DNA of 64,000 nucleotides from an uncultured Actinomycetota bacterium (GCA_963805715.1 CAWDVK010000013.1:80352-144351), one strand, 5' to 3'. Positions 1 through 64,000 are shown, numbered from the stretch's first letter. Notes: generated from the sequence alone by a model not told the origin. Program-made: numbers and translations.

Positions 1-830
1 GCGTAAGCACTGGCGCTGGTCATGCCGCCGAAGAACTGAGCGCAGGTAGACGTCCCGCTCAGGCACCAGGCACTGGGCCGGTGGGCCAGGCTGCTGGTGT
101 CGGCCGCGTAGGTCCACTCGTAGGTGTTGGTCAGGGTGGAAGAAGCCGTGCCGGTGCCGAAGATATCGGACCACACCGCCGGGCTGGAGTAGACGCCGGC
201 CTTGTAGGACGAATGGGCCGTCAGGTAATCCGCGAAGCCGTTGAACTCGGCCCGGTCCACGCTGGCCGCGATGTAAGTGGCCTTGACCCGGCCGCTGCAG
301 GCCGAGGTGTAGACGTCGTTCCAGCCATTATCCAGGGCCGGGTCGAAAACCGTGCTGCCCGGCATCTCAACGTCCATGAAGACCACCGGGTACTTGACCA
401 CCCCGCTGGCCTTGATCGCGGCAATCGCGTCAGCTGCCTGCTGGGCGCCCCAGGCGCTTGCCTCGGCCGTGGTGCCGTTGTACTTAGGGTCGACGCCGGG
501 GCCGCCCATGAACCAGTAGGCGCCGGTCCCGACGCCGTCGCTCCTGGCGAAGTTGGCATTGGCCTGCGAGGCGTTGGCGGATGACCAGGCGAGCGTGTAG
601 GCCTTGCAGCCCACCGACTTGGCCCAGTCCCCGATCATGCCGATGTATCCGCCGTAGGTGCCGATGCCGTCCGGCATCGAGTAGGGCGCCGCCGATCCGA
701 CGATCGCCACCTTGGTGCTGTCGGTGCCGTTCCAGAACCCTACCGGGCCGGCGTCGGCCGTCCCGACGCCGAGCATGAGGGCTGCCGCTAGGGCCGTTAC
801 TGCCGTGATCCACAATCTTCGCGCGCGCAC
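1..830 (-). CDS. Secreted glycoside-hydrolase-fold protein (GH25-like / DUF1906, Rv2525c-like); partial, continues past the window start
   Basis: Hand translation of the minus strand from the GTG at 828-830 gives an N-terminal signal peptide (VRARRLWITAVTALAAALMLGVGTADA) followed by an open frame with no stop down to position 1. Composition resembles (beta/alpha)8 secreted hydrolases. Absent from the ORF track only because no stop lies inside the window. Confidence 0.55.
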   Translation of the reverse strand, partial: MRARRLWITAVTALAAALMLGVGTADAGPVGFWNGTDSTKVAIVGSAAPYSMPDGIGTYGGYIGMIGDWAKSVGCKAYTLAWSSANASQANANFARSDGVGTGAYWFMGGPGVDPKYNGTTAEASAWGAQQAADAIAAIKASGVVKYPVVFMDVEMPGSTVFDPALDNGWNDVYTSACSGRVKATYIAASVDRAEFNGFADYLTAHSSYKAGVYSSPAVWSDIFGTGTASSTLTNTYEWTYAADTSSLAHRPSAWCLSGTSTCAQFFGGMTSASAY

Positions 831-1126
831 TGGCCGGTCTCTTCTCTGACTATTGCCGGCCCGCGGAGGACCGGCCCTCCAGCTCGCACGGTATGTCCCC
901 GGATGTGGCAGGTCAACAGGCCAGAAGGCCCGGCCGCAGCCGGGCCGCCGGGCTCATCCGAGGGCGAACGGGTCTCTGGTGGCGCCCGTGAGCTCGACCC
1001 ACACGGAGTCGTCACGTGACCTCCTCAGCGCGCTGGCGGTATGCCGACGACGATCGCACGCGGTTGTCGCTGATGTCCACCGGGCCGGCGGCTGCCGGCT
1101 GATCACCGGCGCGGACGGGCAGCGGG

Positions 1127-1945
1127 TCAGGCCAGGGCCGGCACGATGGCCTCGATCAGGTGCGGGCCGGGTGCGCGGTTCGCGCGGCGCAGCGCATCCT
1201 GCAGCTCCTCCGCCGTGGTGACGCGGGTGGCGGGCACGCCGAGACCGCGGCTGATCTCGGCGAAGTCCGGCGTCGGGCTGCCCAGCGAGAGCATCCGGGC
1301 CGCCTGCTGGCCGGCCGGGCAGGCGCCGACCCTGGCCAGCTCGAAGTTCAGGATCGCGTAGCTGCTGTTGTTGACCAGGACGGTGGTGACGCCAAGCTGC
1401 TCGCGCGCCTGAGTCCACAGCGCCTGGATCGTGTACAGGGCGCTGCCGTCCGCCTCGATGCACACCACGCGGCGATCCGGGGCGGCGACGGCCGCGCCGG
1501 TGGCCACCGGCAGCCCCTGGCCGATGGCGCCGCCGGTCAGCGTCAGCAGGGTGTGCCGGGCCGCGCCGACCAGGGCCGCGGGCAGGCCGACGCCGGAGGT
1601 ATTGGCCTCGTCGACGACGATGGCGTGTTCCGGCAGGGTCGCGGCGACCGCAGTGGCCAGGTTCCCCGCGGTCAGCGGGCCGGGCGCGGCGGGCCCGGCG
1701 GCCGCCTCCGGCAGGGCGGGCATGGCCTGCGCACCGACCAGCCCGGCGAGCTGCTCCAGGGCCGTCTCGACGTCTTGCGACTGATCGGCCAGCTGCGTGA
1801 CCGAGCAGCCGGCGGGTACCAGGTCGCTGGCTCGGCCGGGGTAGGCGAAGAACGTGACAGGAGAGCGCGCCCCGGCCAGGATCAGGTCATCGACGCCGGC
1901 CAGCTGGGCATCAGCCTGCTCAGGCAGGTACGCCAGCCGCTGCAC
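1127..1945 (-). pseudogene. TPP-dependent enzyme (acetolactate synthase / benzoylformate decarboxylase family), C-terminal TPP-binding half only
   Basis: The 272-aa ORF aligns to the middle-domain end plus the C-terminal TPP-binding domain (CIEADGSALYTIQALWT, VLVNNSSYAILN). The roughly 250-aa N-terminal pyrimidine-binding domain is missing, and only about 170 bp separate this ORF from the next gene. Confidence 0.6.
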
Positions 1946-2120
1946 CGCCGGCAGGCCCGCCCCGCCCTCGACCCGCGCCGGATGAGTCTCGGCCAGCAGC
2001 CTGCGCGCCGATCATGGGTGTTCCCGCCCCGGCGGTGACCGGCTCGTCAGTCATGGGCTGATCCTCTCAGTGGCGGCCGGGCCCGGCGGCCGGGCAGATG
2101 CGCGGCGGGCCCGGCCGCCG

Positions 2121-2937
2121 TCAGGCCGGTGCCGGGCCTGCCTTGGCTGCCGGGCTGCCGCCGGGATGGAACACGCCGAGGACGACCAGCGTGGCCTGCC
2201 CGGTGTTCTCCAGGCAGTGCCGCTGGCCGGGCGGCAGGTGCACGCAGCTGCCTGGCCCCAGATCGTGCACGTCGGGTCCCAGGTGCAGCAGGCCACTGCC
2301 CTGCAGGACGAGCACGACCTCGTCGTACGGGTGGCTGTGATCCCGGGCCCGGCCGGGCGGAATCTCGCCGACGAACTGGGTGGCGGCGGCGCAGCCGCGG
2401 CCGGGACCGAACAGGACACGGAACCGGCGGTCGCCGGTCATCTCCGGCGCGCAGTCATCCAGCCTGTTCACCAGCAGCCCGGCCGGCTCGTCCGCATCCG
2501 GTTCCGGGAGCTGAGCCGGGAGCCGGATGCGGCCCATGGTGACTGCCTCGCTGCCCTGAGCCGATAGCTGAGCCCGGCTGCCCAGGGTGCTCGCCGGCAG
2601 CGAGACCGCGTCCACCTGCATGGCCGCCCCGCCGTCGGGCCGCAGCCGGTAGCGTGACCCGGCAGGCAGCCGGAGTCCCTGGCCCTGGCCGACCGTGACG
2701 GCCGCATGCCCGCCGGCGTCCAGCCGGCCATGCCCGGCGATGATGAACCACAGCTCACCTGCCGGTCCGGCCTGGCCGCGCCATTGCGCTCCGGGCGGGA
2801 CGTCGACCAGCCGCCGGATCAGCCGTCCGGTCTCCGGGCCGCCGGCCGGCCCGGTGGCGGCCAGGACGCGGACAGTGGCGCCGTCCTCGGTGAGCTCGGG
2901 CTCAGCCTCGGCAGCCCGGATGATCGCTGCTGTCACC
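2121..2937 (-). CDS. Bicupin (two cupin barrels) domain protein
   Basis: Two cupin-like motifs are present (GELWFIIAGHGRL and HSHPYDEVVLVLQGSGLLHL). The GTG start overlaps the TGA stop of the upstream aminotransferase (GTGA), which suggests translational coupling. Confidence 0.55.
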
Positions 2938-4117
2938 GGAGCTGGCCTGCGTGCCGGGCCACCAGCGAGCCGAGCACCTGGTTGAAGCGGTCCACCTCGT
3001 CCAGCGTGTTGTAGTGGCTGAGGCCGATGCGCAGTGCCTCGCCCCAGCCGACCCGGTTGTGCAGCGCCAGCGCGTAGTAGCTTCCTGCGCTCCACACGCC
3101 GAAGCCTCGCTGCGCGAGCTCCCCGGACAGCGCGGCTGAGGAGATGCCGGGAAAGTTGATCAGGAAGGTCGGCACCCGGCCGGTCACGCGGGGGAGCCCG
3201 TAGAGGCTCGCGCTGGCCGGGAGCCCGGCCAGCAGCCGCTCGCCTAGCTGCCGCTCCCAGCCCGCAAGCGCAGCGGTGCCGCCGAGACTGTCCAGGTAGC
3301 CGAACGTGGCATTCAGCCCGCCGAGCAGCTCGTAGGGGAGCGTCCCGGTCTCGAAGCGGTGCCCGAGCGGCTCTGTCTGCGCGGGCCTGGCCTTATAGGG
3401 TCGCCAGGATTCCAGCACCTCCCGGCGGCCGTAGCCGATGCCGAGGTGCGGGCCGCAGAACTTGTAGGCGGAGCAGAGCACGATGTCGGCGTCGGCTGCG
3501 CGGACATCGACCGGCTCGTGCGGGGCGTACTGCACGGCATCGATCCAGGCCAGGGCGCCGGCCTGGTGGGCCAGGTCGCAGACGGCCCGCGCGTCCACGA
3601 TGGTGCCGACGGCGTTCGACGCCCAGGGGAAGGCCACCACCCTGGTCCGCGGCCCCAGCTGGCGCTCAAGGTCAGACAGGTCCAGAGTGGTGTCAGCCCG
3701 GACGGCGACGTGCCGCACGATCAGGCCGAGATCGCCGGCCAGCTCGAGCCAGGGTGCAACGTTGGCGTCGTGGTCAAGCTCGGTCACCAGGATCTCATCG
3801 CCCGGCTGCAGGGCCCGGCCCAGCGTCCGGGACAGCGTGAAGTTGAGCGCGGTCATGCTGGCGCCGAAGATGATCTCGTCCGGATCGCAGCCGAGGAACC
3901 GGGCCGATGCCGCCCTGGCGTCGCCCACCACTGCCTCGATGCGCTGGCTGGTGGCGTACGGCGCGCCCGTGTTGCCGCTGGCGTCGCGGTAGACCGCGGC
4001 CACCGCAGCACCGACCTCGTCCGGCGTCTGCGTCCCGCCGGGTGCATCCAGGAACACGAAGCCGCCGTGCAGCGACGCGAATCTCGCCCGGATAGCGGCG
4101 ACATCAACCGAGGACAT
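2934..4117 (-). CDS. Class V aminotransferase / cysteine desulfurase-like PLP enzyme
   Basis: Carries the SAYKFCGPHLG motif (lysine binds PLP) and shows SufS/CsdA-like architecture. The internal ATG at 4117 is preceded by GAGAGGGG; the longer upstream extension of the track ORF is probably not translated. Confidence 0.7.
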
Positions 4118-4633
4118 GCCTGCCCCTCTCAGCCGGGTGGCGTGATAGGCAGTCACGCCCGGCGCCAGCATAGGGTGATCTCGATCGCGCGCGACACGAC
4201 CAAGAACGTGAAGTGGTGGTGCGACGGCAAGATGATCAAACGCTGGTGTGCCGCCGGGGTGCTCAACGCGGAACGCAGCTTCCGCCGGCTCAAGGGCCAC
4301 CGCCAGCCGCGACCCGTCGCTGCGCTCGCCCGTCACCTCGAAGCTGTCACACCGGCATGCGACACTGCGCGAGCCGCATGATATGAACCCGGACCGTCAC
4401 CGAACTTCGGCAACGTTCGGGACATCCTCGCCCGCGGTCGCCCGGCGGGCACTGTCGCCGGAGCAATAAGGGGAGGCCGTCATGAAGGATGAATCAGCAA
4501 GCCCCGGCGGGCCGGCGGCTCGGCCATCTCGCACTGGCCGACCGACACCCCGCAGAAATCAGTGCCATCCGCCTGGCCTGGGAAACCCCAGCCGCATAAC
4601 CGCGAAAGTCGAGCGGACTCCGCGCGTGCCACG

Positions 4634-5002
4634 ATGGCAGGCATGGATCCGGTGAATGTCGACGCCATGCTGGCGCGTTTTGCTGAGCACTGGTCGCCGA
4701 AGAAGATCGCCCAGGTCAACGACTACGACGTGCGGATCGTGAAACTCCAAGGGGACTTCACCTGGCATAAGCACGACGATACCGACGAGATGTTCCTCGT
4801 CCTCAGCGGCGAGCTCACCATCCAGATGCGCGACCGCGACGTGGTCCTCGGGCCGCGCGAGCTCTTCGTCGTGCCGCGAGGCGCCGAGCACTGCCCGCGC
4901 GCCGACACCGAGACCGCAGTTCTACTCCTGGAGCCCAGCAGCGCCGTCAACACCGGCGATGCTGGCGGGAAGTTCACCGCCGAGGTCGAAACGCTGCCCT
5001 GA
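4634..5002 (+). CDS. Cupin domain protein
   Basis: Single cupin barrel (WHKHDDTDEMFLVLSGELTIQM ... VVPRGAEHCP). Divergent from the aminotransferase-bicupin operon. Confidence 0.55.
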   Translation: MAGMDPVNVDAMLARFAEHWSPKKIAQVNDYDVRIVKLQGDFTWHKHDDTDEMFLVLSGELTIQMRDRDVVLGPRELFVVPRGAEHCPRADTETAVLLLEPSSAVNTGDAGGKFTAEVETLP

Positions 5003-5065
5003 CGATCAACCTCATTCCTGTCTGGGGCAGACGAGCGTGTTTTCGTGGGTGCGGGTCAGTGCTCG

Positions 5066-5302
5066 TTACGGCTCAGCCCGCATTCGGGCTTCGTAGGCGG
5101 CAAATGGTTCAAGCCCGGCTTCTGCGCGGCGCTCGTCCAGTCGTTGTGGACGCTCGATAGGGAAAGGGCCGAACTTCCCGCCGGTGACGGTGAACTGGGT
5201 GCCATAAAGCTGGGGCTGCCCCTGCGGCGGCGGAATCAGCTGGCGGGCCCGCTGATCCTCATCACGCCGGGTCAGCAGTTCCCGCCGGAGTTCCTCATCC
5301 AC
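5066..5302 (-). CDS. Hypothetical small protein
   Basis: 78-aa ORF with non-biased composition in an otherwise empty gap. No recognisable family. Confidence 0.2.
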
Positions 5303-5629
5303 GCAGCCATTTCACCCGACCCCTGCCCGCAGGGGAAACTGACGTGAGACAAGATCGTCACGCCGAAACCCTGAACGAGCCCGGCGCGGCAGGTCCGCGC
5401 GTTGCCACGGCGAGACAGCTATGGATCAACATGCAGACTGGGATGGTCTGCAGCCGGTGCACGCCACGGGCGGGAAGTCGCCGCGGCGGGGGTCAGCGTG
5501 CGCGCCAGCGGCAGCCTGCAGGCAAGGCCTGGTCGGCGCTGCGCGAGGGCGCCTGGGCGGAGCGCTGATGGCGTACGTGCTGCGGGCCGGGCACGGCCGG
5601 GATGTCGCGAACCTCACGGCTGGGCGCGA

Positions 5630-6627
5630 TCAGGCTGGCGGGTAAGACAAGCCGATCTGCCGGCGGACCTCGTCCATTGCCTGCATGATCGTGTACGTCT
5701 CATCCAGCGGGAGCAGCGGACTCTCCAGCAGCCCTGCGCGAAGGCAGCGGCCCACCTCGGAGGCCTCGCCGCGCAGCCCGCGCCCTTCATACGCTTCTTC
5801 GAAGCGCTCCAGTTCGGTGCCGTCACGCGCGATCACGCGGAACGCGGTCGGCGTGTAAAACCAGCCGTCGATCTCTATCCTCGCCGCCGTGCCGTAAATG
5901 GCGGCGGGGTTGCCCGATGCGGCCAGCAAGGTCGTGGTCAGCACCGCGTGGGCGCCGCTGTCGTACTGGAAGATCATCGAGGTCGTGGCGTCAACGCCGG
6001 TAAACGCCGGATAGCTGACCGCCGTGATCCGCGTCGGCACGCCAAGCACCAGGCTCGCGAACGAGACCGGGTATATGCCAAGGTCCAGCAAGGCCCCGCC
6101 GCCCAGTTCCGGCGCGAACAGCCGGAACTGCGGATCCTGGGCGAACCACTGCCCGTGCTCGGCGGTCAGGTATACGACATCGCCGAGCGTTCTCGCGGCG
6201 AGGATCTCACGCACCCGCGCAATGTGCGGCAGGAAGCGCGTCCACATTGCTTCCATGAGGAACGTTCCCTGGTCGCGCGCGGCGTCGATCATCTCGCGCG
6301 CCTGAGCGGCGTCCATGGCGAACGGCTTCTCGACGAGCACGGCCTTACCCGCGTTGATCGCGAGCAGCGCGGCGTCGTGATGGCCGGGGTGAGGCGTTGA
6401 CACGTACACGGCATCGACATCCGGATCGTTGACGAGAGCCTGGTAGCTCGCGTGCCGGTGCGGTACGCCGAATTCGTCCCCGAACGCGTCCGCCGAAGCC
6501 CGGGACCGTGACCCGACGGCGACAACCTCACAGTCGGGCTGCAGCGCGAGATCCCGCGCGAAGGCATGGGCGATGCCGCCCGTAGCGAGGATTCCCCAGC
6601 GAATCGGACGGTCATCCGGTTGCTTCA
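5630..6627 (-). CDS. Gfo/Idh/MocA family NAD(P)-dependent oxidoreductase
   Basis: Rossmann N-terminus RWGILATGGIAHAFARDL plus the EKP motif. Internal start MKQPDD is preceded by GAGGAG. The upstream 115 codons of the track ORF are probably not coding. Confidence 0.75.
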
Positions 6628-6983
6628 TCCGATTGCTCCTCTGGCGGGTAACCTGGCAGCGCAGCCGCCCTGAACGCCCTGTGTCTAGTCCCACCTGACG
6701 CGCGATCGGCGGCATGAGCGCGCAGGCCAGGGCAGGGCGATCATGGATAAGCCCTGGGCTGGGTGCGTGGTCGGTCCGGATCACGTTGTTCTGCGGTGTC
6801 TGGCTCCCGTGTGCGAGACCCTGGGTTTGGAGCAGCACGATAGCGGATCTGGCCTGGCGGCCGCGGTCAGGGGTGCTGGTGGCTGGGTCTGGCCGCAGCC
6901 CTTCCCCTGTGGCAGGGCACCACCGAGCTGCTTTGCGACGAAGATCAAGAACCGCGCGCCAAGGCGGCGCCACGCAGCGGTCT

Positions 6984-7019
6984 TCACGGATAGCTGAACT
7001 GACGCTATCCGTGAAGATC
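6984..7019. terminator. Perfect 14-bp inverted repeat hairpin (tcttcacggatagc / gctatccgtgaaga, 8-nt loop)
   Basis: Seen directly in the sequence, about 176 bp downstream of the 3' end of the DUF4386 gene on the minus strand. No U-tract follows. Confidence 0.35.
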
Positions 7020-7194
7020 GCTGCCGACCTGGGCTTCGGGTCCGAGATATGCCCCCAGCCCCTGACGGTGCCCGCCTCGGCGACCGGCCGATGAGCCGGT
7101 ACTTCCAGTGTTTCAGCCTGTCTGGGCCGCGCCTGCCTTTTGCCGTGTCTGGTACACCGATATCGCTGCCTCCTGGGACTTATGTTGTCGGGGG

Positions 7195-7923
7195 TTAGGC
7201 GGTGACGTCGCGGTTGGCGGGTGGGGTGTTGGCGGCGTCCATTGCAGCGGTGATCGGGGAGGGCTTGAAGCCCTTCACGACCAGCCAGATGCCTAGCGAC
7301 AGCTCCCAGGCAGCTACCGGGAGTGCGGCGAGCGTGGCCGCGGAGGGGGGTGGCACGCTGCCGCTGAGCAGCGTTGCGATGACGGCGGCGATGAGCAGGG
7401 GGGCTCCGATGAGTCCGAGCACGGGGATGATGCGGGGCACGAGCCGGGACCGGTACAGCAGGGAGCCCAGCAGCAGGGCGTTGATGCCCGGCATGAGGCT
7501 CTGTCCGAGCAGGAACGTCCAGTTGTAGATCGCGACGTGCGACGCGCCGGTGGTGACGAGCGCGGCCGCATGTGCTCCGGCCGCTCCGCCGAGGTCCTGT
7601 CGCAGGGTCACCAGCGAAAGGAGGCTGACGACGCCGGTGAAGATCATTCCGGCTTCCAGGACGCGAGCGGCGGCGAAGCCCAGCGCGGCGCCCTCGTTCT
7701 GCCGCTTGACGACCGGGTACAGGGTGACGGCGGTGCCGATGCAGGCGAGGGCGACGATCACCTCGAGGAAGCCGCCCGCGAGCACGGCAGTGTGGCCGCC
7801 GGAGCCGAGGATCCAGTCCCGGTGGTTCTTCACGGGGCCGTAGAGGGCGAGTGTGGGGATCGAGATGAAGGTGATGAGGTAGAAGATGCCCGCGACGAGC
7901 GCGGTCTTCCTTGTCGAGCTCAT
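7195..7923 (-). CDS. DUF4386 family membrane protein
   Basis: N-terminus MSSTRKTALVAGIFYLITFIS followed by multiple hydrophobic helices, typical of DUF4386. A start at 7977 is also possible. Confidence 0.55.
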   Translation of the reverse strand: MSSTRKTALVAGIFYLITFISIPTLALYGPVKNHRDWILGSGGHTAVLAGGFLEVIVALACIGTAVTLYPVVKRQNEGAALGFAAARVLEAGMIFTGVVSLLSLVTLRQDLGGAAGAHAAALVTTGASHVAIYNWTFLLGQSLMPGINALLLGSLLYRSRLVPRIIPVLGLIGAPLLIAAVIATLLSGSVPPPSAATLAALPVAAWELSLGIWLVVKGFKPSPITAAMDAANTPPANRDVTA

Positions 7924-8006
7924 CGGGATTCTTTTCGCCGGCGGCTTCGTTGCCGGGGTTCGGGCGGTGGTGGCCATGTCGGTCTCCTTTTCGTGAGACT
8001 GCTGAG

Positions 8007-8276
8007 TTACCGGGCCTCGGCGGCGGGCGGCCGGGGATGGCCGGGGTCGACGTGATTGACCGAGATCAGGGGCAGGCCCAGGTCCCGCAGTTTCTGGAGC
8101 AAGCCGTAAAGCGCGGCCTGGTCGGCTACCGGGCCATGGATGATGGTGCTGCCGTCGCTCTCGTTGGTCAGGCTCAGCCCGTCAAACCAGGTGGCCCATC
8201 GGGAATCGAGGTGCCCCTTGAGGCGGATCTCGTACTGTCCGGGGCCGTGATAGCGGCCGGTCGATATCTCGCTCAT
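8007..8276 (-). CDS. Conserved small hypothetical protein (89 aa)
   Basis: Non-biased composition (MSEISTGRYHGPGQYEIRLKGHLD...). Lies immediately upstream of, and on the same strand as, the DUF4386 gene, so probably in the same operon. Confidence 0.45.
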   Translation of the reverse strand: MSEISTGRYHGPGQYEIRLKGHLDSRWATWFDGLSLTNESDGSTIIHGPVADQAALYGLLQKLRDLGLPLISVNHVDPGHPRPPAAEAR

Positions 8277-8367
8277 GGTGCTCCTCTTGCTGCTGCTCGC
8301 CTCGCCTGGCTGGATCTCCGCCCACGTTGCGAACGTTCCTGGGTCTGATCGGAAGCTATGAGCGGAT

Positions 8368-8412
8368 GTGGTGAGCAGGCATCACCACACCTGGTGATTG
8401 ATGTGGTGATTC
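8368..8412. promoter_or_regulatory. Operator-like palindrome GTGGTGA-N6-TCACCAC followed by direct repeat GGTGATT-N6-GGTGATT
   Basis: Seen in the sequence, in the 290-bp gap upstream of the 8276 gene start and downstream of the LAL remnant. Confidence 0.3.
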
Positions 8413-8566
8413 AGGCGACGGGGGCGCGGTCGCTGGAGGGCAGCCCGCGCCAGGTCTCCGGCACCCCGCTCACGGCTGTGGGGACATCCGGCTCATCGGA
8501 GGACTGGGCCACCCGCCTTGGGGGTGACCGGCGGACGCCCTGCGCCTGGGGTCCGTGCAGGACGGG

Positions 8567-10415
8567 TCAGGGCTGGCGGCTGCTGGTTCGCGGCAACAGG
8601 TCGAGTTCCGCGGCCCGGCGGACCGCTGCCCTGCGGCTGGTCACCGCGAGCTTGGCGTAGATGTTCTTGGTGTGAGTCCGCATGGTGTTCAGGGACACCA
8701 TGAGCTCGCGGGCGATGGCCGGGCCGTCCAGTTCGGTTCCGAGCAGCCGCAGCACGTCGAGCTCGCGTTCGCTCAGTGGCTCGATCAACGCCTGTTCCCT
8801 GGGGCTGCCGTGGTCGGTCTTGCTCACGGCGGCCAGGAGCCGGCGCACATAGTCCCGCCTGATCCCCTGTTTCGCGGCCGCTCTCAGCAGAGAGGTCATC
8901 GGCGGGCCCTCATCCACGAAAACCCGGACATAGCCCTCCGGCTCGGCCAGCGTGACCGGGCGTTCCAGGGAGGCAAGCGCAGCCGGGATGTCCCCCAGCG
9001 TCTGGTGCGCGAGCGCCTGCAGCACCAGGATCTCAATGACGCGTCCCGTCCTCCCGCCCTCTTCGGCCGCCAGCAGGAGGCGCTCCAACAGCTGGGTGGC
9101 CTCGTGAACGGAGCGCTCTGCACGCTCGCCCTCATGCCGCGCCAAGAACACCCTGGCCAGGGTGATGTGCTCGAACTCGCGCAGGTAACTGAGGTCGTCA
9201 TCAGCGGACAGGCCCTGCTCATTCGCCCAGCCGAGGGCTTCACCGAGTCTGCCCTGCGCGATCCAGGCCCGTGCCGTCAATGCGGGGACTGGCCGTAGCC
9301 GGGTCTGCACACCGTCGAGCTCGCCGCTGACCAGCAGCGCCCACGCGTACGCGACGCTGAGCACGGGCCGGGCGCGGATCAGTTCGCCGGGCAGCACCTC
9401 GAGCCAGCCGCGCACCGCGGCCTCCTGCCTGCCCCTGCGCATTGCCGGGATCGCAAGTTCGACCAGGTCCGCCGCTCGCTCGAAATCCCCGGCGGCCAGT
9501 GCGTGGCTGATGGCCACGGGCTGCTCGCCGTTCTGCTCGTACCACGCGCTCGCCCGCCGGTGCAGGTCCGGCACCTGGCCGGGCTGCTCGTCGAGCAGGC
9601 GCGCCTGCAGCACGTCAGCAAAGAGATGGTGGTAGCGGTACCACCGCCGGCGGTCATCCAGCGGGACCAGGAACAGGTTTCCCCGGTCCAGCGCCTCCAG
9701 CATGGCCTTGCCGCCACCCTGCCCGGTGACCGCATCGCACAGCGGACCGCTCAGCCGGCCCAGGATAGAGGTCTGCAGCAGGAAGGTCTGGACACGGTCG
9801 GACTGACGCTGCAGCACCTCCTCGGCCAGGTAGTCGACGACATAGCGATCATCTCCAGCGAAGCCTGCAATGAAGCCGCCGATGTCGTCTCGCCCCTGCA
9901 TCGAAAGCGCCGCCAGCTGAAGCGCGGCGATCCAGCCCTCGGTACGGGCCTCCAGCACGGCCACGTCCCGCGCCGTCAGCTGCAGGCCCATCATCCCGTT
10001 GAAGTACGCCGCCGCCTCATCAGGGGTGAAGCGCAGCTCGGCCGCGCGGATCTCGGCCAGCTCGCCGCGCGCTCGCAACCCGGCCAGCGGCAACGCTGGA
10101 TCAGCCCGGCCGGCGATCACCACGTGGAGCTGCGAAGGCAGATGATCGAGCAGGAACGCCATGCCGTCCTGCACATCGCCCGCGTCGATGACATGGTAGT
10201 CACCACGCGACCAGCCGCTCATTGCCCGGCGCGGCCGGTCCCGCCGCCAGCCACTCGGTGATCAGCGTCGTCTTGCCGAAACCAGCGGGTGCGGAGACGA
10301 GCATCAACTTCGACGCGGTCCCGCGGTCCAGCCGCTCGCTCAGCCGCGGACGCGGCACCAGATCACGCCGAGACCTCGGGACATACACCTTCATCTCGAG
10401 CAGGGCGGCTGGCAC
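8567..10415 (-). pseudogene. LAL-type (MalT-like ATPase + LuxR HTH) transcriptional regulator, disrupted
   Basis: An N-terminal 71-aa fragment holds the Walker A motif (APAGFGKTTL...ERLVAW) and ends in TGA. The rest continues in another frame from GDYHVIDAGDV (Walker B region) to a C-terminal LuxR HTH (LSERELDVLRLLGTELDGPAIARELMVSLNTMRTHTKNIYAKL). About 60 aa between the AWLSLD-like and DDYH-like regions appear deleted. Confidence 0.7.
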
Positions 10416-11158
10416 AGACCATCTCCTGACCGACGCATCAGCCAGAGAATTCCAGGCTTCTTCGTCCTACCCATTCCTTGCCAGCCAACGACCGATAAGT
10501 CCCGTCATGAACGAGGTTACGGTCAGTGTTGGACTCGTGGCGCCACCCATCCGGGGCGGCCAGCAACGCGTAAGGGACTCGAACCGGCCATGCGGCTCCA
10601 GCAGCTCAACCTGCAGGGAATGAGTACGGTCAGCCGCACGGCGAGGTGCCATCGGGGGCTGATCCTTCCCTATGAGCGGATGCCCTCCATGAGGTCGCGC
10701 TCAGCGCCGGGACGGTCAGCGGCCCCCGAGGCGCTCTCGCTGCTAGCGGCGAGTCCTTCGCCAAAAGATGTTACCCATCTAAAACGGTGACCTTCCGCCA
10801 GGCTATCCCAATTCTGGACGAGCCATCGCGCACCTGCTGACGGTGATTCGTAAGGCAAGTCTTCCTCCGTCAGCGGTCTCTGGCGTTGGCGCCCGTAACT
10901 CGCTCACCGCCATATTCGGCAGATGAACGACCCGAATCCTCCTCCGTCTCGATGACGTGCTCCCCAGCCGGACGGAACTTAGCCGAGATGCGGTGCAACT
11001 GCTCAGAGGAGCCACTGCCGCCGAGCTCGACCACGTAGACACGGATTCCGGCTTTACCTTCTCGTTTAGTATCCGCAGTGGGTAGCCAGTTGAATCCCCG
11101 TCGGGGGTGGCCAACGTCCGTTTGCCGCATGCCGGGACCGTCCCTGCGGACACGGCAA

Positions 11159-11605
11159 TCAGCGGATCTCCAGCGCCATGCGAGGCGCGATGCCGAACTC
11201 CGTCTCGGCGACCCCGTGATCGATGAAGCCGACGGCACGGTAGAACTCCAGCGCGTGCGGGTTGGCGGTCACTTCCAGGCGACCTGCGCCCCGTGCTCGC
11301 AGAACATCCGCGATCCGGCTGACGAGTGCTGTGGCAATACCGCGCCTCATCCAGCCCGGTTCTACGAAGAGGTCTTCCAGTTCGAAACCGCCGCCGGCTT
11401 CGTTCCACGTGGCGAAGCCGACGACTGAGCGATCTTCTTCCGCGACATGAGTGCGCCCCTCAGCCAGTGCATCAGGCCTGAGGATCAGGTACTCCGGATG
11501 GGCTAGCAGGTTGCCGCGGTCGCCCGCATTGGACAACGACGCCCTGCGATAGACATCCGACACGGCGGAGATATCAGCGAGCACTCCCAGCCGGATCATC
11601 GTCAC
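11159..11605 (-). CDS. GNAT family N-acetyltransferase
   Basis: Acetyl-CoA binding motif A: RRGIATALVSRIADVLRARGAGRLEV. Confidence 0.7.
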   Translation of the reverse strand: MTMIRLGVLADISAVSDVYRRASLSNAGDRGNLLAHPEYLILRPDALAEGRTHVAEEDRSVVGFATWNEAGGGFELEDLFVEPGWMRRGIATALVSRIADVLRARGAGRLEVTANPHALEFYRAVGFIDHGVAETEFGIAPRMALEIR

Positions 11606-11744
11606 AGTATCTACCAGGCAGCCCTGGCCGCCCGGGCTGGCCAGCCTCCGGCAGTCACTCTTCCCAACGTCCGCTCTAGCCGGGTGGGGCGAGCATAGGG
11701 GCGGCTGCAGGTCTTCGTGAATCTGCGGGCCCGCGAGCTACGCA

Positions 11745-11993
11745 ATGCCGAACAGCGCGGCGATCGGCCTAATCAGCGGCATCGTCGACCGTGCCATCAC
11801 CCGCGGCGAACTGCCCGCCGGGACAGAGCCGGCGCCGCTCATGAACGCAATGGCCGCACCCCTCTACCACCGGCTCCTGGTCACCGGCGAACCGCTGACC
11901 AGGCGCCACGCCGACCTGAGCGCCGAGGCGGCGCTCGCTGCCGCGCAGGCCGGAGTGTGCACGCCCGCCACGGTCAGGACAGGCCGGCGCTAG
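11745..11993 (+). pseudogene. TetR-family regulator, C-terminal ligand-binding domain fragment only
   Basis: 82 aa resembling a TetR C-terminal domain (IGLISGIVDRAITRGELPAG...LYHRLLVTGEPLT). No N-terminal HTH is present, and an in-frame stop lies just upstream. Confidence 0.4.
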
Positions 11994-12853
11994 CTGCCGA
12001 GCGCGAAGATGCGCGCCGCGTTGCCGCCCCAGGCGGCGGCCACCTGGCTGGTCGTGCAGCCCGCGTCCAGCAGCACCTTCTCCACCGCCCGGGCGTTCCG
12101 GTCGACGCCTGGCACGCCTGGCCAGTCGGTGCCGAAGACCATCTTGCCGGCCAGCCTGCTCAGCGAGCTGCCGTAGTAGTCGGGCAGCCGCTGCGGCGGC
12201 AGCCCGGACACCTCGAGCCAGACGTTGGGCCGCTGCAGTGCGAGGAAGGCCGCCTGGTCGTACCACCAGCCGCGGCCGCCGTGCGCGAGGACGACGGTCA
12301 GGCCGGGGAAATCGCGGAAGACCGGGTCGAGCAGGATCGGGTCACCGTAGGCATTCACCGATCCGGGGAAGGTCGAGGTGCCGCAGTGCACGATCACCGG
12401 CAGGCCGCGTTCCTCGGCCCACGAGTAGGCCGGGTACATCATCCGGTCGCCAGCTTCGAAGCCGCCGTGCACCGGATGGATCTTGCAGGCGACGGCGCCG
12501 AGGCCGACCTGGCGGGCCAGCTCCCTGGCCACGGGGTAGTGCAGGTGCGGGTTGATGTTGGCGACCGGCCGGAAGCGGACGGGGTTCACGCCGACCAGCG
12601 GCAGCACGTCCTCGATCGGCTGGATGCCGGTGGCCTTGGGGCTGTGCTCGGTGAAGAGCAGCACATGGTCCACGCCCTGCCGGGCGAAGTGCTCGTCGAT
12701 GGCCGCCGGCCGGGGCGTTCCGTCCGGCTCGAACAGCTCGCCCATCGCCACGCTGCGGCCGAAGTCTCCCGCCCAGGCCTGCCAGTCCGCCGACAGCGTC
12801 GGCAGCCGGGCCACGTGCACGTGCGCATCGACGAGCAGCCTGCCATCCAGCAC
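11990..12853 (-). CDS. Amidohydrolase-2 family (TIM-barrel metal-dependent hydrolase/decarboxylase)
   Basis: HVH metal-binding N-terminus (LLVDAHVHV), VIVHCG and AHGG motifs. 287 aa. Confidence 0.7.
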   Translation of the reverse strand: MLDGRLLVDAHVHVARLPTLSADWQAWAGDFGRSVAMGELFEPDGTPRPAAIDEHFARQGVDHVLLFTEHSPKATGIQPIEDVLPLVGVNPVRFRPVANINPHLHYPVARELARQVGLGAVACKIHPVHGGFEAGDRMMYPAYSWAEERGLPVIVHCGTSTFPGSVNAYGDPILLDPVFRDFPGLTVVLAHGGRGWWYDQAAFLALQRPNVWLEVSGLPPQRLPDYYGSSLSRLAGKMVFGTDWPGVPGVDRNARAVEKVLLDAGCTTSQVAAAWGGNAARIFALGS

Positions 12854-12856
12854 GGG

Positions 12857-13447
12857 TCAGCCCCGGCCGCTGGTGCTGAGGGGTGAGCCTGCGCTGGCGG
12901 CCTGACTGGCGGCGACCTGCGCGATGGCGTACTCGCGTAGCCTGAACCGCTGGACCTTGCCGGTCGCGGTGAGCGGGAACTCCGGCAGGAAGAGCACGTG
13001 CCGCGGCCGCTTGTAGGCGGCCAGGCCGGCCCGGCAGAAGCCGATCAGCTCGCCGGCGGTTGGCGCGCTGCCCGGCCGGGGGATCACGCAGGCCACCGGC
13101 TTCTCCAGGCCGTCGCTGTCCGGCACGGCGACCACCACGGCCTGCTCCACGGCCGGATGAGCGCGCAGCCTCGTCTCGACCTCGGTGGGGGAGACCCAGA
13201 CCCCGTCGGCCTTGAAGACGTCGGCGCGCAGGCCGGCGGCGATCAGCGCGGCCGCCGCCTGCCAGGCCAGCTCGTCGAGGTCGCGGTAGGTCAGGTCGGT
13301 GGCCTGGCCGGCCGCGTCCACCGCGGTGACCGCCACCCGGCCGGGCGTCTCGGCGGCGTGCCTGCCCAGCAGCCAGCCGGCCGCATTGAACTGGTCGCCG
13401 CCCGCCGGGCTGGCCGCGGCACTGGCTGAATCGGCGATCGCTGTCAC
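12857..13447 (-). pseudogene. Aryl/benzoate-CoA ligase (AMP-dependent synthetase) with in-frame internal deletion of the catalytic core
   Basis: An N-terminal roughly 55 aa (FNAAGWLLGRHAAETPGRVAVTAV...LTYRDLDELAWQAAAAL) is fused directly to the C-terminal domain (DGVWVSPTEVETRLRAHPAV...AYKRPRHVLFLPEFPLTATGKVQRFRLRE). About 330 aa, including the AMP-binding motifs, are missing. Confidence 0.65.
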
Positions 13448-13677
13448 GACGCGGGATCCCTTCGCTGCGGGCCGGGAACTCAGAATCGGTCATGTCACAT
13501 GGTCCGCCGGCCCGTGCTCCCGGCAGGGCTGCCGGGGTGGTTCCAGACGGATTAACCCATCCTGACGTGCTACACGATTCTCGGCAAGCTCGACTGAGTT
13601 GTAGACAATCGAGGTTGCAGGCAATCGAGCTTGGCCGTCCCGGCGCGCGGCCTCGGGGCCTCCGGGGCAGCGGCCGA

Positions 13678-14298
13678 TCAGGCGGCTAACAGCCGCCGTT
13701 CCCGGCGGTCGGTCCCGCTGGCCCGGTCGCCGCGGTCCAGGCGGCTGGCCTCGGGCAGCCGTTCTGGCCGCAGGCCGAAGAACATCCCGAACATGACTCC
13801 GAGGTCCAGAATGGCGATCAGGCCGCCGATGTACGGGCCGGGACCGCCGAGCCAGGCGAGGTACCCGCAGAAGGAGAGCACGATGATGAGGGCGCCGAGC
13901 GCACGCGGCCGCCCGCTCTGGGCCAGCCGTTCCGGTACCTCATAGGGCGCGCGATCGACGTAGCTCGCGGTGGCCGCCTTCTCCTGGGCGATCCGCAGCC
14001 ACAGGTCGTACAGCTCGGGCGCCTGCTCGCGCAGCGCGATGGCCTGCTCGACGGACGGGATCCCGCCAGTCGTGACGGCCGGCTGCGGTCCCGTGACCGG
14101 CTGCGGGGCGATGGCCGGCTGCGGCGCCGTCACCGGCTGCGGGGCGGCCGCCTGCTGCAGGGGCGCTGCCTGCTGGGCAGGCTGCTGGGAAGTCGTGGGC
14201 TGCTGGGAAGTCGTGGGCTGCTGGGAAGTGGCAGGCGGGGGCACCTGGGCGGTCACGCTGGGCAGCGGGCCGGTGCCTGCGCGATCCATATCAGTCAT
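13678..14298 (-). CDS. Pro/Gln/Thr-rich repeat membrane protein
   Basis: N-terminal tandem peptide repeats (SQQPTT x3, PQPVTAPQPAIAPQPVTGPQP) encoded by tandem DNA repeats. Two C-terminal TM helices. Start overlaps the upstream ORF stop (ATGA). Confidence 0.45.
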   Translation of the reverse strand: MTDMDRAGTGPLPSVTAQVPPPATSQQPTTSQQPTTSQQPAQQAAPLQQAAAPQPVTAPQPAIAPQPVTGPQPAVTTGGIPSVEQAIALREQAPELYDLWLRIAQEKAATASYVDRAPYEVPERLAQSGRPRALGALIIVLSFCGYLAWLGGPGPYIGGLIAILDLGVMFGMFFGLRPERLPEASRLDRGDRASGTDRRERRLLAA

Positions 14299-14606
14299 GC
14301 GGCTAAGCTCCCACCGCTCTCATCTCGCGCACGCATGACCGCGTCCCGGTGCGCGCTCATGATCGTGCTCATCGCCGCCGTGATCGGATCTTCGGTCTCC
14401 TCGGGCGGCGGACTGGGGGGAAGCACCGGGCGGAAGGTGCGATACACCGCCGTGCCGGTCAGGTCGAAGATCGCAGCGATCCCCATGGCGAATGCGAGGA
14501 CCCGGCGAGCTGACCTGTCCGTCGGCATACCAGGGTCAGTGCCCGGTCCGAACCCGCCCAAACACGCACGGTCACCGAGTGAATTCGCTTCGTGTTCGCC
14601 CGGCAT
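14295..14606 (-). CDS. Small membrane protein (hypothetical)
   Basis: One predicted TM helix (RVLAFAMGIAAIFDLTGTAVY). Translationally coupled to the downstream repeat protein. Confidence 0.3.
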   Translation of the reverse strand: MPGEHEANSLGDRACLGGFGPGTDPGMPTDRSARRVLAFAMGIAAIFDLTGTAVYRTFRPVLPPSPPPEETEDPITAAMSTIMSAHRDAVMRARDESGGSLAA

Positions 14607-14631
14607 TCGCCCGCCGGGACCGGCCGCCTCG

Positions 14632-15234
14632 CTAGGAGGAGCAGGTCCAGCTGACCAGGCCGGAGATGGCCGGGCTGGACGCGCTGCCGTTCAGGTGCGC
14701 GTCCGCGAAGACGAACTCCCCGGAGCCGTCCTTGTTCAGCATCAGCCCCTCCTGGTTCCTGCCGGTGCTGGACATCGGAACCAGCACGTACTTGTCCATG
14801 CCCGACTTTCCGGTCAGCCAGATCACGTTTCCCTTGTCCTGCCTGAGCGCATCCGGCTTGTAGATGCCGGGGCCGGTGAAATGCGCCAGCAGGACGTCGA
14901 CCTGCGGGTCCGGGCTGGCGGTCGGGGAGGGCACCTGGAAGCCGCCGCCGGGAGCATCGCCCTTCTGCGCTGCCGTGGCGCAGCTGGTGGCCTTGACCTG
15001 GTCGGTGTAGGACTTCTTGATCTGCGCGGCGCCGTCGACGTAGATGACGCCGTGGAAGGTGGCGCTGCCGGTGCTGGCCGTGCTGGAGGAGACCGGGTGG
15101 CTGCTGGGAGCGCTGCTGGTGCCGGACGAACTGCACGCGCCGAGCCCCAGTGCCGCGGTGATGGCGGCGGCGAGGACGATGCCGCGGGCCCCGCGGGCGT
15201 GGCTGGCGATGTCGCGGGCTTCCAACTGGCTCAT
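14632..15234 (-). CDS. Lipoprotein (hypothetical)
   Basis: Signal peptide with lipobox (ITAALGLGAC) starting at MSQLEARD. The upstream part of the track ORF is probably untranslated. Confidence 0.5.
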   Translation of the reverse strand: MSQLEARDIASHARGARGIVLAAAITAALGLGACSSSGTSSAPSSHPVSSSTASTGSATFHGVIYVDGAAQIKKSYTDQVKATSCATAAQKGDAPGGGFQVPSPTASPDPQVDVLLAHFTGPGIYKPDALRQDKGNVIWLTGKSGMDKYVLVPMSSTGRNQEGLMLNKDGSGEFVFADAHLNGSASSPAISGLVSWTCSS

Positions 15235-15474
15235 GCCGGTTCTCCTGTTCGGGCGGGGGAGGTGGGCGGGATGCCGTCGGCGGCAGCTGCGGGGCCGCGC
15301 AGGCCGGCTCCCCGGGCTCGGGTAGCCAGCTGTCACCCTAGGGCAAGTTGACTGTCTGTGTCTGTGCGATCACATGAAGCCACCAAGAATGACAGATCGG
15401 CTGTAGAGTGGCCGACGCCATAGAATGCGGTCTTCCGCTGTGATCCTCGTTCTGTCAAGCAAAGGGCTTTTCCC

Positions 15475-17184
15475 ATGCGCTGGTCCCAGGTGCACATTCC
15501 GACGCTGCGCGAAGACCCGGCCGACGCCGACGCGGCCAGTCACCGGCTGCTGCTGCGCGGCGGCTTCATCCGCCAGCTCATGGCCGGGCACTACTCACTG
15601 CTCCCGCTCGGCGTCCGGGTCCGGGCCAAGGTCATGACCGTGATCCGGGAGGAGATGAACCGGATCGGGGGCCAGGAATTCCTGCTGCCGTCGATGCAGC
15701 CGGCCCAGATCTGGGAGAGGAGCGGGCGGCTCAGCGTCATGGGCGCGGAGATGTTCCGGCTCAGGGACCGCAAGGGCGCGGAGGTCGTGCTCGGCATGAC
15801 CCACGAGGAGATCTTCACGACGCTGGCCGCCGAGCTGTCGTCCTACCGGCAGCTGCCGCAGTTCTGGTACCAGTTCCAGCTGAAGTTCCGGGATGAGCCG
15901 CGGCCCAAGAGCGGGCTGATCCGGGTCCGCGAGTTCACCATGAAGGACTCCTACAGCTTTGACGTGGACGAAGCCGGCCTGGATGCCTCCTTCGACGCGC
16001 ACCGGGCCGCCTATGAGCGGATCTTCGCCCGGCTCGGCATTCCGGCCATCGCGGTCGAGGCCTCCAGCGGGAACATGGGCGGCAGCGATTCCATCGAGTT
16101 CATGTGCCCGACCCCGGCGGGCGAGGATCTCGTCGCCCGCTGCGGCAACTGCGGCTACGCGGCGAACCTGGAGAAGGCCACATCAGCGCTGGCCTCCGTC
16201 GAGGACGGCACCGGGCCGGCGGAGCCGCAGCGGCTGCCCACCCCCGGCGTCCGCACCATCGAGGACCTTGCGCAGCGGCACGGGGTGACGGCGGACCGGC
16301 AGATCAAGACCCTGGTCCAGGTCATCGACGGCCAGCTGACCCTGGTGCTGCTGCGCGGCGACCATCCGCTGGCCGATCAGAAGCTGGTCGACGCGACCGG
16401 CGCCATCGACATCCGGCCGGCCCAGCCGGACGAGATCAGGGCCGCGCTCGGCGCCTCGCCGGGCAGCCTCGGCGCGGTCGGGATCACTGAGCTGCCCGTC
16501 ATCGCGGACCTGGCCCTGCGGGGGCGGCAGGACATGACGACCGGCGCCAACGCCGACGACGAGCACCTCACCGGCGTCGACGTGTCCAGGGACATCAGCG
16601 TCGGCAGCTGGGCGGACCTGCGCGAGGTGTCGGCCGGCGAGCCGTGCCCGCGCTGCGGCCACCCGCTGGAGCTGCTGCAGGCCGTCGAGGTCGGGCACAT
16701 CTTCAAGCTGGGCCGCAAGTACACCAGCGTGCTGGGCGTCTCGGTGCTCGGCCCGGACGGCGCGAGCATCACCCCGATCATGGGCAGCTACGGCATCGGC
16801 GTGGAGCGGGCGGTGGCGGCGATCGCCGAGGTCCACCACGATGACGCCGGGCTGACCTGGCCGGTTCAGGTGGCGCCGGTCGAGGCTACGGTCATCCTGC
16901 TGTCGCCGCGGGACGAGGCGGCCCGGTCGGCGGCCGAGTCGCTGTACTCAGGGCTGCTGGCTGCCGGGATCGACGCGGCCATCGACGACAGGGACGAGCG
17001 GCCAGGGGTGAAGTACAAGGACGCGGAGCTGACCGGCATCCCGTGCCGGATCACCGTGGGCAGCCGGGACCTGGCTGACGGCGTGGCCGAGGTCACCAGC
17101 CGGGCGACAGGGGAGAAGGAGCGAGTCCCGCTGGCCGACGTGATCGGCTACGTCGGCAGGTTCCTGGCGGCCACGGCCGGCTAG
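15475..17184 (+). CDS. proS: Proline--tRNA ligase (bacterial type with editing domain)
   Basis: 569 aa with a canonical ProRS N-terminus (MRWSQVHIPTLREDPADAD...HRLLLRGGFIRQL) and class II motifs. AT-richer promoter region upstream. Confidence 0.95.
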   Translation: MRWSQVHIPTLREDPADADAASHRLLLRGGFIRQLMAGHYSLLPLGVRVRAKVMTVIREEMNRIGGQEFLLPSMQPAQIWERSGRLSVMGAEMFRLRDRKGAEVVLGMTHEEIFTTLAAELSSYRQLPQFWYQFQLKFRDEPRPKSGLIRVREFTMKDSYSFDVDEAGLDASFDAHRAAYERIFARLGIPAIAVEASSGNMGGSDSIEFMCPTPAGEDLVARCGNCGYAANLEKATSALASVEDGTGPAEPQRLPTPGVRTIEDLAQRHGVTADRQIKTLVQVIDGQLTLVLLRGDHPLADQKLVDATGAIDIRPAQPDEIRAALGASPGSLGAVGITELPVIADLALRGRQDMTTGANADDEHLTGVDVSRDISVGSWADLREVSAGEPCPRCGHPLELLQAVEVGHIFKLGRKYTSVLGVSVLGPDGASITPIMGSYGIGVERAVAAIAEVHHDDAGLTWPVQVAPVEATVILLSPRDEAARSAAESLYSGLLAAGIDAAIDDRDERPGVKYKDAELTGIPCRITVGSRDLADGVAEVTSRATGEKERVPLADVIGYVGRFLAATAG

Positions 17185-17237
17185 CGGCTCCGCGGAGCCT
17201 GAGCGCCGCCGTCAGGCCGGGCGCGGCTGCCAGGATG

Positions 17238-17474
17238 TCAGGCCGGGTGCACCGTCGAGCGCCACCGGCGGGTCCGGGCGGCGAGGGCCAGGCCGGTCCA
17301 GTCGCGCCGCGTTCCGCTGCCGGAGTCGGCCGGGCGCGCCGTCCGGTCGCAGCCATCCCGGCCCTGGTCACGGATGCTGATGGCAGGATCAGCCTGGACG
17401 TGCGCATCGCCGGGCCCGGCGAGCCGCTCATGCTGGCTAGCCAGCTCTGTCCAGTCCCTGATGTCAGCCGGCAT
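17238..17474 (-). CDS. Hypothetical small protein
   Basis: 78-aa ORF with a strong RBS (GGGAGGAG, 6 nt before the ATG). Confidence 0.3.
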   Translation of the reverse strand: MPADIRDWTELASQHERLAGPGDAHVQADPAISIRDQGRDGCDRTARPADSGSGTRRDWTGLALAARTRRWRSTVHPA

Positions 17475-17518
17475 CGTCGGCTCCTCCCATTCAGTACGCC
17501 CGCGGCCGCCCCTGTACG

Positions 17519-17552
17519 CCCCGGGCCCTCACCTATAGACACGCGTGAGGGC
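17519..17552. terminator. Perfect 10-bp inverted repeat GGGCCCTCAC-N12-GTGAGGGCCC
   Basis: Seen in the sequence. Lies downstream of the tricorn gene and the tandem repeats on the minus strand. Confidence 0.35.
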
Positions 17553-17626
17553 CCGGATGGTTGGGGAAAGGATGGTCACGAGTCCATAACCATTCCCGTA
17601 ACGCCCGGTTGCGGGCGATCCGGCCC

Positions 17627-17750
17627 GCCCGCTCCGCTAATCCGGCCCGCACGGCCCGGCTAATCCGGCCCGGCTAATCCGGCCCGCCGGCCCGGCTAAT
17701 CCGGCCCGCCGGCCTGGCTAATCCGGCCCCGCCGGCCTGGCTAATCCGGC
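17627..17750. repeat. Tandem repeat array, about 6 copies of GGCTAATCCGGCCC with variable 0-10 nt G/C-rich spacers
   Basis: Read directly from the sequence. Begins at the last codons or stop of the tricorn protease gene and extends into the intergenic region. Confidence 0.85.
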
Positions 17751-20700
17751 TGGCGCGGCGGGAGGGACGGGCGGCGGCGGGAGGGGCGGTCCGTGGTGGC
17801 CGGGGCGGTGCGAGCCGGGCTGGCCTGCAGCGCCTCCAGCGCGATCCGGACGCCGGCCTCCAGCTGCGCATCGTGGCCGGCCGCCCAGTCGTCGGGCGAC
17901 TGCAGGACCTCAACGTCCGGGTCGACGCCGTAGTTCTCCACGCTCCAGCCCAGCTGGCTGAACCAGAATGCGAAGCGCGGGACGGTGATCGCCGTGCCAT
18001 CGGCCAGCTCGTGGTAGTCGTCATAGCCGACCACGCCGCCCCAGGTACGGGCGCCCACCACCGGCCCGAGGCCGAGGATGCGGATGGCCGCCGTGACGAT
18101 GTCGCCGTCGGAGCCCGCGAACTCGTCGGTGAGCGCGACCACGGGTCCGCGCGGCGCGTCCAGCGGGTAGGAGTCGGCGCGCTGCCCGCGCGGGACATCC
18201 CAGCCGATCACCCGGCGGGCCAGCTTCTCGACCACGAGCTGGGACGTGTGGCCGCCGCTGTTGCCCCGGATGTCCACGATCAGTGCCTCGAGCGCCATCT
18301 CCGAGCGCAGGTCGCGGTTGAAGTCCGCCCAGCCCTCGCTGACCATGTCCGGCACGTGCAGGTAGCCGAGCCTGCCCTGGCCGAGTTCGCGGACCAGCCG
18401 GCGCCGCCCGGCCACCCAGTCCAGGTAGCGCAGCCGCCGGTCATCCCTGAGGGCCAGCGCGACCGCGCGCCGCGGCTGGTCGCGCGCCGCCGAGGTGACG
18501 ATCAGCTCGACCGGCTTGCCCGCCGCGCCAGCCAGCAGCGGCCAGGGCCCCGGACCGGCCGGCACGCGCTGGCCGTCGACGGCGAGCAGCACGTCGCCCG
18601 GCGCGACCCGGACCCCGGGCGTGGCGAGCGGTGACCGGGCGCGCGGATCCGAGGAATCGCCCGGAACCACCCTGACGAACCGCCAGGCACCGTCATCGTC
18701 GGGTTCCAGGTCGGCGCCCAGCATGCCCACCAGGCCGGATCCGGGATGCTCGTCCTCCGTCGGCCGGACGTAGGCATGCGACGTGCCCAGCTCCCCGAAC
18801 ACCTCCCAGAGCAGGTCGGCGAAGTCGCCCTGGCCGGCGATCCGGTCCAGCAGCGGCCGGTAGGCGTCCAGGATCGCGTCCCAGTCGATGCCCGCCATGT
18901 CCGGCACCCAGTAGTCGTGCCGCATGATCCGGCCCGCCTCCGCGAAGGCGGCCCGCCACAGCGCGACCGGGTCGGCCAGGAACCTGGCCCTGGACAGGTC
19001 CACCCGGACCTCGTCGTCGGCGTTGTCGTGATCGGCCTTGCGGTCGGCGGGGATGACCGTCAGCTTGCCCTCGTCGCTGACCACCAGCCGCCTGCCGTCG
19101 CCGCTGGCCTCGAACCAGTCCACGTCATCCTGCAGTTCCGTGCAGGCACGGCGGCGCAGGTCGAAGTACTCCAGCACCGGACGCGGAGCGGCGTCGTCCG
19201 CCTGGGCGCCGCCCTGGCCGAGGCTGCCGGCGACCGGCTCCCTGAGCCAGGCCAGGCCGCCCTTGACGGCCCGCAGGGAGGAATAGCGCGACTCGGGCAC
19301 CGGGACCTGCACGACCCGGGCGGGCAGTCCCTCGGCATCGACCACGACGGCCGGATCTCCGGCCCGGTCCGCCGCCTCGTCGCCGGGCTCCGCGGGGCCA
19401 CCAGGGCCGCCGTGGCCTGGCTCACCGCGGGCCTCGGCGCGCCCGCCGGACCGGGGTTCACGACCGGGGCCGGCCGGACTGGCGGCTGGCGCATGGCCGT
19501 CCCGGCCGTGGCCGCTGCCAGCTTCGTGCCCGTCCTGGTCCTGCGGGTCACCGATCGGCCGGCCGCCCGGCAGCGGGCCGAAGGGCGATGGCGTGGGAGC
19601 GGCCAGCGGCACCAGGTACGGCCGCGATCCGTACGGGAAGGACAGATCGAACACGTGCGCGTCGTAGACCGGGTCGAAGTTGCGCCGGGACAGGAAGGCC
19701 AGGTGGAGGCCGTCGGCGGTAAAAACAGGCTCGGTGTCGGTGAACCGGCCGTCGGTGACGTCCACGATGGAGCGGTCGGCCGGCCGGGCCAGCCGGACCC
19801 GGCGCAGCGGCGGCGCCACCGGGTCCGACCACGCCAGCCAGGCCGAGTCCGGCGACCACGCCAGCCCGGTAACCTCGCGGTTATCAGAGACGGCTAGCTC
19901 GGTCACGTCGCCGGACGCCACGTCCACCACCAGCAGCCGCCCGTCCAGCGCGGCGACCGCGACGGCGCTGCCGTCGGGCGCGACCGCGATGCTGGCGACC
20001 CGGCCGAGCGAGCCGGCCGCCAGCCGGCGCGGCGGCGCCAGGTCAGCTGCCGAGCTCGCGCCGATCTCCAGCGCGTCCTCGCCGTCGGCGTCGCTGACCC
20101 AGGCGACCAGCCCGCTCGCCCCCAGCACCTGCGGCAGGCGTGCCCGGACGCCCGGCACCACCGACAGCGCGCGGGCCGGGCCGTCCCGGTGGGTCAGCCA
20201 GTGCACCGTGCCCCGTACCTCGATGGCGCTCGCTTGGCCCGCGGCGTCGCAGCACAGGCTGCCCAGATGGTCGTCTCCGCAGATGAGGCGCGGAGCCCGC
20301 GGCGCGGCCGGGGATCCCAGCATGATGTCCAGGCGGCGCGGCTCGCTTGCGGCACCGAGATCCTCGAGCAGCCAGATATCTCCCGCGCAGTGGTAGACGA
20401 CACGGGTCCCGTCCGTGCTGGCGTTACGGGCATAGAAGCCGTCGTGATCGGTGTGCCGGCGCAGGTCGCTGCCATCGAGCGCGCACGAGTAGACGTTGCC
20501 GGTGCCCTCGTGGTCGGACAGGAACGCCAGCCGGCCGCTGACCAGCATGGGACTGGAGAACTGGCCGGGCAGGTCAGCGAGCAGCCGGCGGAAGCGCGGT
20601 CCGGGCCGCTGGCCGGCGCCGTCCTCGGCGCCGGAGCTGTCACTGCCGGCCGGGCCCAGCCAGAGGCGCCCCGCCGTCCCGCCCCGGTAGCGCTTCCAGA

Positions 20701-21181
20701 AGGCCGGCTCACGGCCGAACCTGCCGGTCAGCAGCGCCGTCCCGGACGGCGCGATGGCCACGTCGCTCACGGGGCCGAGCGGCAGCCGGCGGGCCCGGCC
20801 CTGGCCGGGGTCGCCGGGTCTCAGCGCGTGCGCCCAGGCCAGGTGCCGGAACGGCTGGCCCGTCGCGGTCACTGCCAGGATCTCGCCGTCCGGCGTCCAC
20901 CCGCACATCCTGGTGGCCTGGTCGCCCCAGTAGGTCAGCCTGGTGCCGTGCCCGCCGTCGGTGCCGGCCAGGAAGATCTCCGGGCTTGCGTCCCGCTGGC
21001 TCGTCCAGGCGATCAGGGCGCCGTCAGGGGAGATCCTGGGATAGCTCGCGGCGGCGTGATCAGCGGAGACCCGCCAGGCGCGGCCGCCAGCGGCCGGTGC
21101 CAGCCAGACATCGCCCTCGGCGACGAAGGTGAGCAGATCGGCATGCACGTGCGGGAACATGAGGTATCCGGCTGAAGCCAT
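17741..21181 (-). CDS. tri: Tricorn protease homolog (S41 peptidase with N-terminal beta-propellers and PDZ)
   Basis: 1146 aa. N-terminal tricorn signature (PRISPDGALIAWTSQRD...IFL) and C-terminal S41 catalytic region (DIRGNSGGH, TDEFAGSDGD). Contains a Gly/Pro/Glu/Arg-rich low-complexity insert of about 90 aa. Confidence 0.85.
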   Translation of the reverse strand: MASAGYLMFPHVHADLLTFVAEGDVWLAPAAGGRAWRVSADHAAASYPRISPDGALIAWTSQRDASPEIFLAGTDGGHGTRLTYWGDQATRMCGWTPDGEILAVTATGQPFRHLAWAHALRPGDPGQGRARRLPLGPVSDVAIAPSGTALLTGRFGREPAFWKRYRGGTAGRLWLGPAGSDSSGAEDGAGQRPGPRFRRLLADLPGQFSSPMLVSGRLAFLSDHEGTGNVYSCALDGSDLRRHTDHDGFYARNASTDGTRVVYHCAGDIWLLEDLGAASEPRRLDIMLGSPAAPRAPRLICGDDHLGSLCCDAAGQASAIEVRGTVHWLTHRDGPARALSVVPGVRARLPQVLGASGLVAWVSDADGEDALEIGASSAADLAPPRRLAAGSLGRVASIAVAPDGSAVAVAALDGRLLVVDVASGDVTELAVSDNREVTGLAWSPDSAWLAWSDPVAPPLRRVRLARPADRSIVDVTDGRFTDTEPVFTADGLHLAFLSRRNFDPVYDAHVFDLSFPYGSRPYLVPLAAPTPSPFGPLPGGRPIGDPQDQDGHEAGSGHGRDGHAPAASPAGPGREPRSGGRAEARGEPGHGGPGGPAEPGDEAADRAGDPAVVVDAEGLPARVVQVPVPESRYSSLRAVKGGLAWLREPVAGSLGQGGAQADDAAPRPVLEYFDLRRRACTELQDDVDWFEASGDGRRLVVSDEGKLTVIPADRKADHDNADDEVRVDLSRARFLADPVALWRAAFAEAGRIMRHDYWVPDMAGIDWDAILDAYRPLLDRIAGQGDFADLLWEVFGELGTSHAYVRPTEDEHPGSGLVGMLGADLEPDDDGAWRFVRVVPGDSSDPRARSPLATPGVRVAPGDVLLAVDGQRVPAGPGPWPLLAGAAGKPVELIVTSAARDQPRRAVALALRDDRRLRYLDWVAGRRRLVRELGQGRLGYLHVPDMVSEGWADFNRDLRSEMALEALIVDIRGNSGGHTSQLVVEKLARRVIGWDVPRGQRADSYPLDAPRGPVVALTDEFAGSDGDIVTAAIRILGLGPVVGARTWGGVVGYDDYHELADGTAITVPRFAFWFSQLGWSVENYGVDPDVEVLQSPDDWAAGHDAQLEAGVRIALEALQASPARTAPATTDRPSRRRPSLPPRQPD

Positions 21182-21280
21182 CGCATCATCGTAGGACCTC
21201 GCCTCCGTCCCGCTCCCGCTGGGCCGAGGGGCCGCAGCCGGCCCGGCCGGGCTCCCCGCGATCGCGCCCGGCCCGGCTGC

Positions 21281-22668
21281 TCAGATCTTCGTCCAGGCCT
21301 CGGTCAGCACGCTGCGCAGGATCTGCTCCATCTCGTCGAAGTGCTCGCGGGTGCAGGTCAGCGGTGGCGACAGCTGGATCACGGGGTCGCCGCGGTCGTC
21401 GGCCCGGCAGATCAGGCCCGCGTCGAAGAGAGCCTGCGACAGGAAGCCGCGCAGCAGCCGCTCCGACTCCTGGTCGCTGAACGTCTCCCTGGTGGCCTTG
21501 TCCTTGACCAGCTCGATGCCGTAGAAGTAGCCGTCACCGCGGACGTCGCCGACGATCGGCAGGTCGCTGAGCTTCTCCAGGGTGGCGCGGAACAAGGCCT
21601 CGTTGGCGCGGACGTTGCCGAGCAGGTCCTCCTTCTCGAACACGTCCAGGCTGGCCAGTGCCACCGCGCACGAAACGGGGTGCCCGGCGAAAGTCACGCC
21701 ATGCAGGAACGTGGCTTGCCCCGAACTGAACGGCTCCATCAGCCGGTCGCTGACCATCATCCCGCCCATCGGGGCATAGCCGGAGGTGACGCCCTTGGCG
21801 AAGGTGATGATGTCAGGGACGTAGTCGTAGCGCTGCGAGCCGAAATAGTGGCCGAGCCGGCCGAAGGCGCAGATCACCTCGTCGGAGACCAGCAGCACGC
21901 CGTACCGGTCGCAGATCTCCCTGACCCGCTGGAAGTAGCCGGGCGGCGGCGGGAAGCACCCCCCGAGTTCTGCACCGGCTCCAGGAAGACGGCGGCCACG
22001 GACTCGGGACCCTCGCGCAGGATGGCGCGCTCGATCTCGTCCGCCGCCCACTGCCCGAACGCGGTCACGTCGTCGGCAACGAACGCCGGCGCGCGGTAGA
22101 AGTTGGTGTTCGGCACCCGCACGCCGCCCGGCGGCAGCGGCTCGAATGGCTCCTTGATGCCGGGCAGGCCGGTGATCGCCAGCGCGCCCATCGAGGTGCC
22201 GTGATAGGCGATGTCGCGGCTGATGACCTTGTAGCGGCCGTACTCGCCGACGGCCTTGAAGTACTGCTTGGCCAGCTTCCAGGCCGACTCGACGGCCTCG
22301 GACCCGCTGGTGGTGAAGAACACCCGGTTCAGGTGGCCCGGCGCGAGGCTGGCCAGCCGCTCTGCCAGCTCGATGGCGCGCGGGTGCGCATAGGACCAGA
22401 GCGGGAAGTAGGCCAGCTTGGCGCTCTGCCGGGCCCCGGCCTCGGCGACCTCGTAGCGGCCGTGCCCGATCTGGCTGACGAACAGGCCGGCCAGGCCATC
22501 CAGGTAGCGCTTGCCGTGCTGGTCGTACACGTACTGGCCGGAGCCGCGCACGATCAGCGGCACATCCGCGTCGGCGTAGGAGGACATCCGGGTGAAGTGC
22601 AGCCACAGGTGGCGCTTGGCCGCCTCCTGCAGCGCGTGGATGTCGAGATTCTCATCGGAGGTTGTCAT
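21281..22668 (-). CDS. Class III (omega) aminotransferase, frameshifted in a G6 homopolymer
   Basis: The N-terminal half (ORF 21874..22668, ...VFLEPVQNSGG) and the C-terminal half (ORF 21281..22606, CFPPPPGYFQ...DEVICAFGR...FAKG) lie in different frames. The shift sits in the run tcggggggtgc near 21950. This is either a sequencing error or a pseudogene. Confidence 0.6.
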
Positions 22669-23198
22669 CTGGTCCCCCAGCTGTAGGTCTGCTTGCAGAG
22701 CTTCAGGTACACGAAGGTCTCGGTTGTGCTCACGCTGGGGATCGAGCGGATCCGGCTGAGGATCTCCAGCAGCTGGTCATCGTCCTCGCAGACGACCTCG
22801 ATCAGCAGGTCGAAGGAGCCGGCCGTAATGACGACATAGTCGATCTCGTCCATACCCGCGAGATGCTCGGCGACCCGCTCGAGGTCGCCGCCGCAGCGGA
22901 TGCCGATCATCGTCTGCCGCGGGAATCCCAGCGTCATCGGGTCCGTCACGGCCACGATCTGCATCGCGCCGACCTCGATCAGCCGCTGCACCCGCTGCCG
23001 GACCGCGGCCTCGGACAGGCCGACTGCCTTCCCGATGGCCGCGTAGGAGCGCCGGCCATCCTGCTGCAGCTGCTCGATGATCTGCTTGGATACGTCGTCC
23101 AGCACGACCCGGATGGTCTCCCGGTCCCGCCCCCCGCCGCCCGCGGAGTTGCGGTGCCGGGCGGCCGAGGGGAGCGAAGCCCCCGGCGTGTGCGCCAT
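22665..23198 (-). CDS. Lrp/AsnC family transcriptional regulator
   Basis: HTH (SYAAIGKAVGLSEAAVRQRVQRL) plus RAM domain. Stop overlaps the aminotransferase start (ATGA), so the two form an operon. Confidence 0.8.
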   Translation of the reverse strand: MAHTPGASLPSAARHRNSAGGGGRDRETIRVVLDDVSKQIIEQLQQDGRRSYAAIGKAVGLSEAAVRQRVQRLIEVGAMQIVAVTDPMTLGFPRQTMIGIRCGGDLERVAEHLAGMDEIDYVVITAGSFDLLIEVVCEDDDQLLEILSRIRSIPSVSTTETFVYLKLCKQTYSWGTR

Positions 23199-23242
23199 GC
23201 GTCTGGACCTCCTTCGCAAGGCAATCGTGCCACGCGATCGGC

Positions 23243-23293
23243 GTCTGTCAACTGATTCCGTAGGTGCTGGACCATTTTGTTACTGATTCACTT
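23243..23293. promoter_or_regulatory. Direct repeats TGT(C/T)ACTGATTC spaced 33 bp apart in the AT-rich divergent promoter between lrp and the aldehyde dehydrogenase gene
   Basis: Seen in the sequence (tgtcaactgattcc and tgttactgattcac). The three-helical-turn spacing is typical of Lrp-type sites. Confidence 0.3.
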
Positions 23294-23396
23294 GTCGCGA
23301 CCAAGAATATCTGTCATCGTCGAACCCTTGACCCGACGGAGCGGACGGCGAGGCCACCAGGCGTGTCCTGCCGCGGCGAGAGGCAGGTCGCTGACG

Positions 23397-24854
23397 TTGA
23401 CGACGAGCACATCCACGCAGGCGGGCCCGCAGGTCCTGCAGAACTTTGTCGGCGGCGAGCAGCAGCCCGCCGCCAGCGGGCAGGCCAGCGACGTCGTGGA
23501 CCCGAGCACCGGCGAGGCCTATGCGCGGGCGCCGGTGTCAGACAGCAGCGATGTTGACGCGGCGCTGCGGGCGGCCGCCGCGGCATTCGAGACATGGCGT
23601 GACACGACGCCAGCTGAGCGCAGCCTGGCCCTGCTCAGGTTCGCTGACGCGATCGAGGCCAGGGCCGAGGACCTGGTGGCCGCCGAGTCACGCAATACCG
23701 GCAAGCCGGTGGAGATGACCCGGTCGGATGAGGTGCCGCCGCTCGCGGACGAGCTGCGCTTCTTCGCCGGGGCGGCGAGGATCGCCGAAGGCCGCTCGGC
23801 CGGCGAGTACCTGCGCGGTCACACGTCCATGATCCGGCGCGAGCCGGTCGGGGTCTGCGCCCAGGTCACGCCGTGGAACTACCCGATGATGATGGCCGTC
23901 TGGAAGTTCGCCCCGGCCCTCGCGGCCGGCAACACCGTGGTGCTCAAGCCATCCGACACCACCCCGGTCTCCACGCTGCTGCTGGCGGAGATCGCCGCGG
24001 AGTTCCTGCCGCCCGGCGTCTTCAACGTGATCTGCGGAGATCGCGACACCGGCCGGGCCCTGGTCAGCCACCCGATCCCGCAGATGGTGTCCATCACCGG
24101 GTCCGTGCGGGCGGGCACCGAGGTCGCGCTGGCCGCGGCGGCCGGCCTGAAGCGGGTGCACCTGGAGCTCGGCGGGAAGGCTCCGGTGGTCGTCTTCGAC
24201 GATGCGGACGTGACGCGGGCCGCGCGCGAGATCGCCGACGGCGGCTACTACAACGCCGGCCAGGACTGCACCGCGGCCACCAGGGTGCTGGCCGGGCCCG
24301 GCGTCAGCGCCGACCTGGCCGATGCGCTGGCTGGGCAGGCGCGCGGGCGCAAGGCCGGCGGCCTGGACGTGCCCGACGCCGACTTCGGCCCGCTGAACAA
24401 CCCGGCCCAGCTCGCCCGGGTCGAGGGCTTCCTGCAGCGTGCGCCCGGTCACGCCACGGTGCTGGCCGGCGGCCACCGGGTCGGGGACCGCGGCTACTGC
24501 TTCGCGCCCACGGTCGTGGCCGGTCTGCGGCAGGACGATGAGATGATCCAGGAGGAGATCTTCGGCCCGGTGATCACCGTGCAGCAGTTCGGCTCGGAGG
24601 ACGAGGCGGTCCGCTGGGCCAACGGCGTCAAGTACGGCCTGGCGGCCAGCGTCTGGACGCGTGATCACGGCCGGGCCATGCGCACGGTCCGGCAGCTTGA
24701 CTTCGGCGCGGTCTGGATCAACACCCATATCCCGTTCGCGTCCGAGATGCCGCACGGCGGGTTCAAGCACTCCGGCTACGGCAAGGACCTGTCGATCTAC
24801 GGCTTCGAGGACTACACCCGGATCAAGCACGTCATGAGCAATATCGAGGCCTGA
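23397..24854 (+). CDS. NAD-dependent aldehyde dehydrogenase (aminobutyraldehyde/betaine-aldehyde DH-like)
   Basis: ALDH motifs VTPWNYP, ELGGKAP, Cys in GQDCTAAT and EEIFGPV. The start is uncertain; a TTG near 23397 is assumed, while the track ORF extends to 23277. Confidence 0.8.
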   Translation: MTTSTSTQAGPQVLQNFVGGEQQPAASGQASDVVDPSTGEAYARAPVSDSSDVDAALRAAAAAFETWRDTTPAERSLALLRFADAIEARAEDLVAAESRNTGKPVEMTRSDEVPPLADELRFFAGAARIAEGRSAGEYLRGHTSMIRREPVGVCAQVTPWNYPMMMAVWKFAPALAAGNTVVLKPSDTTPVSTLLLAEIAAEFLPPGVFNVICGDRDTGRALVSHPIPQMVSITGSVRAGTEVALAAAAGLKRVHLELGGKAPVVVFDDADVTRAAREIADGGYYNAGQDCTAATRVLAGPGVSADLADALAGQARGRKAGGLDVPDADFGPLNNPAQLARVEGFLQRAPGHATVLAGGHRVGDRGYCFAPTVVAGLRQDDEMIQEEIFGPVITVQQFGSEDEAVRWANGVKYGLAASVWTRDHGRAMRTVRQLDFGAVWINTHIPFASEMPHGGFKHSGYGKDLSIYGFEDYTRIKHVMSNIEA

Positions 24855-25127
24855 CCGCAGTCGCACGCCACTGTCATGGCCACAGCTCGGGTGCGCGACG
24901 CGCTGGCGCGCGCACGGCCAGTGCCCTACTGGCTGGATCAGCCCGGCGCCCCGCTCAGCCAGCCGGACGACGACCGCGAGCAGCCGCCGGCCGCTGACGG
25001 GCACGCCGAGCGCCCTGGCCCTGGCCTCCGCCTCGGCCGGGTCGTGGTGCCGTGACCGAGGAAGGCGGACAGGATCGTGCGGTGCGCCTGGCGCTCCAGC
25101 AGGCCGCGGTGAGCTGCGGTCCCTTCA

Positions 25128-26423
25128 GTGGGTACGAAGCAGCCCAGGAGGCCTGAGGTGGACATTCAGTTCGGGGGACTGCTGGTCATTGCGGCCGCGG
25201 CCGTCATCGCGCCGCTGCTGGCCCGGCTCATGTCCCGGCGGTTCCTGCCGCCGGTCGTGGTCGAGGTCCTGATCGGCGTCCTGGTGGGCCCGCAGGCGCT
25301 CGGCCTGGTCCGGCCCACCGGCGCGGTCGAGGTGCTGTACCTGCTCGGCTTCGGGTTCCTGCTGTTCCTGGCCGGCCAGGAAGTGGAGCCCCGGCGGTTC
25401 CGCGGCCCGAGCTTCCGGCTGGCCGGGCTGAACTTCATCGTCTGCCTCGGGCTGGCCGCCCTGGCCACGCTCGCGCTCCGGCTGCTCGCGCCGGGCGCTG
25501 ACTTCCGGCTGCTCGCGCTCGCCCTGACGGCGACCTCGGTCGGCGTGGTGGTGCCGGTGCTGCGCGACGCCGGGGAGATCAGCACCGACTTCGGGCAGCT
25601 CGTCATCATGGCCGGATCGGTGGGCGAGTTCGGCGCGCTGCTGCTGCTCACCATCCTGTTCTCCGCTGACCCGGAGCCCACCGCGGTGCAGGTGCTGTAC
25701 GTCGCGGTGCTGGGAGCCGTGGCCATCGCCGGATCCTTCCTGCTGCGGCGGCTGTGGCAGTCCGGCTGGCTGGGCCGGGTGCTGCGGGAGACCGACGAGA
25801 ACACCTCGCAGCTGCGGATCCGCGGCGCGTTCCTGATCCTGCTGATCTTCGTGGCACTGGCCCGCAAATTCGGGGTTGACTCGCTGCTCGGCGCGTTCAT
25901 CGCCGGCATCGTGCTGGGCTTCGCCGACAGCGACGACCGCCCGACTCAGGCGCGGTATCAGGGCAAGCTGCGGGCCATCGGATACGGCTTCCTGGTCCCG
26001 GTGTTCTTCATCGTGACCGGCGTTCAGTTCGACGTGCGATCGCTGTTCGCCAGCGCGTCATCGCTGGCGCTGCTGCCGGCCCTGCTGGTGGCCATCCTGC
26101 TGGCGCGGGCCGCCCCCGCGCTGATGTACCGGCGCCGGGTCGGGACGAGGCCCGCCCTGGCGGCCGGGCTGCTGCAGGCCACCACGCTCACCTTCCCGGT
26201 GGTCGTGGCGGAGGTCGGCCGCAGCCTGGACCTGCTGCCGGAGGCGACCGCGGCCGCGCTCATCGGCGCCGCGCTGCTGTCGGTCCTGGCCTTCCCCGCG
26301 GCCGCGCTGGCGCTCCGGCCGTGGACCCGCCCGGGCAGCCCGCAGCCGGCTGGTCCCGCTGATCAGCCCGCAGCTGGCCGGGGCCGGGATTCCCGCGGGC
26401 CGGCCGACCTGGCGGACACCTGA
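25128..26423 (+). CDS. Cation:proton antiporter (CPA family Na+/H+ exchanger)
   Basis: About 12 TM helices and CPA-type N-terminal helices (VVVEVLIGVLVGPQALGLV). Confidence 0.75.
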   Translation: MGTKQPRRPEVDIQFGGLLVIAAAAVIAPLLARLMSRRFLPPVVVEVLIGVLVGPQALGLVRPTGAVEVLYLLGFGFLLFLAGQEVEPRRFRGPSFRLAGLNFIVCLGLAALATLALRLLAPGADFRLLALALTATSVGVVVPVLRDAGEISTDFGQLVIMAGSVGEFGALLLLTILFSADPEPTAVQVLYVAVLGAVAIAGSFLLRRLWQSGWLGRVLRETDENTSQLRIRGAFLILLIFVALARKFGVDSLLGAFIAGIVLGFADSDDRPTQARYQGKLRAIGYGFLVPVFFIVTGVQFDVRSLFASASSLALLPALLVAILLARAAPALMYRRRVGTRPALAAGLLQATTLTFPVVVAEVGRSLDLLPEATAAALIGAALLSVLAFPAAALALRPWTRPGSPQPAGPADQPAAGRGRDSRGPADLADT

Positions 26424-26565
26424 CACCGGGTGCGCCAGGCGCCCCGGCTCTTTACATAGTGTCATTTGGCCGCGGCCGGCTCCGGGGGCAGACTTGACGG
26501 CAGGCAGGTGAGCGCGGCCGCTTCGGCGTCCGCGCGACGCGGCGGCGGCAGAAAGGCGTAGCGGC

Positions 26566-28083
26566 ATGGGCCAGGGCGGCACGGGTGCAGGCAGGCATGT
26601 CACGCACTGGATCGGCGGTAAGCCGTGGACGGGTGACGCCGCGCAGCGCGGCGACATCTTCAACCCGGCGACCGGGCAGGTGACCGGCACGGTGGACTTT
26701 GCCGGGACGGCCGAGGTCGGGGCCGCCGTGGCGGCGGCCGCCGGGGCCCTGCCGGACTGGCGGGAGACCTCCCTGGTCAGGCGGGCCGGCATCATGTTCG
26801 CCTTCCGGGAGCTGATCCGGTCGCACCAGGACGAGCTGGCCGCCCTGATCACCCGCGAGCACGGCAAGGTGGCCGCCGACGCTGCTGGCGAGGTGGCCAG
26901 GGGCCTGGAGGTGGTGGACTTCGCCTGCGGCATCCCGCACCTGCTCAAGGGCGCATTCTCGGAGAACGTGTCGGCCGGCGTGGACGCCTACTCGATCCGC
27001 CAGCCGGTCGGGGTGGTGGCCGGGATCACGCCCTTCAACTTCCCGGCGATGGTGCCCATGTGGATGTTCCCCATCGCGATCGCCTGCGGCAATACCTTCG
27101 TGCTCAAGCCGTCCGAGAAGGACCCGTCCCCGTCCATCCGGGTCGCCGAGCTGCTGGCCGAGGCCGGGCTGCCCGACGGCGTGTTCAACGTGGTGCACGG
27201 CAGCAAGGACGCGGTGGACGCCCTGCTCACCCACCCCGATGTCCGCGCGGTTAGCTTCGTGGGATCGACGCCGATCGCCCGTTATGTATCCGAGCACGGG
27301 ACAGCGGCGGGCAAGCGCGTGCAGGCGCTCGGCGGCGCGAAGAACCACATGGTCGTGCTGCCGGACGCGGACCTGGACCTGGCCGCCGACGCAGCCGTCT
27401 CGGCCGGATTCGGCTCCGCGGGGGAGCGCTGCATGGCCATCTCGGTGGTCGTGGCGGTCGACCCGGTCGGCGACGAGCTGGTGGCCAGGATCTCCGAGCG
27501 GATCGCCCGGCTCCGCGTCGGGCCCGGCGACGACCCGGCCTCGGAGATGGGCCCGCTGGTCACCGGGGCGCACCGGGACAAGGTGGCGTCCTATCTCCAT
27601 TCCGGCGTGGCCGACGGCGCGGTGCTGGCGGTCGACGGCCGCCAGCATGCGATCGACGGCCCGGCTGACGGCTTCTGGCTCGGGCCGAGCGTGCTCGATC
27701 ACGTCACCCCGGCCATGAGCTGTTACGCCGACGAGATCTTCGGCCCGGTCCTGTCGGTCGTCCGGGCGGGCAGCTACGCCGAGGCGCTGGACGTCATCAA
27801 CGGCAACCCGTACGGGAACGGCACGGCAATCTTCACCAGCGACGGGGGAGCGGCCCGCCGGTTCACCCACGAGGTGGAGGTCGGCATGGTCGGCATCAAC
27901 GTGCCGATCCCGGTGCCGATGGCCTTCTACTCCTTCGGCGGCTGGAAGTCGTCGCTGTTCGGCGACACGCACGTGCACGGCACCGAGGGCGTCCATTTCT
28001 ACACCCGCGGCAAGGCGGTCACGTCCCGCTGGCTGGATCCCAGCCACGGCGGCGTGAACCTCGGCTTCCCGGTGAACCGCTAG
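26566..28083 (+). CDS. mmsA: CoA-acylating methylmalonate/malonate-semialdehyde dehydrogenase
   Basis: Signature motifs HWIGGK, GITPFNFPAMVPMWMFP, GERCMA and GINVPIPVPMAFYSFGGWKSSLFGD. Confidence 0.9.
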   Translation: MGQGGTGAGRHVTHWIGGKPWTGDAAQRGDIFNPATGQVTGTVDFAGTAEVGAAVAAAAGALPDWRETSLVRRAGIMFAFRELIRSHQDELAALITREHGKVAADAAGEVARGLEVVDFACGIPHLLKGAFSENVSAGVDAYSIRQPVGVVAGITPFNFPAMVPMWMFPIAIACGNTFVLKPSEKDPSPSIRVAELLAEAGLPDGVFNVVHGSKDAVDALLTHPDVRAVSFVGSTPIARYVSEHGTAAGKRVQALGGAKNHMVVLPDADLDLAADAAVSAGFGSAGERCMAISVVVAVDPVGDELVARISERIARLRVGPGDDPASEMGPLVTGAHRDKVASYLHSGVADGAVLAVDGRQHAIDGPADGFWLGPSVLDHVTPAMSCYADEIFGPVLSVVRAGSYAEALDVINGNPYGNGTAIFTSDGGAARRFTHEVEVGMVGINVPIPVPMAFYSFGGWKSSLFGDTHVHGTEGVHFYTRGKAVTSRWLDPSHGGVNLGFPVNR

Positions 28084-28299
28084 CCCATCCTCGCCCGCCG
28101 CGGAACACCCGCGACCCGAGGAAGCGCGCGCAGCCGCTCCACGTATTGGGCGCGCTCGGGTTAGCGCAGTTGCTTCATGAACGCGATGGCTCTGCAGATC
28201 TCCCGTCAGCCCACGGGGTCTGGTGCGAGTTCACCCCCAACCAGGCGTGGTATCTGTGCGACGAGATCGCCTGCTATCTCGCCTAACGGGTAGATCCGA

Positions 28300-28336
28300 C
28301 AGAAGCGCCCCAGAGTTACGGCCCTGGGGCGTTCTG
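28300..28336. terminator. Hairpin cagaagcgccccag-N10-ctggggcgttctg between convergent mmsA and the 28393..28764 gene
   Basis: Imperfect 12-13 bp inverted repeat seen in the sequence. Candidate bidirectional terminator. Confidence 0.35.
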
Positions 28337-28392
28337 CGTGGCGGACGCAGGTGGCGCCGATGCTGTGGCCGACGAGCGGCATTGCCGGCGCA

Positions 28393-28764
28393 TCAGCCTT
28401 CGTCTTCATCCGCCTGTATGTCGAGCCCCCCCACATCGATGTCGGGACGTGCGGCGGCACGCCGACCGCTGGCCGTCTGCCAGTAGGTCTCCTTGCCCAG
28501 CAGCGATTCACCGAACCGGTCGAACTCGGCGATCACCTTCTGCGTTGCGGCGCTGACCGCCTCGCGAGTCCGGTCGCCCAGTTCCTCCAGCTGCCGGGTC
28601 ACCTCAAGCCGGATGTGAGCGGCAACCTCGTCCTGCGCCAGGGCTCGCAGCTCCTTCTTCGCCTCGCGTACCGCGGCCCGCAGATCCTTGGTGGCGGCGT
28701 GGGCTTCGCGGATCATCTCGCGGCATTCGGCAGCGGCCGCTTCCAGCCGGTCGAGCTCGCTCAC
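28393..28764 (-). CDS. Hypothetical coiled-coil protein
   Basis: 123 aa, charged and helical (EAHAATKDLRAAVREAKKELRALAQDEVAAHIRLE). Confidence 0.4.
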   Translation of the reverse strand: MSELDRLEAAAAECREMIREAHAATKDLRAAVREAKKELRALAQDEVAAHIRLEVTRQLEELGDRTREAVSAATQKVIAEFDRFGESLLGKETYWQTASGRRAAARPDIDVGGLDIQADEDEG

Positions 28765-29032
28765 AGCATCCTCCCCGCTGGCCGGCGCGTCCGGGGTCGT
28801 TCCCCTGTCCGGCCGGCAATCGATTTGAGCGCACCGCGGTGGCCTCGCCGAACGTCAGCAGAGGGGCCGGCCAGCGACCACGGTGCGCCATCCGCCCCCG
28901 GCTTCCGTTTCATGGGCCTGCGGCCAGGGGCCGGATTTCTTTCTGTGCAATCCTCCAGGAACCGAAGCGGCATGTCATCACTGTGAGGACGCGGCCGGTC
29001 ATGCCGCGGGGCTGCGCCGTGCTGCCCGCCGG

Positions 29033-29872
29033 CTAGCTGCAGGCCGGGTCCAGCGGCACGGTGGCTGCCGACAGCACGTGCAGGTAGGTGTTCAGCGCGT
29101 GGGCGCAGCCGATGCTCCACTTCGCCTTCCCCAGCGAGTTGATCGCGTACCCGGCGGTGACGGGCTGGTAGTTATCGGTGGCATCGACCGGGAAGTACGG
29201 GACGACGTCGACCTGGTTGTAGATCCGCCATGACACGGTGCTGAGACCGCCGTAGCGCGCGGCGAAGGTGGCGTCTCCCACCCGTGGCGAGGCAAATGTC
29301 CACGCCTGCGGCTTCAGCGGCGTGTTCGCGGTCACGTCGGCGACCAGGAGCGTCGCCAGCGCGCCGCCCAGGCTGTGGCCGCACACCACCATGGGCAGCG
29401 CAGCAGGATCAAGATCGACGGCAAGGCCGTCCGCGGCCGCCTGCGCGACATCGGCGGCGAAGGTGGCAGGCGCCGGCGTGCTCTCCTGCTGGCCCGGGGT
29501 CATCGTGCCGAGGGTGCTGTAGATGTCGAGGAAGCCCTGGGCGACCTTTCCGCCGTCGGGAACCTGGGTGAACGGCACCAGATCCCAGTGCAGGTCATCC
29601 CACCATTCCGTGGTCGTGGCGGTGCCGCGTAACGCGACCACCGCGGTCTTGGGGTCACCGCCCGCGGCGACGAAACCGTAGAAGACACGCGACTGCCCGG
29701 GACCGAGGAAGTCGGACATCTGAATCGTGCGCACCAGCGTGTAGCCGGCGGGCATGTTCTTGATCACAGCCGGATTGACCTGACCGGGATCACTGGTGTA
29801 CTGAGCGGCTGCGGCCTCAATGAAGGGCCCCCAGGTGACCGCCGTTGCCGGATTCATGACGTTGGTAGGCAT
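29033..29872 (-). CDS. Class 3 (fungal-type) lipase family protein
   Basis: Nucleophile elbow GHSLGGALATL. No signal peptide found. Confidence 0.75.
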   Translation of the reverse strand: MPTNVMNPATAVTWGPFIEAAAAQYTSDPGQVNPAVIKNMPAGYTLVRTIQMSDFLGPGQSRVFYGFVAAGGDPKTAVVALRGTATTTEWWDDLHWDLVPFTQVPDGGKVAQGFLDIYSTLGTMTPGQQESTPAPATFAADVAQAAADGLAVDLDPAALPMVVCGHSLGGALATLLVADVTANTPLKPQAWTFASPRVGDATFAARYGGLSTVSWRIYNQVDVVPYFPVDATDNYQPVTAGYAINSLGKAKWSIGCAHALNTYLHVLSAATVPLDPACS

Positions 29873-30219
29873 GCCGTGGCCTCATTTCATCGAACCGGTG
29901 GTCGCGAAGCGCGATACGGGCCCGGCACCTGCCGGCCACTCAGCCCGATGCGGCGCTCCGAGAAACAGCATTCGCCTCCGGCTGGCCAGACGCAAGCGCG
30001 TGACGCTCCTCCGGCCGGCTCTACTCGGCTTCCGGAGAGCCTGCCGCCTCGCGTTCGATGCCGGAGGCCATCCCTGCTGCGCGGGCGGGCGAGGAGCCTG
30101 GCACCGGGCGTAAGCGGGTCTCGAGTGGTATCAATTTCGTAAGCCGGGCCTGCGTTCCGCGGGGGAGACCCTGGCAGGGCGTTCGCTGGTGATGCGTGAC
30201 CGGCGGGAGGTGGCGGACC

Positions 30220-30678
30220 GTGGACTCTTTCTCGCGGAAGCTCGCGGTGGTGACCGGCGGCGGCTCGGGCATGGGCCGCGAGCTTGTCCGCCAGCTGGCG
30301 GCGCAGGGCTGCTCCGCGCCCGCGGCCTGCCGGCGCCGGAACAGATGAGCGACGCCCAGCTGGGAGAACTGATCCCCGCCGAGGCGCAGGCCAAGCTGAT
30401 CGAGGCCGCGGCTACCCAAGGGTGCGCCGGCCGATGAGCTGCGCCAGATGCTCGTGCGGATGAATGCCAACTTCCGGGACAAGGCGCCGCTCAGCGCGGC
30501 TGACGCGGCGACCGTCATCCTCGACGGAGTGCGATCGGGGGCCTGGCGGATCCTCGTCGGCGATGACGCCAGGAAGCTTGACGCAGCGGTGCGCGCTAAG
30601 CCCGGTGCCGCCTACGACTACGCCGAGCTGTTCAGCCTGCTGGCAGAGCAGCCGACGGCGGGATCACCTGAGCGGTAG
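30220..30678 (+). pseudogene. Short-chain dehydrogenase/reductase remnant (N-terminal Rossmann fragment plus C-terminal fragment)
   Basis: VDSFSRKLAVVTGGGSGMGRELVRQLAAQG is followed by a stop. After a frameshift, only a C-terminal roughly 75 aa follows (NANFRDKAPLSAADAATVILDGVRSGAWRILVGDDA). The catalytic core is missing. Confidence 0.5.
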
Positions 30679-30733
30679 CACCTGCCGCAGCTAACGGGCT
30701 AGCGCAGGGCATCCTGAGGCGCGCATCCGGCGG

Positions 30734-31414
30734 CTACGAGCCCACGGTGTCGGGGAGCTTGCCCGTGGCTCGGAGTTTGCAGGCGATGATGAGCGGTCGC
30801 TGCGCGCTCGTTATGGCGAGGCCCGCTCCCACGATGACGTAGTCGCCGTCGATGGTGACGGCGGCGTTTGTCAGGGCGGATAGCGGCTTCTTCAGCAGGA
30901 TCGCGCCGGTGGTCGCGTTGAACGCGTACAGGTCACCGCTGTAGGTGGTGGTGAAGACGACGTTATTGGTGACCGCGGCGGCGCCGTACGGGGACGAGGG
31001 AAGCTGGTCGGCCCATTCGATCTTTCCGGTGTCCTGGCTGACGGCGACCATCTCGCCGGTCGCCTTGGCGATTGAGGCTGAAAACGAACGACGGCGGATC
31101 CCACAGGCCCCCGCCGGAGTTGACGGCCGGGTTCCCCCACAGGTTCTGCACCTCGTCCCAGGCGGGCCGCCATTCTGCGAGTTGTAGGTGTGTGTCCACA
31201 AGACCTTGCCGGTGGCGAGCCGGATGGCCATCACGTTCGACTTGAGATCCTGCGTGTACACCACGCCGTTCACCGCGACCGGGGTGGTCGCGTAATTGTC
31301 AGTGAACCCGGAGGGGAGGCTCGGCCCGTCCGGGTCCTTGGTCTTTGCTGCGCACGGCTGGCCGCCTTGTCGCCGGGGCCGGGCCGCGGGCACGTGTCCT
31401 GCGCGCCGTGCCAC
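30734..31414 (-). pseudogene. PQQ-like beta-propeller repeat protein remnant (frameshifted)
   Basis: Beta-propeller blade motifs are split over at least two frames (VAVNGVVYTQDLKSNVMAIRLATGKVLW; ATGEMVAVSQDTGKIEWAD; LYAFNATTGAIL). Confidence 0.45.
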
Positions 31415-31490
31415 GGCCTCTTGCCAAAGAAAACTGATATCAGTATGCTAAGCACGTGTTATCAAGCTCGTCAAGCAGAGGAGGCGCCCG

Positions 31491-32510
31491 ATGGCGACCC
31501 AGAATGCGGCCGCAGGCCCGGACCTGTCGGCCAGCCAGGTGACCGGGCCCGAGGCAGGCCCGTCGGCCGGATCAGGGGCCGGGATGGATGCCGGGAAGGC
31601 AGTGCCCGCTGGCCCGGGGCCCGCTGGCCAGCAAGTGACCGAGCGGACCGCCCTGTTCCTGCCCGGGCTGCGCGTGCTGGTGCTGGGCATCGTCCTGGTG
31701 CTGGGCGGGGTGGCGCTGGCCGTGGTGGCCAGTCATCAGAGTCACGGCGTCGCCGAATGGCTGATCCCGCTCTCCATCCTGATCTTCATTGCCGCCAGCC
31801 TGGCGCTGGCCGGCCTCACCCCTGTCGTCCCCGGCCAGGCCCGGGTCGTGCAGCTGTTCGGCCGCTATCGCGGCACCATCCGCGAGCCGGGCCTGCAGTG
31901 GGTGAACCCGTTCACCCGCCGGATCGCGGTCTCCACCAGGATCCGCAACCAGGAATCCGCGCAGGCCAAGGTCAACGACGCCGACGGCAACCCGATCGAG
32001 ATCGCCGCGGTCGTCGTCTGGCAGGTGCTGGACACCGCCATGGCCGTGTACGCGGTCGATGACTTCACGCAGTTCGTCACCATCCAGACCGAGACCGCCG
32101 TCCGGCACATCGCCTCCAGCTACCCCTACGACAACCGCGGCAGCGGCGCGCTGTCGCTGCGCGACAATGCCGAGGAGATCACCGGGAAGCTTTCCGCCGA
32201 GATCGCCGCGCGGGTCGCGTCGGCGGGCGTGCGGGTCATCGAGTCCCGGCTCACCCGGCTGTCGTATGCTGCCGAGATCGCCCAGGCGATGCTGCGCCAG
32301 CAGCAGGCCAGCGCCGTGGTGGGGGCGCGGGCGCGCATCGTCGAGGGTGCCGTCGGCATGGTGCAGATGGCCCTGCAGCGGCTCGAGGAAGAGGGCGTCG
32401 TCGAACTGGACGAGGAACGCAAGGCCACGATGGTCTCCAACCTGCTCGTCGTCCTGTGCAGCGAGCAGGCGACTCAGCCCATCGTCAACACCGGCACCCT
32501 TTACCAGTGA
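31491..32510 (+). CDS. SPFH/band-7 (stomatin/prohibitin-like) domain membrane protein
   Basis: N-terminal TM helices followed by an SPFH core ([24 protein letters not shown]...). Confidence 0.8.
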
Positions 32511-32549
32511 CGCCGGGCACGCGGCCAGCAGGGAGCGAGGGCGGGCAGT

Positions 32550-32775
32550 GACCGAGCGCAAGGGCGTGCTGCTGCGTCTCGACCCTGCCGTGCACGACGC
32601 CCTCGCCCGGTGGGCCAGCGACGAGCTCCGGTCGACCAACGCTCAGATCGAGTTCCTGCTCCGGCGCGCGCTCGCCGAGGCAGGGCGGCTGCCCGGCCAC
32701 GCCGGGCCGATGCGCCCCCGCGGAAGACCGCCCGCGGGCACCCAGGCCGACGCCAGCCCGGCGGCGCAGCGGTAA
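32550..32775 (+). CDS. Small ribbon-helix-helix-like protein
   Basis: VTERKGVLLRLDPAVHDALARWASDELRSTNAQIEFLLRRAL has a typical RHH/Arc-like layout. GTG start with AGGGAGCGAGGG upstream. Confidence 0.4.
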
Positions 32776-32964
32776 CGGGCGGCCCGGCGGGCGACCGCGC
32801 ACGCCCGCCTGAAGTCCTGGCGCACCGCTCCCGCGCTCGCACCTGGCTCGACACGATGCCGCTCTCGTGCCTCGACATGATCGACGGCGGCAGCGTAGAG
32901 TCGGCAGGCGCCCGCCCGCGAGGCCGGGCGGGGGCTCGGGGAGATGCGAGATTCGGGGGGATTC

Positions 32965-33255
32965 ATGGCGTACGGCGTGATCCATAAGTTCGCTGGCGGC
33001 ACGAAAGAGCAGTACGAGGCATCCATCGCGGCCGTGCATCCGGCGGGCGGAGGGCTGCCCGAAGGGCAGCTGTTCCATGCCGCGGGCCCGTCGGCCGACG
33101 GCTGGGTGATCGTGGCCGTGCACGACACGCGGCAGGGGTGGGAGCGATTCCGGGACGGCATCCTGATGCCGCGCATGATGCAGGGCATCGACGGCGGTTT
33201 CACGGCGCCGCCCGAGGAGACGGGGTTCGAGATCTACAACGAGGTAACGGCGTAG
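32965..33255 (+). CDS. Hypothetical small protein
   Basis: 96 aa with non-biased composition (MAYGVIHKFAGGTKEQYEASIAAVH...). Confidence 0.3.
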   Translation: MAYGVIHKFAGGTKEQYEASIAAVHPAGGGLPEGQLFHAAGPSADGWVIVAVHDTRQGWERFRDGILMPRMMQGIDGGFTAPPEETGFEIYNEVTA

Positions 33256-33410
33256 ATCAGCCCAGGCCGCCAGGCGGATCCAGCGACCCTGCCTCGCCGT
33301 GAACGGCAGCGGCATTCAGGCGCTGGATCCGCCCGTACCCTGAGGGCGCCTGCCGAGACGACGCCCTGCGCAGGCGGATCTAGGCCGGCACGACGTACGG
33401 GAAGCTGTCG

Positions 33411-34172
33411 TCAGGGCGCCGGCTGGATGGTGACGGAGCCGGTCCTGGTGCTGGCGGTGATGACGTGCGGCGACGCCGGGCTGCGGGTGACACGGACCTG
33501 GATGCTGCCGACCGAGGCGGTCGCGTTCACGGCGTACGGCACGCCGCCGGGGACGCTCAGCGTTACCGAGCCCACGGTGACGGTGGCCGTGATCGAGGCA
33601 GGGACGGCCGCGAACGTGACGTCGATCTGGCCCGCTGACAGGCGCAGGGTAGCGTCCGCGGAGGACACGTCCTGGCCGAGGATCGATCCGACGTGGCCGC
33701 TGGCCTCGACCGGCCCCGAGACCGAGCCGAGGTCGATGTCGCCCGCGTTGGTGTGCGCGGTGACCTGACCGGACAGCGAGTCGAGCCGGATCGTACCGAC
33801 GCTGTCATCGACCCGGATGGTGATCGCCCTGGGCACCGTGATGTCATAGCCGATGCTGCAGGTTTCCAGGGCCGGGCAGTTGCTGTCCAGCACGAGGGTG
33901 CCGGCCGTGGCCCGGTGCGTGCTGACCGGGGCGGTGTGCTTGAAGCTGATGTGCTCGGTGACCGAGACCGTGCCGGAGCTGCCGCCCGTCACCTGGATGC
34001 CGCCGACCTGATCGTTCACCACCACGGTCCGCACCTGGCCAGCGACCGAGTAGCTCCTGGTCCGATGCTGCAGAGCTCCGACGCTCACGTAGCAGCCAGC
34101 CAGCGCGGACGCGGCCAGGCCCCCGGCCAGCACGGATGCGGCTGCCCGGACGGCCAAGCGCGCAGGCATGAC
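33411..34172 (-). CDS. DUF4097-like beta-strand repeat lipoprotein
   Basis: Lipobox (LAASALAGC) after an internal start MPARLAV, with GGGAGGAGGG upstream. Repetitive beta-strand segments (VTVGSVTLSV, IQVRVTRS). The upstream 400 codons of the track ORF are antisense to the methyltransferase gene. Confidence 0.6.
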   Translation of the reverse strand, partial: VMPARLAVRAAASVLAGGLAASALAGCYVSVGALQHRTRSYSVAGQVRTVVVNDQVGGIQVTGGSSGTVSVTEHISFKHTAPVSTHRATAGTLVLDSNCPALETCSIGYDITVPRAITIRVDDSVGTIRLDSLSGQVTAHTNAGDIDLGSVSGPVEASGHVGSILGQDVSSADATLRLSAGQIDVTFAAVPASITATVTVGSVTLSVPGGVPYAVNATASVGSIQVRVTRSPASPHVITASTRTGSVTIQPAP

Positions 34173-34355
34173 GCCCTCCTCCCGGGAGTGAAGGCCTGAG
34201 CGGGCGCCGCCGGCCCCTCGCCACCTCAGCCGGGCGCGCGCCGCTGCCTTGACGATGCACGACAACCGCCCGGGACGGTAGTGCCAAAGGTCATTCCCGC
34301 CCCTTCCGCCGATTCCTCCGGCCCGATTGCGCGGGACATTGCCGGGCGTATTCTG

Positions 34356-35240
34356 ATGCGTGCGTTCGTGCGTCCCCGCGGCAGGAGTGCCGCGCAACGG
34401 GAAGGATGCGCCGTGGCTGAGGGGCAGGCCGGCGACCGGCCCGGAGCGGGCGGACCCGCACCCGAGATCGACACCTCCGTCGCGCATCCTGCCCGCGTCT
34501 ATGACTACTGGCTTGGCGGCACGAACAACTACGCGGCCGACCGGGAGGCGGCTGAGCGGGTGCTGGCCGTCACCCCGGGCCTGCGGTTCCGGGTCCGGGC
34601 TAACCGGGCATTCCTGGCCCGGGCGGTGCGCTACCTGGTCGCCGAGGCAGGAATCCGGCAGTTCCTCGATATCGGCACCGGCATTCCGTCGGCCGATAAC
34701 ACCCACGAGGTCGCGCAGTCGGTCGCGCCGGACGCCCGGATCGTCTATGCCGATAACGATCCCATCGTGCTCGCCCACGCCCGGGCGCTGCTGGCCAGCG
34801 CCCCGCAGGGCTCCACTCAGTACATTCACGGCGATGTGCGCGCGCCGGCCGCTATCGTGCAGGCAGCGACCCAGACCCTGGACCTGGCCCGGCCGACGGC
34901 CCTGATGCTGCTGGGAATCCTGCACCTGGTCCAGGACAGCGAGGATCCGTACCGGATCGTGAACGAGCTGATGGGCGCGCTGGCACCCGGCAGCTACCTG
35001 GTGATCTCCCACCCGGCTAGCGACATCCGCCCGGCCCAGGCTGAGGCGCAGAAGCGCTACAACGAGCGCGTGTCCACGCCGCAGACTCTGCGCACACGGG
35101 ACGAGGTGGCGAGGTTCTTCACCGGGCTGGAGATGGTCCCGCCGGGCCTCGTCTACGTCCACACCTGGCGGCCGGATCCCGCGGACCTCGCGCCGGCCGG
35201 CGCAGCGTCCGCCTACGGCGGCGTCGCACGCAAGCACTGA
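34356..35240 (+). CDS. SAM-dependent methyltransferase, DUF574 family
   Basis: VYDYWLGGTNNYAADRE signature. The start is uncertain; a GTG near 34413 is also possible. Confidence 0.7.
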   Translation: MRAFVRPRGRSAAQREGCAVAEGQAGDRPGAGGPAPEIDTSVAHPARVYDYWLGGTNNYAADREAAERVLAVTPGLRFRVRANRAFLARAVRYLVAEAGIRQFLDIGTGIPSADNTHEVAQSVAPDARIVYADNDPIVLAHARALLASAPQGSTQYIHGDVRAPAAIVQAATQTLDLARPTALMLLGILHLVQDSEDPYRIVNELMGALAPGSYLVISHPASDIRPAQAEAQKRYNERVSTPQTLRTRDEVARFFTGLEMVPPGLVYVHTWRPDPADLAPAGAASAYGGVARKH

Positions 35241-35271
35241 CGTCCCAGGCACCTCCGCCCTCAGCAGGGCC

Positions 35272-35508
35272 GTGCTCTGCCTGGTGAGCGCGTTCGTGGC
35301 GCAGCTGGCCAGGCAGGCCGCCAGCCAGGGGCCGGACGGCATCGAGGCGGCGTGCGGCGGCGCCTTTACCATTGTCGGCGGCGGTGTCGTCCTGCCTTAC
35401 CCGGGAGAGCTGGTGGGAGCGGTCGGCGTCAGCGGCGGTACGGTCGAACAGGACAGGGAATGTGCACGCGAGGGACTCCAGTCCCTGGCAGGAGGCAGCC
35501 ATGAGTGA
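35272..35508 (+). pseudogene. GlcG/HbpS-like (DUF336) protein, C-terminal 78 aa only
   Basis: GGAFTIVGGGVVLPYPGELVGAVGVSGGTVEQDRE matches the conserved C-terminus. The N-terminal roughly 60 aa are absent, and the methyltransferase 3' end occupies that position. Stop overlaps the aminotransferase ATG. Confidence 0.45.
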
Positions 35509-36850
35509 CCAGACACCCGATCCGGCGCGCGGCGCCGAGGTCGTGGCCATGGACCGGGCGCATGTCTTCCACTCCTGGTCGGCCCAGCGGGGCCCGGCCC
35601 CGATCCCGATCGCGAGCGCCGAGGGCTCCTACTTCTGGGACTACGACGGCAACCGGTACCTGGACTTCTCCAGCCAGCTGGTGAACACCAACATCGGGCA
35701 CCAGCACCCGCGGGTCACCGCGGCCATCGCGGCGCAGGCGGCGAGGCTCACCACCATCGCCCCGCAGCACGCGAACGACATGCGCGGCGAGGCCGCGACC
35801 CGGCTCGCGGGTCTCGCCCCGGACGGGATGGAGAAGGTGTTCTTCACCAACGGCGGCGCCGACGCCAACGAGAACGCCATCCGGATGGCGCGGCTGCACA
35901 CCGGCCGGACGAAGGTGCTCAGCTTCTACCGCTCCTACCATGGCAACACCGGCGCGGCGATCACGTCCACTGGCGATCCGCGGCGCTGGCCGAACGAGTT
36001 CGCGGTCGGGCACGTGCACTTCTTCGGGCCCTACCTGTACCGGTCGGCGTTCTGGGCCAGCACGCCGGAGGAGGAATGCCAGCGCGCGCTGCAGCACCTC
36101 GAGCAGGTCATCGAGCTCGAGGGCCCGTCGACGATCGCGGCCGTGCTGCTGGAGACGATCGTCGGCACGGCGGGCGTGCTGATCCCGCCGCCCGGCTACC
36201 TGGCCGGCGTACGGGCGCTCTGCGACAAGCACGGCATCGTCTACATCGCCGACGAGGTCATGTGCGGGTTCGCCCGGGCCGGCTGCTGGTTCGCCTTCGA
36301 GCAGCATGACGTCGTGCCTGACCTGATCACCTTCGCCAAGGGCTCGAACTCCGGATACGTGCCGATCGGCGGCGTCATCATCTCCGGCGAGATCGCCGCG
36401 ACCTTCGATGACCGGGTATTCCCCGGCGGCCTGACGTACTCCGGTCACCCGCTCGCCTGCGCGTCCGTGGTCGCGACGATCGACGCGATGAAGGACGAGG
36501 GCGTGGTGCAGCATTCCGCGGCGATCGGCGCCGAGGTGCTCGGGCCGGGTCTTCGCGAGCTGGCCGAGCGGCATCCGGTGATCGGCGAGGTGCGGGGAGT
36601 GGCCTCGTTCTGGGCCCTGGACCTGGTGTCCAACCGGGAGACCAGGGCCATGCTGGCTCCGTACGGCGGCTCATCGGAGGCCATGAACGCCCTGGTGGCC
36701 GGGTGCAAGGCCCGTGGCCTGATGCCGTTCACCAACTACAACCGGCTGCACGTGGTGCCACCGTGCACGGTGTCGGAGTCCGAGGCCAAGGAGGGCCTGG
36801 CCATCCTGGACGAGGCACTCGCGGTCGCCGACCGCTACTACGAGGGCTGA
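35502..36850 (+). CDS. Class III aminotransferase (omega-amino acid:pyruvate type)
   Basis: 449 aa. Internal start MSDQTPD. Motifs YHGNTGAA, DEVMCGFARAG and TFAKG (Lys in KG). Confidence 0.85.
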
Positions 36851-37851
36851 CTTCGGCCGGCCCCGATGATCTCGTCCCGTACAGCCGCCCACTGAAGAGA
36901 GTGAGCGATGCCCTCCGCGATGCTGTACGCAGGCGCCCATTTCAGCAGCCGCCTTGCCTTGTCGCTGCGGGTATAGACGCCCGCCACATCGCCCGGCCGC
37001 CGGGCCTTCTCAACAGCAGCCACCGGCTCGTCAGCCACCGTATTGAACGCAGCCAGCAGCTCCCTGACGGTTGTGCCGCGGCCCGTGCCCAGGTTGATGA
37101 CGGCAGATCCGGGGCCGGCGGCGGTCAGGCGGTCAAAGGACTCGACGGCAGACACGTGAGCGCTGGCCAGGTCCCAGACATGAACGTAGTCACGGATGCC
37201 CGAGCCATCACGAGTCGGATAGTCCGTGCCCGTGATCTCGAAGGGCCGCTTCTGCTCATACGCCTCGATCATCCGGCCCAGAGCGTGGCTCGGTCGGCGC
37301 TGCTGCAGCCCGGTGCGCAGCTTGGGGTCAGCGCCGATGGGGTTGAAGTAGCGGAGCGAGAGGGTCCTGATCTGCTGGCTAGCAGCAATATCGGAGAACA
37401 TGGCCTCGCATACCGCCTTGGTTCGCGCATATGGGCTCTGCGGGTCGATCGGCGAATCCTCCGCTACGCGCAGATCGGTGCCGGGGGCGTAAATGGAAGC
37501 CGACGAACTGAAAATCATCCGGCGGCACCCATTTCGCAGCAGGCTCTCCACGAACTCCAGGCTCTTCGTAACGTTAGCCCGGTAATAGCTCACGGGATCG
37601 GCCACGGAGGCCGGCACGACAATCAGGGCCGCGCAATGCACCACGGCGTGAATATCGGGATGGTCGGCATAGATCTGGTCGACAAGACCGCCGTCAGCAA
37701 TGTCACCGTGGTAGAAAATACGGTCGGCGGCGAATTCACGGCGACCGGTGATGAGGCTGTCGACGATCACCGGAGTGATACCGCTGTCCAGGCACGCTGA
37801 AGCGATAGTACTCCCGATGAATCCGGCGCCCCCGGAAATAAGAACCTTCAA
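36838..37851 (-). CDS. galE: UDP-glucose/UDP-GlcNAc 4-epimerase (GalE/PelX-like SDR)
   Basis: MKVLISGGAGFIGS Rossmann, SSSASIY and YARTK catalytic motifs. Markedly lower GC and atypical codons (aaggttcttatttcc) suggest horizontal origin. Confidence 0.85.
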   Translation of the reverse strand: MKVLISGGAGFIGSTIASACLDSGITPVIVDSLITGRREFAADRIFYHGDIADGGLVDQIYADHPDIHAVVHCAALIVVPASVADPVSYYRANVTKSLEFVESLLRNGCRRMIFSSSASIYAPGTDLRVAEDSPIDPQSPYARTKAVCEAMFSDIAASQQIRTLSLRYFNPIGADPKLRTGLQQRRPSHALGRMIEAYEQKRPFEITGTDYPTRDGSGIRDYVHVWDLASAHVSAVESFDRLTAAGPGSAVINLGTGRGTTVRELLAAFNTVADEPVAAVEKARRPGDVAGVYTRSDKARRLLKWAPAYSIAEGIAHSLQWAAVRDEIIGAGRSQPS

Positions 37852-37855
37852 TGTG

Positions 37856-38764
37856 CTACCGCTTCTCTTTCGTGGCTGACCGTATCGCGGAGCCCGCTTG
37901 ATCGACTGTGCTTAGCTGATTGACCCGGGCGACGCTGCCGGCGGCCGCGCGATCAAGCGCACGAAGGAGAAGCGGCCGCGCGCGCTCGGGAGGCCGCTGC
38001 GGCGGAACTAGTGGTGGCGTTACCGTCAGGCTGTCCTCAAGCTGAGTGTAGATGCCGCGGTAAGCTGTCATTGCCTTATCCAGAGCAAAGAACTGAGCGA
38101 CGCGGCTCCGGGAATTCTCGGCGAAGAAGCTGTAGAGCGGCGCATCGTTCATGAGCTTCCGCATGGCCGCTGCCAGGCCGCTGACGTCGCCCGGCCGCAC
38201 CAGCAGGCCGCACGGGCCCACGGCTGGCTCCGTGCCGTCGTCCAGTGAGCTGAGAATCAGCTGCTCCATGCCGCCTACGGGCGTGCCGATGATGGGAAGC
38301 CCCACGGCCATCGCCTCCATGACGACGAGCGGCTGGCCCTCGTTGTAACTCGGCAGGATGAGCATGTCGTAATCCCCGAGCACTTCTGCCATATTGAGAT
38401 TGCCGCGGAAGCAGATGTAGTCATCAAGACCCAGATCGCTGGCCCGCCGATAGCACTCGGCCGCGTAGTGGGGTATTTCCTCCGCATGGCCCATGACATC
38501 CAGGGTGAAGTTGCCGACGCCAGCCTGAACCAGCTCGGATACGCTGGCGACAAGATCGATGAGTCCTTTAATGGGTACCAGCCTGGCACAATAGGCAAGA
38601 CGCCACGCTGGCTGCTCGCCGGAGCCAGCTGCCTGAGCGCGCCTTTCTTGCAGGCGCAGGCGGGCGGGCCCGAATTTCTCGAGCGTCATGCCATTCGGTA
38701 TGATGTTCGACTTGGCCGCGTCTAGGCCCAATGCCGCTAAGTTAAGCCGCTGCCGGGATGCCTT
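37856..38764 (-). pseudogene. GT4 glycosyltransferase, C-terminal Glycos_transf_1 domain only (PelF-like)
   Basis: Homology starts around LGLDAAKSNIIPNGM. The EGQPLVVMEAMAVGLPIIGTPVGG motif is present. The N-terminal half is replaced by an IS4-like transposase remnant. Confidence 0.6.
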
Positions 38765-39744
38765 CGAGCTTGATCGTTGGCGGGCTGGTGTAGGTGACGC
38801 CAACGTCGCCAGGGCGTTTGACCCGGTAGGAATTGTGGCGGGCGCGTTTGATGACGCGAGGGCAGGTTCGCAGGCGGCGGGGTGGGTTGAGCCGTTCCAG
38901 GATCTCGGTGAAGGCCGCCGCGGTGATCGCGGCTGGGTGATCAGGGGGGAAAGGCCGCCGGATCATCGATCTGGCGGCGGACGAGGCGGACGGTGCGGAT
39001 GAAGCTGACCCGGTCGGGGTCGTGCCCGGCTTGGTCTGCGGCCCGGCACATCAGCTCCCGGATCGCGTAGTGGGCCAGCAAGATTCCCCACATCTCCTGT
39101 TCGATGAGTTCAGGGGATTGGGAGCGGAGGATTCCGCCGGCTGCGCGCAGGTGGGTCTTGATCTCGTCCAGCCCGGATTCGTGTTCCCATCTCTGGTGAT
39201 AGGCGAGCGCCATCTTGGCTGCGGTCAGCTCGGCCGGGTCCAGCAGGGTGGTGATCACGCAGATCAGCTCGCTATCCTCGCCGCTGCGGTCGGGGACGGT
39301 GTATTCCGCCGCGCGCACGATGCGGGCCTGGTCCGCATCGATCTGCTCCCCGCCGCGCGCGGCGGCCAGCAGGGTGGCCTTGTGCCTGACCGTGGCGCCC
39401 GGCGCGAAGATCAGCGCAAGATAGGGGCCATCAGGCAGGCGGCGGGCCAGCGGCAGGGTCACGGCCGCGCCTACCCGCCAGCACAGCGCCGCCCCGGTCG
39501 CGGCGTACAGGTCCCACAGCTGCCAGGAGTAGAACCCTGAGTCCGCGGTGATCAGCATGTCCTCATCCACCGGGCCGGTGAGCCGGGCGGCCAGCTCGCG
39601 CTCACCAGCGCGGCACGGCCCCATCGCGGCGGCGACCTGAGCGTGCGTGCCGCACTCCGACAAGGACACGACCTGGAGCTCGCGCTCTTCTACATGGCAT
39701 TGCGGCCGGCCCTGCATACGAGTAGCTGATTCAGCATCCCCCAC
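38742..39744 (-). mobile_element. IS4-family transposase remnant (N-terminus missing, frameshifted C-terminus)
   Basis: DDE region (ORF 38941..39744) and the C-terminal motif in another frame (ORF 38742..38966: RVIKRARHNSYRVKRPGDV). Abuts the GT4 fragment. Confidence 0.65.
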
Positions 39745-39749
39745 TGCCC

Positions 39750-40745
39750 TACCTCGTGACTTCCTGTCGCCACGGCCGCCTCAATCCTAGGCCAATTATC
39801 GTACCGCCGGGCGTGAAGCCTGAGCGACGCGCCCTCATGTCCGGACTCGGCGCCTTTGCGCATATCACATCTTCTGCGAACGCATGCCTTTTAGGCGGCC
39901 CGCTGGCTCTTGCGTTCGAGTTCCTTTGAGCGCTATCCACTATTCGCCTCGCATATACCTACAAATAATGACACAGGGGCTTCACTTCGGCCTCTCTCCG
40001 GGACCGCAAGTTCTTCGGCCTGCGTTGTAAGCCGTGCGGAAAATATTACTAGATCGCTATCAAATCGGTTGATCGGAGCGCCACATCATTTGAACTTGGC
40101 AGATGTCTTCGACACGGCCCTGCTAGGCCGGCTAATCTCGCTGCTGCCGCCGGGTCGTGACGGCCAAGTGATGAGACGGAGTGCTATACATGACGGGGTA
40201 CTCGGCAAATCAATGCGGGTGCCGCACGCGCCTGATCACGTCAGCTTATCGGCTCGCGGGAAGTACGTTTTTACTTCTGCGACGTAATCCGGCAAGTAAT
40301 GCCGAGACTGTCGGCGGTCTTACCCGATGAGGATCCCCGAAGCAAATTCCAGGGAGCTCGCCCTGCGGATCCTCTGAGCTGCAAAGGTCGCATGCGACAG
40401 CGTCGGGCTATCGGCCCGCTGCTGCGGCGAACTAGCTATTGCGCGCCTGCCGCTCGTGACATCCTGCGTCCATTCCAACACTGCTAGTGAGGGGTTAGTG
40501 TAGTTATAAATTCCCGGCGGCCATCGCGGGTAATGTCGATCTCCACATGGGCGACGGCGCTCTTGCTTCTCGGCACAATTGTTCTCACTTTCGCCGTGCG
40601 CTACAGAGATGACCACCTTCTCGTGTCTGCGCGTCCTGCTCTGCATTATCGTCGCAGCCGCCCCTCGTCCAGGATCAGGCATCCGGCGTCGTCTAATTGG
40701 CGTGGCGGCTGCCTTGACCAAGGCTGACATCGATAGTGGGGACCT
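39750..40745. other. Roughly 1-kb AT-rich non-coding region upstream of the GT2 gene
   Basis: GC is clearly below the window average. No ORF longer than 65 codons and no coding-like codon bias. Confidence 0.5.
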
Positions 40746-42659
40746 TTGAACAGGCACGTCAACCCGTTACAGGTAATAGGCTCGTCCGACACTCACGATC
40801 CAGGCTTGCCAGGGAGTGCGAGCCAGGCCGAGGCCGAATATGTTGCGCGGGCTGGCGAACCTCCTGGCAACCATCCAGTAGCGGATGCCACTGAGACGGC
40901 CCCCATCGTTTGCGCCTTCACTGAGGATCGGAGTGCCACCGGGCACACAGGCCTTCCTCCCGCAGCTGAGACCACCCGATCTGGCCAGGCTGATACCCGC
41001 CACGACCTGAGCCATGCTGTCGTCAGCCAGGTGAATTCTCGTCGGTCACACGTTGCCAACGTCCGCTCTGCAGATTCACCCGAGACGATCGCCCGCGCTT
41101 CCGATGAGTTACAGCAATGCGGGCTGACTGCGGCGATCAGTCTCGCAAAGGCCACTGATGCAACCGCGCAGTTTCCCGCAGTCACGGCGCCGCACCAGCA
41201 TCGCCGCGAGGCCCGCGCCGTCGGCACTGTACCGGGCCCGCCGGCCATGCCAGCCCAGCCGGCCACGTCAGCCCGGCCGGCCACGTCAGCGCTGCGGGCC
41301 GCCGATACGCCGGCGCTGCCAAGAGCCCGCTGGAGGCACGGGCTGCTCGTGGCCTGCAGCGTCATCCTCGGCCTGGTGGTCATAGACGTGGCCCTTGGCA
41401 TCCATGCCGTGCACGGCAGGGCCGGAGGCGTCCGCATCGTCGCTGGCTGGCCTGGGATGAGATACCTCATCTACGCGGTGTGGCTCGTGCCCCTCGGCGA
41501 GCTGGCGCTCCTGGCTGCCGGGCAGCTTTTCTATCGGTACCGCTTCCGCACCGCCGCGCCGGGAAAGTTCCGCCATCTGGTCATCCAGATAACCACGACG
41601 GGCAAAGAGGAACGGCGGGTCAACGAGATCATCGGGCAGCTCCGCGGCTACCAGCTGCAGATGAGCCACGAGATCTGGGTCGTCACCGAGCCCGGCCAAG
41701 GCGATCGTTACCCGCGAGCGGACCGGGTGATCATCGTCCCCGCCGGATTCACCGTAAGCTCCGAACGCAAGGCTCGCGCCCTGGAGTTCTCCCGCCGGGC
41801 CCGGGTGGACCGGGGGCTGGACAGCCCGGAAGTCAAGATCCTCTTCAATGATGACGACGTGGCACCGACCAGCGGCTACATCGAGAAGGCCTTCGCCGCG
41901 GACTACGACATCTGCGAGGGCGTCACGGCGCCCCGGGCCGAGTACGCTATTAGGCCGCTGGGTCATTTCCTCGCCAGCCACGCCGACGACATGCGTACCC
42001 ATGCGTGCCTGGTCTACTGCTCGGTATTCCAGGGCATCCTCGGCCGCCCCCTGCACGTGCACGGGGAGGGGCTCACGGTGACCGGCGAGGCTGAGGGCCG
42101 TGTCACCTGGGACTGGCCGGCCTTTGCCTCCGAGGATCTCGTCTTCGGGCAGAAGGCGGTCAGGGAGGGACTGCGGTGGGGCTGGTTCCACGAGTACGTG
42201 GAGCTGACGTCCCCGTGGACCTTGCGGGATTTCGTCACCCAGCGCCGGAGGTGGCTCTGGGGGGACATCCACGGCGTCATGCACCGGGAGGTGCTCTCGC
42301 TCCCGGGTGCGATCGTGGTCGTGGCCAAGTACCTGGTGGGCCTGGTCACCGTGGTGTTTTCGCTGACCGGCCTGTACATGAAGCTGACCGGCGAGCTGCC
42401 GGTGGCCTCGCCCGTGTACGACGTGTCGAAACTGGCGATCCTCTCCTGGCTTGCGGTGTTCTTCGCCTGCGGGTGGATCGGCGCCAGCTCACGGGTCTCC
42501 GCGAGGAATGATGATTCCAGGCTGCTCAACGCCGCGGCCGCCTCGGTCATGGTGCCGGTGAGCTCGCTCCTGACGCTGGCGGGGATCTTCGTGGCCCTGG
42601 CCCAGGGCAACCCACGCACTTTCCAGGTGATCAGGAAGACCCGCAGCGGGGCATCATGA
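40746..42659 (+). CDS. GT2 processive-synthase-like membrane glycosyltransferase (CesA/CslA/NodC/HAS class)
   Basis: DDD, SED and QRRRW (Q-x-x-R-W) motifs with flanking TM helices. The roughly 170-aa Ala/Pro/Thr-rich N-terminal extension may be untranslated; an alternative start lies near 41240. Confidence 0.75.
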   Translation: MNRHVNPLQVIGSSDTHDPGLPGSASQAEAEYVARAGEPPGNHPVADATETAPIVCAFTEDRSATGHTGLPPAAETTRSGQADTRHDLSHAVVSQVNSRRSHVANVRSADSPETIARASDELQQCGLTAAISLAKATDATAQFPAVTAPHQHRREARAVGTVPGPPAMPAQPATSARPATSALRAADTPALPRARWRHGLLVACSVILGLVVIDVALGIHAVHGRAGGVRIVAGWPGMRYLIYAVWLVPLGELALLAAGQLFYRYRFRTAAPGKFRHLVIQITTTGKEERRVNEIIGQLRGYQLQMSHEIWVVTEPGQGDRYPRADRVIIVPAGFTVSSERKARALEFSRRARVDRGLDSPEVKILFNDDDVAPTSGYIEKAFAADYDICEGVTAPRAEYAIRPLGHFLASHADDMRTHACLVYCSVFQGILGRPLHVHGEGLTVTGEAEGRVTWDWPAFASEDLVFGQKAVREGLRWGWFHEYVELTSPWTLRDFVTQRRRWLWGDIHGVMHREVLSLPGAIVVVAKYLVGLVTVVFSLTGLYMKLTGELPVASPVYDVSKLAILSWLAVFFACGWIGASSRVSARNDDSRLLNAAAASVMVPVSSLLTLAGIFVALAQGNPRTFQVIRKTRSGAS

Positions 42660-43723
42660 CGAGGCGCCGTCTCCTGTTGCTGGGAAGCCTGCTTGCCGCC
42701 GGGACCGTAGGCGGCTGCTCAGGTGTCTCGCACCTGGGATTCTTCCAGCCACCCTCACCGCCGGCCGCGGCAGCCGCGGCGATCGGCCGCGCGCCGCACC
42801 GGCAGCTCGGGATCGATGTCGACTTCTACCTTTCCCCTGGCATGAACGTCCCCTCCGTGGCCAGGACGGATGTGGCATATGTGAGGAGCCTGCACGCTAA
42901 CTCGCTGTCGATCTCGTTCCCGTTCTTCATGGACGGTCCAAGCTCCTCCGGGGTGCGGGCAGGGAGCCAGACACCGTCTCCGGCTACGCTCGCGGTCCTC
43001 GTCAGGACCGCCGAATCAGCCGGCCTGTACGTCTCCGTGCGTCCCCTGCTGGACGAGCACAACCTGGGAATCTCCCGCGTCTACTGGAAGCCCGCAGACC
43101 CGGCCACCTGGTTTGCTAGCTACCGGCGGTTTCTGCTGCCCTACGCGGAAATGGCGCAACAGGCCCATGTCCCGGTTCTGGTCACCGGCGTCGAGTTCAG
43201 CCAGTTCAGCAGGTCGCCGAGGTGGACGCAGCTGGGTTCCGCGCTGCGCCGGGTATTCAGGGGAACACTGTCCTACTCGAATTACTGGGGCTATGCGGGC
43301 CGCCGGAATGTCAGCAGCAGCGGGGTCGTACAGACCGTGGATGCCTACAAGCCGGTGCTGCAGCCCGATGGCACCGCCAGCGTCGCCCAGCTGACTGCAG
43401 CCTGGGACGCATACGCCGCGAGCCTGCCGAGCGGCATCGTGCTGTCCGAGGTCGGCATTGCAGCGCAGCCTGGGGCATACGCGCAGCCCTACCAAATTGT
43501 CTGGCCAGGGGAACCAGTGGTCCCGTCCGTCCAGGGCCACTGGTTCACCGCGGCCTGCCACGCCGTCACCGCTGAGCACCTGGGCGGCATCTACTTCTGG
43601 TCACTGAACTTCGGGCAGCAGCTCACCGTTCCCCCAGGGCGGGCCGATCCCGCGTCGTTCACCGATAGCCGCGGCGCGGCCGCGATCTCCGCCTGCTTCA
43701 AGCGGCTGGGCAGCGAGCACTGA
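42656..43723 (+). CDS. Lipoprotein with putative glycoside-hydrolase (TIM-barrel) fold
   Basis: Signal peptide plus lipobox (LLLLGSLLAAGTVGGC). Start overlaps the GT2 stop (ATGA). The hydrolase-fold assignment is tentative. Confidence 0.55.
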   Translation: MTRRRLLLLGSLLAAGTVGGCSGVSHLGFFQPPSPPAAAAAAIGRAPHRQLGIDVDFYLSPGMNVPSVARTDVAYVRSLHANSLSISFPFFMDGPSSSGVRAGSQTPSPATLAVLVRTAESAGLYVSVRPLLDEHNLGISRVYWKPADPATWFASYRRFLLPYAEMAQQAHVPVLVTGVEFSQFSRSPRWTQLGSALRRVFRGTLSYSNYWGYAGRRNVSSSGVVQTVDAYKPVLQPDGTASVAQLTAAWDAYAASLPSGIVLSEVGIAAQPGAYAQPYQIVWPGEPVVPSVQGHWFTAACHAVTAEHLGGIYFWSLNFGQQLTVPPGRADPASFTDSRGAAAISACFKRLGSEH

Positions 43724-43724
43724 T

Positions 43725-45413
43725 ATGGCGACCTTGACCACCGTCACCTCCCGACGGGCCCGCCACAGTGCGGCCCTGGGCGCACAGCACGAGTTCCCGC
43801 GAGCACTCCTCTGGGCGCCACTCGCCGCGGTCCTCATCACCCAGGCGATCCTGTCGGCACGGCTGATCCACGTCAGCGTCGCCTCAGGGGACGAGAGCCT
43901 CTACATTTACAGCGGCCACCAGCTCATCCACGAGCTGTGGCACGGCGGCGGCACCCCCTATTACGAGACCTACTTCTCCGGCGCCCCCGACCTTTACCCG
44001 GTCCTGGCCGGCATTGCCGACCACCTCGGCGGCCTGGCAGCCGTGCGCCTGATGAGCCTCGCCTGCATGCTGACCGCCACCGGGCTGCTATATGCGACCG
44101 CGGACCGCATCTTCGGCTACTGGCCAGCCGTCACCGCCGCCGCCCTGTTTGCCTCACTCGGCGTCACCCAGTTCCTCGGCGCGTACGCCACCTTCGACGC
44201 GATGGCCCTCATGCTGATGGCCGCCGCCACCTACTGCGCGCTTCGAGCTGCAGAGGACCGCGAAGGTGCCGCACGGTGGCTGCTGGTCATCCCGGCCGTG
44301 CTTCTCACAGCCAACGCCATAAAGTACGCCTCGGCCCTGTTCGACCCTGTCGTTATCGGCCTGGGCGCTCTGATGATCCGCGATAACGGCTGGAAGCGCG
44401 CAGCCCAGCGGGCGGTTGCGCTATCCGGCACCACGCTGCTGCTGCTGGTCGTCGCGGTTTTCCTGGCCGGGAGCGGCTATCTCAAGGGCATCCTGGAGAC
44501 AACCCTGACCCGGCAGAGCGGGAGCGTCGGCCCACTGGTCGGGCTGACCTCCTCAACCCCAGGCCAGATCATCTCCCACTCCTGGAACTGGATCGGCCTC
44601 GTCATCTGCCTGGGCGTGCTGGCCCTGCTGACGGCCGTACCGCTGCGTCGCGAGCGGCGGCACCTCGTTGTGCTCCTGCTGCTTGACGTGGCCGGGATCC
44701 TGGTGACGCTGGAGTACCTGCGCCTGGACACGCTCATCTCGGCGGAGAAACATGACGATTTCGGCGCCTGGTTCACGTGCATAGCCGGCGGTTACGCCCT
44801 GGCCCGGGGCGCGGAACTCGTCCGCCGCTGGTATGCCAGGATCCCGTTCATCATCGTGGCCGCGTCAGCGACCGGGGCCGCAGTGTTCCTCTACCTGCCG
44901 CAGGCCGCTGGCTTCTTCAGCGGCAACGCTATTGTCCCGCAGGCTCTCGTCCTGCGGCCGTACCTTGCATCGTCTTCACGGCATTACCTGCTGCTGGGCG
45001 GCCAGGAGCCCATGGCCATCCCCTACTACCTGCACCTGAACATCCCATGGCAGAACCTCACCGATGACAACTACATCAAGTACCCGGTGCCCGGGCGGCG
45101 TGGCACCTACATGGAAGGCGTACCGGGCTTCGAGGCCGCGATCCACCATCGTTACTTTGCGGTGGTGAGCTTCCCCGCGGCCGCGCTGAACACCTCCTGG
45201 GATCAGATGGAACTCCGGACTGTGCGGTCAACTCCCGGCTACAAACTTGTCTCGACCGTCGGCGGCCCGACCTATATCTACCCTCCTGACTTCTCCGCGT
45301 CGGCCAGCCGCCGGCGGATGTCGACGGCCTCCCGGGCCGGGTCGAGGGCCGCGCGCTTGTCGCCGACCTCGCCCAGCGACACGCCTAGGGCTCCTTGGGG
45401 TCGAGGACTTTGA
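43725..45413 (+). CDS. GT-C superfamily membrane glycosyltransferase (ArnT/PMT-like)
   Basis: About 11 TM helices with a DE motif in the first periplasmic loop (SGDESLYIYSGHQ). Starts 2 bp after the lipoprotein gene. The 3' end runs into a duplicated repeat, so the true stop may lie earlier. Confidence 0.55.
   Translation: MATLTTVTSRRARHSAALGAQHEFPRALLWAPLAAVLITQAILSARLIHVSVASGDESLYIYSGHQLIHELWHGGGTPYYETYFSGAPDLYPVLAGIADHLGGLAAVRLMSLACMLTATGLLYATADRIFGYWPAVTAAALFASLGVTQFLGAYATFDAMALMLMAAATYCALRAAEDREGAARWLLVIPAVLLTANAIKYASALFDPVVIGLGALMIRDNGWKRAAQRAVALSGTTLLLLVVAVFLAGSGYLKGILETTLTRQSGSVGPLVGLTSSTPGQIISHSWNWIGLVICLGVLALLTAVPLRRERRHLVVLLLLDVAGILVTLEYLRLDTLISAEKHDDFGAWFTCIAGGYALARGAELVRRWYARIPFIIVAASATGAAVFLYLPQAAGFFSGNAIVPQALVLRPYLASSSRHYLLLGGQEPMAIPYYLHLNIPWQNLTDDNYIKYPVPGRRGTYMEGVPGFEAAIHHRYFAVVSFPAAALNTSWDQMELRTVRSTPGYKLVSTVGGPTYIYPPDFSASASRRRMSTASRAGSRAARLSPTSPSDTPRAPWGRGL
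45305..45371. repeat. 67-bp direct repeat, copy 1
   Basis: Nearly identical (2 mismatches) to 45555..45621. Encodes an AVDIRRRLA TPR-like peptide on the minus strand. Confidence 0.75.
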
Positions 45414-45464
45414 CACTTGAACTGAGTTCTCAAACGGACGTAGCGTTGATATGGCCCGCTCCAC

Positions 45465-46223
45465 TCATTGCAGGCAGAGCCCTGACCAGCCACTTTGGGG
45501 TGGCACAACCGACGCGAGGACCGGTCGGACTAGGCGCAGCGGGCTGGCGGCGGTCAGCCGCCGGCGGATGTCGACGGCCTCCCGGGCCGGGTCGAGGGCC
45601 GCGCGATTGTCCCCGACCTCGGACAGCCGGACACCGAGGATGTTCAGGCGGCTGGCGCGTTGTGCGGCAGGTGCGTCAGGGGGGAGCGTGTCGAGGAGGT
45701 GCTGGGCGAGGTCACGAGCCGGGCGCAGAAGCTCGGTGCTGTAGCGGGGCAGTGCGCCCTCCACGACGGCGGCCAGCGCCGGGCTGGCATGGTCTATGAC
45801 CACGCGCAGGACCGGCGGGGTGGCGTGGGTGGCGAGCTGAGCCCGGGCACCCAGCAGATCGAACAGTACCGAGCGCACGGCTGGATACCGGGCGGCGGCA
45901 GCGAGCATGATCAGGCACTGACGGGCCGCCGCAGGCCCGGTCTCACCATCGGACAGCAGCTCACCGAGGAGTTCCGCGGTCCGGGGCTGGGCGAGGTGGG
46001 CGGCGATGAAGTCCTCGGCGAATCGGTCGGGCGTCAGCGGAGGCAGCACGCGCTCGGCGTGCGGCTCGGTGCGGGCCGGGTAGAGCCGGTCGTGAGCGGC
46101 CAGCAATCGGTCGGCTGCTGCGTCCCCATCAGCAAGGTGTGCGCGACACAGCCAGGACCGAGCCTCGGAAGAGCAGGACACGGGTCCGAACAGGCTCGCC
46201 ACGAACACCACCCGCTCCAGCAC
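45465..46223 (-). pseudogene. NB-ARC/TPR-type regulator helical-region fragment, with a duplicated TPR-like tail at 45228..45508
   Basis: Contains LSEVGDNRAALDPAREAVDIRRRLTAA; a duplicated ORF carries LGEVGDKRAALDPAREAVDIRRRLADA. There is no ATPase domain. Confidence 0.4.
45555..45621. repeat. 67-bp direct repeat, copy 2
   Basis: See copy 1. The period is 250 bp. Confidence 0.75.
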
Positions 46224-46344
46224 ACCCGGACCCAGTTCTGCGGACCGCCAGAGCGCCGCTCATGTTCCAGCAGGAACGCTGACAGCTCGTCACGGCCTGG
46301 TACAGGCATGTCGTCATGCCCGGCGCACACTGCGGCTAACGCGG

Positions 46345-46752
46345 TCATATGCACCGTGAGCGGCGAACACCTGGCCGAGCTGCTCCTGGTATGCAGTTCA
46401 TGCGTCTGCACGTGCTCAAAGGCGCCCGGTCGCAGGCAAGTTCCTCCGCTGCATTCATGAGCAGCGTCGCGACGCCGAGTCGGCGGAATGGCCCGGCAAC
46501 GGCGATCTGGTGGACCAGCGGGATGCCGCGGTCCCTGAATCCGGCGTAGTTCGATCGCCACCGGATCGTGACGACGCCGATGACAGTGTGATCCCGCACG
46601 GCGATGAGGCTGGCTCCGCCGCCAGCCGCGTGGTCGGCCAGGTGCTCGCGGGCAGCGGGCTCACCGTCACTGACCCATTCGATAAGGAACTGAACCGTGC
46701 GCTCAAGATTGCCCTCGCCGACCGGCTCGATGATCACATCCGGAACGCTCAT
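46345..46752 (-). CDS. GNAT family N-acetyltransferase
   Basis: Motif A QIAVAGPFRRLGVATLLMNAAEEL. Internal start MSVPDVII. The IS110 element begins immediately upstream. Confidence 0.6.
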   Translation of the reverse strand: MSVPDVIIEPVGEGNLERTVQFLIEWVSDGEPAAREHLADHAAGGGASLIAVRDHTVIGVVTIRWRSNYAGFRDRGIPLVHQIAVAGPFRRLGVATLLMNAAEELACDRAPLSTCRRMNCIPGAARPGVRRSRCI

Positions 46753-47015
46753 GGCACAAGACTGACACGACCCACCGCGCACTCTCGTAGCCGCTGTGAA
46801 TCGATCCGGCGTTTCCGGAGGCTCTGACACGCCGGAGCGATTTGCTGGTCGGCTGTTGATGCGAGGAGGCGGGACATCCGCACCGCGTTCTCCATAGCAT
46901 CCCTGCGGGCGCCTGGACGGACTGCCTATCTCGTTTGTCGGTGCTCCTGCGTGTGCTCTGGGCAGGCGGGTGATGCTCCGGGTGAAAGTACGAGCTCGGG
47001 AAAGGAGGCCCGGCA

Positions 47016-48040
47016 ATGTCTGTTTACGTCGGAATCGATGTGCACCGCAAGCGGTCCCGGGTGGCGGTGGTCGCCGGGGACGGGAAGGTGCAGCTGAACC
47101 GCAATGTGGTGAACGGCCAGGAGCCGATCCTCAGGCTGATCGGCGGATTGCCGACGGGCACGCCGGTGGCGTTCGAGGCCGCTTACGGCTGGGGCTGGCT
47201 GGTGGCGCTGCTGGAGGACTACGGGTTCGACCCGCACCTGGTACACCCATTGCGGTGCAAGGCGATCGCCTCAGCCCGGCTGAAGAACGACAAGGTCGAC
47301 GCCGCGATCCTGGCCCAGCTGCTGCGCGCGGACCTGCTGCCCGAGGCGTGGATCGCCCCTGCGCCGGTCCGCCAGCTCCGGGCGCAGCTGCGGCACCGGG
47401 CCAGCCTGGTCCGGCTCGGCACCCAGCTGCGGAACCGGATCCACGCGGTGGCGGCCGATTTCGGCTACGACCGGACCGGCAGCTACTGGACCGGGCCCGG
47501 CCGCGGCTGGCTCGCCGAGCTGGACCTGCCCCCGGTGTCACGGGAGATCGTCACCGACTGCCTGGCGTCCATCGACGCCCTCGCGCCGGTGATCGAGCGG
47601 CTCGACGGCGAGCTGCACCAGCGTGCGAAAGCAGACCCGCGGGTCAAGGTGCTCAGGACGCTGCCGGGCGTCGGCGAGTTCACTGCTCTGGTCATGCTGG
47701 CCGAGATCGGTGACATCACCCGCTTCTCCAGCGCCCGCAAGCTGGCCAGCTGGGCCGGGCTGACCCCGACGGTCCGCGGCTCTGACCTGACCGTCCGGCA
47801 CGGGCACATCTGGAAAGCAGGGCTCGGCGTGGCTGCGGTGGGTCCTGAACCAGGCGGCGCAGACCGCCAGGCGCTCCCCGCAGTTCGCCGGCACTTACGC
47901 CGCCATCGCTAAGCGCCGCGGTAAGAAGATCGCCACCATCGCGGTCGCCCGCAAGCTGCTCACCCGCGCCTGCCACCTGCTCGCCGAACAGGCCGCCGGG
48001 ACACCCGGCACCACGACACCACATACCAGCGCGGCAGCCT
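47016..48040 (+). mobile_element. IS110-family insertion sequence transposase, frameshifted near the C-terminus
   Basis: N-terminal DEDD domain (MSVYVGIDVHRKRSRVAVV) and a C-terminal domain. The frame breaks at atctggaaagcagg (AAA where AA is expected); the conserved tail (LRWVLNQAAQTARRSPQFAGTYAAIAKRRGKKIATIAVARKLL) reads in the +1 frame through about 48040. Confidence 0.8.
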
Positions 48041-48582
48041 GAACACCAGGATGCCCCCGCAGACCAGGAGGGTCACCACCCCCGGGCGCGCTCGCTCCTG
48101 CGGCATGAGCCGGCCACCAGGCCGCGCTCGATCTTCTGACTGAGCAGCCCGGTCCCCGGACACATGGTCATGGTTGTCCCGCCCGCTACATGGCGAGACG
48201 CCGAATGGGTGCTTGCGAGACCACTCCGCCAGCCACGAACCGGGGAACACCAGCGACCCTCCACCCCAGCACGAACGGAACCCTTCCTCGCCCCCAATGA
48301 TCTGTCGCCGCTCGTCGGCGTCCAGCTCGTTCGTCCTCGCCGCTGCGCGGCTGCGGGCGCTGAGCAGGACCCCTCCAACGCGGCAACAAGACCCCGGCAG
48401 CTACGAGGAAGATCCCGAAGAACAGTCAGGCCAGCCCGACGACCGCAACGCACGTCACCGGGTCAAACCGCTACGCCCTCTTGACAACAGTGACCCTCAT
48501 GGGTGCCGCGATCAGGGCGGGTCGGTGTCAGAGGTTCCATGCATGCTGGCGACGACACAGTGCCAGCACCGAGGAGAGACCG

Positions 48583-49017
48583 ATGGCCGTCAGCTTCCAG
48601 CTAGTGATCGACTGCGCTGACCCTGAGCCGCTCGCGCGGTTCTGGGCCGCCGCATTGGGATACGAGCTGGAACCCCCTCCAGATGGCTTCGCCAGCTGGG
48701 ATGCGTACTGGCGAGACGTTGGAGTGCCCGAGGATGAGCTGGGCACTGGCGCGGACTGCATCGTCGATCCCGGCGGGCGGGGGCCGCGGATCTGGTTCCA
48801 GGTAGTACCCGAGCGCAAAGCGGCCAAGAACCGGCTGCACCTCGATATCGGTGTCAGCGGCGGCCGCGCGGTCCGATCGAGACGCGCAGGCAGCGCGTCG
48901 GCGCGCCGTCTGGCCGATCTCGGTGCCGCGCTCGTCGGTGTCCCGAGCACCAAAGGCCTCGACCACTACGCAGTCGCGATGAAAGACCCTGAGGGCAACG
49001 AGTTCGACATCAACTGA
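48583..49017 (+). CDS. VOC/glyoxalase-like family protein
   Basis: Start MAVSFQLVIDCADPEPLARFWAAALGYE with a typical glyoxalase-like fold signature. Confidence 0.6.
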   Translation: MAVSFQLVIDCADPEPLARFWAAALGYELEPPPDGFASWDAYWRDVGVPEDELGTGADCIVDPGGRGPRIWFQVVPERKAAKNRLHLDIGVSGGRAVRSRRAGSASARRLADLGAALVGVPSTKGLDHYAVAMKDPEGNEFDIN

Positions 49018-49153
49018 CGGCCGCCGCCGTCCTGGGCCGCCCGCCTTCTGCCAGCGATCTCGCACCGGCGTTCCCTGGAACGCCCGCTCGTGCCGCCGAT
49101 CGGCAGGACGCTGCGTTAGACAGCGAAGCTCTCTGCCCGGCCGTGGTGCGGGG

Positions 49154-50599
49154 TTACCTGGCGCGGACCGCGGACAGGAACGAGGCGTAGCTCCAGGACA
49201 GGTTGCTGACGCTCTTCTCGTAGCCGGTCGAGGCGTCGAACTGCTCGCTGAGCTCGAGGTGATCGCTGTGGAAGATGATTGCCTGCAGCATCTGGTCGCC
49301 GGCGCTCTGCAGGGCCGCCGCTGCTGCGGCCGGCGTTGTCTGCGCGCCGATTCCGGCCTGGCTGAAGAAGCTGGCGGAGTTGGCGTCGAGGGGAACCGTT
49401 CCGGCGGCGGTGATCGCGCTCGCCAGCCGGTAGCAGAGCTCGGCGAAGTTGGCCGTGGGCACCGCCCAGGGGTGGTCACCCACCTGAGCATCGGTGTCAC
49501 CGTCGTAGAGGTCCCCCGGATAGCGCCCGAGCAGGGGACCGATGCCGCGTTGCTGATCGGGCCCGTTGATCGGGTAGAAGTAGCTCGAGGCCGGGTCGGC
49601 CCACTGGCTGCGCAGCAGCGCGGCGGTCGCCAGCAGCCTGGTATCGGTCACCGGCACGGCGCCGTAGATCGCGGCCATGACGATGTCGATGTTGGGGTCG
49701 TAGGGAGTTTTGTCGGTCGGGACCGGGAGCAGCGACTGGTAGTACTGACCGTTCCAGTGCTCCTGGAGGGCGTTCTGCAGCCAGGGTATGGCGGTGCTGA
49801 GCCACCCCGGGACCGGGATCTCGAGGGTGTTGCCGGTGATCGCCTGGAAACACTGCAGCTGCACGGCGCGGGCGAAGAACGAGGCACCGGTCTCCTCCTC
49901 CCACAGATTGACCGTCTCGCCCTGGTAGGCGCCCTGCAGGAAGTTCAGGTTCGCTGCGATCACGGCGTTCGCCACGGTCTGGGTCGGCGCGTCGAGCTGG
50001 GAGAACAGCTGCAGGATCGCCAGCGTCTGGAGGGCAGGCCCGTCGGTCTGATCGCTCCAGTTCCGCGGCGCGCCGTTGATGAAGAACGACCCGAGATCGA
50101 AGTCGCCGCCCGAGTTCTGGCAGATCTGCGCGAACTGCACGTAGTCGATCAGCGGCTGGCTAGTGGGGACCGTGCCCGCCGCCAGCTCGATCGCCACGAT
50201 CGCCGCGTCGCGCGTCCAGTTGTAGACATAATCCTGGGTCACGTTCGTGGCGCTGTTCTCCCACGACGGTGAGGCGAGCACGCACCCGGGCTGCGACAGG
50301 ACATGCGCGTTCTCCGGGTCCTCGAACACGAATCCGTCCGACGCGACGTTGCGGAACATCAGCCAGAACATGTACGGAGCGATTGCCGTCAGGTTCGACT
50401 GCGCCGCCGCAACCTGCACCTCGCTGTACTGTAATTCGCCCACCGAAGGCCACCCTCTTTTGTCGGCGCGAGCGTAACGCGGGAAGCGCACGGCCACAAG
50501 CGCCGTGTTGGAACCTATCTCCCTTTCCGAACTCCCAGGGGTTGGCAATTCGCCCCCATAGGACTGTCCGGCGATCCGTGTAACTGATCTGGTCGACAC
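49154..50599 (-). CDS. Glycoside hydrolase family 15 (glucoamylase/glucodextranase-like), no signal peptide
   Basis: GCVLASPS, YVYNWTRDAAI and catalytic LWEEE motifs. Confidence 0.75.
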   Translation of the reverse strand: MSTRSVTRIAGQSYGGELPTPGSSEREIGSNTALVAVRFPRYARADKRGWPSVGELQYSEVQVAAAQSNLTAIAPYMFWLMFRNVASDGFVFEDPENAHVLSQPGCVLASPSWENSATNVTQDYVYNWTRDAAIVAIELAAGTVPTSQPLIDYVQFAQICQNSGGDFDLGSFFINGAPRNWSDQTDGPALQTLAILQLFSQLDAPTQTVANAVIAANLNFLQGAYQGETVNLWEEETGASFFARAVQLQCFQAITGNTLEIPVPGWLSTAIPWLQNALQEHWNGQYYQSLLPVPTDKTPYDPNIDIVMAAIYGAVPVTDTRLLATAALLRSQWADPASSYFYPINGPDQQRGIGPLLGRYPGDLYDGDTDAQVGDHPWAVPTANFAELCYRLASAITAAGTVPLDANSASFFSQAGIGAQTTPAAAAAALQSAGDQMLQAIIFHSDHLELSEQFDASTGYEKSVSNLSWSYASFLSAVRAR

Positions 50600-50706
50600 C
50601 CGGAGGTGCTGGCATCATAATTGGCCGAACCGGCCTTCATAACTCAGCCTGTCGCATAAACGGCGCGCCTTGGACCGGTTAGGGCTGGTTTGCGGGACAA
50701 TGGCGT

Positions 50707-51740
50707 ATGCCGCAGAACTTCGTTTATCCGCAGCGTGATCAGCCATTGCTGATGCCGGCGGGCATGCGCGAATGGCTGCCCGAGGACGATCTGGTGTTCG
50801 TGGTGCTGGACGCGGTGGCCACCCTTGATCTGGGCGAGTTCCGCCGGCGGTACCGGGCCGATGGGCACGGTCGCGCGGCGTCCGGCCCCGGAGATGATGG
50901 TCGCGCTGCTGCTGTACGGGTACTGCCAGGGCGAGCGGTCCAGCCGGGTGACCGGGAAGCGGTGCGTGCGGGACGTCGGCTACCGGGTGGTCACCGGCGG
51001 GCTGCAGCCCGATCACGCGACCATCGCCCGGTTCCGGGCAAGGCATGAGAACGCGCTGGGCGGGCTGTTCAGCCGGGTGCTGCGGCTGCTGGCCGCCGAG
51101 GGCATGGTGTCGCTGGGCACCCTCAGCCTGGATGGCACCAAGCTGGCCGGCAACTCCGCGTCTAAGGCGAACCGGACGCTGCCGCAGATCGGGAAGCTGC
51201 TGGCCGAGGCAGCCGCGGTCGACGCCGCCGAAGACGCCCAGGACGACAGCAACGCGCAGCCGGCGACGCCGCGGGCGCTGGCCCGCCGGGCCGAACGGCG
51301 CCAGCGGCTGGCCGCAGCCCGGGACCGGCTGGCGGCCGAGGACCAGGCCCGCCGCGACGCGCAGCGGGCCAGGCAGGAAGCCCGGGACGCCGCCGCCGCT
51401 GCCGGGAAACGGCGCGGGGGCCGGAGGCCTGCCGCCGAGCCGCCGCGCGCCAACCGGGCCGGCACCGAGCCGCGGGCGAATACCACCGACCCTGACGTGC
51501 GGGTGATGCGTAACCAGAAAGGCTACGTCGCCGGGTACAACGGCCAGCTTGTTGTCACCATGCAGCAGGTCATCGTCGGCGTGATGCTGTCCCGGCATCC
51601 CGTCGACCGCACCCTCCTGCACCCGCTGCCGGACACCTGCCGCCAGCAGCTGATCCAGGCCGGAATCCGCCCGCGGCTGCGTACCGTGCTCGCCGACTCC
51701 GGCTACGTCAGCGAGGACAACTTCGCCCGCGCCACTGCCG
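50707..51740 (+). mobile_element. IS1182-like transposase remnant (frameshifted, C-terminus truncated)
   Basis: N-terminus REWLPEDDLVFVVLDAVATLDL, then (after a frameshift) PEMMVALLLYGYCQGERSSR and DSGYVSEDN. The gene ends abruptly where the PelF-like N-terminal fragment begins. Confidence 0.65.
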
Positions 51741-52070
51741 GTACAGCTGCCAGACGGGTCCCGTGTCGCCGGCCGTCAGGGCATCGAGTGCCGCGAAGAC
51801 CTCGTCCGACAACTGCCTGCGCCCGGCCGGGCCGAGCGCGAGAGAGGACGCGGACGCGAGCTTGAAGTCGTCGACATGGTCATTCATGCTCAGGAACACC
51901 GGATAGACCCACCGGACGTTGGGCGGCACCTCATAGACGTGCTCTGTCGAGCAGTTGCTGTCCCAGGCGATATGGATGATCCCGATCGAGCGGTCGGGGT
52001 TGGCCCGGACGATGTCATGGATCACGGCCGATACTCCGCCGCGAAGGTACGGGTACGTGGACTCGGCCAC
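51740..52070 (-). pseudogene. DUF3492 (PelF-type GT4 N-terminal domain) fragment
   Basis: MAESTYPYLRGGVSAVIHDIVRA matches the PelF/DUF3492 signature (xYPYvxGGVSsW). Only about 110 aa are present. Confidence 0.5.
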
Positions 52071-52596
52071 GATGGCCAGGTCAACGTCCTCATAGCGGCG
52101 CGCCGGGCTGCGGCGCCGGGAGAGCGGGCGAGATATCGACCTCGTGCTCGGCAGAGCCCTATTACGCGAGTCTGTACCAGTACATACACCACGTAGATCC
52201 CGCGGCCTTCGTCGTGGCGAATCCGGGAACTGCCGTTAATGCCTGCTTCCTCAGCCCTGGCAGCATGGTGGCCAACATCTTCGTGACATTTGAGCATGAT
52301 GCGGCAACCTATATCTCGCAGTATCAGGGAAATGTCATAGAGGCGAACGGGCAGTTTTCTGCGGGCACTCAGTACCGGGGCACTGTCTTCTGATCGGGTT
52401 TACGGTGCCAGCAGCGCTCAGATGCCTCAGATCATCGCCCTGGCCGCAGTGCGGCATGCTGGATACGCCTACGTGACCGACGGCACCCTGCCCAATCCGT
52501 GGGATTCAGTGGCCAGCTACATTGCCGCCGAGGCGCGCCTGATGGCGACTGCGCCGCCGAGTGCTCACGGCAGCGGGCGAGGAGTCACCGCGCCGG

Positions 52597-53468
52597 CTAG
52601 CCGCGGAACGAATAGCTCGGCTGCCCGGCTACTCCTGGTTCCAGAACGAAAAGTCCCCCGCCGGCCTCGGCGCCGGGGCCGGCCGCCGTCGTCACGTAGA
52701 GAAGCTCCAGGCCGGCACCGCCGAACGCGCAGCTAGTGACGTTGGCGTGCGGGAACGGCACCTCCCGGGTCAGCGTGCCGTCGGGTGCGTAGCGGCGCAG
52801 CGCGCCGCCTCCCCACAGCGCGACCCACACGCCGCCCTCGGCGTCCACCGTCAGCCCGTCCGGCAGTACCCCGTCCTGGCCGACGCGGGCGAACGGGCGG
52901 CGCCTCCTGATCGCGCCGGAAGCCGCATCATAATCGAGCACGTCCACCTGGTAGTCGAGCGAGTCCACGTAGTACATGAGCCGCTCGTCCGGGCTCCAGC
53001 CGATGCCGTTGGAGATGCCGATGCCGGTCAGCAGCCTGGTCATCGTCAGGTCGGGATCCAGCCGGTAGAGGGCCCCGGCCCCCGGCCGCTCATCCGCCGC
53101 CATGGTGCCCGCGTAGTACCGGCCGGCCCGGTCGCATGCGCCGTCGTTCATCCGGTTGCCCGGAAGGTCGGCCTCGACGCTGGCCAGCAGCGTGGCTGCG
53201 CCGGAGTCCAGGTCCAGCGCGAGGAATCCGTCCCGCGCCGCCAGCACCAGGCCGCCCGCCGCCCGTGTCATCACCGCCCCGACCGGCTGGCCGACGTCCC
53301 AGCGGGCCAGGTCGCCGGCGGCGTCGATCCGGTAGACCAGCCCGGCCGGCACGTCGATCCAGAACAGCGACTGGCTGCCGGCGTCCCAGCACGGCCCCTC
53401 GCCGAGCTCGGCCGGGGGGACCGGCAGCGCGACTGCGTGCCCGGCTGCGCGGCCGGCCGCGGCGGTCA
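52597..53468 (-). CDS. SMP-30/gluconolactonase/LRE-like (SGL) family protein
   Basis: Six-bladed propeller motifs (GEGPCWD, NDGACDRAGRYYAGT, SNGIGWSPD). Confidence 0.7.
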
Positions 53469-53473
53469 CCTGC

Positions 53474-54835
53474 TCACAGTCCCGCGAAGGCATCTTCGAG
53501 AATCGACAGGCCCTCGTTGAGCAGGTCGTTGCCGATGACCAGCGGCGGCAGGAAGCGCAGCACGTTGCTGTAGGTCCCGCAGGTCAGCACGAGCAGGCCG
53601 GCGGCGTGGCAGGCCCTGGCCACCTTCGCCGCGGCCGCCGGGTCGGGCTCGATCGTGCCCGGCCTGACCAGCTCTATCGCGATCATCGCGCCGCGGCCGC
53701 GCACGTCCCCGATGGCCGGCTGCGATTCGGCGAGCTTGCGCAGCCGCGGCAGCATGACATCACCGATGTGCCGGGCAGCGGCCGGGAGATCCTCCTTGGC
53801 CATCGTCTCGATCGCGCCCAGCGCGGCCGCGCAGGCGACCGGATTGCCGCCGAACGTCCCGCCCAGGCCGCCCGGATGGACCGCGTCCATCATCTCGGCC
53901 CGTCCGGTGACCCCGGCCAGCGGCAGCCCTCCGGCGATCCCCTTGGCCGTGGTGATCAGGTCCGGCACCACGCACTCGTGGTCCACGGCGAACCAGTCGC
54001 CGGTGCGGCAGAAGCCCGACTGGATCTCGTCGGCGACGAAGACGATGCCGTTCGACCGGCAGAACTCCGCCAGCCCGGGCAGGAAGCCGTCCGGCGGCAC
54101 GATGAAGCCGCCCTCGCCCAGCACCGGCTCGATGACGATGGCCGCGACGTTCTCCTCGCCGACCTGGGTGTGGATCAGTCCCTTGACCACCTCCAGCGCC
54201 TCCGCCTTGCAGGCCGCCGGGCCGCCCGGCCAGCGGAACGGGTACGCCATCGGCACCCGGTACACGTCGCTGGCGAACGGCCCGAAGCCGTTCTTGTAGG
54301 GCATGTTCTTGGCCGTCATGGCCATCGTCAGATTCGTGCGGCCGTGGTAGGCGTGGTCGAAGACCACCACCGCCTGCCGCCCGGTCGCGTGCCGCGCGAT
54401 CTTGACGGCGTTCTCCACCGCCTCAGCGCCGGAGTTGAACAGGGCGGACCGCTTCTCGTGATCGCCCGGCGTCAGCCGGTTCAGCTCCTCGCACACCTCG
54501 ACGTAGCCCTGGTAGGGGGCCACCATGAAGCAGGTATGGGTGAATTGCGCCACCTGCTCGGTCACCCGGCTGGACACCAGGTCGGCACTGTTGCCGACCG
54601 AGGTGACCGCGATCCCGGAACCGAAGTCGATCAGCGAGTTACCGTCGGCGTCCACCACCACGCCGCCCCCGGCAGCGGTCACGAAGACCGGGAGCACGTG
54701 GCTGAGCCCTCGCGCGACGCTGCGCTGCCGCCGCTCGAGCAGCTCGCGAGACGCGGGACCGGGGATCTCGGTGACCAGCCTGCGCTGCTGCGCCAGGCCA
54801 GGGCCGCCCAGCGGCGGAGTGGGATTCATGCTCAT
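53474..54835 (-). CDS. gabT: 4-aminobutyrate aminotransferase
   Basis: GabT-typical motifs (FVTAAGGGVVVDADGN, DEIQSGFCRTG, TTAKGIAGGLP). Internal start MSMNPTP. Confidence 0.85.
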   Translation of the reverse strand: MSMNPTPPLGGPGLAQQRRLVTEIPGPASRELLERRQRSVARGLSHVLPVFVTAAGGGVVVDADGNSLIDFGSGIAVTSVGNSADLVSSRVTEQVAQFTHTCFMVAPYQGYVEVCEELNRLTPGDHEKRSALFNSGAEAVENAVKIARHATGRQAVVVFDHAYHGRTNLTMAMTAKNMPYKNGFGPFASDVYRVPMAYPFRWPGGPAACKAEALEVVKGLIHTQVGEENVAAIVIEPVLGEGGFIVPPDGFLPGLAEFCRSNGIVFVADEIQSGFCRTGDWFAVDHECVVPDLITTAKGIAGGLPLAGVTGRAEMMDAVHPGGLGGTFGGNPVACAAALGAIETMAKEDLPAAARHIGDVMLPRLRKLAESQPAIGDVRGRGAMIAIELVRPGTIEPDPAAAAKVARACHAAGLLVLTCGTYSNVLRFLPPLVIGNDLLNEGLSILEDAFAGL

Positions 54836-54878
54836 ACTGCCGACAATAACGCGCCGGGCGACCCCGGCGCGCGGGTGG

Positions 54879-55856
54879 TCACGGCCGGAACCAGGCCTGG
54901 TTCTGGGCCAGCTCACACGGTGCGTCATCGAGCACGAGGCCGGGCACCGTCGACGATCCGGGAATGCTCAGGCACAGGCCAGATCCGGCGTTGCGGAGGG
55001 TGTCGCCGGAGCGCAGCTCCCAGCCCTGCAGCGTGCTCAGGTCGCACGTGCGGACCTCGAGAGGCGCCGAGACGTGCATCGCGGTCGCCGACAGGCACAG
55101 GCCGCTCTCGGTGCGCAGCGTGCTGCCGCGGACCGTCCACATCTGGTTCGCGGCACCGGTGCCGCAGTTCTCGAGCTTCACCAGCGCGCCCCGCTGGTCA
55201 CTCTGGTAGGCCAGGCAGGAGCCGATCAGGGCGCTGGTGACGGTGCCCTGACGCAGCGCGTTGACGGCCTGCTGAGCCGGCCACAGATAGCTGGCGTAGT
55301 TATCCGACCGGTACCGGGGCCACCAGTCGAAGTAGGTGCCGTAGAGCGAGAAGGCGGTGTAGGCAACGTCGGCCGAGCACTGGCCACGGTAGGCGCACGA
55401 GTCGGAGACGGCCGAGCTGCCCTTGTTGCCGAGCTGCCAGGCACCGCGGTCCACCAGATCGCCGGCATCCTCCGTGCTCTGCGTGCATGACCGCCCGGTC
55501 GTGCCGTCCCAGCACGCCGCCTGATCGCAGCCCGACTCAGCCAGCGCCACGGCCACGGCCGTAGTCAGGCTGCCGCCGAGGTAGCCGTTATTGGCGAAGC
55601 CCGCATTGCTGGCCCAGCTCGCGCAGCTGGCGGCAGCCTCAGCCAGGCTGGCGGGGGACATCCTGACGTGCCCGGCGGCCGGCCGGGACGTCGCAGCCCG
55701 CCGGGCAGCGAGCCCGCCCGCGGCGCCCGCCGGGTGAACGGCGTCAGCCGGGTGAACGGCGTCAGCCGGGTGAGCCGCGACCGCGTGCGCCGCGGGCTTT
55801 CCCGCTGCCAGCGCGCCTGGCGCCCCGACGCCAACGAGAATGGCCGAGCCCGCCAT
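54879..55856 (-). CDS. Secreted lysozyme/transglycosylase-like domain protein with C-terminal ricin-B lectin domain
   Basis: Signal peptide (MAGSAILVGVGAPGALAA), HPADAV x3 peptide repeats, a Cys-rich lysozyme-like core and a QxW beta-trefoil (NQMW, LQGW, NQAW). Confidence 0.55.
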   Translation of the reverse strand: MAGSAILVGVGAPGALAAGKPAAHAVAAHPADAVHPADAVHPAGAAGGLAARRAATSRPAAGHVRMSPASLAEAAASCASWASNAGFANNGYLGGSLTTAVAVALAESGCDQAACWDGTTGRSCTQSTEDAGDLVDRGAWQLGNKGSSAVSDSCAYRGQCSADVAYTAFSLYGTYFDWWPRYRSDNYASYLWPAQQAVNALRQGTVTSALIGSCLAYQSDQRGALVKLENCGTGAANQMWTVRGSTLRTESGLCLSATAMHVSAPLEVRTCDLSTLQGWELRSGDTLRNAGSGLCLSIPGSSTVPGLVLDDAPCELAQNQAWFRP

Positions 55857-56506
55857 GACGGCGGCGAAAACTGTGCGGCGGATCACTTGGTGTGCCTGCC
55901 CCTTCTGGCCTGGACCGGCAGCGATGGCGATGGCACTGCTGCCACCGGGCACCCCCGCCGGGCCGCGAGTAGACGGTCCTGAGTAGACATCCGCATCCGG
56001 GCCGCGAGTGTGACAGCCGGCGCCGATTCCCGGTCGCCATGACGGGGCTTATCCTTCGAAACGGGCACAGGCCGCCGGCTCCCGGCGCCTGCACCAGAGG
56101 GAAGGAGCAGGCCCGTGCGCACGGCTGTCGCGATCGTCGGCGCGGGCCCGGCTGGCCTGCTGCTGTCCCAGGGCGATTACCGTCTACGGCCAGCAGGAAG
56201 TGGTCGGGATGACGACGCTGCTGCACTCGTTCCCCGGCGCTGATGCCTACGATCGCCGCCTGCAGCAGTCCTACCTGGATTACGTGTGCGGCTCCGATGC
56301 CGCCTCGGCCAGCCTGGCAGAGAACTACGTCGGGCTGGGCTCCGGCCGGGCCCGGCCGGTCAGCGGGGGCGCCGCGGCGCAGCGGCCCCGCGCTGACGCG
56401 CCCGATAGCCTGGGTGCCCGGCCGGGCCGGTGACCAGGCCGGCCGGTGATGAACCAGTGACCCGGCCGCCGGCGGGCGGCCGCGCGCGTCGGGAGATCAT
56501 GGACGG

Positions 56507-57937
56507 GTGACCAGTTCTGACCGGGACGGCCTGTTCTCGGCCCTCTTCGGCCGGGGCGCGGCGGGGCCGGACGACGCGGCGTGGCTGCAGGCCATGCTGG
56601 ACGCCGAGGCGGGGCTGGCCCGCGCCCTGGAGCGGGCCGGCCTGGCCGCGGGCGGCTCCGGCGAGGCGGTCACGGCAGCGGCGAGAGCGGGAGACTTCGA
56701 CGGCGCCGAGATCGGCCGCCAGGCGGCCCGCACCGGCAATCCGGTCCCCGCGCTGGTCCGCGCGCTCACGGCCAGGGTGCCCGAGCCCGCTCGGGCGGCC
56801 GTGCACCAGGGAGCCACCAGCCAGGACATCCTGGACACCGCGATGATGCTGCTCGGCCGCCGGGGCCTGGACGAGATCGGGACCAGCCTCGCCGCCGCCG
56901 CCGCTGCCGCGGCCGGGCTGGCCGAGGCGCACGCGGGCACGATCATGGCCGGCCGGACGCTGCTGCAGCAGGCGGTGCCGGTGACCTTCGGGCTGGTCGC
57001 GGCTGGCTGGCTGACCGCGCTGGACGAGTCACGCCAGCAGCTGGACTGGATCCGGCGGGAGCGGCTGGCCGCCCAGCTCGGCGGAGCCGCCGGGACGCTC
57101 GCCTCGCTCGGCGACGCCGGGCCCGCCGTCGCCGCGCTGTTCGCCGCCGAGCTGGGGCTGGCCCGGCCGGCGCTGCCCTGGCACACGAGCCGGCTCCGGA
57201 TCGCCGACCTGGCCGCCGGGCTCGCCGGCGCGTGCGCGGCAGCCGGCAAGATCGCGAGGGATATCACCCTGCTGGCCCAGTCCGAGGTGGGCGAGGTGCG
57301 CGAGGGCAGTGCCGTGGCGGAGGGGAACCGGCGCGATCAGGCCGGGGGCGATCAGGCCGGGGGGTCATCGGCCATGCCGCACAAGCGCAACCCGGTCGCG
57401 GCCGTCGTCATCCTGGGCTGCACCCGGCGGGCGCCGGGGCTGGCCGCCACCCTGCTCGCGGCGGGAGAGCAGGAGCTGCAGCGCGCGGCGGGCGGGTGGC
57501 ACGCTGAGTGGGAGCCGCTGGCGGAACTGCTGCGGCTGACCGGCTCGGCCGCCGCCTGGTCGGCCGACCTGCTGGCCGGGCTGCAGGTCGACCCGGACCG
57601 GATGCGCGCCAGCCTGGACGCGGCCGGCGGGATGCCGATGGCCGAGCGGGTCGCCGGCCTGCTCGCGCCAGCCATCGGCCGGCTGGCGGCGCACGACCTG
57701 GTAGCCGAGGCGAGCCGCGAGGCCGCCGGGAGCGGCCGGCCGCTCGGCGCGGTGCTGGCGGAAACGCCCCGGTTCGCCAGCCAGCTGGAGAAGGCCCGGA
57801 TCGGCCGGCCGGAACTGGCCGCGGCCCTGGACCCGGCTTCCTACCTGGGCGGCACCGGCCAGTTCATCGCGGCCGCGCTGGCCGCTCACCGCGAGTGCGA
57901 GGACCGGCTCGCCAGGCACCGACGGGAGAGCCAATGA
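56507..57937 (+). CDS. pcaB: 3-carboxy-cis,cis-muconate cycloisomerase
   Basis: Fumarase/aspartase superfamily signature GSSAMPHKRNP. GTG start. Confidence 0.85.
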   Translation: MTSSDRDGLFSALFGRGAAGPDDAAWLQAMLDAEAGLARALERAGLAAGGSGEAVTAAARAGDFDGAEIGRQAARTGNPVPALVRALTARVPEPARAAVHQGATSQDILDTAMMLLGRRGLDEIGTSLAAAAAAAAGLAEAHAGTIMAGRTLLQQAVPVTFGLVAAGWLTALDESRQQLDWIRRERLAAQLGGAAGTLASLGDAGPAVAALFAAELGLARPALPWHTSRLRIADLAAGLAGACAAAGKIARDITLLAQSEVGEVREGSAVAEGNRRDQAGGDQAGGSSAMPHKRNPVAAVVILGCTRRAPGLAATLLAAGEQELQRAAGGWHAEWEPLAELLRLTGSAAAWSADLLAGLQVDPDRMRASLDAAGGMPMAERVAGLLAPAIGRLAAHDLVAEASREAAGSGRPLGAVLAETPRFASQLEKARIGRPELAAALDPASYLGGTGQFIAAALAAHRECEDRLARHRRESQ

Positions 57938-58347
57938 CCGACGAAGACCGGCGCATCCAGGGCATGCGGATCCGGCGGGAGATCCTGGGCGACGAGCATG
58001 TCGATCGCGCCGTCGCGAGGACCACCGGATTCAGCGCCCCGTTCCAGGACATGCTCACCCGCTACGCCTGGGGCGAGGTGTGGTCCCGGCCGGGCCTCAG
58101 CCGGGCCGAGCGCAGCATCATCACCCTCACCGCGCTCGCCGTGCTGCGCCAGGAGGAGGAACTCGGCATGCATGTCCGGGCCGCCATCAGCAACGGGCTG
58201 ACCGAGGCGCAGATCACCGAGGTCCTGCTCCAGGTAGCGGTCTACGCCGGGGTGCCGGCCGCCAACCGGGCTTTCGCCGTGGCGCAGAGCGTCCTGGCCG
58301 ACCTGGCCGGCGGTCCCGCGGCCGGCCCGGCGGACGCGGCGCCGTAG
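57934..58347 (+). CDS. pcaC: 4-carboxymuconolactone decarboxylase
   Basis: CMD family (RREILGDEHVDRAV...VLLQVAVYAGVPAANRAF). ATGA overlap with pcaB. Confidence 0.8.
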   Translation: MTDEDRRIQGMRIRREILGDEHVDRAVARTTGFSAPFQDMLTRYAWGEVWSRPGLSRAERSIITLTALAVLRQEEELGMHVRAAISNGLTEAQITEVLLQVAVYAGVPAANRAFAVAQSVLADLAGGPAAGPADAAP

Positions 58348-58419
58348 TCCGCACAACTGTGCACTATGCGCCATTCCCGATATCGTTTGGGCCAGAGCCG
58401 GTGAGGAGGCGGGTACCGC

Positions 58420-59256
58420 GTGGCAGAGATCGTGCCCTTGTCCGCGGCCGTGCAGAGCGCGATCCATGATGGCGACACCGTCGCGATGGAGGGCTTTACC
58501 CACCTGATCCCGCACGCCGCCGGGCACGAGGTGATCAGGCAGCGGCGCCGCGATCTCACCCTGGTGCGGATGACTCCGGACGTGATCTATGACCAGCTGA
58601 TCGGAGCCGGCTGCGCGCGCAAGCTCGTGTTCTCCTGGGGCGGCAATCCCGGCGTGGGCTCGCTGCACCGGTTCCGCGACGCCATCGAGAATTCCTGGCC
58701 GGTCCCGCTGGAGGTGGAAGAGCACAGTCACGCCGGCATGGCCAACCGGTACGTCGCCGGCGCGTCCGGGCTGCCGTTCGCCGTGCTCCGCGGGTATCGC
58801 GGCACCGGGCTGGCGGCCCTGTCAGCTGGCATCGCGGAGATCACCTGCCCGTTCACCGGCGAGCGGCTGACCGCGGTCGCGGCGCTGCGGCCTGACGTGA
58901 CGGTCATCCACGCCCAGCAGGCGGACCAGGCAGGCAACGTCCAGCTGTGGGGCATCACCGGCGTTCAGAAGGAAGCCGTCCTCGCTGCGAGCCGGTCGAT
59001 CGTGACCGTCGAGGAGATCGTGCCCGCCCTGCGACCGCGGCCGGGCGCGGTCGTGCTGCCCGCCTGGACGGTGAGCTACGTCGCGCTGGTGCCCGGCGGC
59101 GCCCATCCGTCCTATGCGCTGGGCTACTCGTCCAGGGACAACGACTTCTACCTGGCCTGGGACGCGATCAGCCGGGACCGGGATGCCTTCCGCGGCTGGC
59201 TGGACGAGCACGTCTACGGGCCTGGCCGAGCCGCGGCCAGCGAGGTGCCGGCATGA
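58420..59256 (+). CDS. pcaI: 3-oxoadipate CoA-transferase subunit A
   Basis: Glutaconate CoA-transferase subunit A family, within a pca operon. Confidence 0.75.
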   Translation: MAEIVPLSAAVQSAIHDGDTVAMEGFTHLIPHAAGHEVIRQRRRDLTLVRMTPDVIYDQLIGAGCARKLVFSWGGNPGVGSLHRFRDAIENSWPVPLEVEEHSHAGMANRYVAGASGLPFAVLRGYRGTGLAALSAGIAEITCPFTGERLTAVAALRPDVTVIHAQQADQAGNVQLWGITGVQKEAVLAASRSIVTVEEIVPALRPRPGAVVLPAWTVSYVALVPGGAHPSYALGYSSRDNDFYLAWDAISRDRDAFRGWLDEHVYGPGRAAASEVPA

Positions 59257-60059
59257 CGAGCGCGGACGGCGGCTACTCGTCCGACGAGATCATGACGGTG
59301 ACCGCGGCCCGGGTGCTCCGGGACGGGATGACCTGCTTCGTCGGCATCGGGCTGCCCAGCGAGGCCGCCAACCTCGCCCGCGCCACCCACGCCGCCGGCC
59401 TGGTCATGATCTACGAGTCGGGCACCATCGGCGCCAAGCCCGGCTGGCTGCCGCTGTCCATCGGCGACGGCGTGCTGGCCGAGACGGCCGACGCCGTGGT
59501 CAGCGTCCCGGAGATCTTCAATTACTGGCTGCAGCCGGGCCGGATCGACGTGGGGTTCCTGAGCGCCGCGCAGATCGACAAGTTCGGCAACATCAACACG
59601 ACGGTGGTCGGGCCGGACTACGCCCGCCCGGCCGTCCGGCTGCCGGGCTCGGGCGGCGCGCCGGAGATAGCGGCGTCCTGCCGCCAGGTCATCGTCATCG
59701 TCCGGCAGAGCACGCGGGCGTTCGTGGACCGGGTGGACTTCGTCACCTCGGTGGGCTTCGGCGACGGGCCGGGCTGCCGGGAGCGCCTCGGGCTGACCGG
59801 CGCCGGGCCGCAGCAGATCATTACCGATCTCGGCGTGCTGGAGCCGGATCCCCGGACTATGGAGTTCGTGCTGACCGGGCTGTACCCGGGCGTCTCGGTC
59901 GCGGACGCGAAGGCCAGGACGGACTGGGACCTGCAGGTCTCGCCCGGCCTGGCCGGGATACCCGGGCCGGCCGCGGCCGAGCTCAGCGCGCTGCGGGCGC
60001 TCAAGGCCGCCGCGCCAGCCGAGGAGACATTTCCGGCCAGTGAAGGAGCCCGCCGATGA
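59253..60059 (+). CDS. pcaJ: 3-oxoadipate CoA-transferase subunit B
   Basis: Subunit B family (MIYESGTIG). ATGA overlap with pcaI. Confidence 0.75.
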   Translation: MTSADGGYSSDEIMTVTAARVLRDGMTCFVGIGLPSEAANLARATHAAGLVMIYESGTIGAKPGWLPLSIGDGVLAETADAVVSVPEIFNYWLQPGRIDVGFLSAAQIDKFGNINTTVVGPDYARPAVRLPGSGGAPEIAASCRQVIVIVRQSTRAFVDRVDFVTSVGFGDGPGCRERLGLTGAGPQQIITDLGVLEPDPRTMEFVLTGLYPGVSVADAKARTDWDLQVSPGLAGIPGPAAAELSALRALKAAAPAEETFPASEGARR

Positions 60060-60799
60060 CGACCGAGATGCCCGCCGCGGCCGGCCCGCTCGCGCTGCCG
60101 TTCTACCCGCGGCCGGATGGCGTGCACCCGCCGCTGGACTCGCCGGAGTACCGGTCGTCCCTGCTGCGCGCGCCGAAGTGGCCGCCTGTGCTGCTGCCGC
60201 AGGGCCTGACCGAGATCACCGGCCCGCTGCTCGGCGCCGAGCGCGTGACCGCCGCCGACGCCGACCTCACCACCAGGCACGCCGGGGAGCCACTGGGGGA
60301 GCGGATCATCGTGACCGGCCGTGTGCTCGACTCCGGCGGCCGCCCGGTGCCCGGCACGCTGATCGAGATCTGGCAGGCCAACGCGTCCGGCCGGTACGCC
60401 CACCCGGTGGATGACCACCCGGCGCCGCTCGACCCGAACTTCGACGGGGCCGGACGGTGCATGACGGACTCCTCCGGCCGCTACCGGTTCATCACGATCA
60501 AGCCGGGCGCCTATCCGTGGAAGAACCACCTGAACGGCTGGCGCCCGGCGCATATTCATTTCTCGCTCTTCGGCCGCGCCTTCACCCAGCGGCTGGTCAC
60601 GCAGATGTACTTCCCCGGCGATCCGCTGTTCCGTCAGGATCCCATCTTCAACTCGATCCCTGACCCGAGAGCGCGCGAGCGGCTGATCGCCCGGTTCGAT
60701 CTGGAGGTGACCCAGCCGGACTGGGCGCTCGGCTACCAGTGGGACATCGTGCTGCGCGGCAGCGAGGCGACGGCGTTCGAGCGGGAGGATGAGCACTAG
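60056..60799 (+). CDS. pcaH: Protocatechuate 3,4-dioxygenase beta subunit
   Basis: Intradiol dioxygenase motifs (RPAHIHFSLFG, GRYRFITIKPGAYPW). Confidence 0.9.
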   Translation: MTTEMPAAAGPLALPFYPRPDGVHPPLDSPEYRSSLLRAPKWPPVLLPQGLTEITGPLLGAERVTAADADLTTRHAGEPLGERIIVTGRVLDSGGRPVPGTLIEIWQANASGRYAHPVDDHPAPLDPNFDGAGRCMTDSSGRYRFITIKPGAYPWKNHLNGWRPAHIHFSLFGRAFTQRLVTQMYFPGDPLFRQDPIFNSIPDPRARERLIARFDLEVTQPDWALGYQWDIVLRGSEATAFEREDEH

Positions 60800-61395
60800 T
60801 GAGCGACCAGCAGACTGCGCCCCCGGCCGCCGGGCAGCTGACCCCGTCGCAGACGGTCGGGCCATTCCTGGCCATCGGGCTGCCCTGGCCCGACGGCCCG
60901 CAGGTGGCCGGACCGGACGCCGAGGGCGCCATCACGATCAGCGGCCGGGTGCTGGACGGGACGGGCGAGCCGGTACCTGACGCGCTGGTGGAGACGTGGC
61001 AGGCGGCACCAGACGGGAGTTTCGCCCATCCCGATGACCCGCGCGGCGGGGAAGACCCGGCGTTCCGCGGGTTCGGCCGCTGCCCGACGGACGCCGGCGG
61101 CCGCTACCAGATCAGCACCGTGCGGCCCGGCGCGCTGCCCGGCCCGGACGGCCGGATGGCGGCACCGCACATCGACGTGTCCGTCTTCGCGCGCGGGCTG
61201 CTCGACCGGGTCGTCACCAGGATCTACTTCGGCGATGAGGCGGAGGCCAACGCGGCGGACCCGGTGCTGTCATCGATCTCCGACGAGGGCCGGCGCCGGA
61301 CGCTCGTCGCCACTGCGGAAGGCGACCGGCCGGGAAGGTTCCGTTTCGATATCCGGTTGCAGGGCAGCGGCGAGACCGTCTTCTTCGATGTCTGA
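60799..61395 (+). CDS. pcaG: Protocatechuate 3,4-dioxygenase alpha subunit
   Basis: PcaG-typical (TPSQTVGPFLAIGL, GRYQISTVRPGALPGPDG). Confidence 0.9.
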   Translation: MSDQQTAPPAAGQLTPSQTVGPFLAIGLPWPDGPQVAGPDAEGAITISGRVLDGTGEPVPDALVETWQAAPDGSFAHPDDPRGGEDPAFRGFGRCPTDAGGRYQISTVRPGALPGPDGRMAAPHIDVSVFARGLLDRVVTRIYFGDEAEANAADPVLSSISDEGRRRTLVATAEGDRPGRFRFDIRLQGSGETVFFDV

Positions 61396-61410
61396 GCCGG
61401 CCCCAGGCGA

Positions 61411-61860
61411 GTGCGGCTCGCGGCCAGCCTGCAGGGGCCGGCCGGGGCGCCGGTGGTCGTGCTAGGGGGAACTTCGGTCAGGCAACTCGCTGGGCACCAG
61501 CTCGTCGCTGTGGGACCCGCAGCTGCCTGCGCTGGCGCGGCATTTCCGGGTGCTGCGCTACGAGCACCGCGGTCACCGCGGTCACGGCGCGCCAAGCGCG
61601 CGCTCGCCGGCCCCGGCCTGGGCCTGTGCTGCACGTCCGCCTGCCGCCGGCCTCCGCCTGGGCCGAGCGCGCCGCGGCCGTGCGCCGCGACGGTACCGCC
61701 TCGATCGCCGGGCAGGTAGTCGGCGTCGGGCATCCCGTCCGCGCGGCTCGCGGTGATCAGGGGAGCGGCGCACCTGGCCAACGTCTCGGCGGCCGGCCAG
61801 GTGGCGGCCTTGCTGCTGGCGCACCTGCTGGCCATCCCCTCGTCGTGATCCGGCCGGCCG
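61411..61860 (+). pseudogene. pcaD: 3-oxoadipate enol-lactonase remnant (multiple frameshifts, catalytic Ser region deleted)
   Basis: PcaD-like segments are scattered over three frames: GAPVVVLGG; SLGTSSSLWDPQLPALARHFRVLRYEHRGHRGHG; LGLCCTSA. The GxSxG nucleophile segment is absent. Confidence 0.5.
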
Positions 61861-62050
61861 CGCCCCGGGACCGACCGCACCGCCCGCCGGGGCCTGCTGT
61901 TGTGCGAGAGTGGGGATCACCAGCCCGCTCCGGTATCCCGATAGTGATCTGCATGGAGCCGGCGGCCTGGTGCTTCATCCTGATAGACAGTCACACGGGA
62001 GTTTCCCGGCAGGCTGGCCTCACAAGGGCGTCCCGGCGAGAAGAGAAGCT

Positions 62051-63025
62051 ATGAACGACCCTGGCGGCGCCCGTGTCGCCGTTTATATCGACTTCGACAA
62101 CATCGTGATCTCACGTTACGACCAGGTTCATGGCCGGGGCCAGTTCCAGCGTGACAAGGTGCGCGGGTTCAGCAGGGCCGACAGATCGGCCGATCCCGAG
62201 GTCGCGGAGAAGCTCCGGCGCGCCACCGTGGACGTCGGCGCGGTGATCGACTTCGCCTCGTCGTTCGGCACCCTGGTGCTGACCCGCGCCTATGCGGACT
62301 GGTCAGCCCCCGTGAACGCCGACTACCGCGGGCAGCTCGTCAGCCGCGCAGTGGACTTGGTGCAGCTTTTTCCGGCCGCCGCCTACGCCAAGAACGGTGC
62401 CGACATCAGGCTGGCCGTGGATGCGGTGGAGGACATGTTCCGCCTTCCCGACCTGACCCACGTGGTGATCGTGGCCGGGGACTCGGACTACATCGCCCTC
62501 GCCCAGCGGTGCAGGCGCCTGGGCCGTTACGTCGTGGGCGTCGGCGTCGCCGGATCAACCAGCAGATCGCTCGCCGCGGCGTGCGACGAACTTGTCACCT
62601 ACGACGCGCTGCCGGGCATCACCCCTTCCGGCACGCCCCCGCTGGCCGACGCACCCGAGAAGGCGGAGGAGGCAGACCGCGAGGAATCCGGCAGCGCGCC
62701 GCCCGCGCGGGGCTCGCGTCGTGGCCAGCGGCCGGCGGCCTCGGTGACCGATGAGACGGAACTCGATTCTGAAGATCCGCAAGAGCTGGCGACCAGGCTC
62801 CTTGAACGGGCGCTGCGACTCGGCCAGGAAAAGGACGACGCGGACTGGCTGCATAGCTCTGCGGTGAAGAGCCAGATGAGGCGCATGGACCCGTCATTTA
62901 GCGAGAGGGCGCTGGGCTATCGCTCATTCTCAGATTTCGTGAAGTCACGAGAAGCCATCGCCGAGCTTGATGAGACGAGCCCCGCGCGGCTGGTGCGGCT
63001 CAACCCGTCCATCACCGCGCAGTAG
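62051..63025 (+). CDS. NYN (PIN-like) nuclease domain protein with C-terminal OST-HTH/LOTUS domain
   Basis: NYN N-terminus VAVYIDFDNI...VIVAGDSDY. C-terminal LOTUS-like LLERALRLGQEKDDADWLHSSAVKSQMRRMDPSFSERALGYRSFSDFV. Confidence 0.65.
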   Translation: MNDPGGARVAVYIDFDNIVISRYDQVHGRGQFQRDKVRGFSRADRSADPEVAEKLRRATVDVGAVIDFASSFGTLVLTRAYADWSAPVNADYRGQLVSRAVDLVQLFPAAAYAKNGADIRLAVDAVEDMFRLPDLTHVVIVAGDSDYIALAQRCRRLGRYVVGVGVAGSTSRSLAAACDELVTYDALPGITPSGTPPLADAPEKAEEADREESGSAPPARGSRRGQRPAASVTDETELDSEDPQELATRLLERALRLGQEKDDADWLHSSAVKSQMRRMDPSFSERALGYRSFSDFVKSREAIAELDETSPARLVRLNPSITAQ

Positions 63026-63130
63026 GCAGTTCGCCGGCGAGCGGCTGCTCACCACGATCCGCAGAGCACGCGGGGGCGCCAGCAACTCGGCCACCACGGG
63101 CGCGGCATCAGCCGCCGGCCAGGTGAGTGA

Positions 63131-63976
63131 TCAGCCGCCGTCAGCCGGGGCGTGGCCAGGTTTCCGCAGGCTCGCAGCGAAGACCCCGCCCATCCAGGAT
63201 CCGTTCAGCCGTGACTCAGGCGGAGCCAGCTGCGCGCCGGCCACTGCGCCGAGCAAGGCGCCGATAACGGCGAACAGCGGGCTCCAGAACAGCACTGGCC
63301 ACCAGCCGACGAGGATCGTGATCATCAGGCCGGCGATCGTCCCGGCCGCCATGCCTGCCCCCAGGCCCTGGCGGACGCGCGGCCACTCGGGCGTGCGGAC
63401 AGGGTCGGGCTCGCCGGGCCCGCTGGCGCGGATCTGGCGAACGTCGTCGCTGCTGCCGGCGGCCGGGGTCCGCCGGGCCGCCACCAGGGCCACAGCGCCG
63501 GTGACCAGCAGCAGAACTGGCATCACTATCCCGAGATGGGCCAGGTTCATCGCGATCGCGAGTCCCCCCAGACCGCCAGGCTGCACGGGAAGGTCGGCCG
63601 CCACCTTGATGAGGCCGACAAGCAGGCTGCAGGCAGCACCCGCCGCAGCGCCGATGCCCAGGCTCACCGCAGTCAGCTCGGACCTGCGCGACGTGGCAGC
63701 AAGGATCCCGGCTGCGTACAGGCCGGTGCACAACTGGAACGGGCCGAACCAGAACAGCACCCAGCAGCCGGCGATGGCCACGAGAACAGCCGCGACGCGA
63801 GTGCGCCGCCCGGCCGAGAGGACCAGGACCACTGTCAGCAGGACGGCCAGCAGTGCCAGGTCTCTCGCCTCGCCCGCCAAGCGGAAGTTTCCCAGCGCTC
63901 CGCCCGGCTCGTGGTCGCCCACGCGCCGGCCGGAGCAGTCTGGTCCAGGTGGACCACGGACACGACCATGGCACAC
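63131..63976 (-). CDS. Hypothetical polytopic membrane protein
   Basis: About 6 hydrophobic helices. No family recognised. Confidence 0.4.
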   Translation of the reverse strand: MCHGRVRGPPGPDCSGRRVGDHEPGGALGNFRLAGEARDLALLAVLLTVVLVLSAGRRTRVAAVLVAIAGCWVLFWFGPFQLCTGLYAAGILAATSRRSELTAVSLGIGAAAGAACSLLVGLIKVAADLPVQPGGLGGLAIAMNLAHLGIVMPVLLLVTGAVALVAARRTPAAGSSDDVRQIRASGPGEPDPVRTPEWPRVRQGLGAGMAAGTIAGLMITILVGWWPVLFWSPLFAVIGALLGAVAGAQLAPPESRLNGSWMGGVFAASLRKPGHAPADGG

Positions 63977-64000
63977 AACGCCGCGCAGCCGCCGATCCGC

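Follow-up and report, generated by a model that had tools for sequence, protein, structure and literature searches.

The DNA analysed here, a 64,000-nucleotide stretch referred to as the window, very probably carries the remains of a Pel-like exopolysaccharide cluster of five genes from an uncultured Streptosporangiaceae, which decayed stepwise through an IS4 element, a mosaic block and a deletion. As a sequence-only reading had proposed, a single ancestral pelF-galE unit was broken by a mosaic block between two different IS remnants, as is borne out by the fragments themselves and by the loci L001, L002, L197 and L182. The clean insertion of ~13 kb envisaged in that reading was not found; the block is a replacement, and ~163 codons of pelF are gone.

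Both pelF fragments lie on the minus strand. The N-terminal fragment, the DUF3492 part, occupies 51741-52139 and retains codons 3 to ~139, the start codon being lost, and the C-terminal fragment, consisting of the GT4 C-terminal Rossmann domain and the tail, occupies 37856-38728 and corresponds to residues ~303 to the end of the intact protein. These extents were mapped against sister contigs 99.6-99.9% identical to the window, and they revise the earlier ones (51740-52070 and 37856-38764), which were right as to location. In profile searches, the ORF at 51708-52070 (-) matched Pfam DUF3492 (E=1e-12, profile 7-76/268) and the NCBIfam PelF model NF038011 at profile 1-69/489. The ORF at 37856-38803 (-) matched Pfam Glyco_trans_1_4 (E=1.5e-24) and Glycos_transf_1 (E=7e-21), as well as positions 273-489/489 of NF038011, its 104 bits exceeding the model's cut-off of 100. 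Nearly all of the closest full-length homologues of the C-terminal fragment carry DUF3492.

On every full-length reference the two fragments aligned in N-to-C order as separate, collinear hits, with no overlap seen, namely at residues 21-136 and 299-525 of P0016 and at residues 18-139 (87% identical) and 303-533 (83% identical) of PelF from L197. The predicted collinearity and strand were thereby confirmed; the predicted residue ranges (1-110 and 225-end) were replaced by ~3-139 and ~303-end. Identity to L001 is 77% for the N-terminal and 73% for the C-terminal fragment, and the same two regions are 74% and 69% identical between the intact proteins of L001 and L002. Both fragments fall in one PelF subfamily, and their identity profile to L001-L003 and L197 is like that between intact orthologues. 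The N-terminal fragment is also 100% identical over 69 aa to the sister allele in L185, which has kept its ATG. Residues ~140-302 of pelF (~163 codons) were not found anywhere in the 64-kb window, where no contiguous ORF covers the whole PelF model. With this middle missing and the start codon deleted, the window therefore holds a PelF pseudogene. The low G+C noted earlier for the epimerase gene was also recovered, at 62-64% in galE and the pelF fragments vs ~70-72% for the genome, with a third-position G+C of 0.73-0.78 vs ~0.9.

The last gene of the ancestral cluster, galE (36838-37851, -), encodes an intact 337-aa UDP-glucose 4-epimerase, whose product matched the GalE model TIGR01179 over nearly its full length (profile 1-326/332) with 292.6 bits against a cut-off of 262.3. 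Its best PDB matches are canonical GalE proteins. As a query it scored 206 bits against the canonical GalE 8wxk vs 108-111 bits against the 6wj9/6wjb chains, which we take to be PelX, the UDP-GlcNAc C4-epimerase of Pseudomonas protegens. The gene following the C-terminal fragment had been described as a galE/PelX-like epimerase; GalE identity holds, orthology to PelX is rejected on these scores, and "PelX-like" is acceptable as a functional analogy at most. When 83 GalE sequences were placed in a neighbour-joining tree, the galE of the window grouped with the pelF-linked galE genes of L001 and L002, and an identical GalE protein is present on more than 40 contigs. The surviving galE is still an intact ORF and may serve general UDP-sugar metabolism.

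Comparison with related genomes revealed the state of the locus before the break. Uninterrupted pelF-galE pairs are present in L001 and L002. In L197, a related Streptosporangiaceae species, one intact 577-aa PelF lies at the same chromosomal position, with the same neighbouring genes on either side (flanks 84-91% identical to the window) and without the block, in the order AT-SGL, sph4, PelG-like, g244, 577-aa PelF and AT. The PelF proteins of L197 and L001 score 226 bits over the full NF038011 profile against the cut-off of 100. In L182, which is 99.85% identical to the window, the pelF middle, its C-terminal part and galE are contiguous, without IS4. The pelF middle of L182 holds a TGA nonsense codon; pelF may already have been non-functional, or it may have decayed independently in that strain. 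On sister contigs that are 99.6-99.9% identical and share the same flanking genes, intact Spherulin4, PelG-like membrane and 248-aa genes lie upstream of pelF in L185, L199 and L200, and intact sph4, PelG-like gene, g248 and the pelF ATG are found in L185 and L201. None of the single contigs from near-identical strains holds a whole intact pelF, since L185 ends at residue 71 and L182 begins at ~residue 180, and a separate lesion within residues 72-179 is possible in L185/L182-type strains. Independent small deletions and a nonsense codon were observed in other strains.

The PelG-like gene adjoins pelF in nearly all of 80 genomes. Its ~480-aa product has no match in Pfam (E<=10, including PelG) or NCBIfam, and its predicted structure (pLDDT 84) suggests a MOP/MATE/MurJ/Wzx-type fold of the MOP superfamily. 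In the window itself, this gene is represented solely by a foreign 47-codon stub.

Next to the C-terminal fragment lies an IS4-family remnant (38719 to ~39745, -), whose right terminal inverted repeat is intact and adjoins pelF. The remnant covers positions 136-332/332 of NF033592 and, in a tblastn search with a 412-aa IS4 transposase, spans aa 147-409; ~490 bp at its 5' end, including the first ~146 transposase codons, are missing. The 29-nt right repeat (38719-38747, GCTTAACTTAGCGGCATTGGGCCTAGACG) aligns with that of the intact IS4 copy L084. The IS4 end and native pelF have 10 nt in common (38719-38728), and identity to the uninterrupted sister allele L182 begins at 38728. Judged from the junction itself, both simple transposition and recombination at the 10-nt microhomology may account for this join. 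A genuine IS terminus exists only at the IS4 end beside the C-terminal fragment. The break on the IS1182 side and that at the inner end of IS4 are illegitimate and internal; as the inner IS4 end is gone, a target-site duplication cannot be read there.

The N-terminal fragment abuts an IS1182-family remnant (~50620-51740, left end approximate, +) recognized by NF033551 and by Pfam DUF772 and DDE_Tnp_1. Its transposase starts at 50707, shifts frame near 50880 and breaks off at profile position 343/488, with NF033551 aligned at 2-52 in one frame and at 54-343/488 in another. The junction was mapped at 51741/51740, inside the transposase gene, and the pelF fragment ends exactly there. The family profiles agree with the earlier proposal that both pelF fragments adjoin truncated transposases, IS1182-like and IS4-like; the two pieces are dead fragments of different families. 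A direct repeat flanking the block as a target duplication was looked for and not found. A composite transposon was rejected on the grounds that the ends belong to IS4 and IS1182, the IS1182 end is an internal break and no flanking repeat was found. An integrative genomic island was rejected as well, with no tRNA in the window and no integrase families among the scanned ORFs.

From the IS4 side, the block begins with a diverged second copy of the Spherulin4/PelG-like intergenic (promoter) region together with codons 1-47 of the PelG-like gene (39703-40654, +), inverted relative to the pelF fragments. The stub (40494-40631) was detected with a profile of 26 PelG-like proteins (E=1.7e-10), and the conserved motifs TCAAATCGGTTGATCGG and GGCCGGCTAATCTC in the promoter copy are common to L001-L003. 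This DNA shares 67.7% identity with the native copy in L185/L199 and 74% with L197, unlike the native remnants, which are 99.6-99.9% identical to sister contigs; by this divergence, the copy is foreign to the native cluster. It is followed by a three-gene GT2/GH113/PMT_2 unit (40746-45413, +; Pfam Glyco_trans_2_3, GH113 and PMT_2), in which GT2 likely starts at 41247. None of the 80 pelF loci in other genomes has this unit, nor does the syntenic L197 locus, and it is unrelated to the pel-like cluster. It appears intact and is directly downstream of and co-oriented with the foreign promoter copy and stub, and its left flank is identical in all ten contigs listed. A cassette swap, in which another polysaccharide-synthesis module was set under pel-type regulatory DNA and kept while the PelF machinery decayed, is an unlikely reading of this arrangement.

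The remainder of the block comprises a TPR-repeat ORF (45465-46223, -; Pfam TPR_10), a GNAT acetyltransferase ORF (46345-47016, -; Pfam Acetyltransf_1), an IS110-family element (46986-48495, +; transposase ORF 47016-47912, NF033542 profile 1-279/343), a Glyoxalase_6 ORF (48364-49017, +; Pfam Glyoxalase_6) and a GH15 ORF (49154-50599, -; Pfam Glyco_hydro_15). The GH15 gene is probably 5'-truncated, given that TIGR01577 aligned at 274-610/616 only. An 88-93-nt direct repeat at 45297/45547, within the TPR-repeat region, was taken as internal TPR units. The IS110 element is multi-copy in the population, and otherwise 99.9% identical contigs part from the window within it at 47981, 48360 or 48495; given this divergence, the right half of the block could have joined in part separately.

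Beyond the N-terminal fragment, a 3,532-bp deletion junction with an 11-nt microhomology (TCGAyATCTCG) was located at 52129-52139. In the alignment, which was also viewed base by base, L185 1-9229 matches window 61335-52129 and L185 12762-12970 matches window 52139-51931. The deletion, which extends from codon ~142 of Spherulin4 as far as codon 2 of pelF, took out half of Spherulin4, both the PelG-like and the 248-aa gene, and the start codon of pelF. What is left of the Spherulin4-family (GH135-type) gene lies at 52129-52600 (+), with codons ~143-299 of 299 and a frameshift near 52390; it scored 31.8 bits against Pfam Spherulin4 (cut-off 30.2) and matched the sph4 genes of L001, L002 and L185 in tblastn. 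An intact 299-aa Spherulin4 gene is in the same place in L185 and L201. Because L199 and L200 carry the undeleted 5' cluster together with the identical junction of pelF (codon 137) and IS1182, the block predates the deletion.

The following history is proposed. The ancestral cluster was flanked by a gluconolactonase (SGL) gene and an aminotransferase gene, with a Spherulin4-type hydrolase gene reading leftward and the genes for a PelG-like membrane protein (MOP/MATE-type fold), a 248-aa protein, PelF and GalE reading rightward. We infer that the first hit was the insertion of IS4 at ~codon 300 of pelF, with its intact terminus still joined to the C-terminal fragment. Subsequently, pelF codons ~140-302 and the 5' 490 bp of IS4 would have been swapped for ~12 kb of mosaic DNA, presumably imported via illegitimate joins and made up of the pel-type promoter copy, GT2/GH113/PMT_2, the TPR and GNAT ORFs, IS110, the glyoxalase ORF, the truncated GH15 and IS1182. 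The 3.5-kb microhomology deletion then occurred in the sublineage of the window only. Since alleles of all stages coexist in metagenomes, it can be read directly that the block preceded the deletion. This order is shown by the data, as are the fragments, the junction positions and the intact and intermediate alleles. As PelF cannot be made, the pathway to the polysaccharide is dead.

The presence of the diverged piece at 39703-40654 means that more than one source of pel-like DNA has contributed to this locus, as would be expected if the fragments were remnants of two different pelF genes, either two paralogues or one paralogue plus a foreign copy, lying on the same strand by chance. This is very improbable and already largely refuted: the fragments do not overlap, jointly lack just residues ~140-302, and both show 99.5-99.9% identity to sister alleles that have the same flanks. 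In their identity profiles to L001-L003 and L197 they behave as pairs of intact orthologues do, and L197 carries a single PelF, intact, at this place between the shared flanking genes. The same piece, homologous to the native intergenic region and inverted relative to pelF, could alternatively be displaced native DNA, one native cluster having been scrambled in place by IS-mediated inversions, the more so as each ancestral segment seemed single in the window. Such scrambling is refuted, as the piece is 67.7% identical to native DNA vs 99.6-99.9% for the other remnants. Moreover, L199 and L200 keep the native copy in its original place, upstream of the pelF/IS1182 junction, which means that the copy at 39.7-40.65 kb did not arise by displacement of native DNA.

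The split might be suspected to reflect a chimeric assembly joined at repeated IS elements, judging from the multi-copy IS110, at which contigs from different samples diverge, and from the many contigs that break at the IS4 junction. The chance of this is minimal, given the contigs that span the joins: L081, L165-L171, L176 and L177 for IS4/pelF-C (at least 99.9% identity), L189 (99.96%) and L082 (95%) for IS110 to glyoxalase, L186, L199 and L200 (99.7-99.9%) and L082 (95%) for the stretch GH15-IS1182-pelF-N-sph4, and L083 and L186 for the deletion junction. These metagenome and MAG contigs were obtained from different samples with different assemblers; at every junction checked, from IS4/pelF through to the 3.5-kb deletion, L081, L082, L083, L186, L189, L199 and L200 align collinearly with the window. 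Equally remote is a naturally split PelF whose two polypeptides reassemble into a functional enzyme. Both fragments are open without internal stops, and the C-terminal one has a possible TTG start at 38803; against this, the window lacks ~163 residues of the N-terminal GT-B domain, in the DUF3492/Glyco_transf_4 region, the N-terminal fragment is without start codon, promoter and PelG-like partner, and the PelF of intact relatives is a single protein of 577-588 aa.

The stepwise decay of one cluster is ordinary pseudogenisation: in an uncultured Streptosporangiaceae lineage from soil, mobile elements wrecked the gene of an exopolysaccharide synthase. Public metagenomes contain, side by side and at 97.5-99.9% identity, alleles that are uninterrupted, intermediate or further eroded. 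In annotation, both GT4 ORFs and the Spherulin4 ORF are best labelled as fragments of pseudogenes. In addition, a widespread actinobacterial pelF neighbourhood emerges, consisting of pelF and galE together with a Spherulin4 hydrolase gene, the gene of a MOP-fold membrane protein that has no annotation, and a small unknown gene, which departs from the described pelDEADAFG layout and may merit its own study.

Compared with PelF of the Pel system (NF038011; DUF3492 and Glycos_transf_1), the fragments match both ends of the model, while the gene is a two-piece pseudogene without ~163 residues and the start codon; PelF activity is putative for this actinobacterial subfamily. Gram-positive pelDEADAFG loci with accessory galE and PelA-type hydrolase genes have been described, including in actinobacteria (Whitfield et al. 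2020, PMC7112168; Bundalovic-Torma et al. 2020, PMC7112194). Like these loci, the ancestral cluster had pelF beside a multi-pass membrane partner, accompanied by accessory genes for a GalE-type epimerase and, in divergent orientation, a glycoside hydrolase. Unlike them, its membrane partner is PelG-like by a predicted MOP-type fold alone, its hydrolase is Spherulin4-type rather than PelA-type, and no PelD (c-di-GMP receptor), PelE or PelA-deacetylase was found among the called genes of L185/L197 or the scanned ORFs of the window. Where the fungal galactosaminogalactan cluster has a Gtb3-type synthase, the present one had a PelF-type bacterial GT4, and no deacetylase gene was seen in it. The fungal cluster serves a GalNAc-rich polymer and likewise pairs a UDP-glucose 4-epimerase with a Spherulin4 hydrolase, namely Uge3 and the Spherulin4/GH135 enzyme Sph3 (PMC4817252, PMC11356417). 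In Streptococcus thermophilus JIM8232, a locus with a transposase-associated pelD truncation still supports biofilm (PMC7112168). The locus in the window was similarly damaged beside transposase genes; unlike in JIM8232, the synthase gene itself was destroyed and a further deletion took its partner genes.

The pelF gene of the window is present in two pieces, without about 163 codons and without a start codon. The N-terminal piece (ORF 51708-52070, minus strand) matches Pfam DUF3492 (E=1e-12, profile positions 7-76 of 268) and the first 69 positions of the NCBIfam PelF model NF038011, and the C-terminal piece (ORF 37856-38803, minus strand) carries Glyco_trans_1_4 and Glycos_transf_1 domains and matches positions 273-489 of 489 of NF038011 with 104 bits, the cut-off being 100 bits. 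In database searches, the nearest relatives of the C-terminal piece are full-length DUF3492-GT4 proteins, and those of the N-terminal piece are DUF3492 proteins. The two pieces cover residues 21-136 and 299-525 of a full-length 534-aa DUF3492-GT4 reference protein (P0016), and residues 18-139 (87% identity) and 303-533 (83% identity) of the intact 577-aa PelF from a related Streptosporangiaceae genome, L197. This alignment, which the sequence-only reading had proposed as a check on a split gene, is collinear and non-overlapping on both proteins, with ~163 residues absent between the pieces; what that reading had observed (two fragments, their strand and order, the adjoining transposase remnants and galE) is correct in every element. 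Relatives rank alike for both pieces (L001, then L002 and L003, then other pelF loci), and the identity offset between the N- and C-terminal pieces is the same as between intact orthologue pairs. Since the fragments are PelF by sequence but form no single contiguous ORF, the gene in the window is a PelF pseudogene. The middle region of PelF was absent from the rest of the window in a tblastn search; a match at 40773-40847 (minus strand, E 0.7-7) was rejected as chance, being antisense to a GT2 ORF, running into a stop and unsupported by the native sequence of the sister contig L182. The window has a G+C content of ~70-72%, and 36.8-52.6 kb forms a 16-kb stretch of lower G+C inside genes with a third-position G+C of ~0.9.

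To place these remnants, pelF loci were surveyed with one genome per species, yielding 80 loci. The best pelF match in the genome-collection scan is 69% identical, the source species not being in that collection. In the two closest loci, L001 and L002, pelF is intact and immediately followed by galE (72-73% identity), so that the comparison with related genomes suggested by the sequence-only reading reveals an uninterrupted pelF-galE pair. The interpretation in that reading, an interrupted pelF-galE unit, is supported with corrections, among them that ~163 codons were replaced and that the IS1182 side is an internal break. In the window, galE (36838-37851, minus strand) lies directly 3' of the C-terminal pelF piece and is still intact (TIGR01179, 292.6 bits against a cut-off of 262.3). 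The encoded epimerase is more like canonical GalE than the 6wj9/6wjb chains, which we take to be PelX, and the label PelX-like is apt only as a functional analogy. A metagenome scan with GalE did not reveal the pre-insertion state: the 80 loci retrieved were housekeeping galE genes (70-75% identity) that had no neighbouring pelF. galE and an aminotransferase gene converge with a 13-nt overlap of their 3' ends (36838-36850), and third-position G+C falls sharply from 0.92 to 0.75 exactly at this boundary.

Upstream of pelF, the related loci encode a multi-pass membrane protein of ~480 aa and a protein of ~245 aa, the latter with only a faint DUF3142 match, and a Spherulin4-family gene is divergently oriented. 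Nearly all 80 loci have the gene for the ~480-aa protein next to pelF; the protein is annotated only as hypothetical and has no Pfam or NCBIfam match. Its AlphaFold model (pLDDT 84, pTM 0.85) matched MATE, MurJ and Wzx transporters of the MOP superfamily with probability 1.0 in a Foldseek search against a PDB library. A MOP-superfamily fold is the class expected for PelG, and on the strength of this predicted structure the protein is named PelG-like. The conserved actinobacterial neighbourhood, in which a GH135-type Spherulin4 gene diverges from the genes for the ~480-aa MOP-fold protein, the ~245-aa protein, PelF and GalE, spans 5200-11874 in L001, 5478-11900 in L002, 8755-12970 in L185 and 4638-10350 in L197; its remnants in the window lie at 36838-38728 and 51741-52600.

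Exact-protein look-ups revealed the same locus in the lineage of the window itself, uncultured Streptosporangiaceae. In L197, from a related species with flanks 84-91% identical to the window, the order is an aminotransferase gene with the gluconolactonase gene, Spherulin4, the PelG-like gene, a 244-aa gene, intact pelF and an aminotransferase gene. The sister contigs L185 and L201 (99.4-99.7% identical to the window) carry the gluconolactonase gene, an intact 299-aa Spherulin4 gene, the PelG-like gene, a 248-aa gene and the start of pelF, and in L182 (99.85% identical) pelF runs from residue ~180 to its end and on into galE and the aminotransferase gene, with the IS4 absent. The window thus descends from one five-gene cluster between the gluconolactonase and aminotransferase genes. 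Two class-III aminotransferase genes flank the decayed cluster in inverted orientation (35372-36850, plus strand; 53474-54928, minus strand); their proteins are only 33% identical, indicating old paralogues and not a recent duplication.

The junctions differ in kind. The C-terminal pelF piece adjoins an IS4 remnant (minus strand) encoding aa 147-409 of a 412-aa transposase, and the junction sequence GCTTAACTTAGCGGCATTGGGCCTAGACG (38747-38719, minus strand) corresponds, by alignment, to the right terminal inverted repeat of L084, an intact IS4 copy carried by a Streptomyces plasmid. Identity with the uninterrupted allele L182 starts at 38728, so ten nucleotides are common to the IS4 end and pelF. 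Among the junctions, it alone has the appearance of a transposition product. At its inner end, the IS4 has lost ~490 bp and is joined at ~39703-39745 to a 950-bp promoter/PelG-like segment. On the other side, homology to intact pelF ends at 51741, where L201 also stops exactly, and the adjoining IS1182 (plus strand) is cut inside its transposase gene; this junction is an illegitimate join. The IS1182 remnant matches profile positions 2-52 in one frame and 54-343 of 488 in another and is thus frameshifted and 3'-truncated; its relatives in a plasmid search are too distant, so its left end is only approximate. At the last junction, between Spherulin4 and the N-terminal pelF piece, the window is without 3,532 bp relative to L185, with the breakpoint inside an 11-nt microhomology, TCGAyATCTCG (52129-52139). 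What remains is pelF from codon 3 onward and Spherulin4 codons ~143-299; half of the Spherulin4 gene is gone and the rest frameshifted, and the deletion has also removed the PelG-like membrane partner gene and the 248-aa gene.

The block between the pelF pieces (38.72-51.74 kb) comprises, in order, the IS4 remnant, the segment at 39703-40654, GT2, GH113 and PMT_2 genes, TPR and GNAT ORFs, an IS110-family element, a glyoxalase ORF, a GH15 gene that is probably truncated, and the IS1182 remnant. None of its genes was found at the pelF loci of other genomes or at the syntenic L197 locus. Its edges are remnants of two different IS families, no target duplications or flanking repeats were found around it in a repeat search, and no tRNA lies at it; the block qualifies neither as a composite transposon nor as a classical integrative island. 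The GT2 (Glyco_trans_2_3), GH113 and PMT_2 genes (40746-45413) overlap at their stops and starts and resemble, from their sequences, an intact three-gene glycan-synthesis unit; none of them has an NCBIfam match. At the likely GT2 start, an 18-nt sequence is present as three tandem copies (41237-41300). A 93-nt direct repeat (45297-45389 and 45547-45639; 88% identity, 250-nt spacing) overlaps the 3' end of PMT_2 and, lying in a minus-strand TPR region (TPR_10 ORF 45465-46223), is taken as internal TPR units.

The segment at 39703-40654 (plus strand) is homologous to the Spherulin4/PelG-like intergenic region and the first 47 PelG-like codons, matches a profile of 26 PelG-like proteins (E=1.7e-10) and shares upstream motifs with L001-L003. 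It could be read as native DNA moved by two nested inversions. This reading is ruled out by an identity of only 67.7% to the native copy (74% to L197), and also by the sister contigs L199 and L200, which keep the native copy in place beside the block junction; the segment therefore came in with the block, as a foreign or paralogous copy. Upstream of the PelG-like gene, TCAAATCGGTTGATCGG is followed ~50 nt on by GGCCGGCTAATCTC, both conserved and non-coding in four lineages (window 40060-40152; L001 ~6579-6680; L002 6603-6701; L003 ~4460-4540). This pair could be a candidate operator/promoter pair for the cluster. An Rfam scan of 39700-40800 matched no known RNA element, and at 36.5-41.3 kb no match to promoter or terminator consensus sequences rose above background.

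At the IS110-family element (46986-48495), contigs 99.9% identical on the left enter at least three other contexts on the right (OmdA/cobW; collagen-like/glyoxalase paralogue; hydrolase/SDR). Otherwise identical contigs diverge there at 47981, 48360 or 48495, indicating that IS110 is multi-copy in this population, and part of the right half of the block may therefore be joined separately, or some assemblies may be chimeric there. The breaks are either real strain-level rearrangements or chimeric assemblies; the path of the window itself is supported by the sister contigs L189 and L186 and by L082, a further independent contig.

L199 and L200 combine undeleted 5' genes with exactly the pelF-137/IS1182 junction of the window (99.9% identical to window 52139-50397), and the block thus arrived before the 3.5-kb deletion. 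We propose that transposition of an IS4 interrupted pelF near codon 300, and that a later illegitimate event would have replaced the pelF middle and the 5' part of the IS4 with mosaic DNA, possibly via end-joining or IS-associated deletion and capture. The microhomology-mediated deletion would have followed. Other lesions are also present. L202 and L186 have an additional 190-bp Spherulin4 deletion (window 52390-52579). L182 carries TGA for a conserved Trp codon (AWMA*YTE) at contig positions ~275-277, in the pelF middle that the window does not have; in this population, the loss of pelF function may have come about independently, or at an earlier time. In L197, a precise deletion has removed galE and joined the pelF tail to the last ~9 galE codons (L197 10319-10350 against window 36838-37931), and the 3' end still overlaps the convergent aminotransferase gene by 13 nt; this loss adds a further independent lesion to those of the cluster, which in this clade decays along several independent routes.

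The polysaccharide pathway cannot work in the window. By analogy, the product of the lost pathway may have been a Pel-like, GalNAc-rich polymer, an analogy drawn from published work on Pel and on fungal Spherulin4/epimerase clusters. The ancestral cluster is similar to pel loci of Gram-positive bacteria that have galE and a hydrolase gene as accessories (PMC7112168), but its gene layout (Spherulin4, PelG-like, ~245-aa protein, PelF, GalE) is unlike the published pelDEADAFG arrangement, and it is without recognisable counterparts of the PelD, PelE and PelA-deacetylase of Pel systems. With fungal galactosaminogalactan clusters, it has a Spherulin4-type hydrolase in common. The locus is not a new kind of system; it adds a new example to a known process in which an exopolysaccharide locus is lost to mobile elements.
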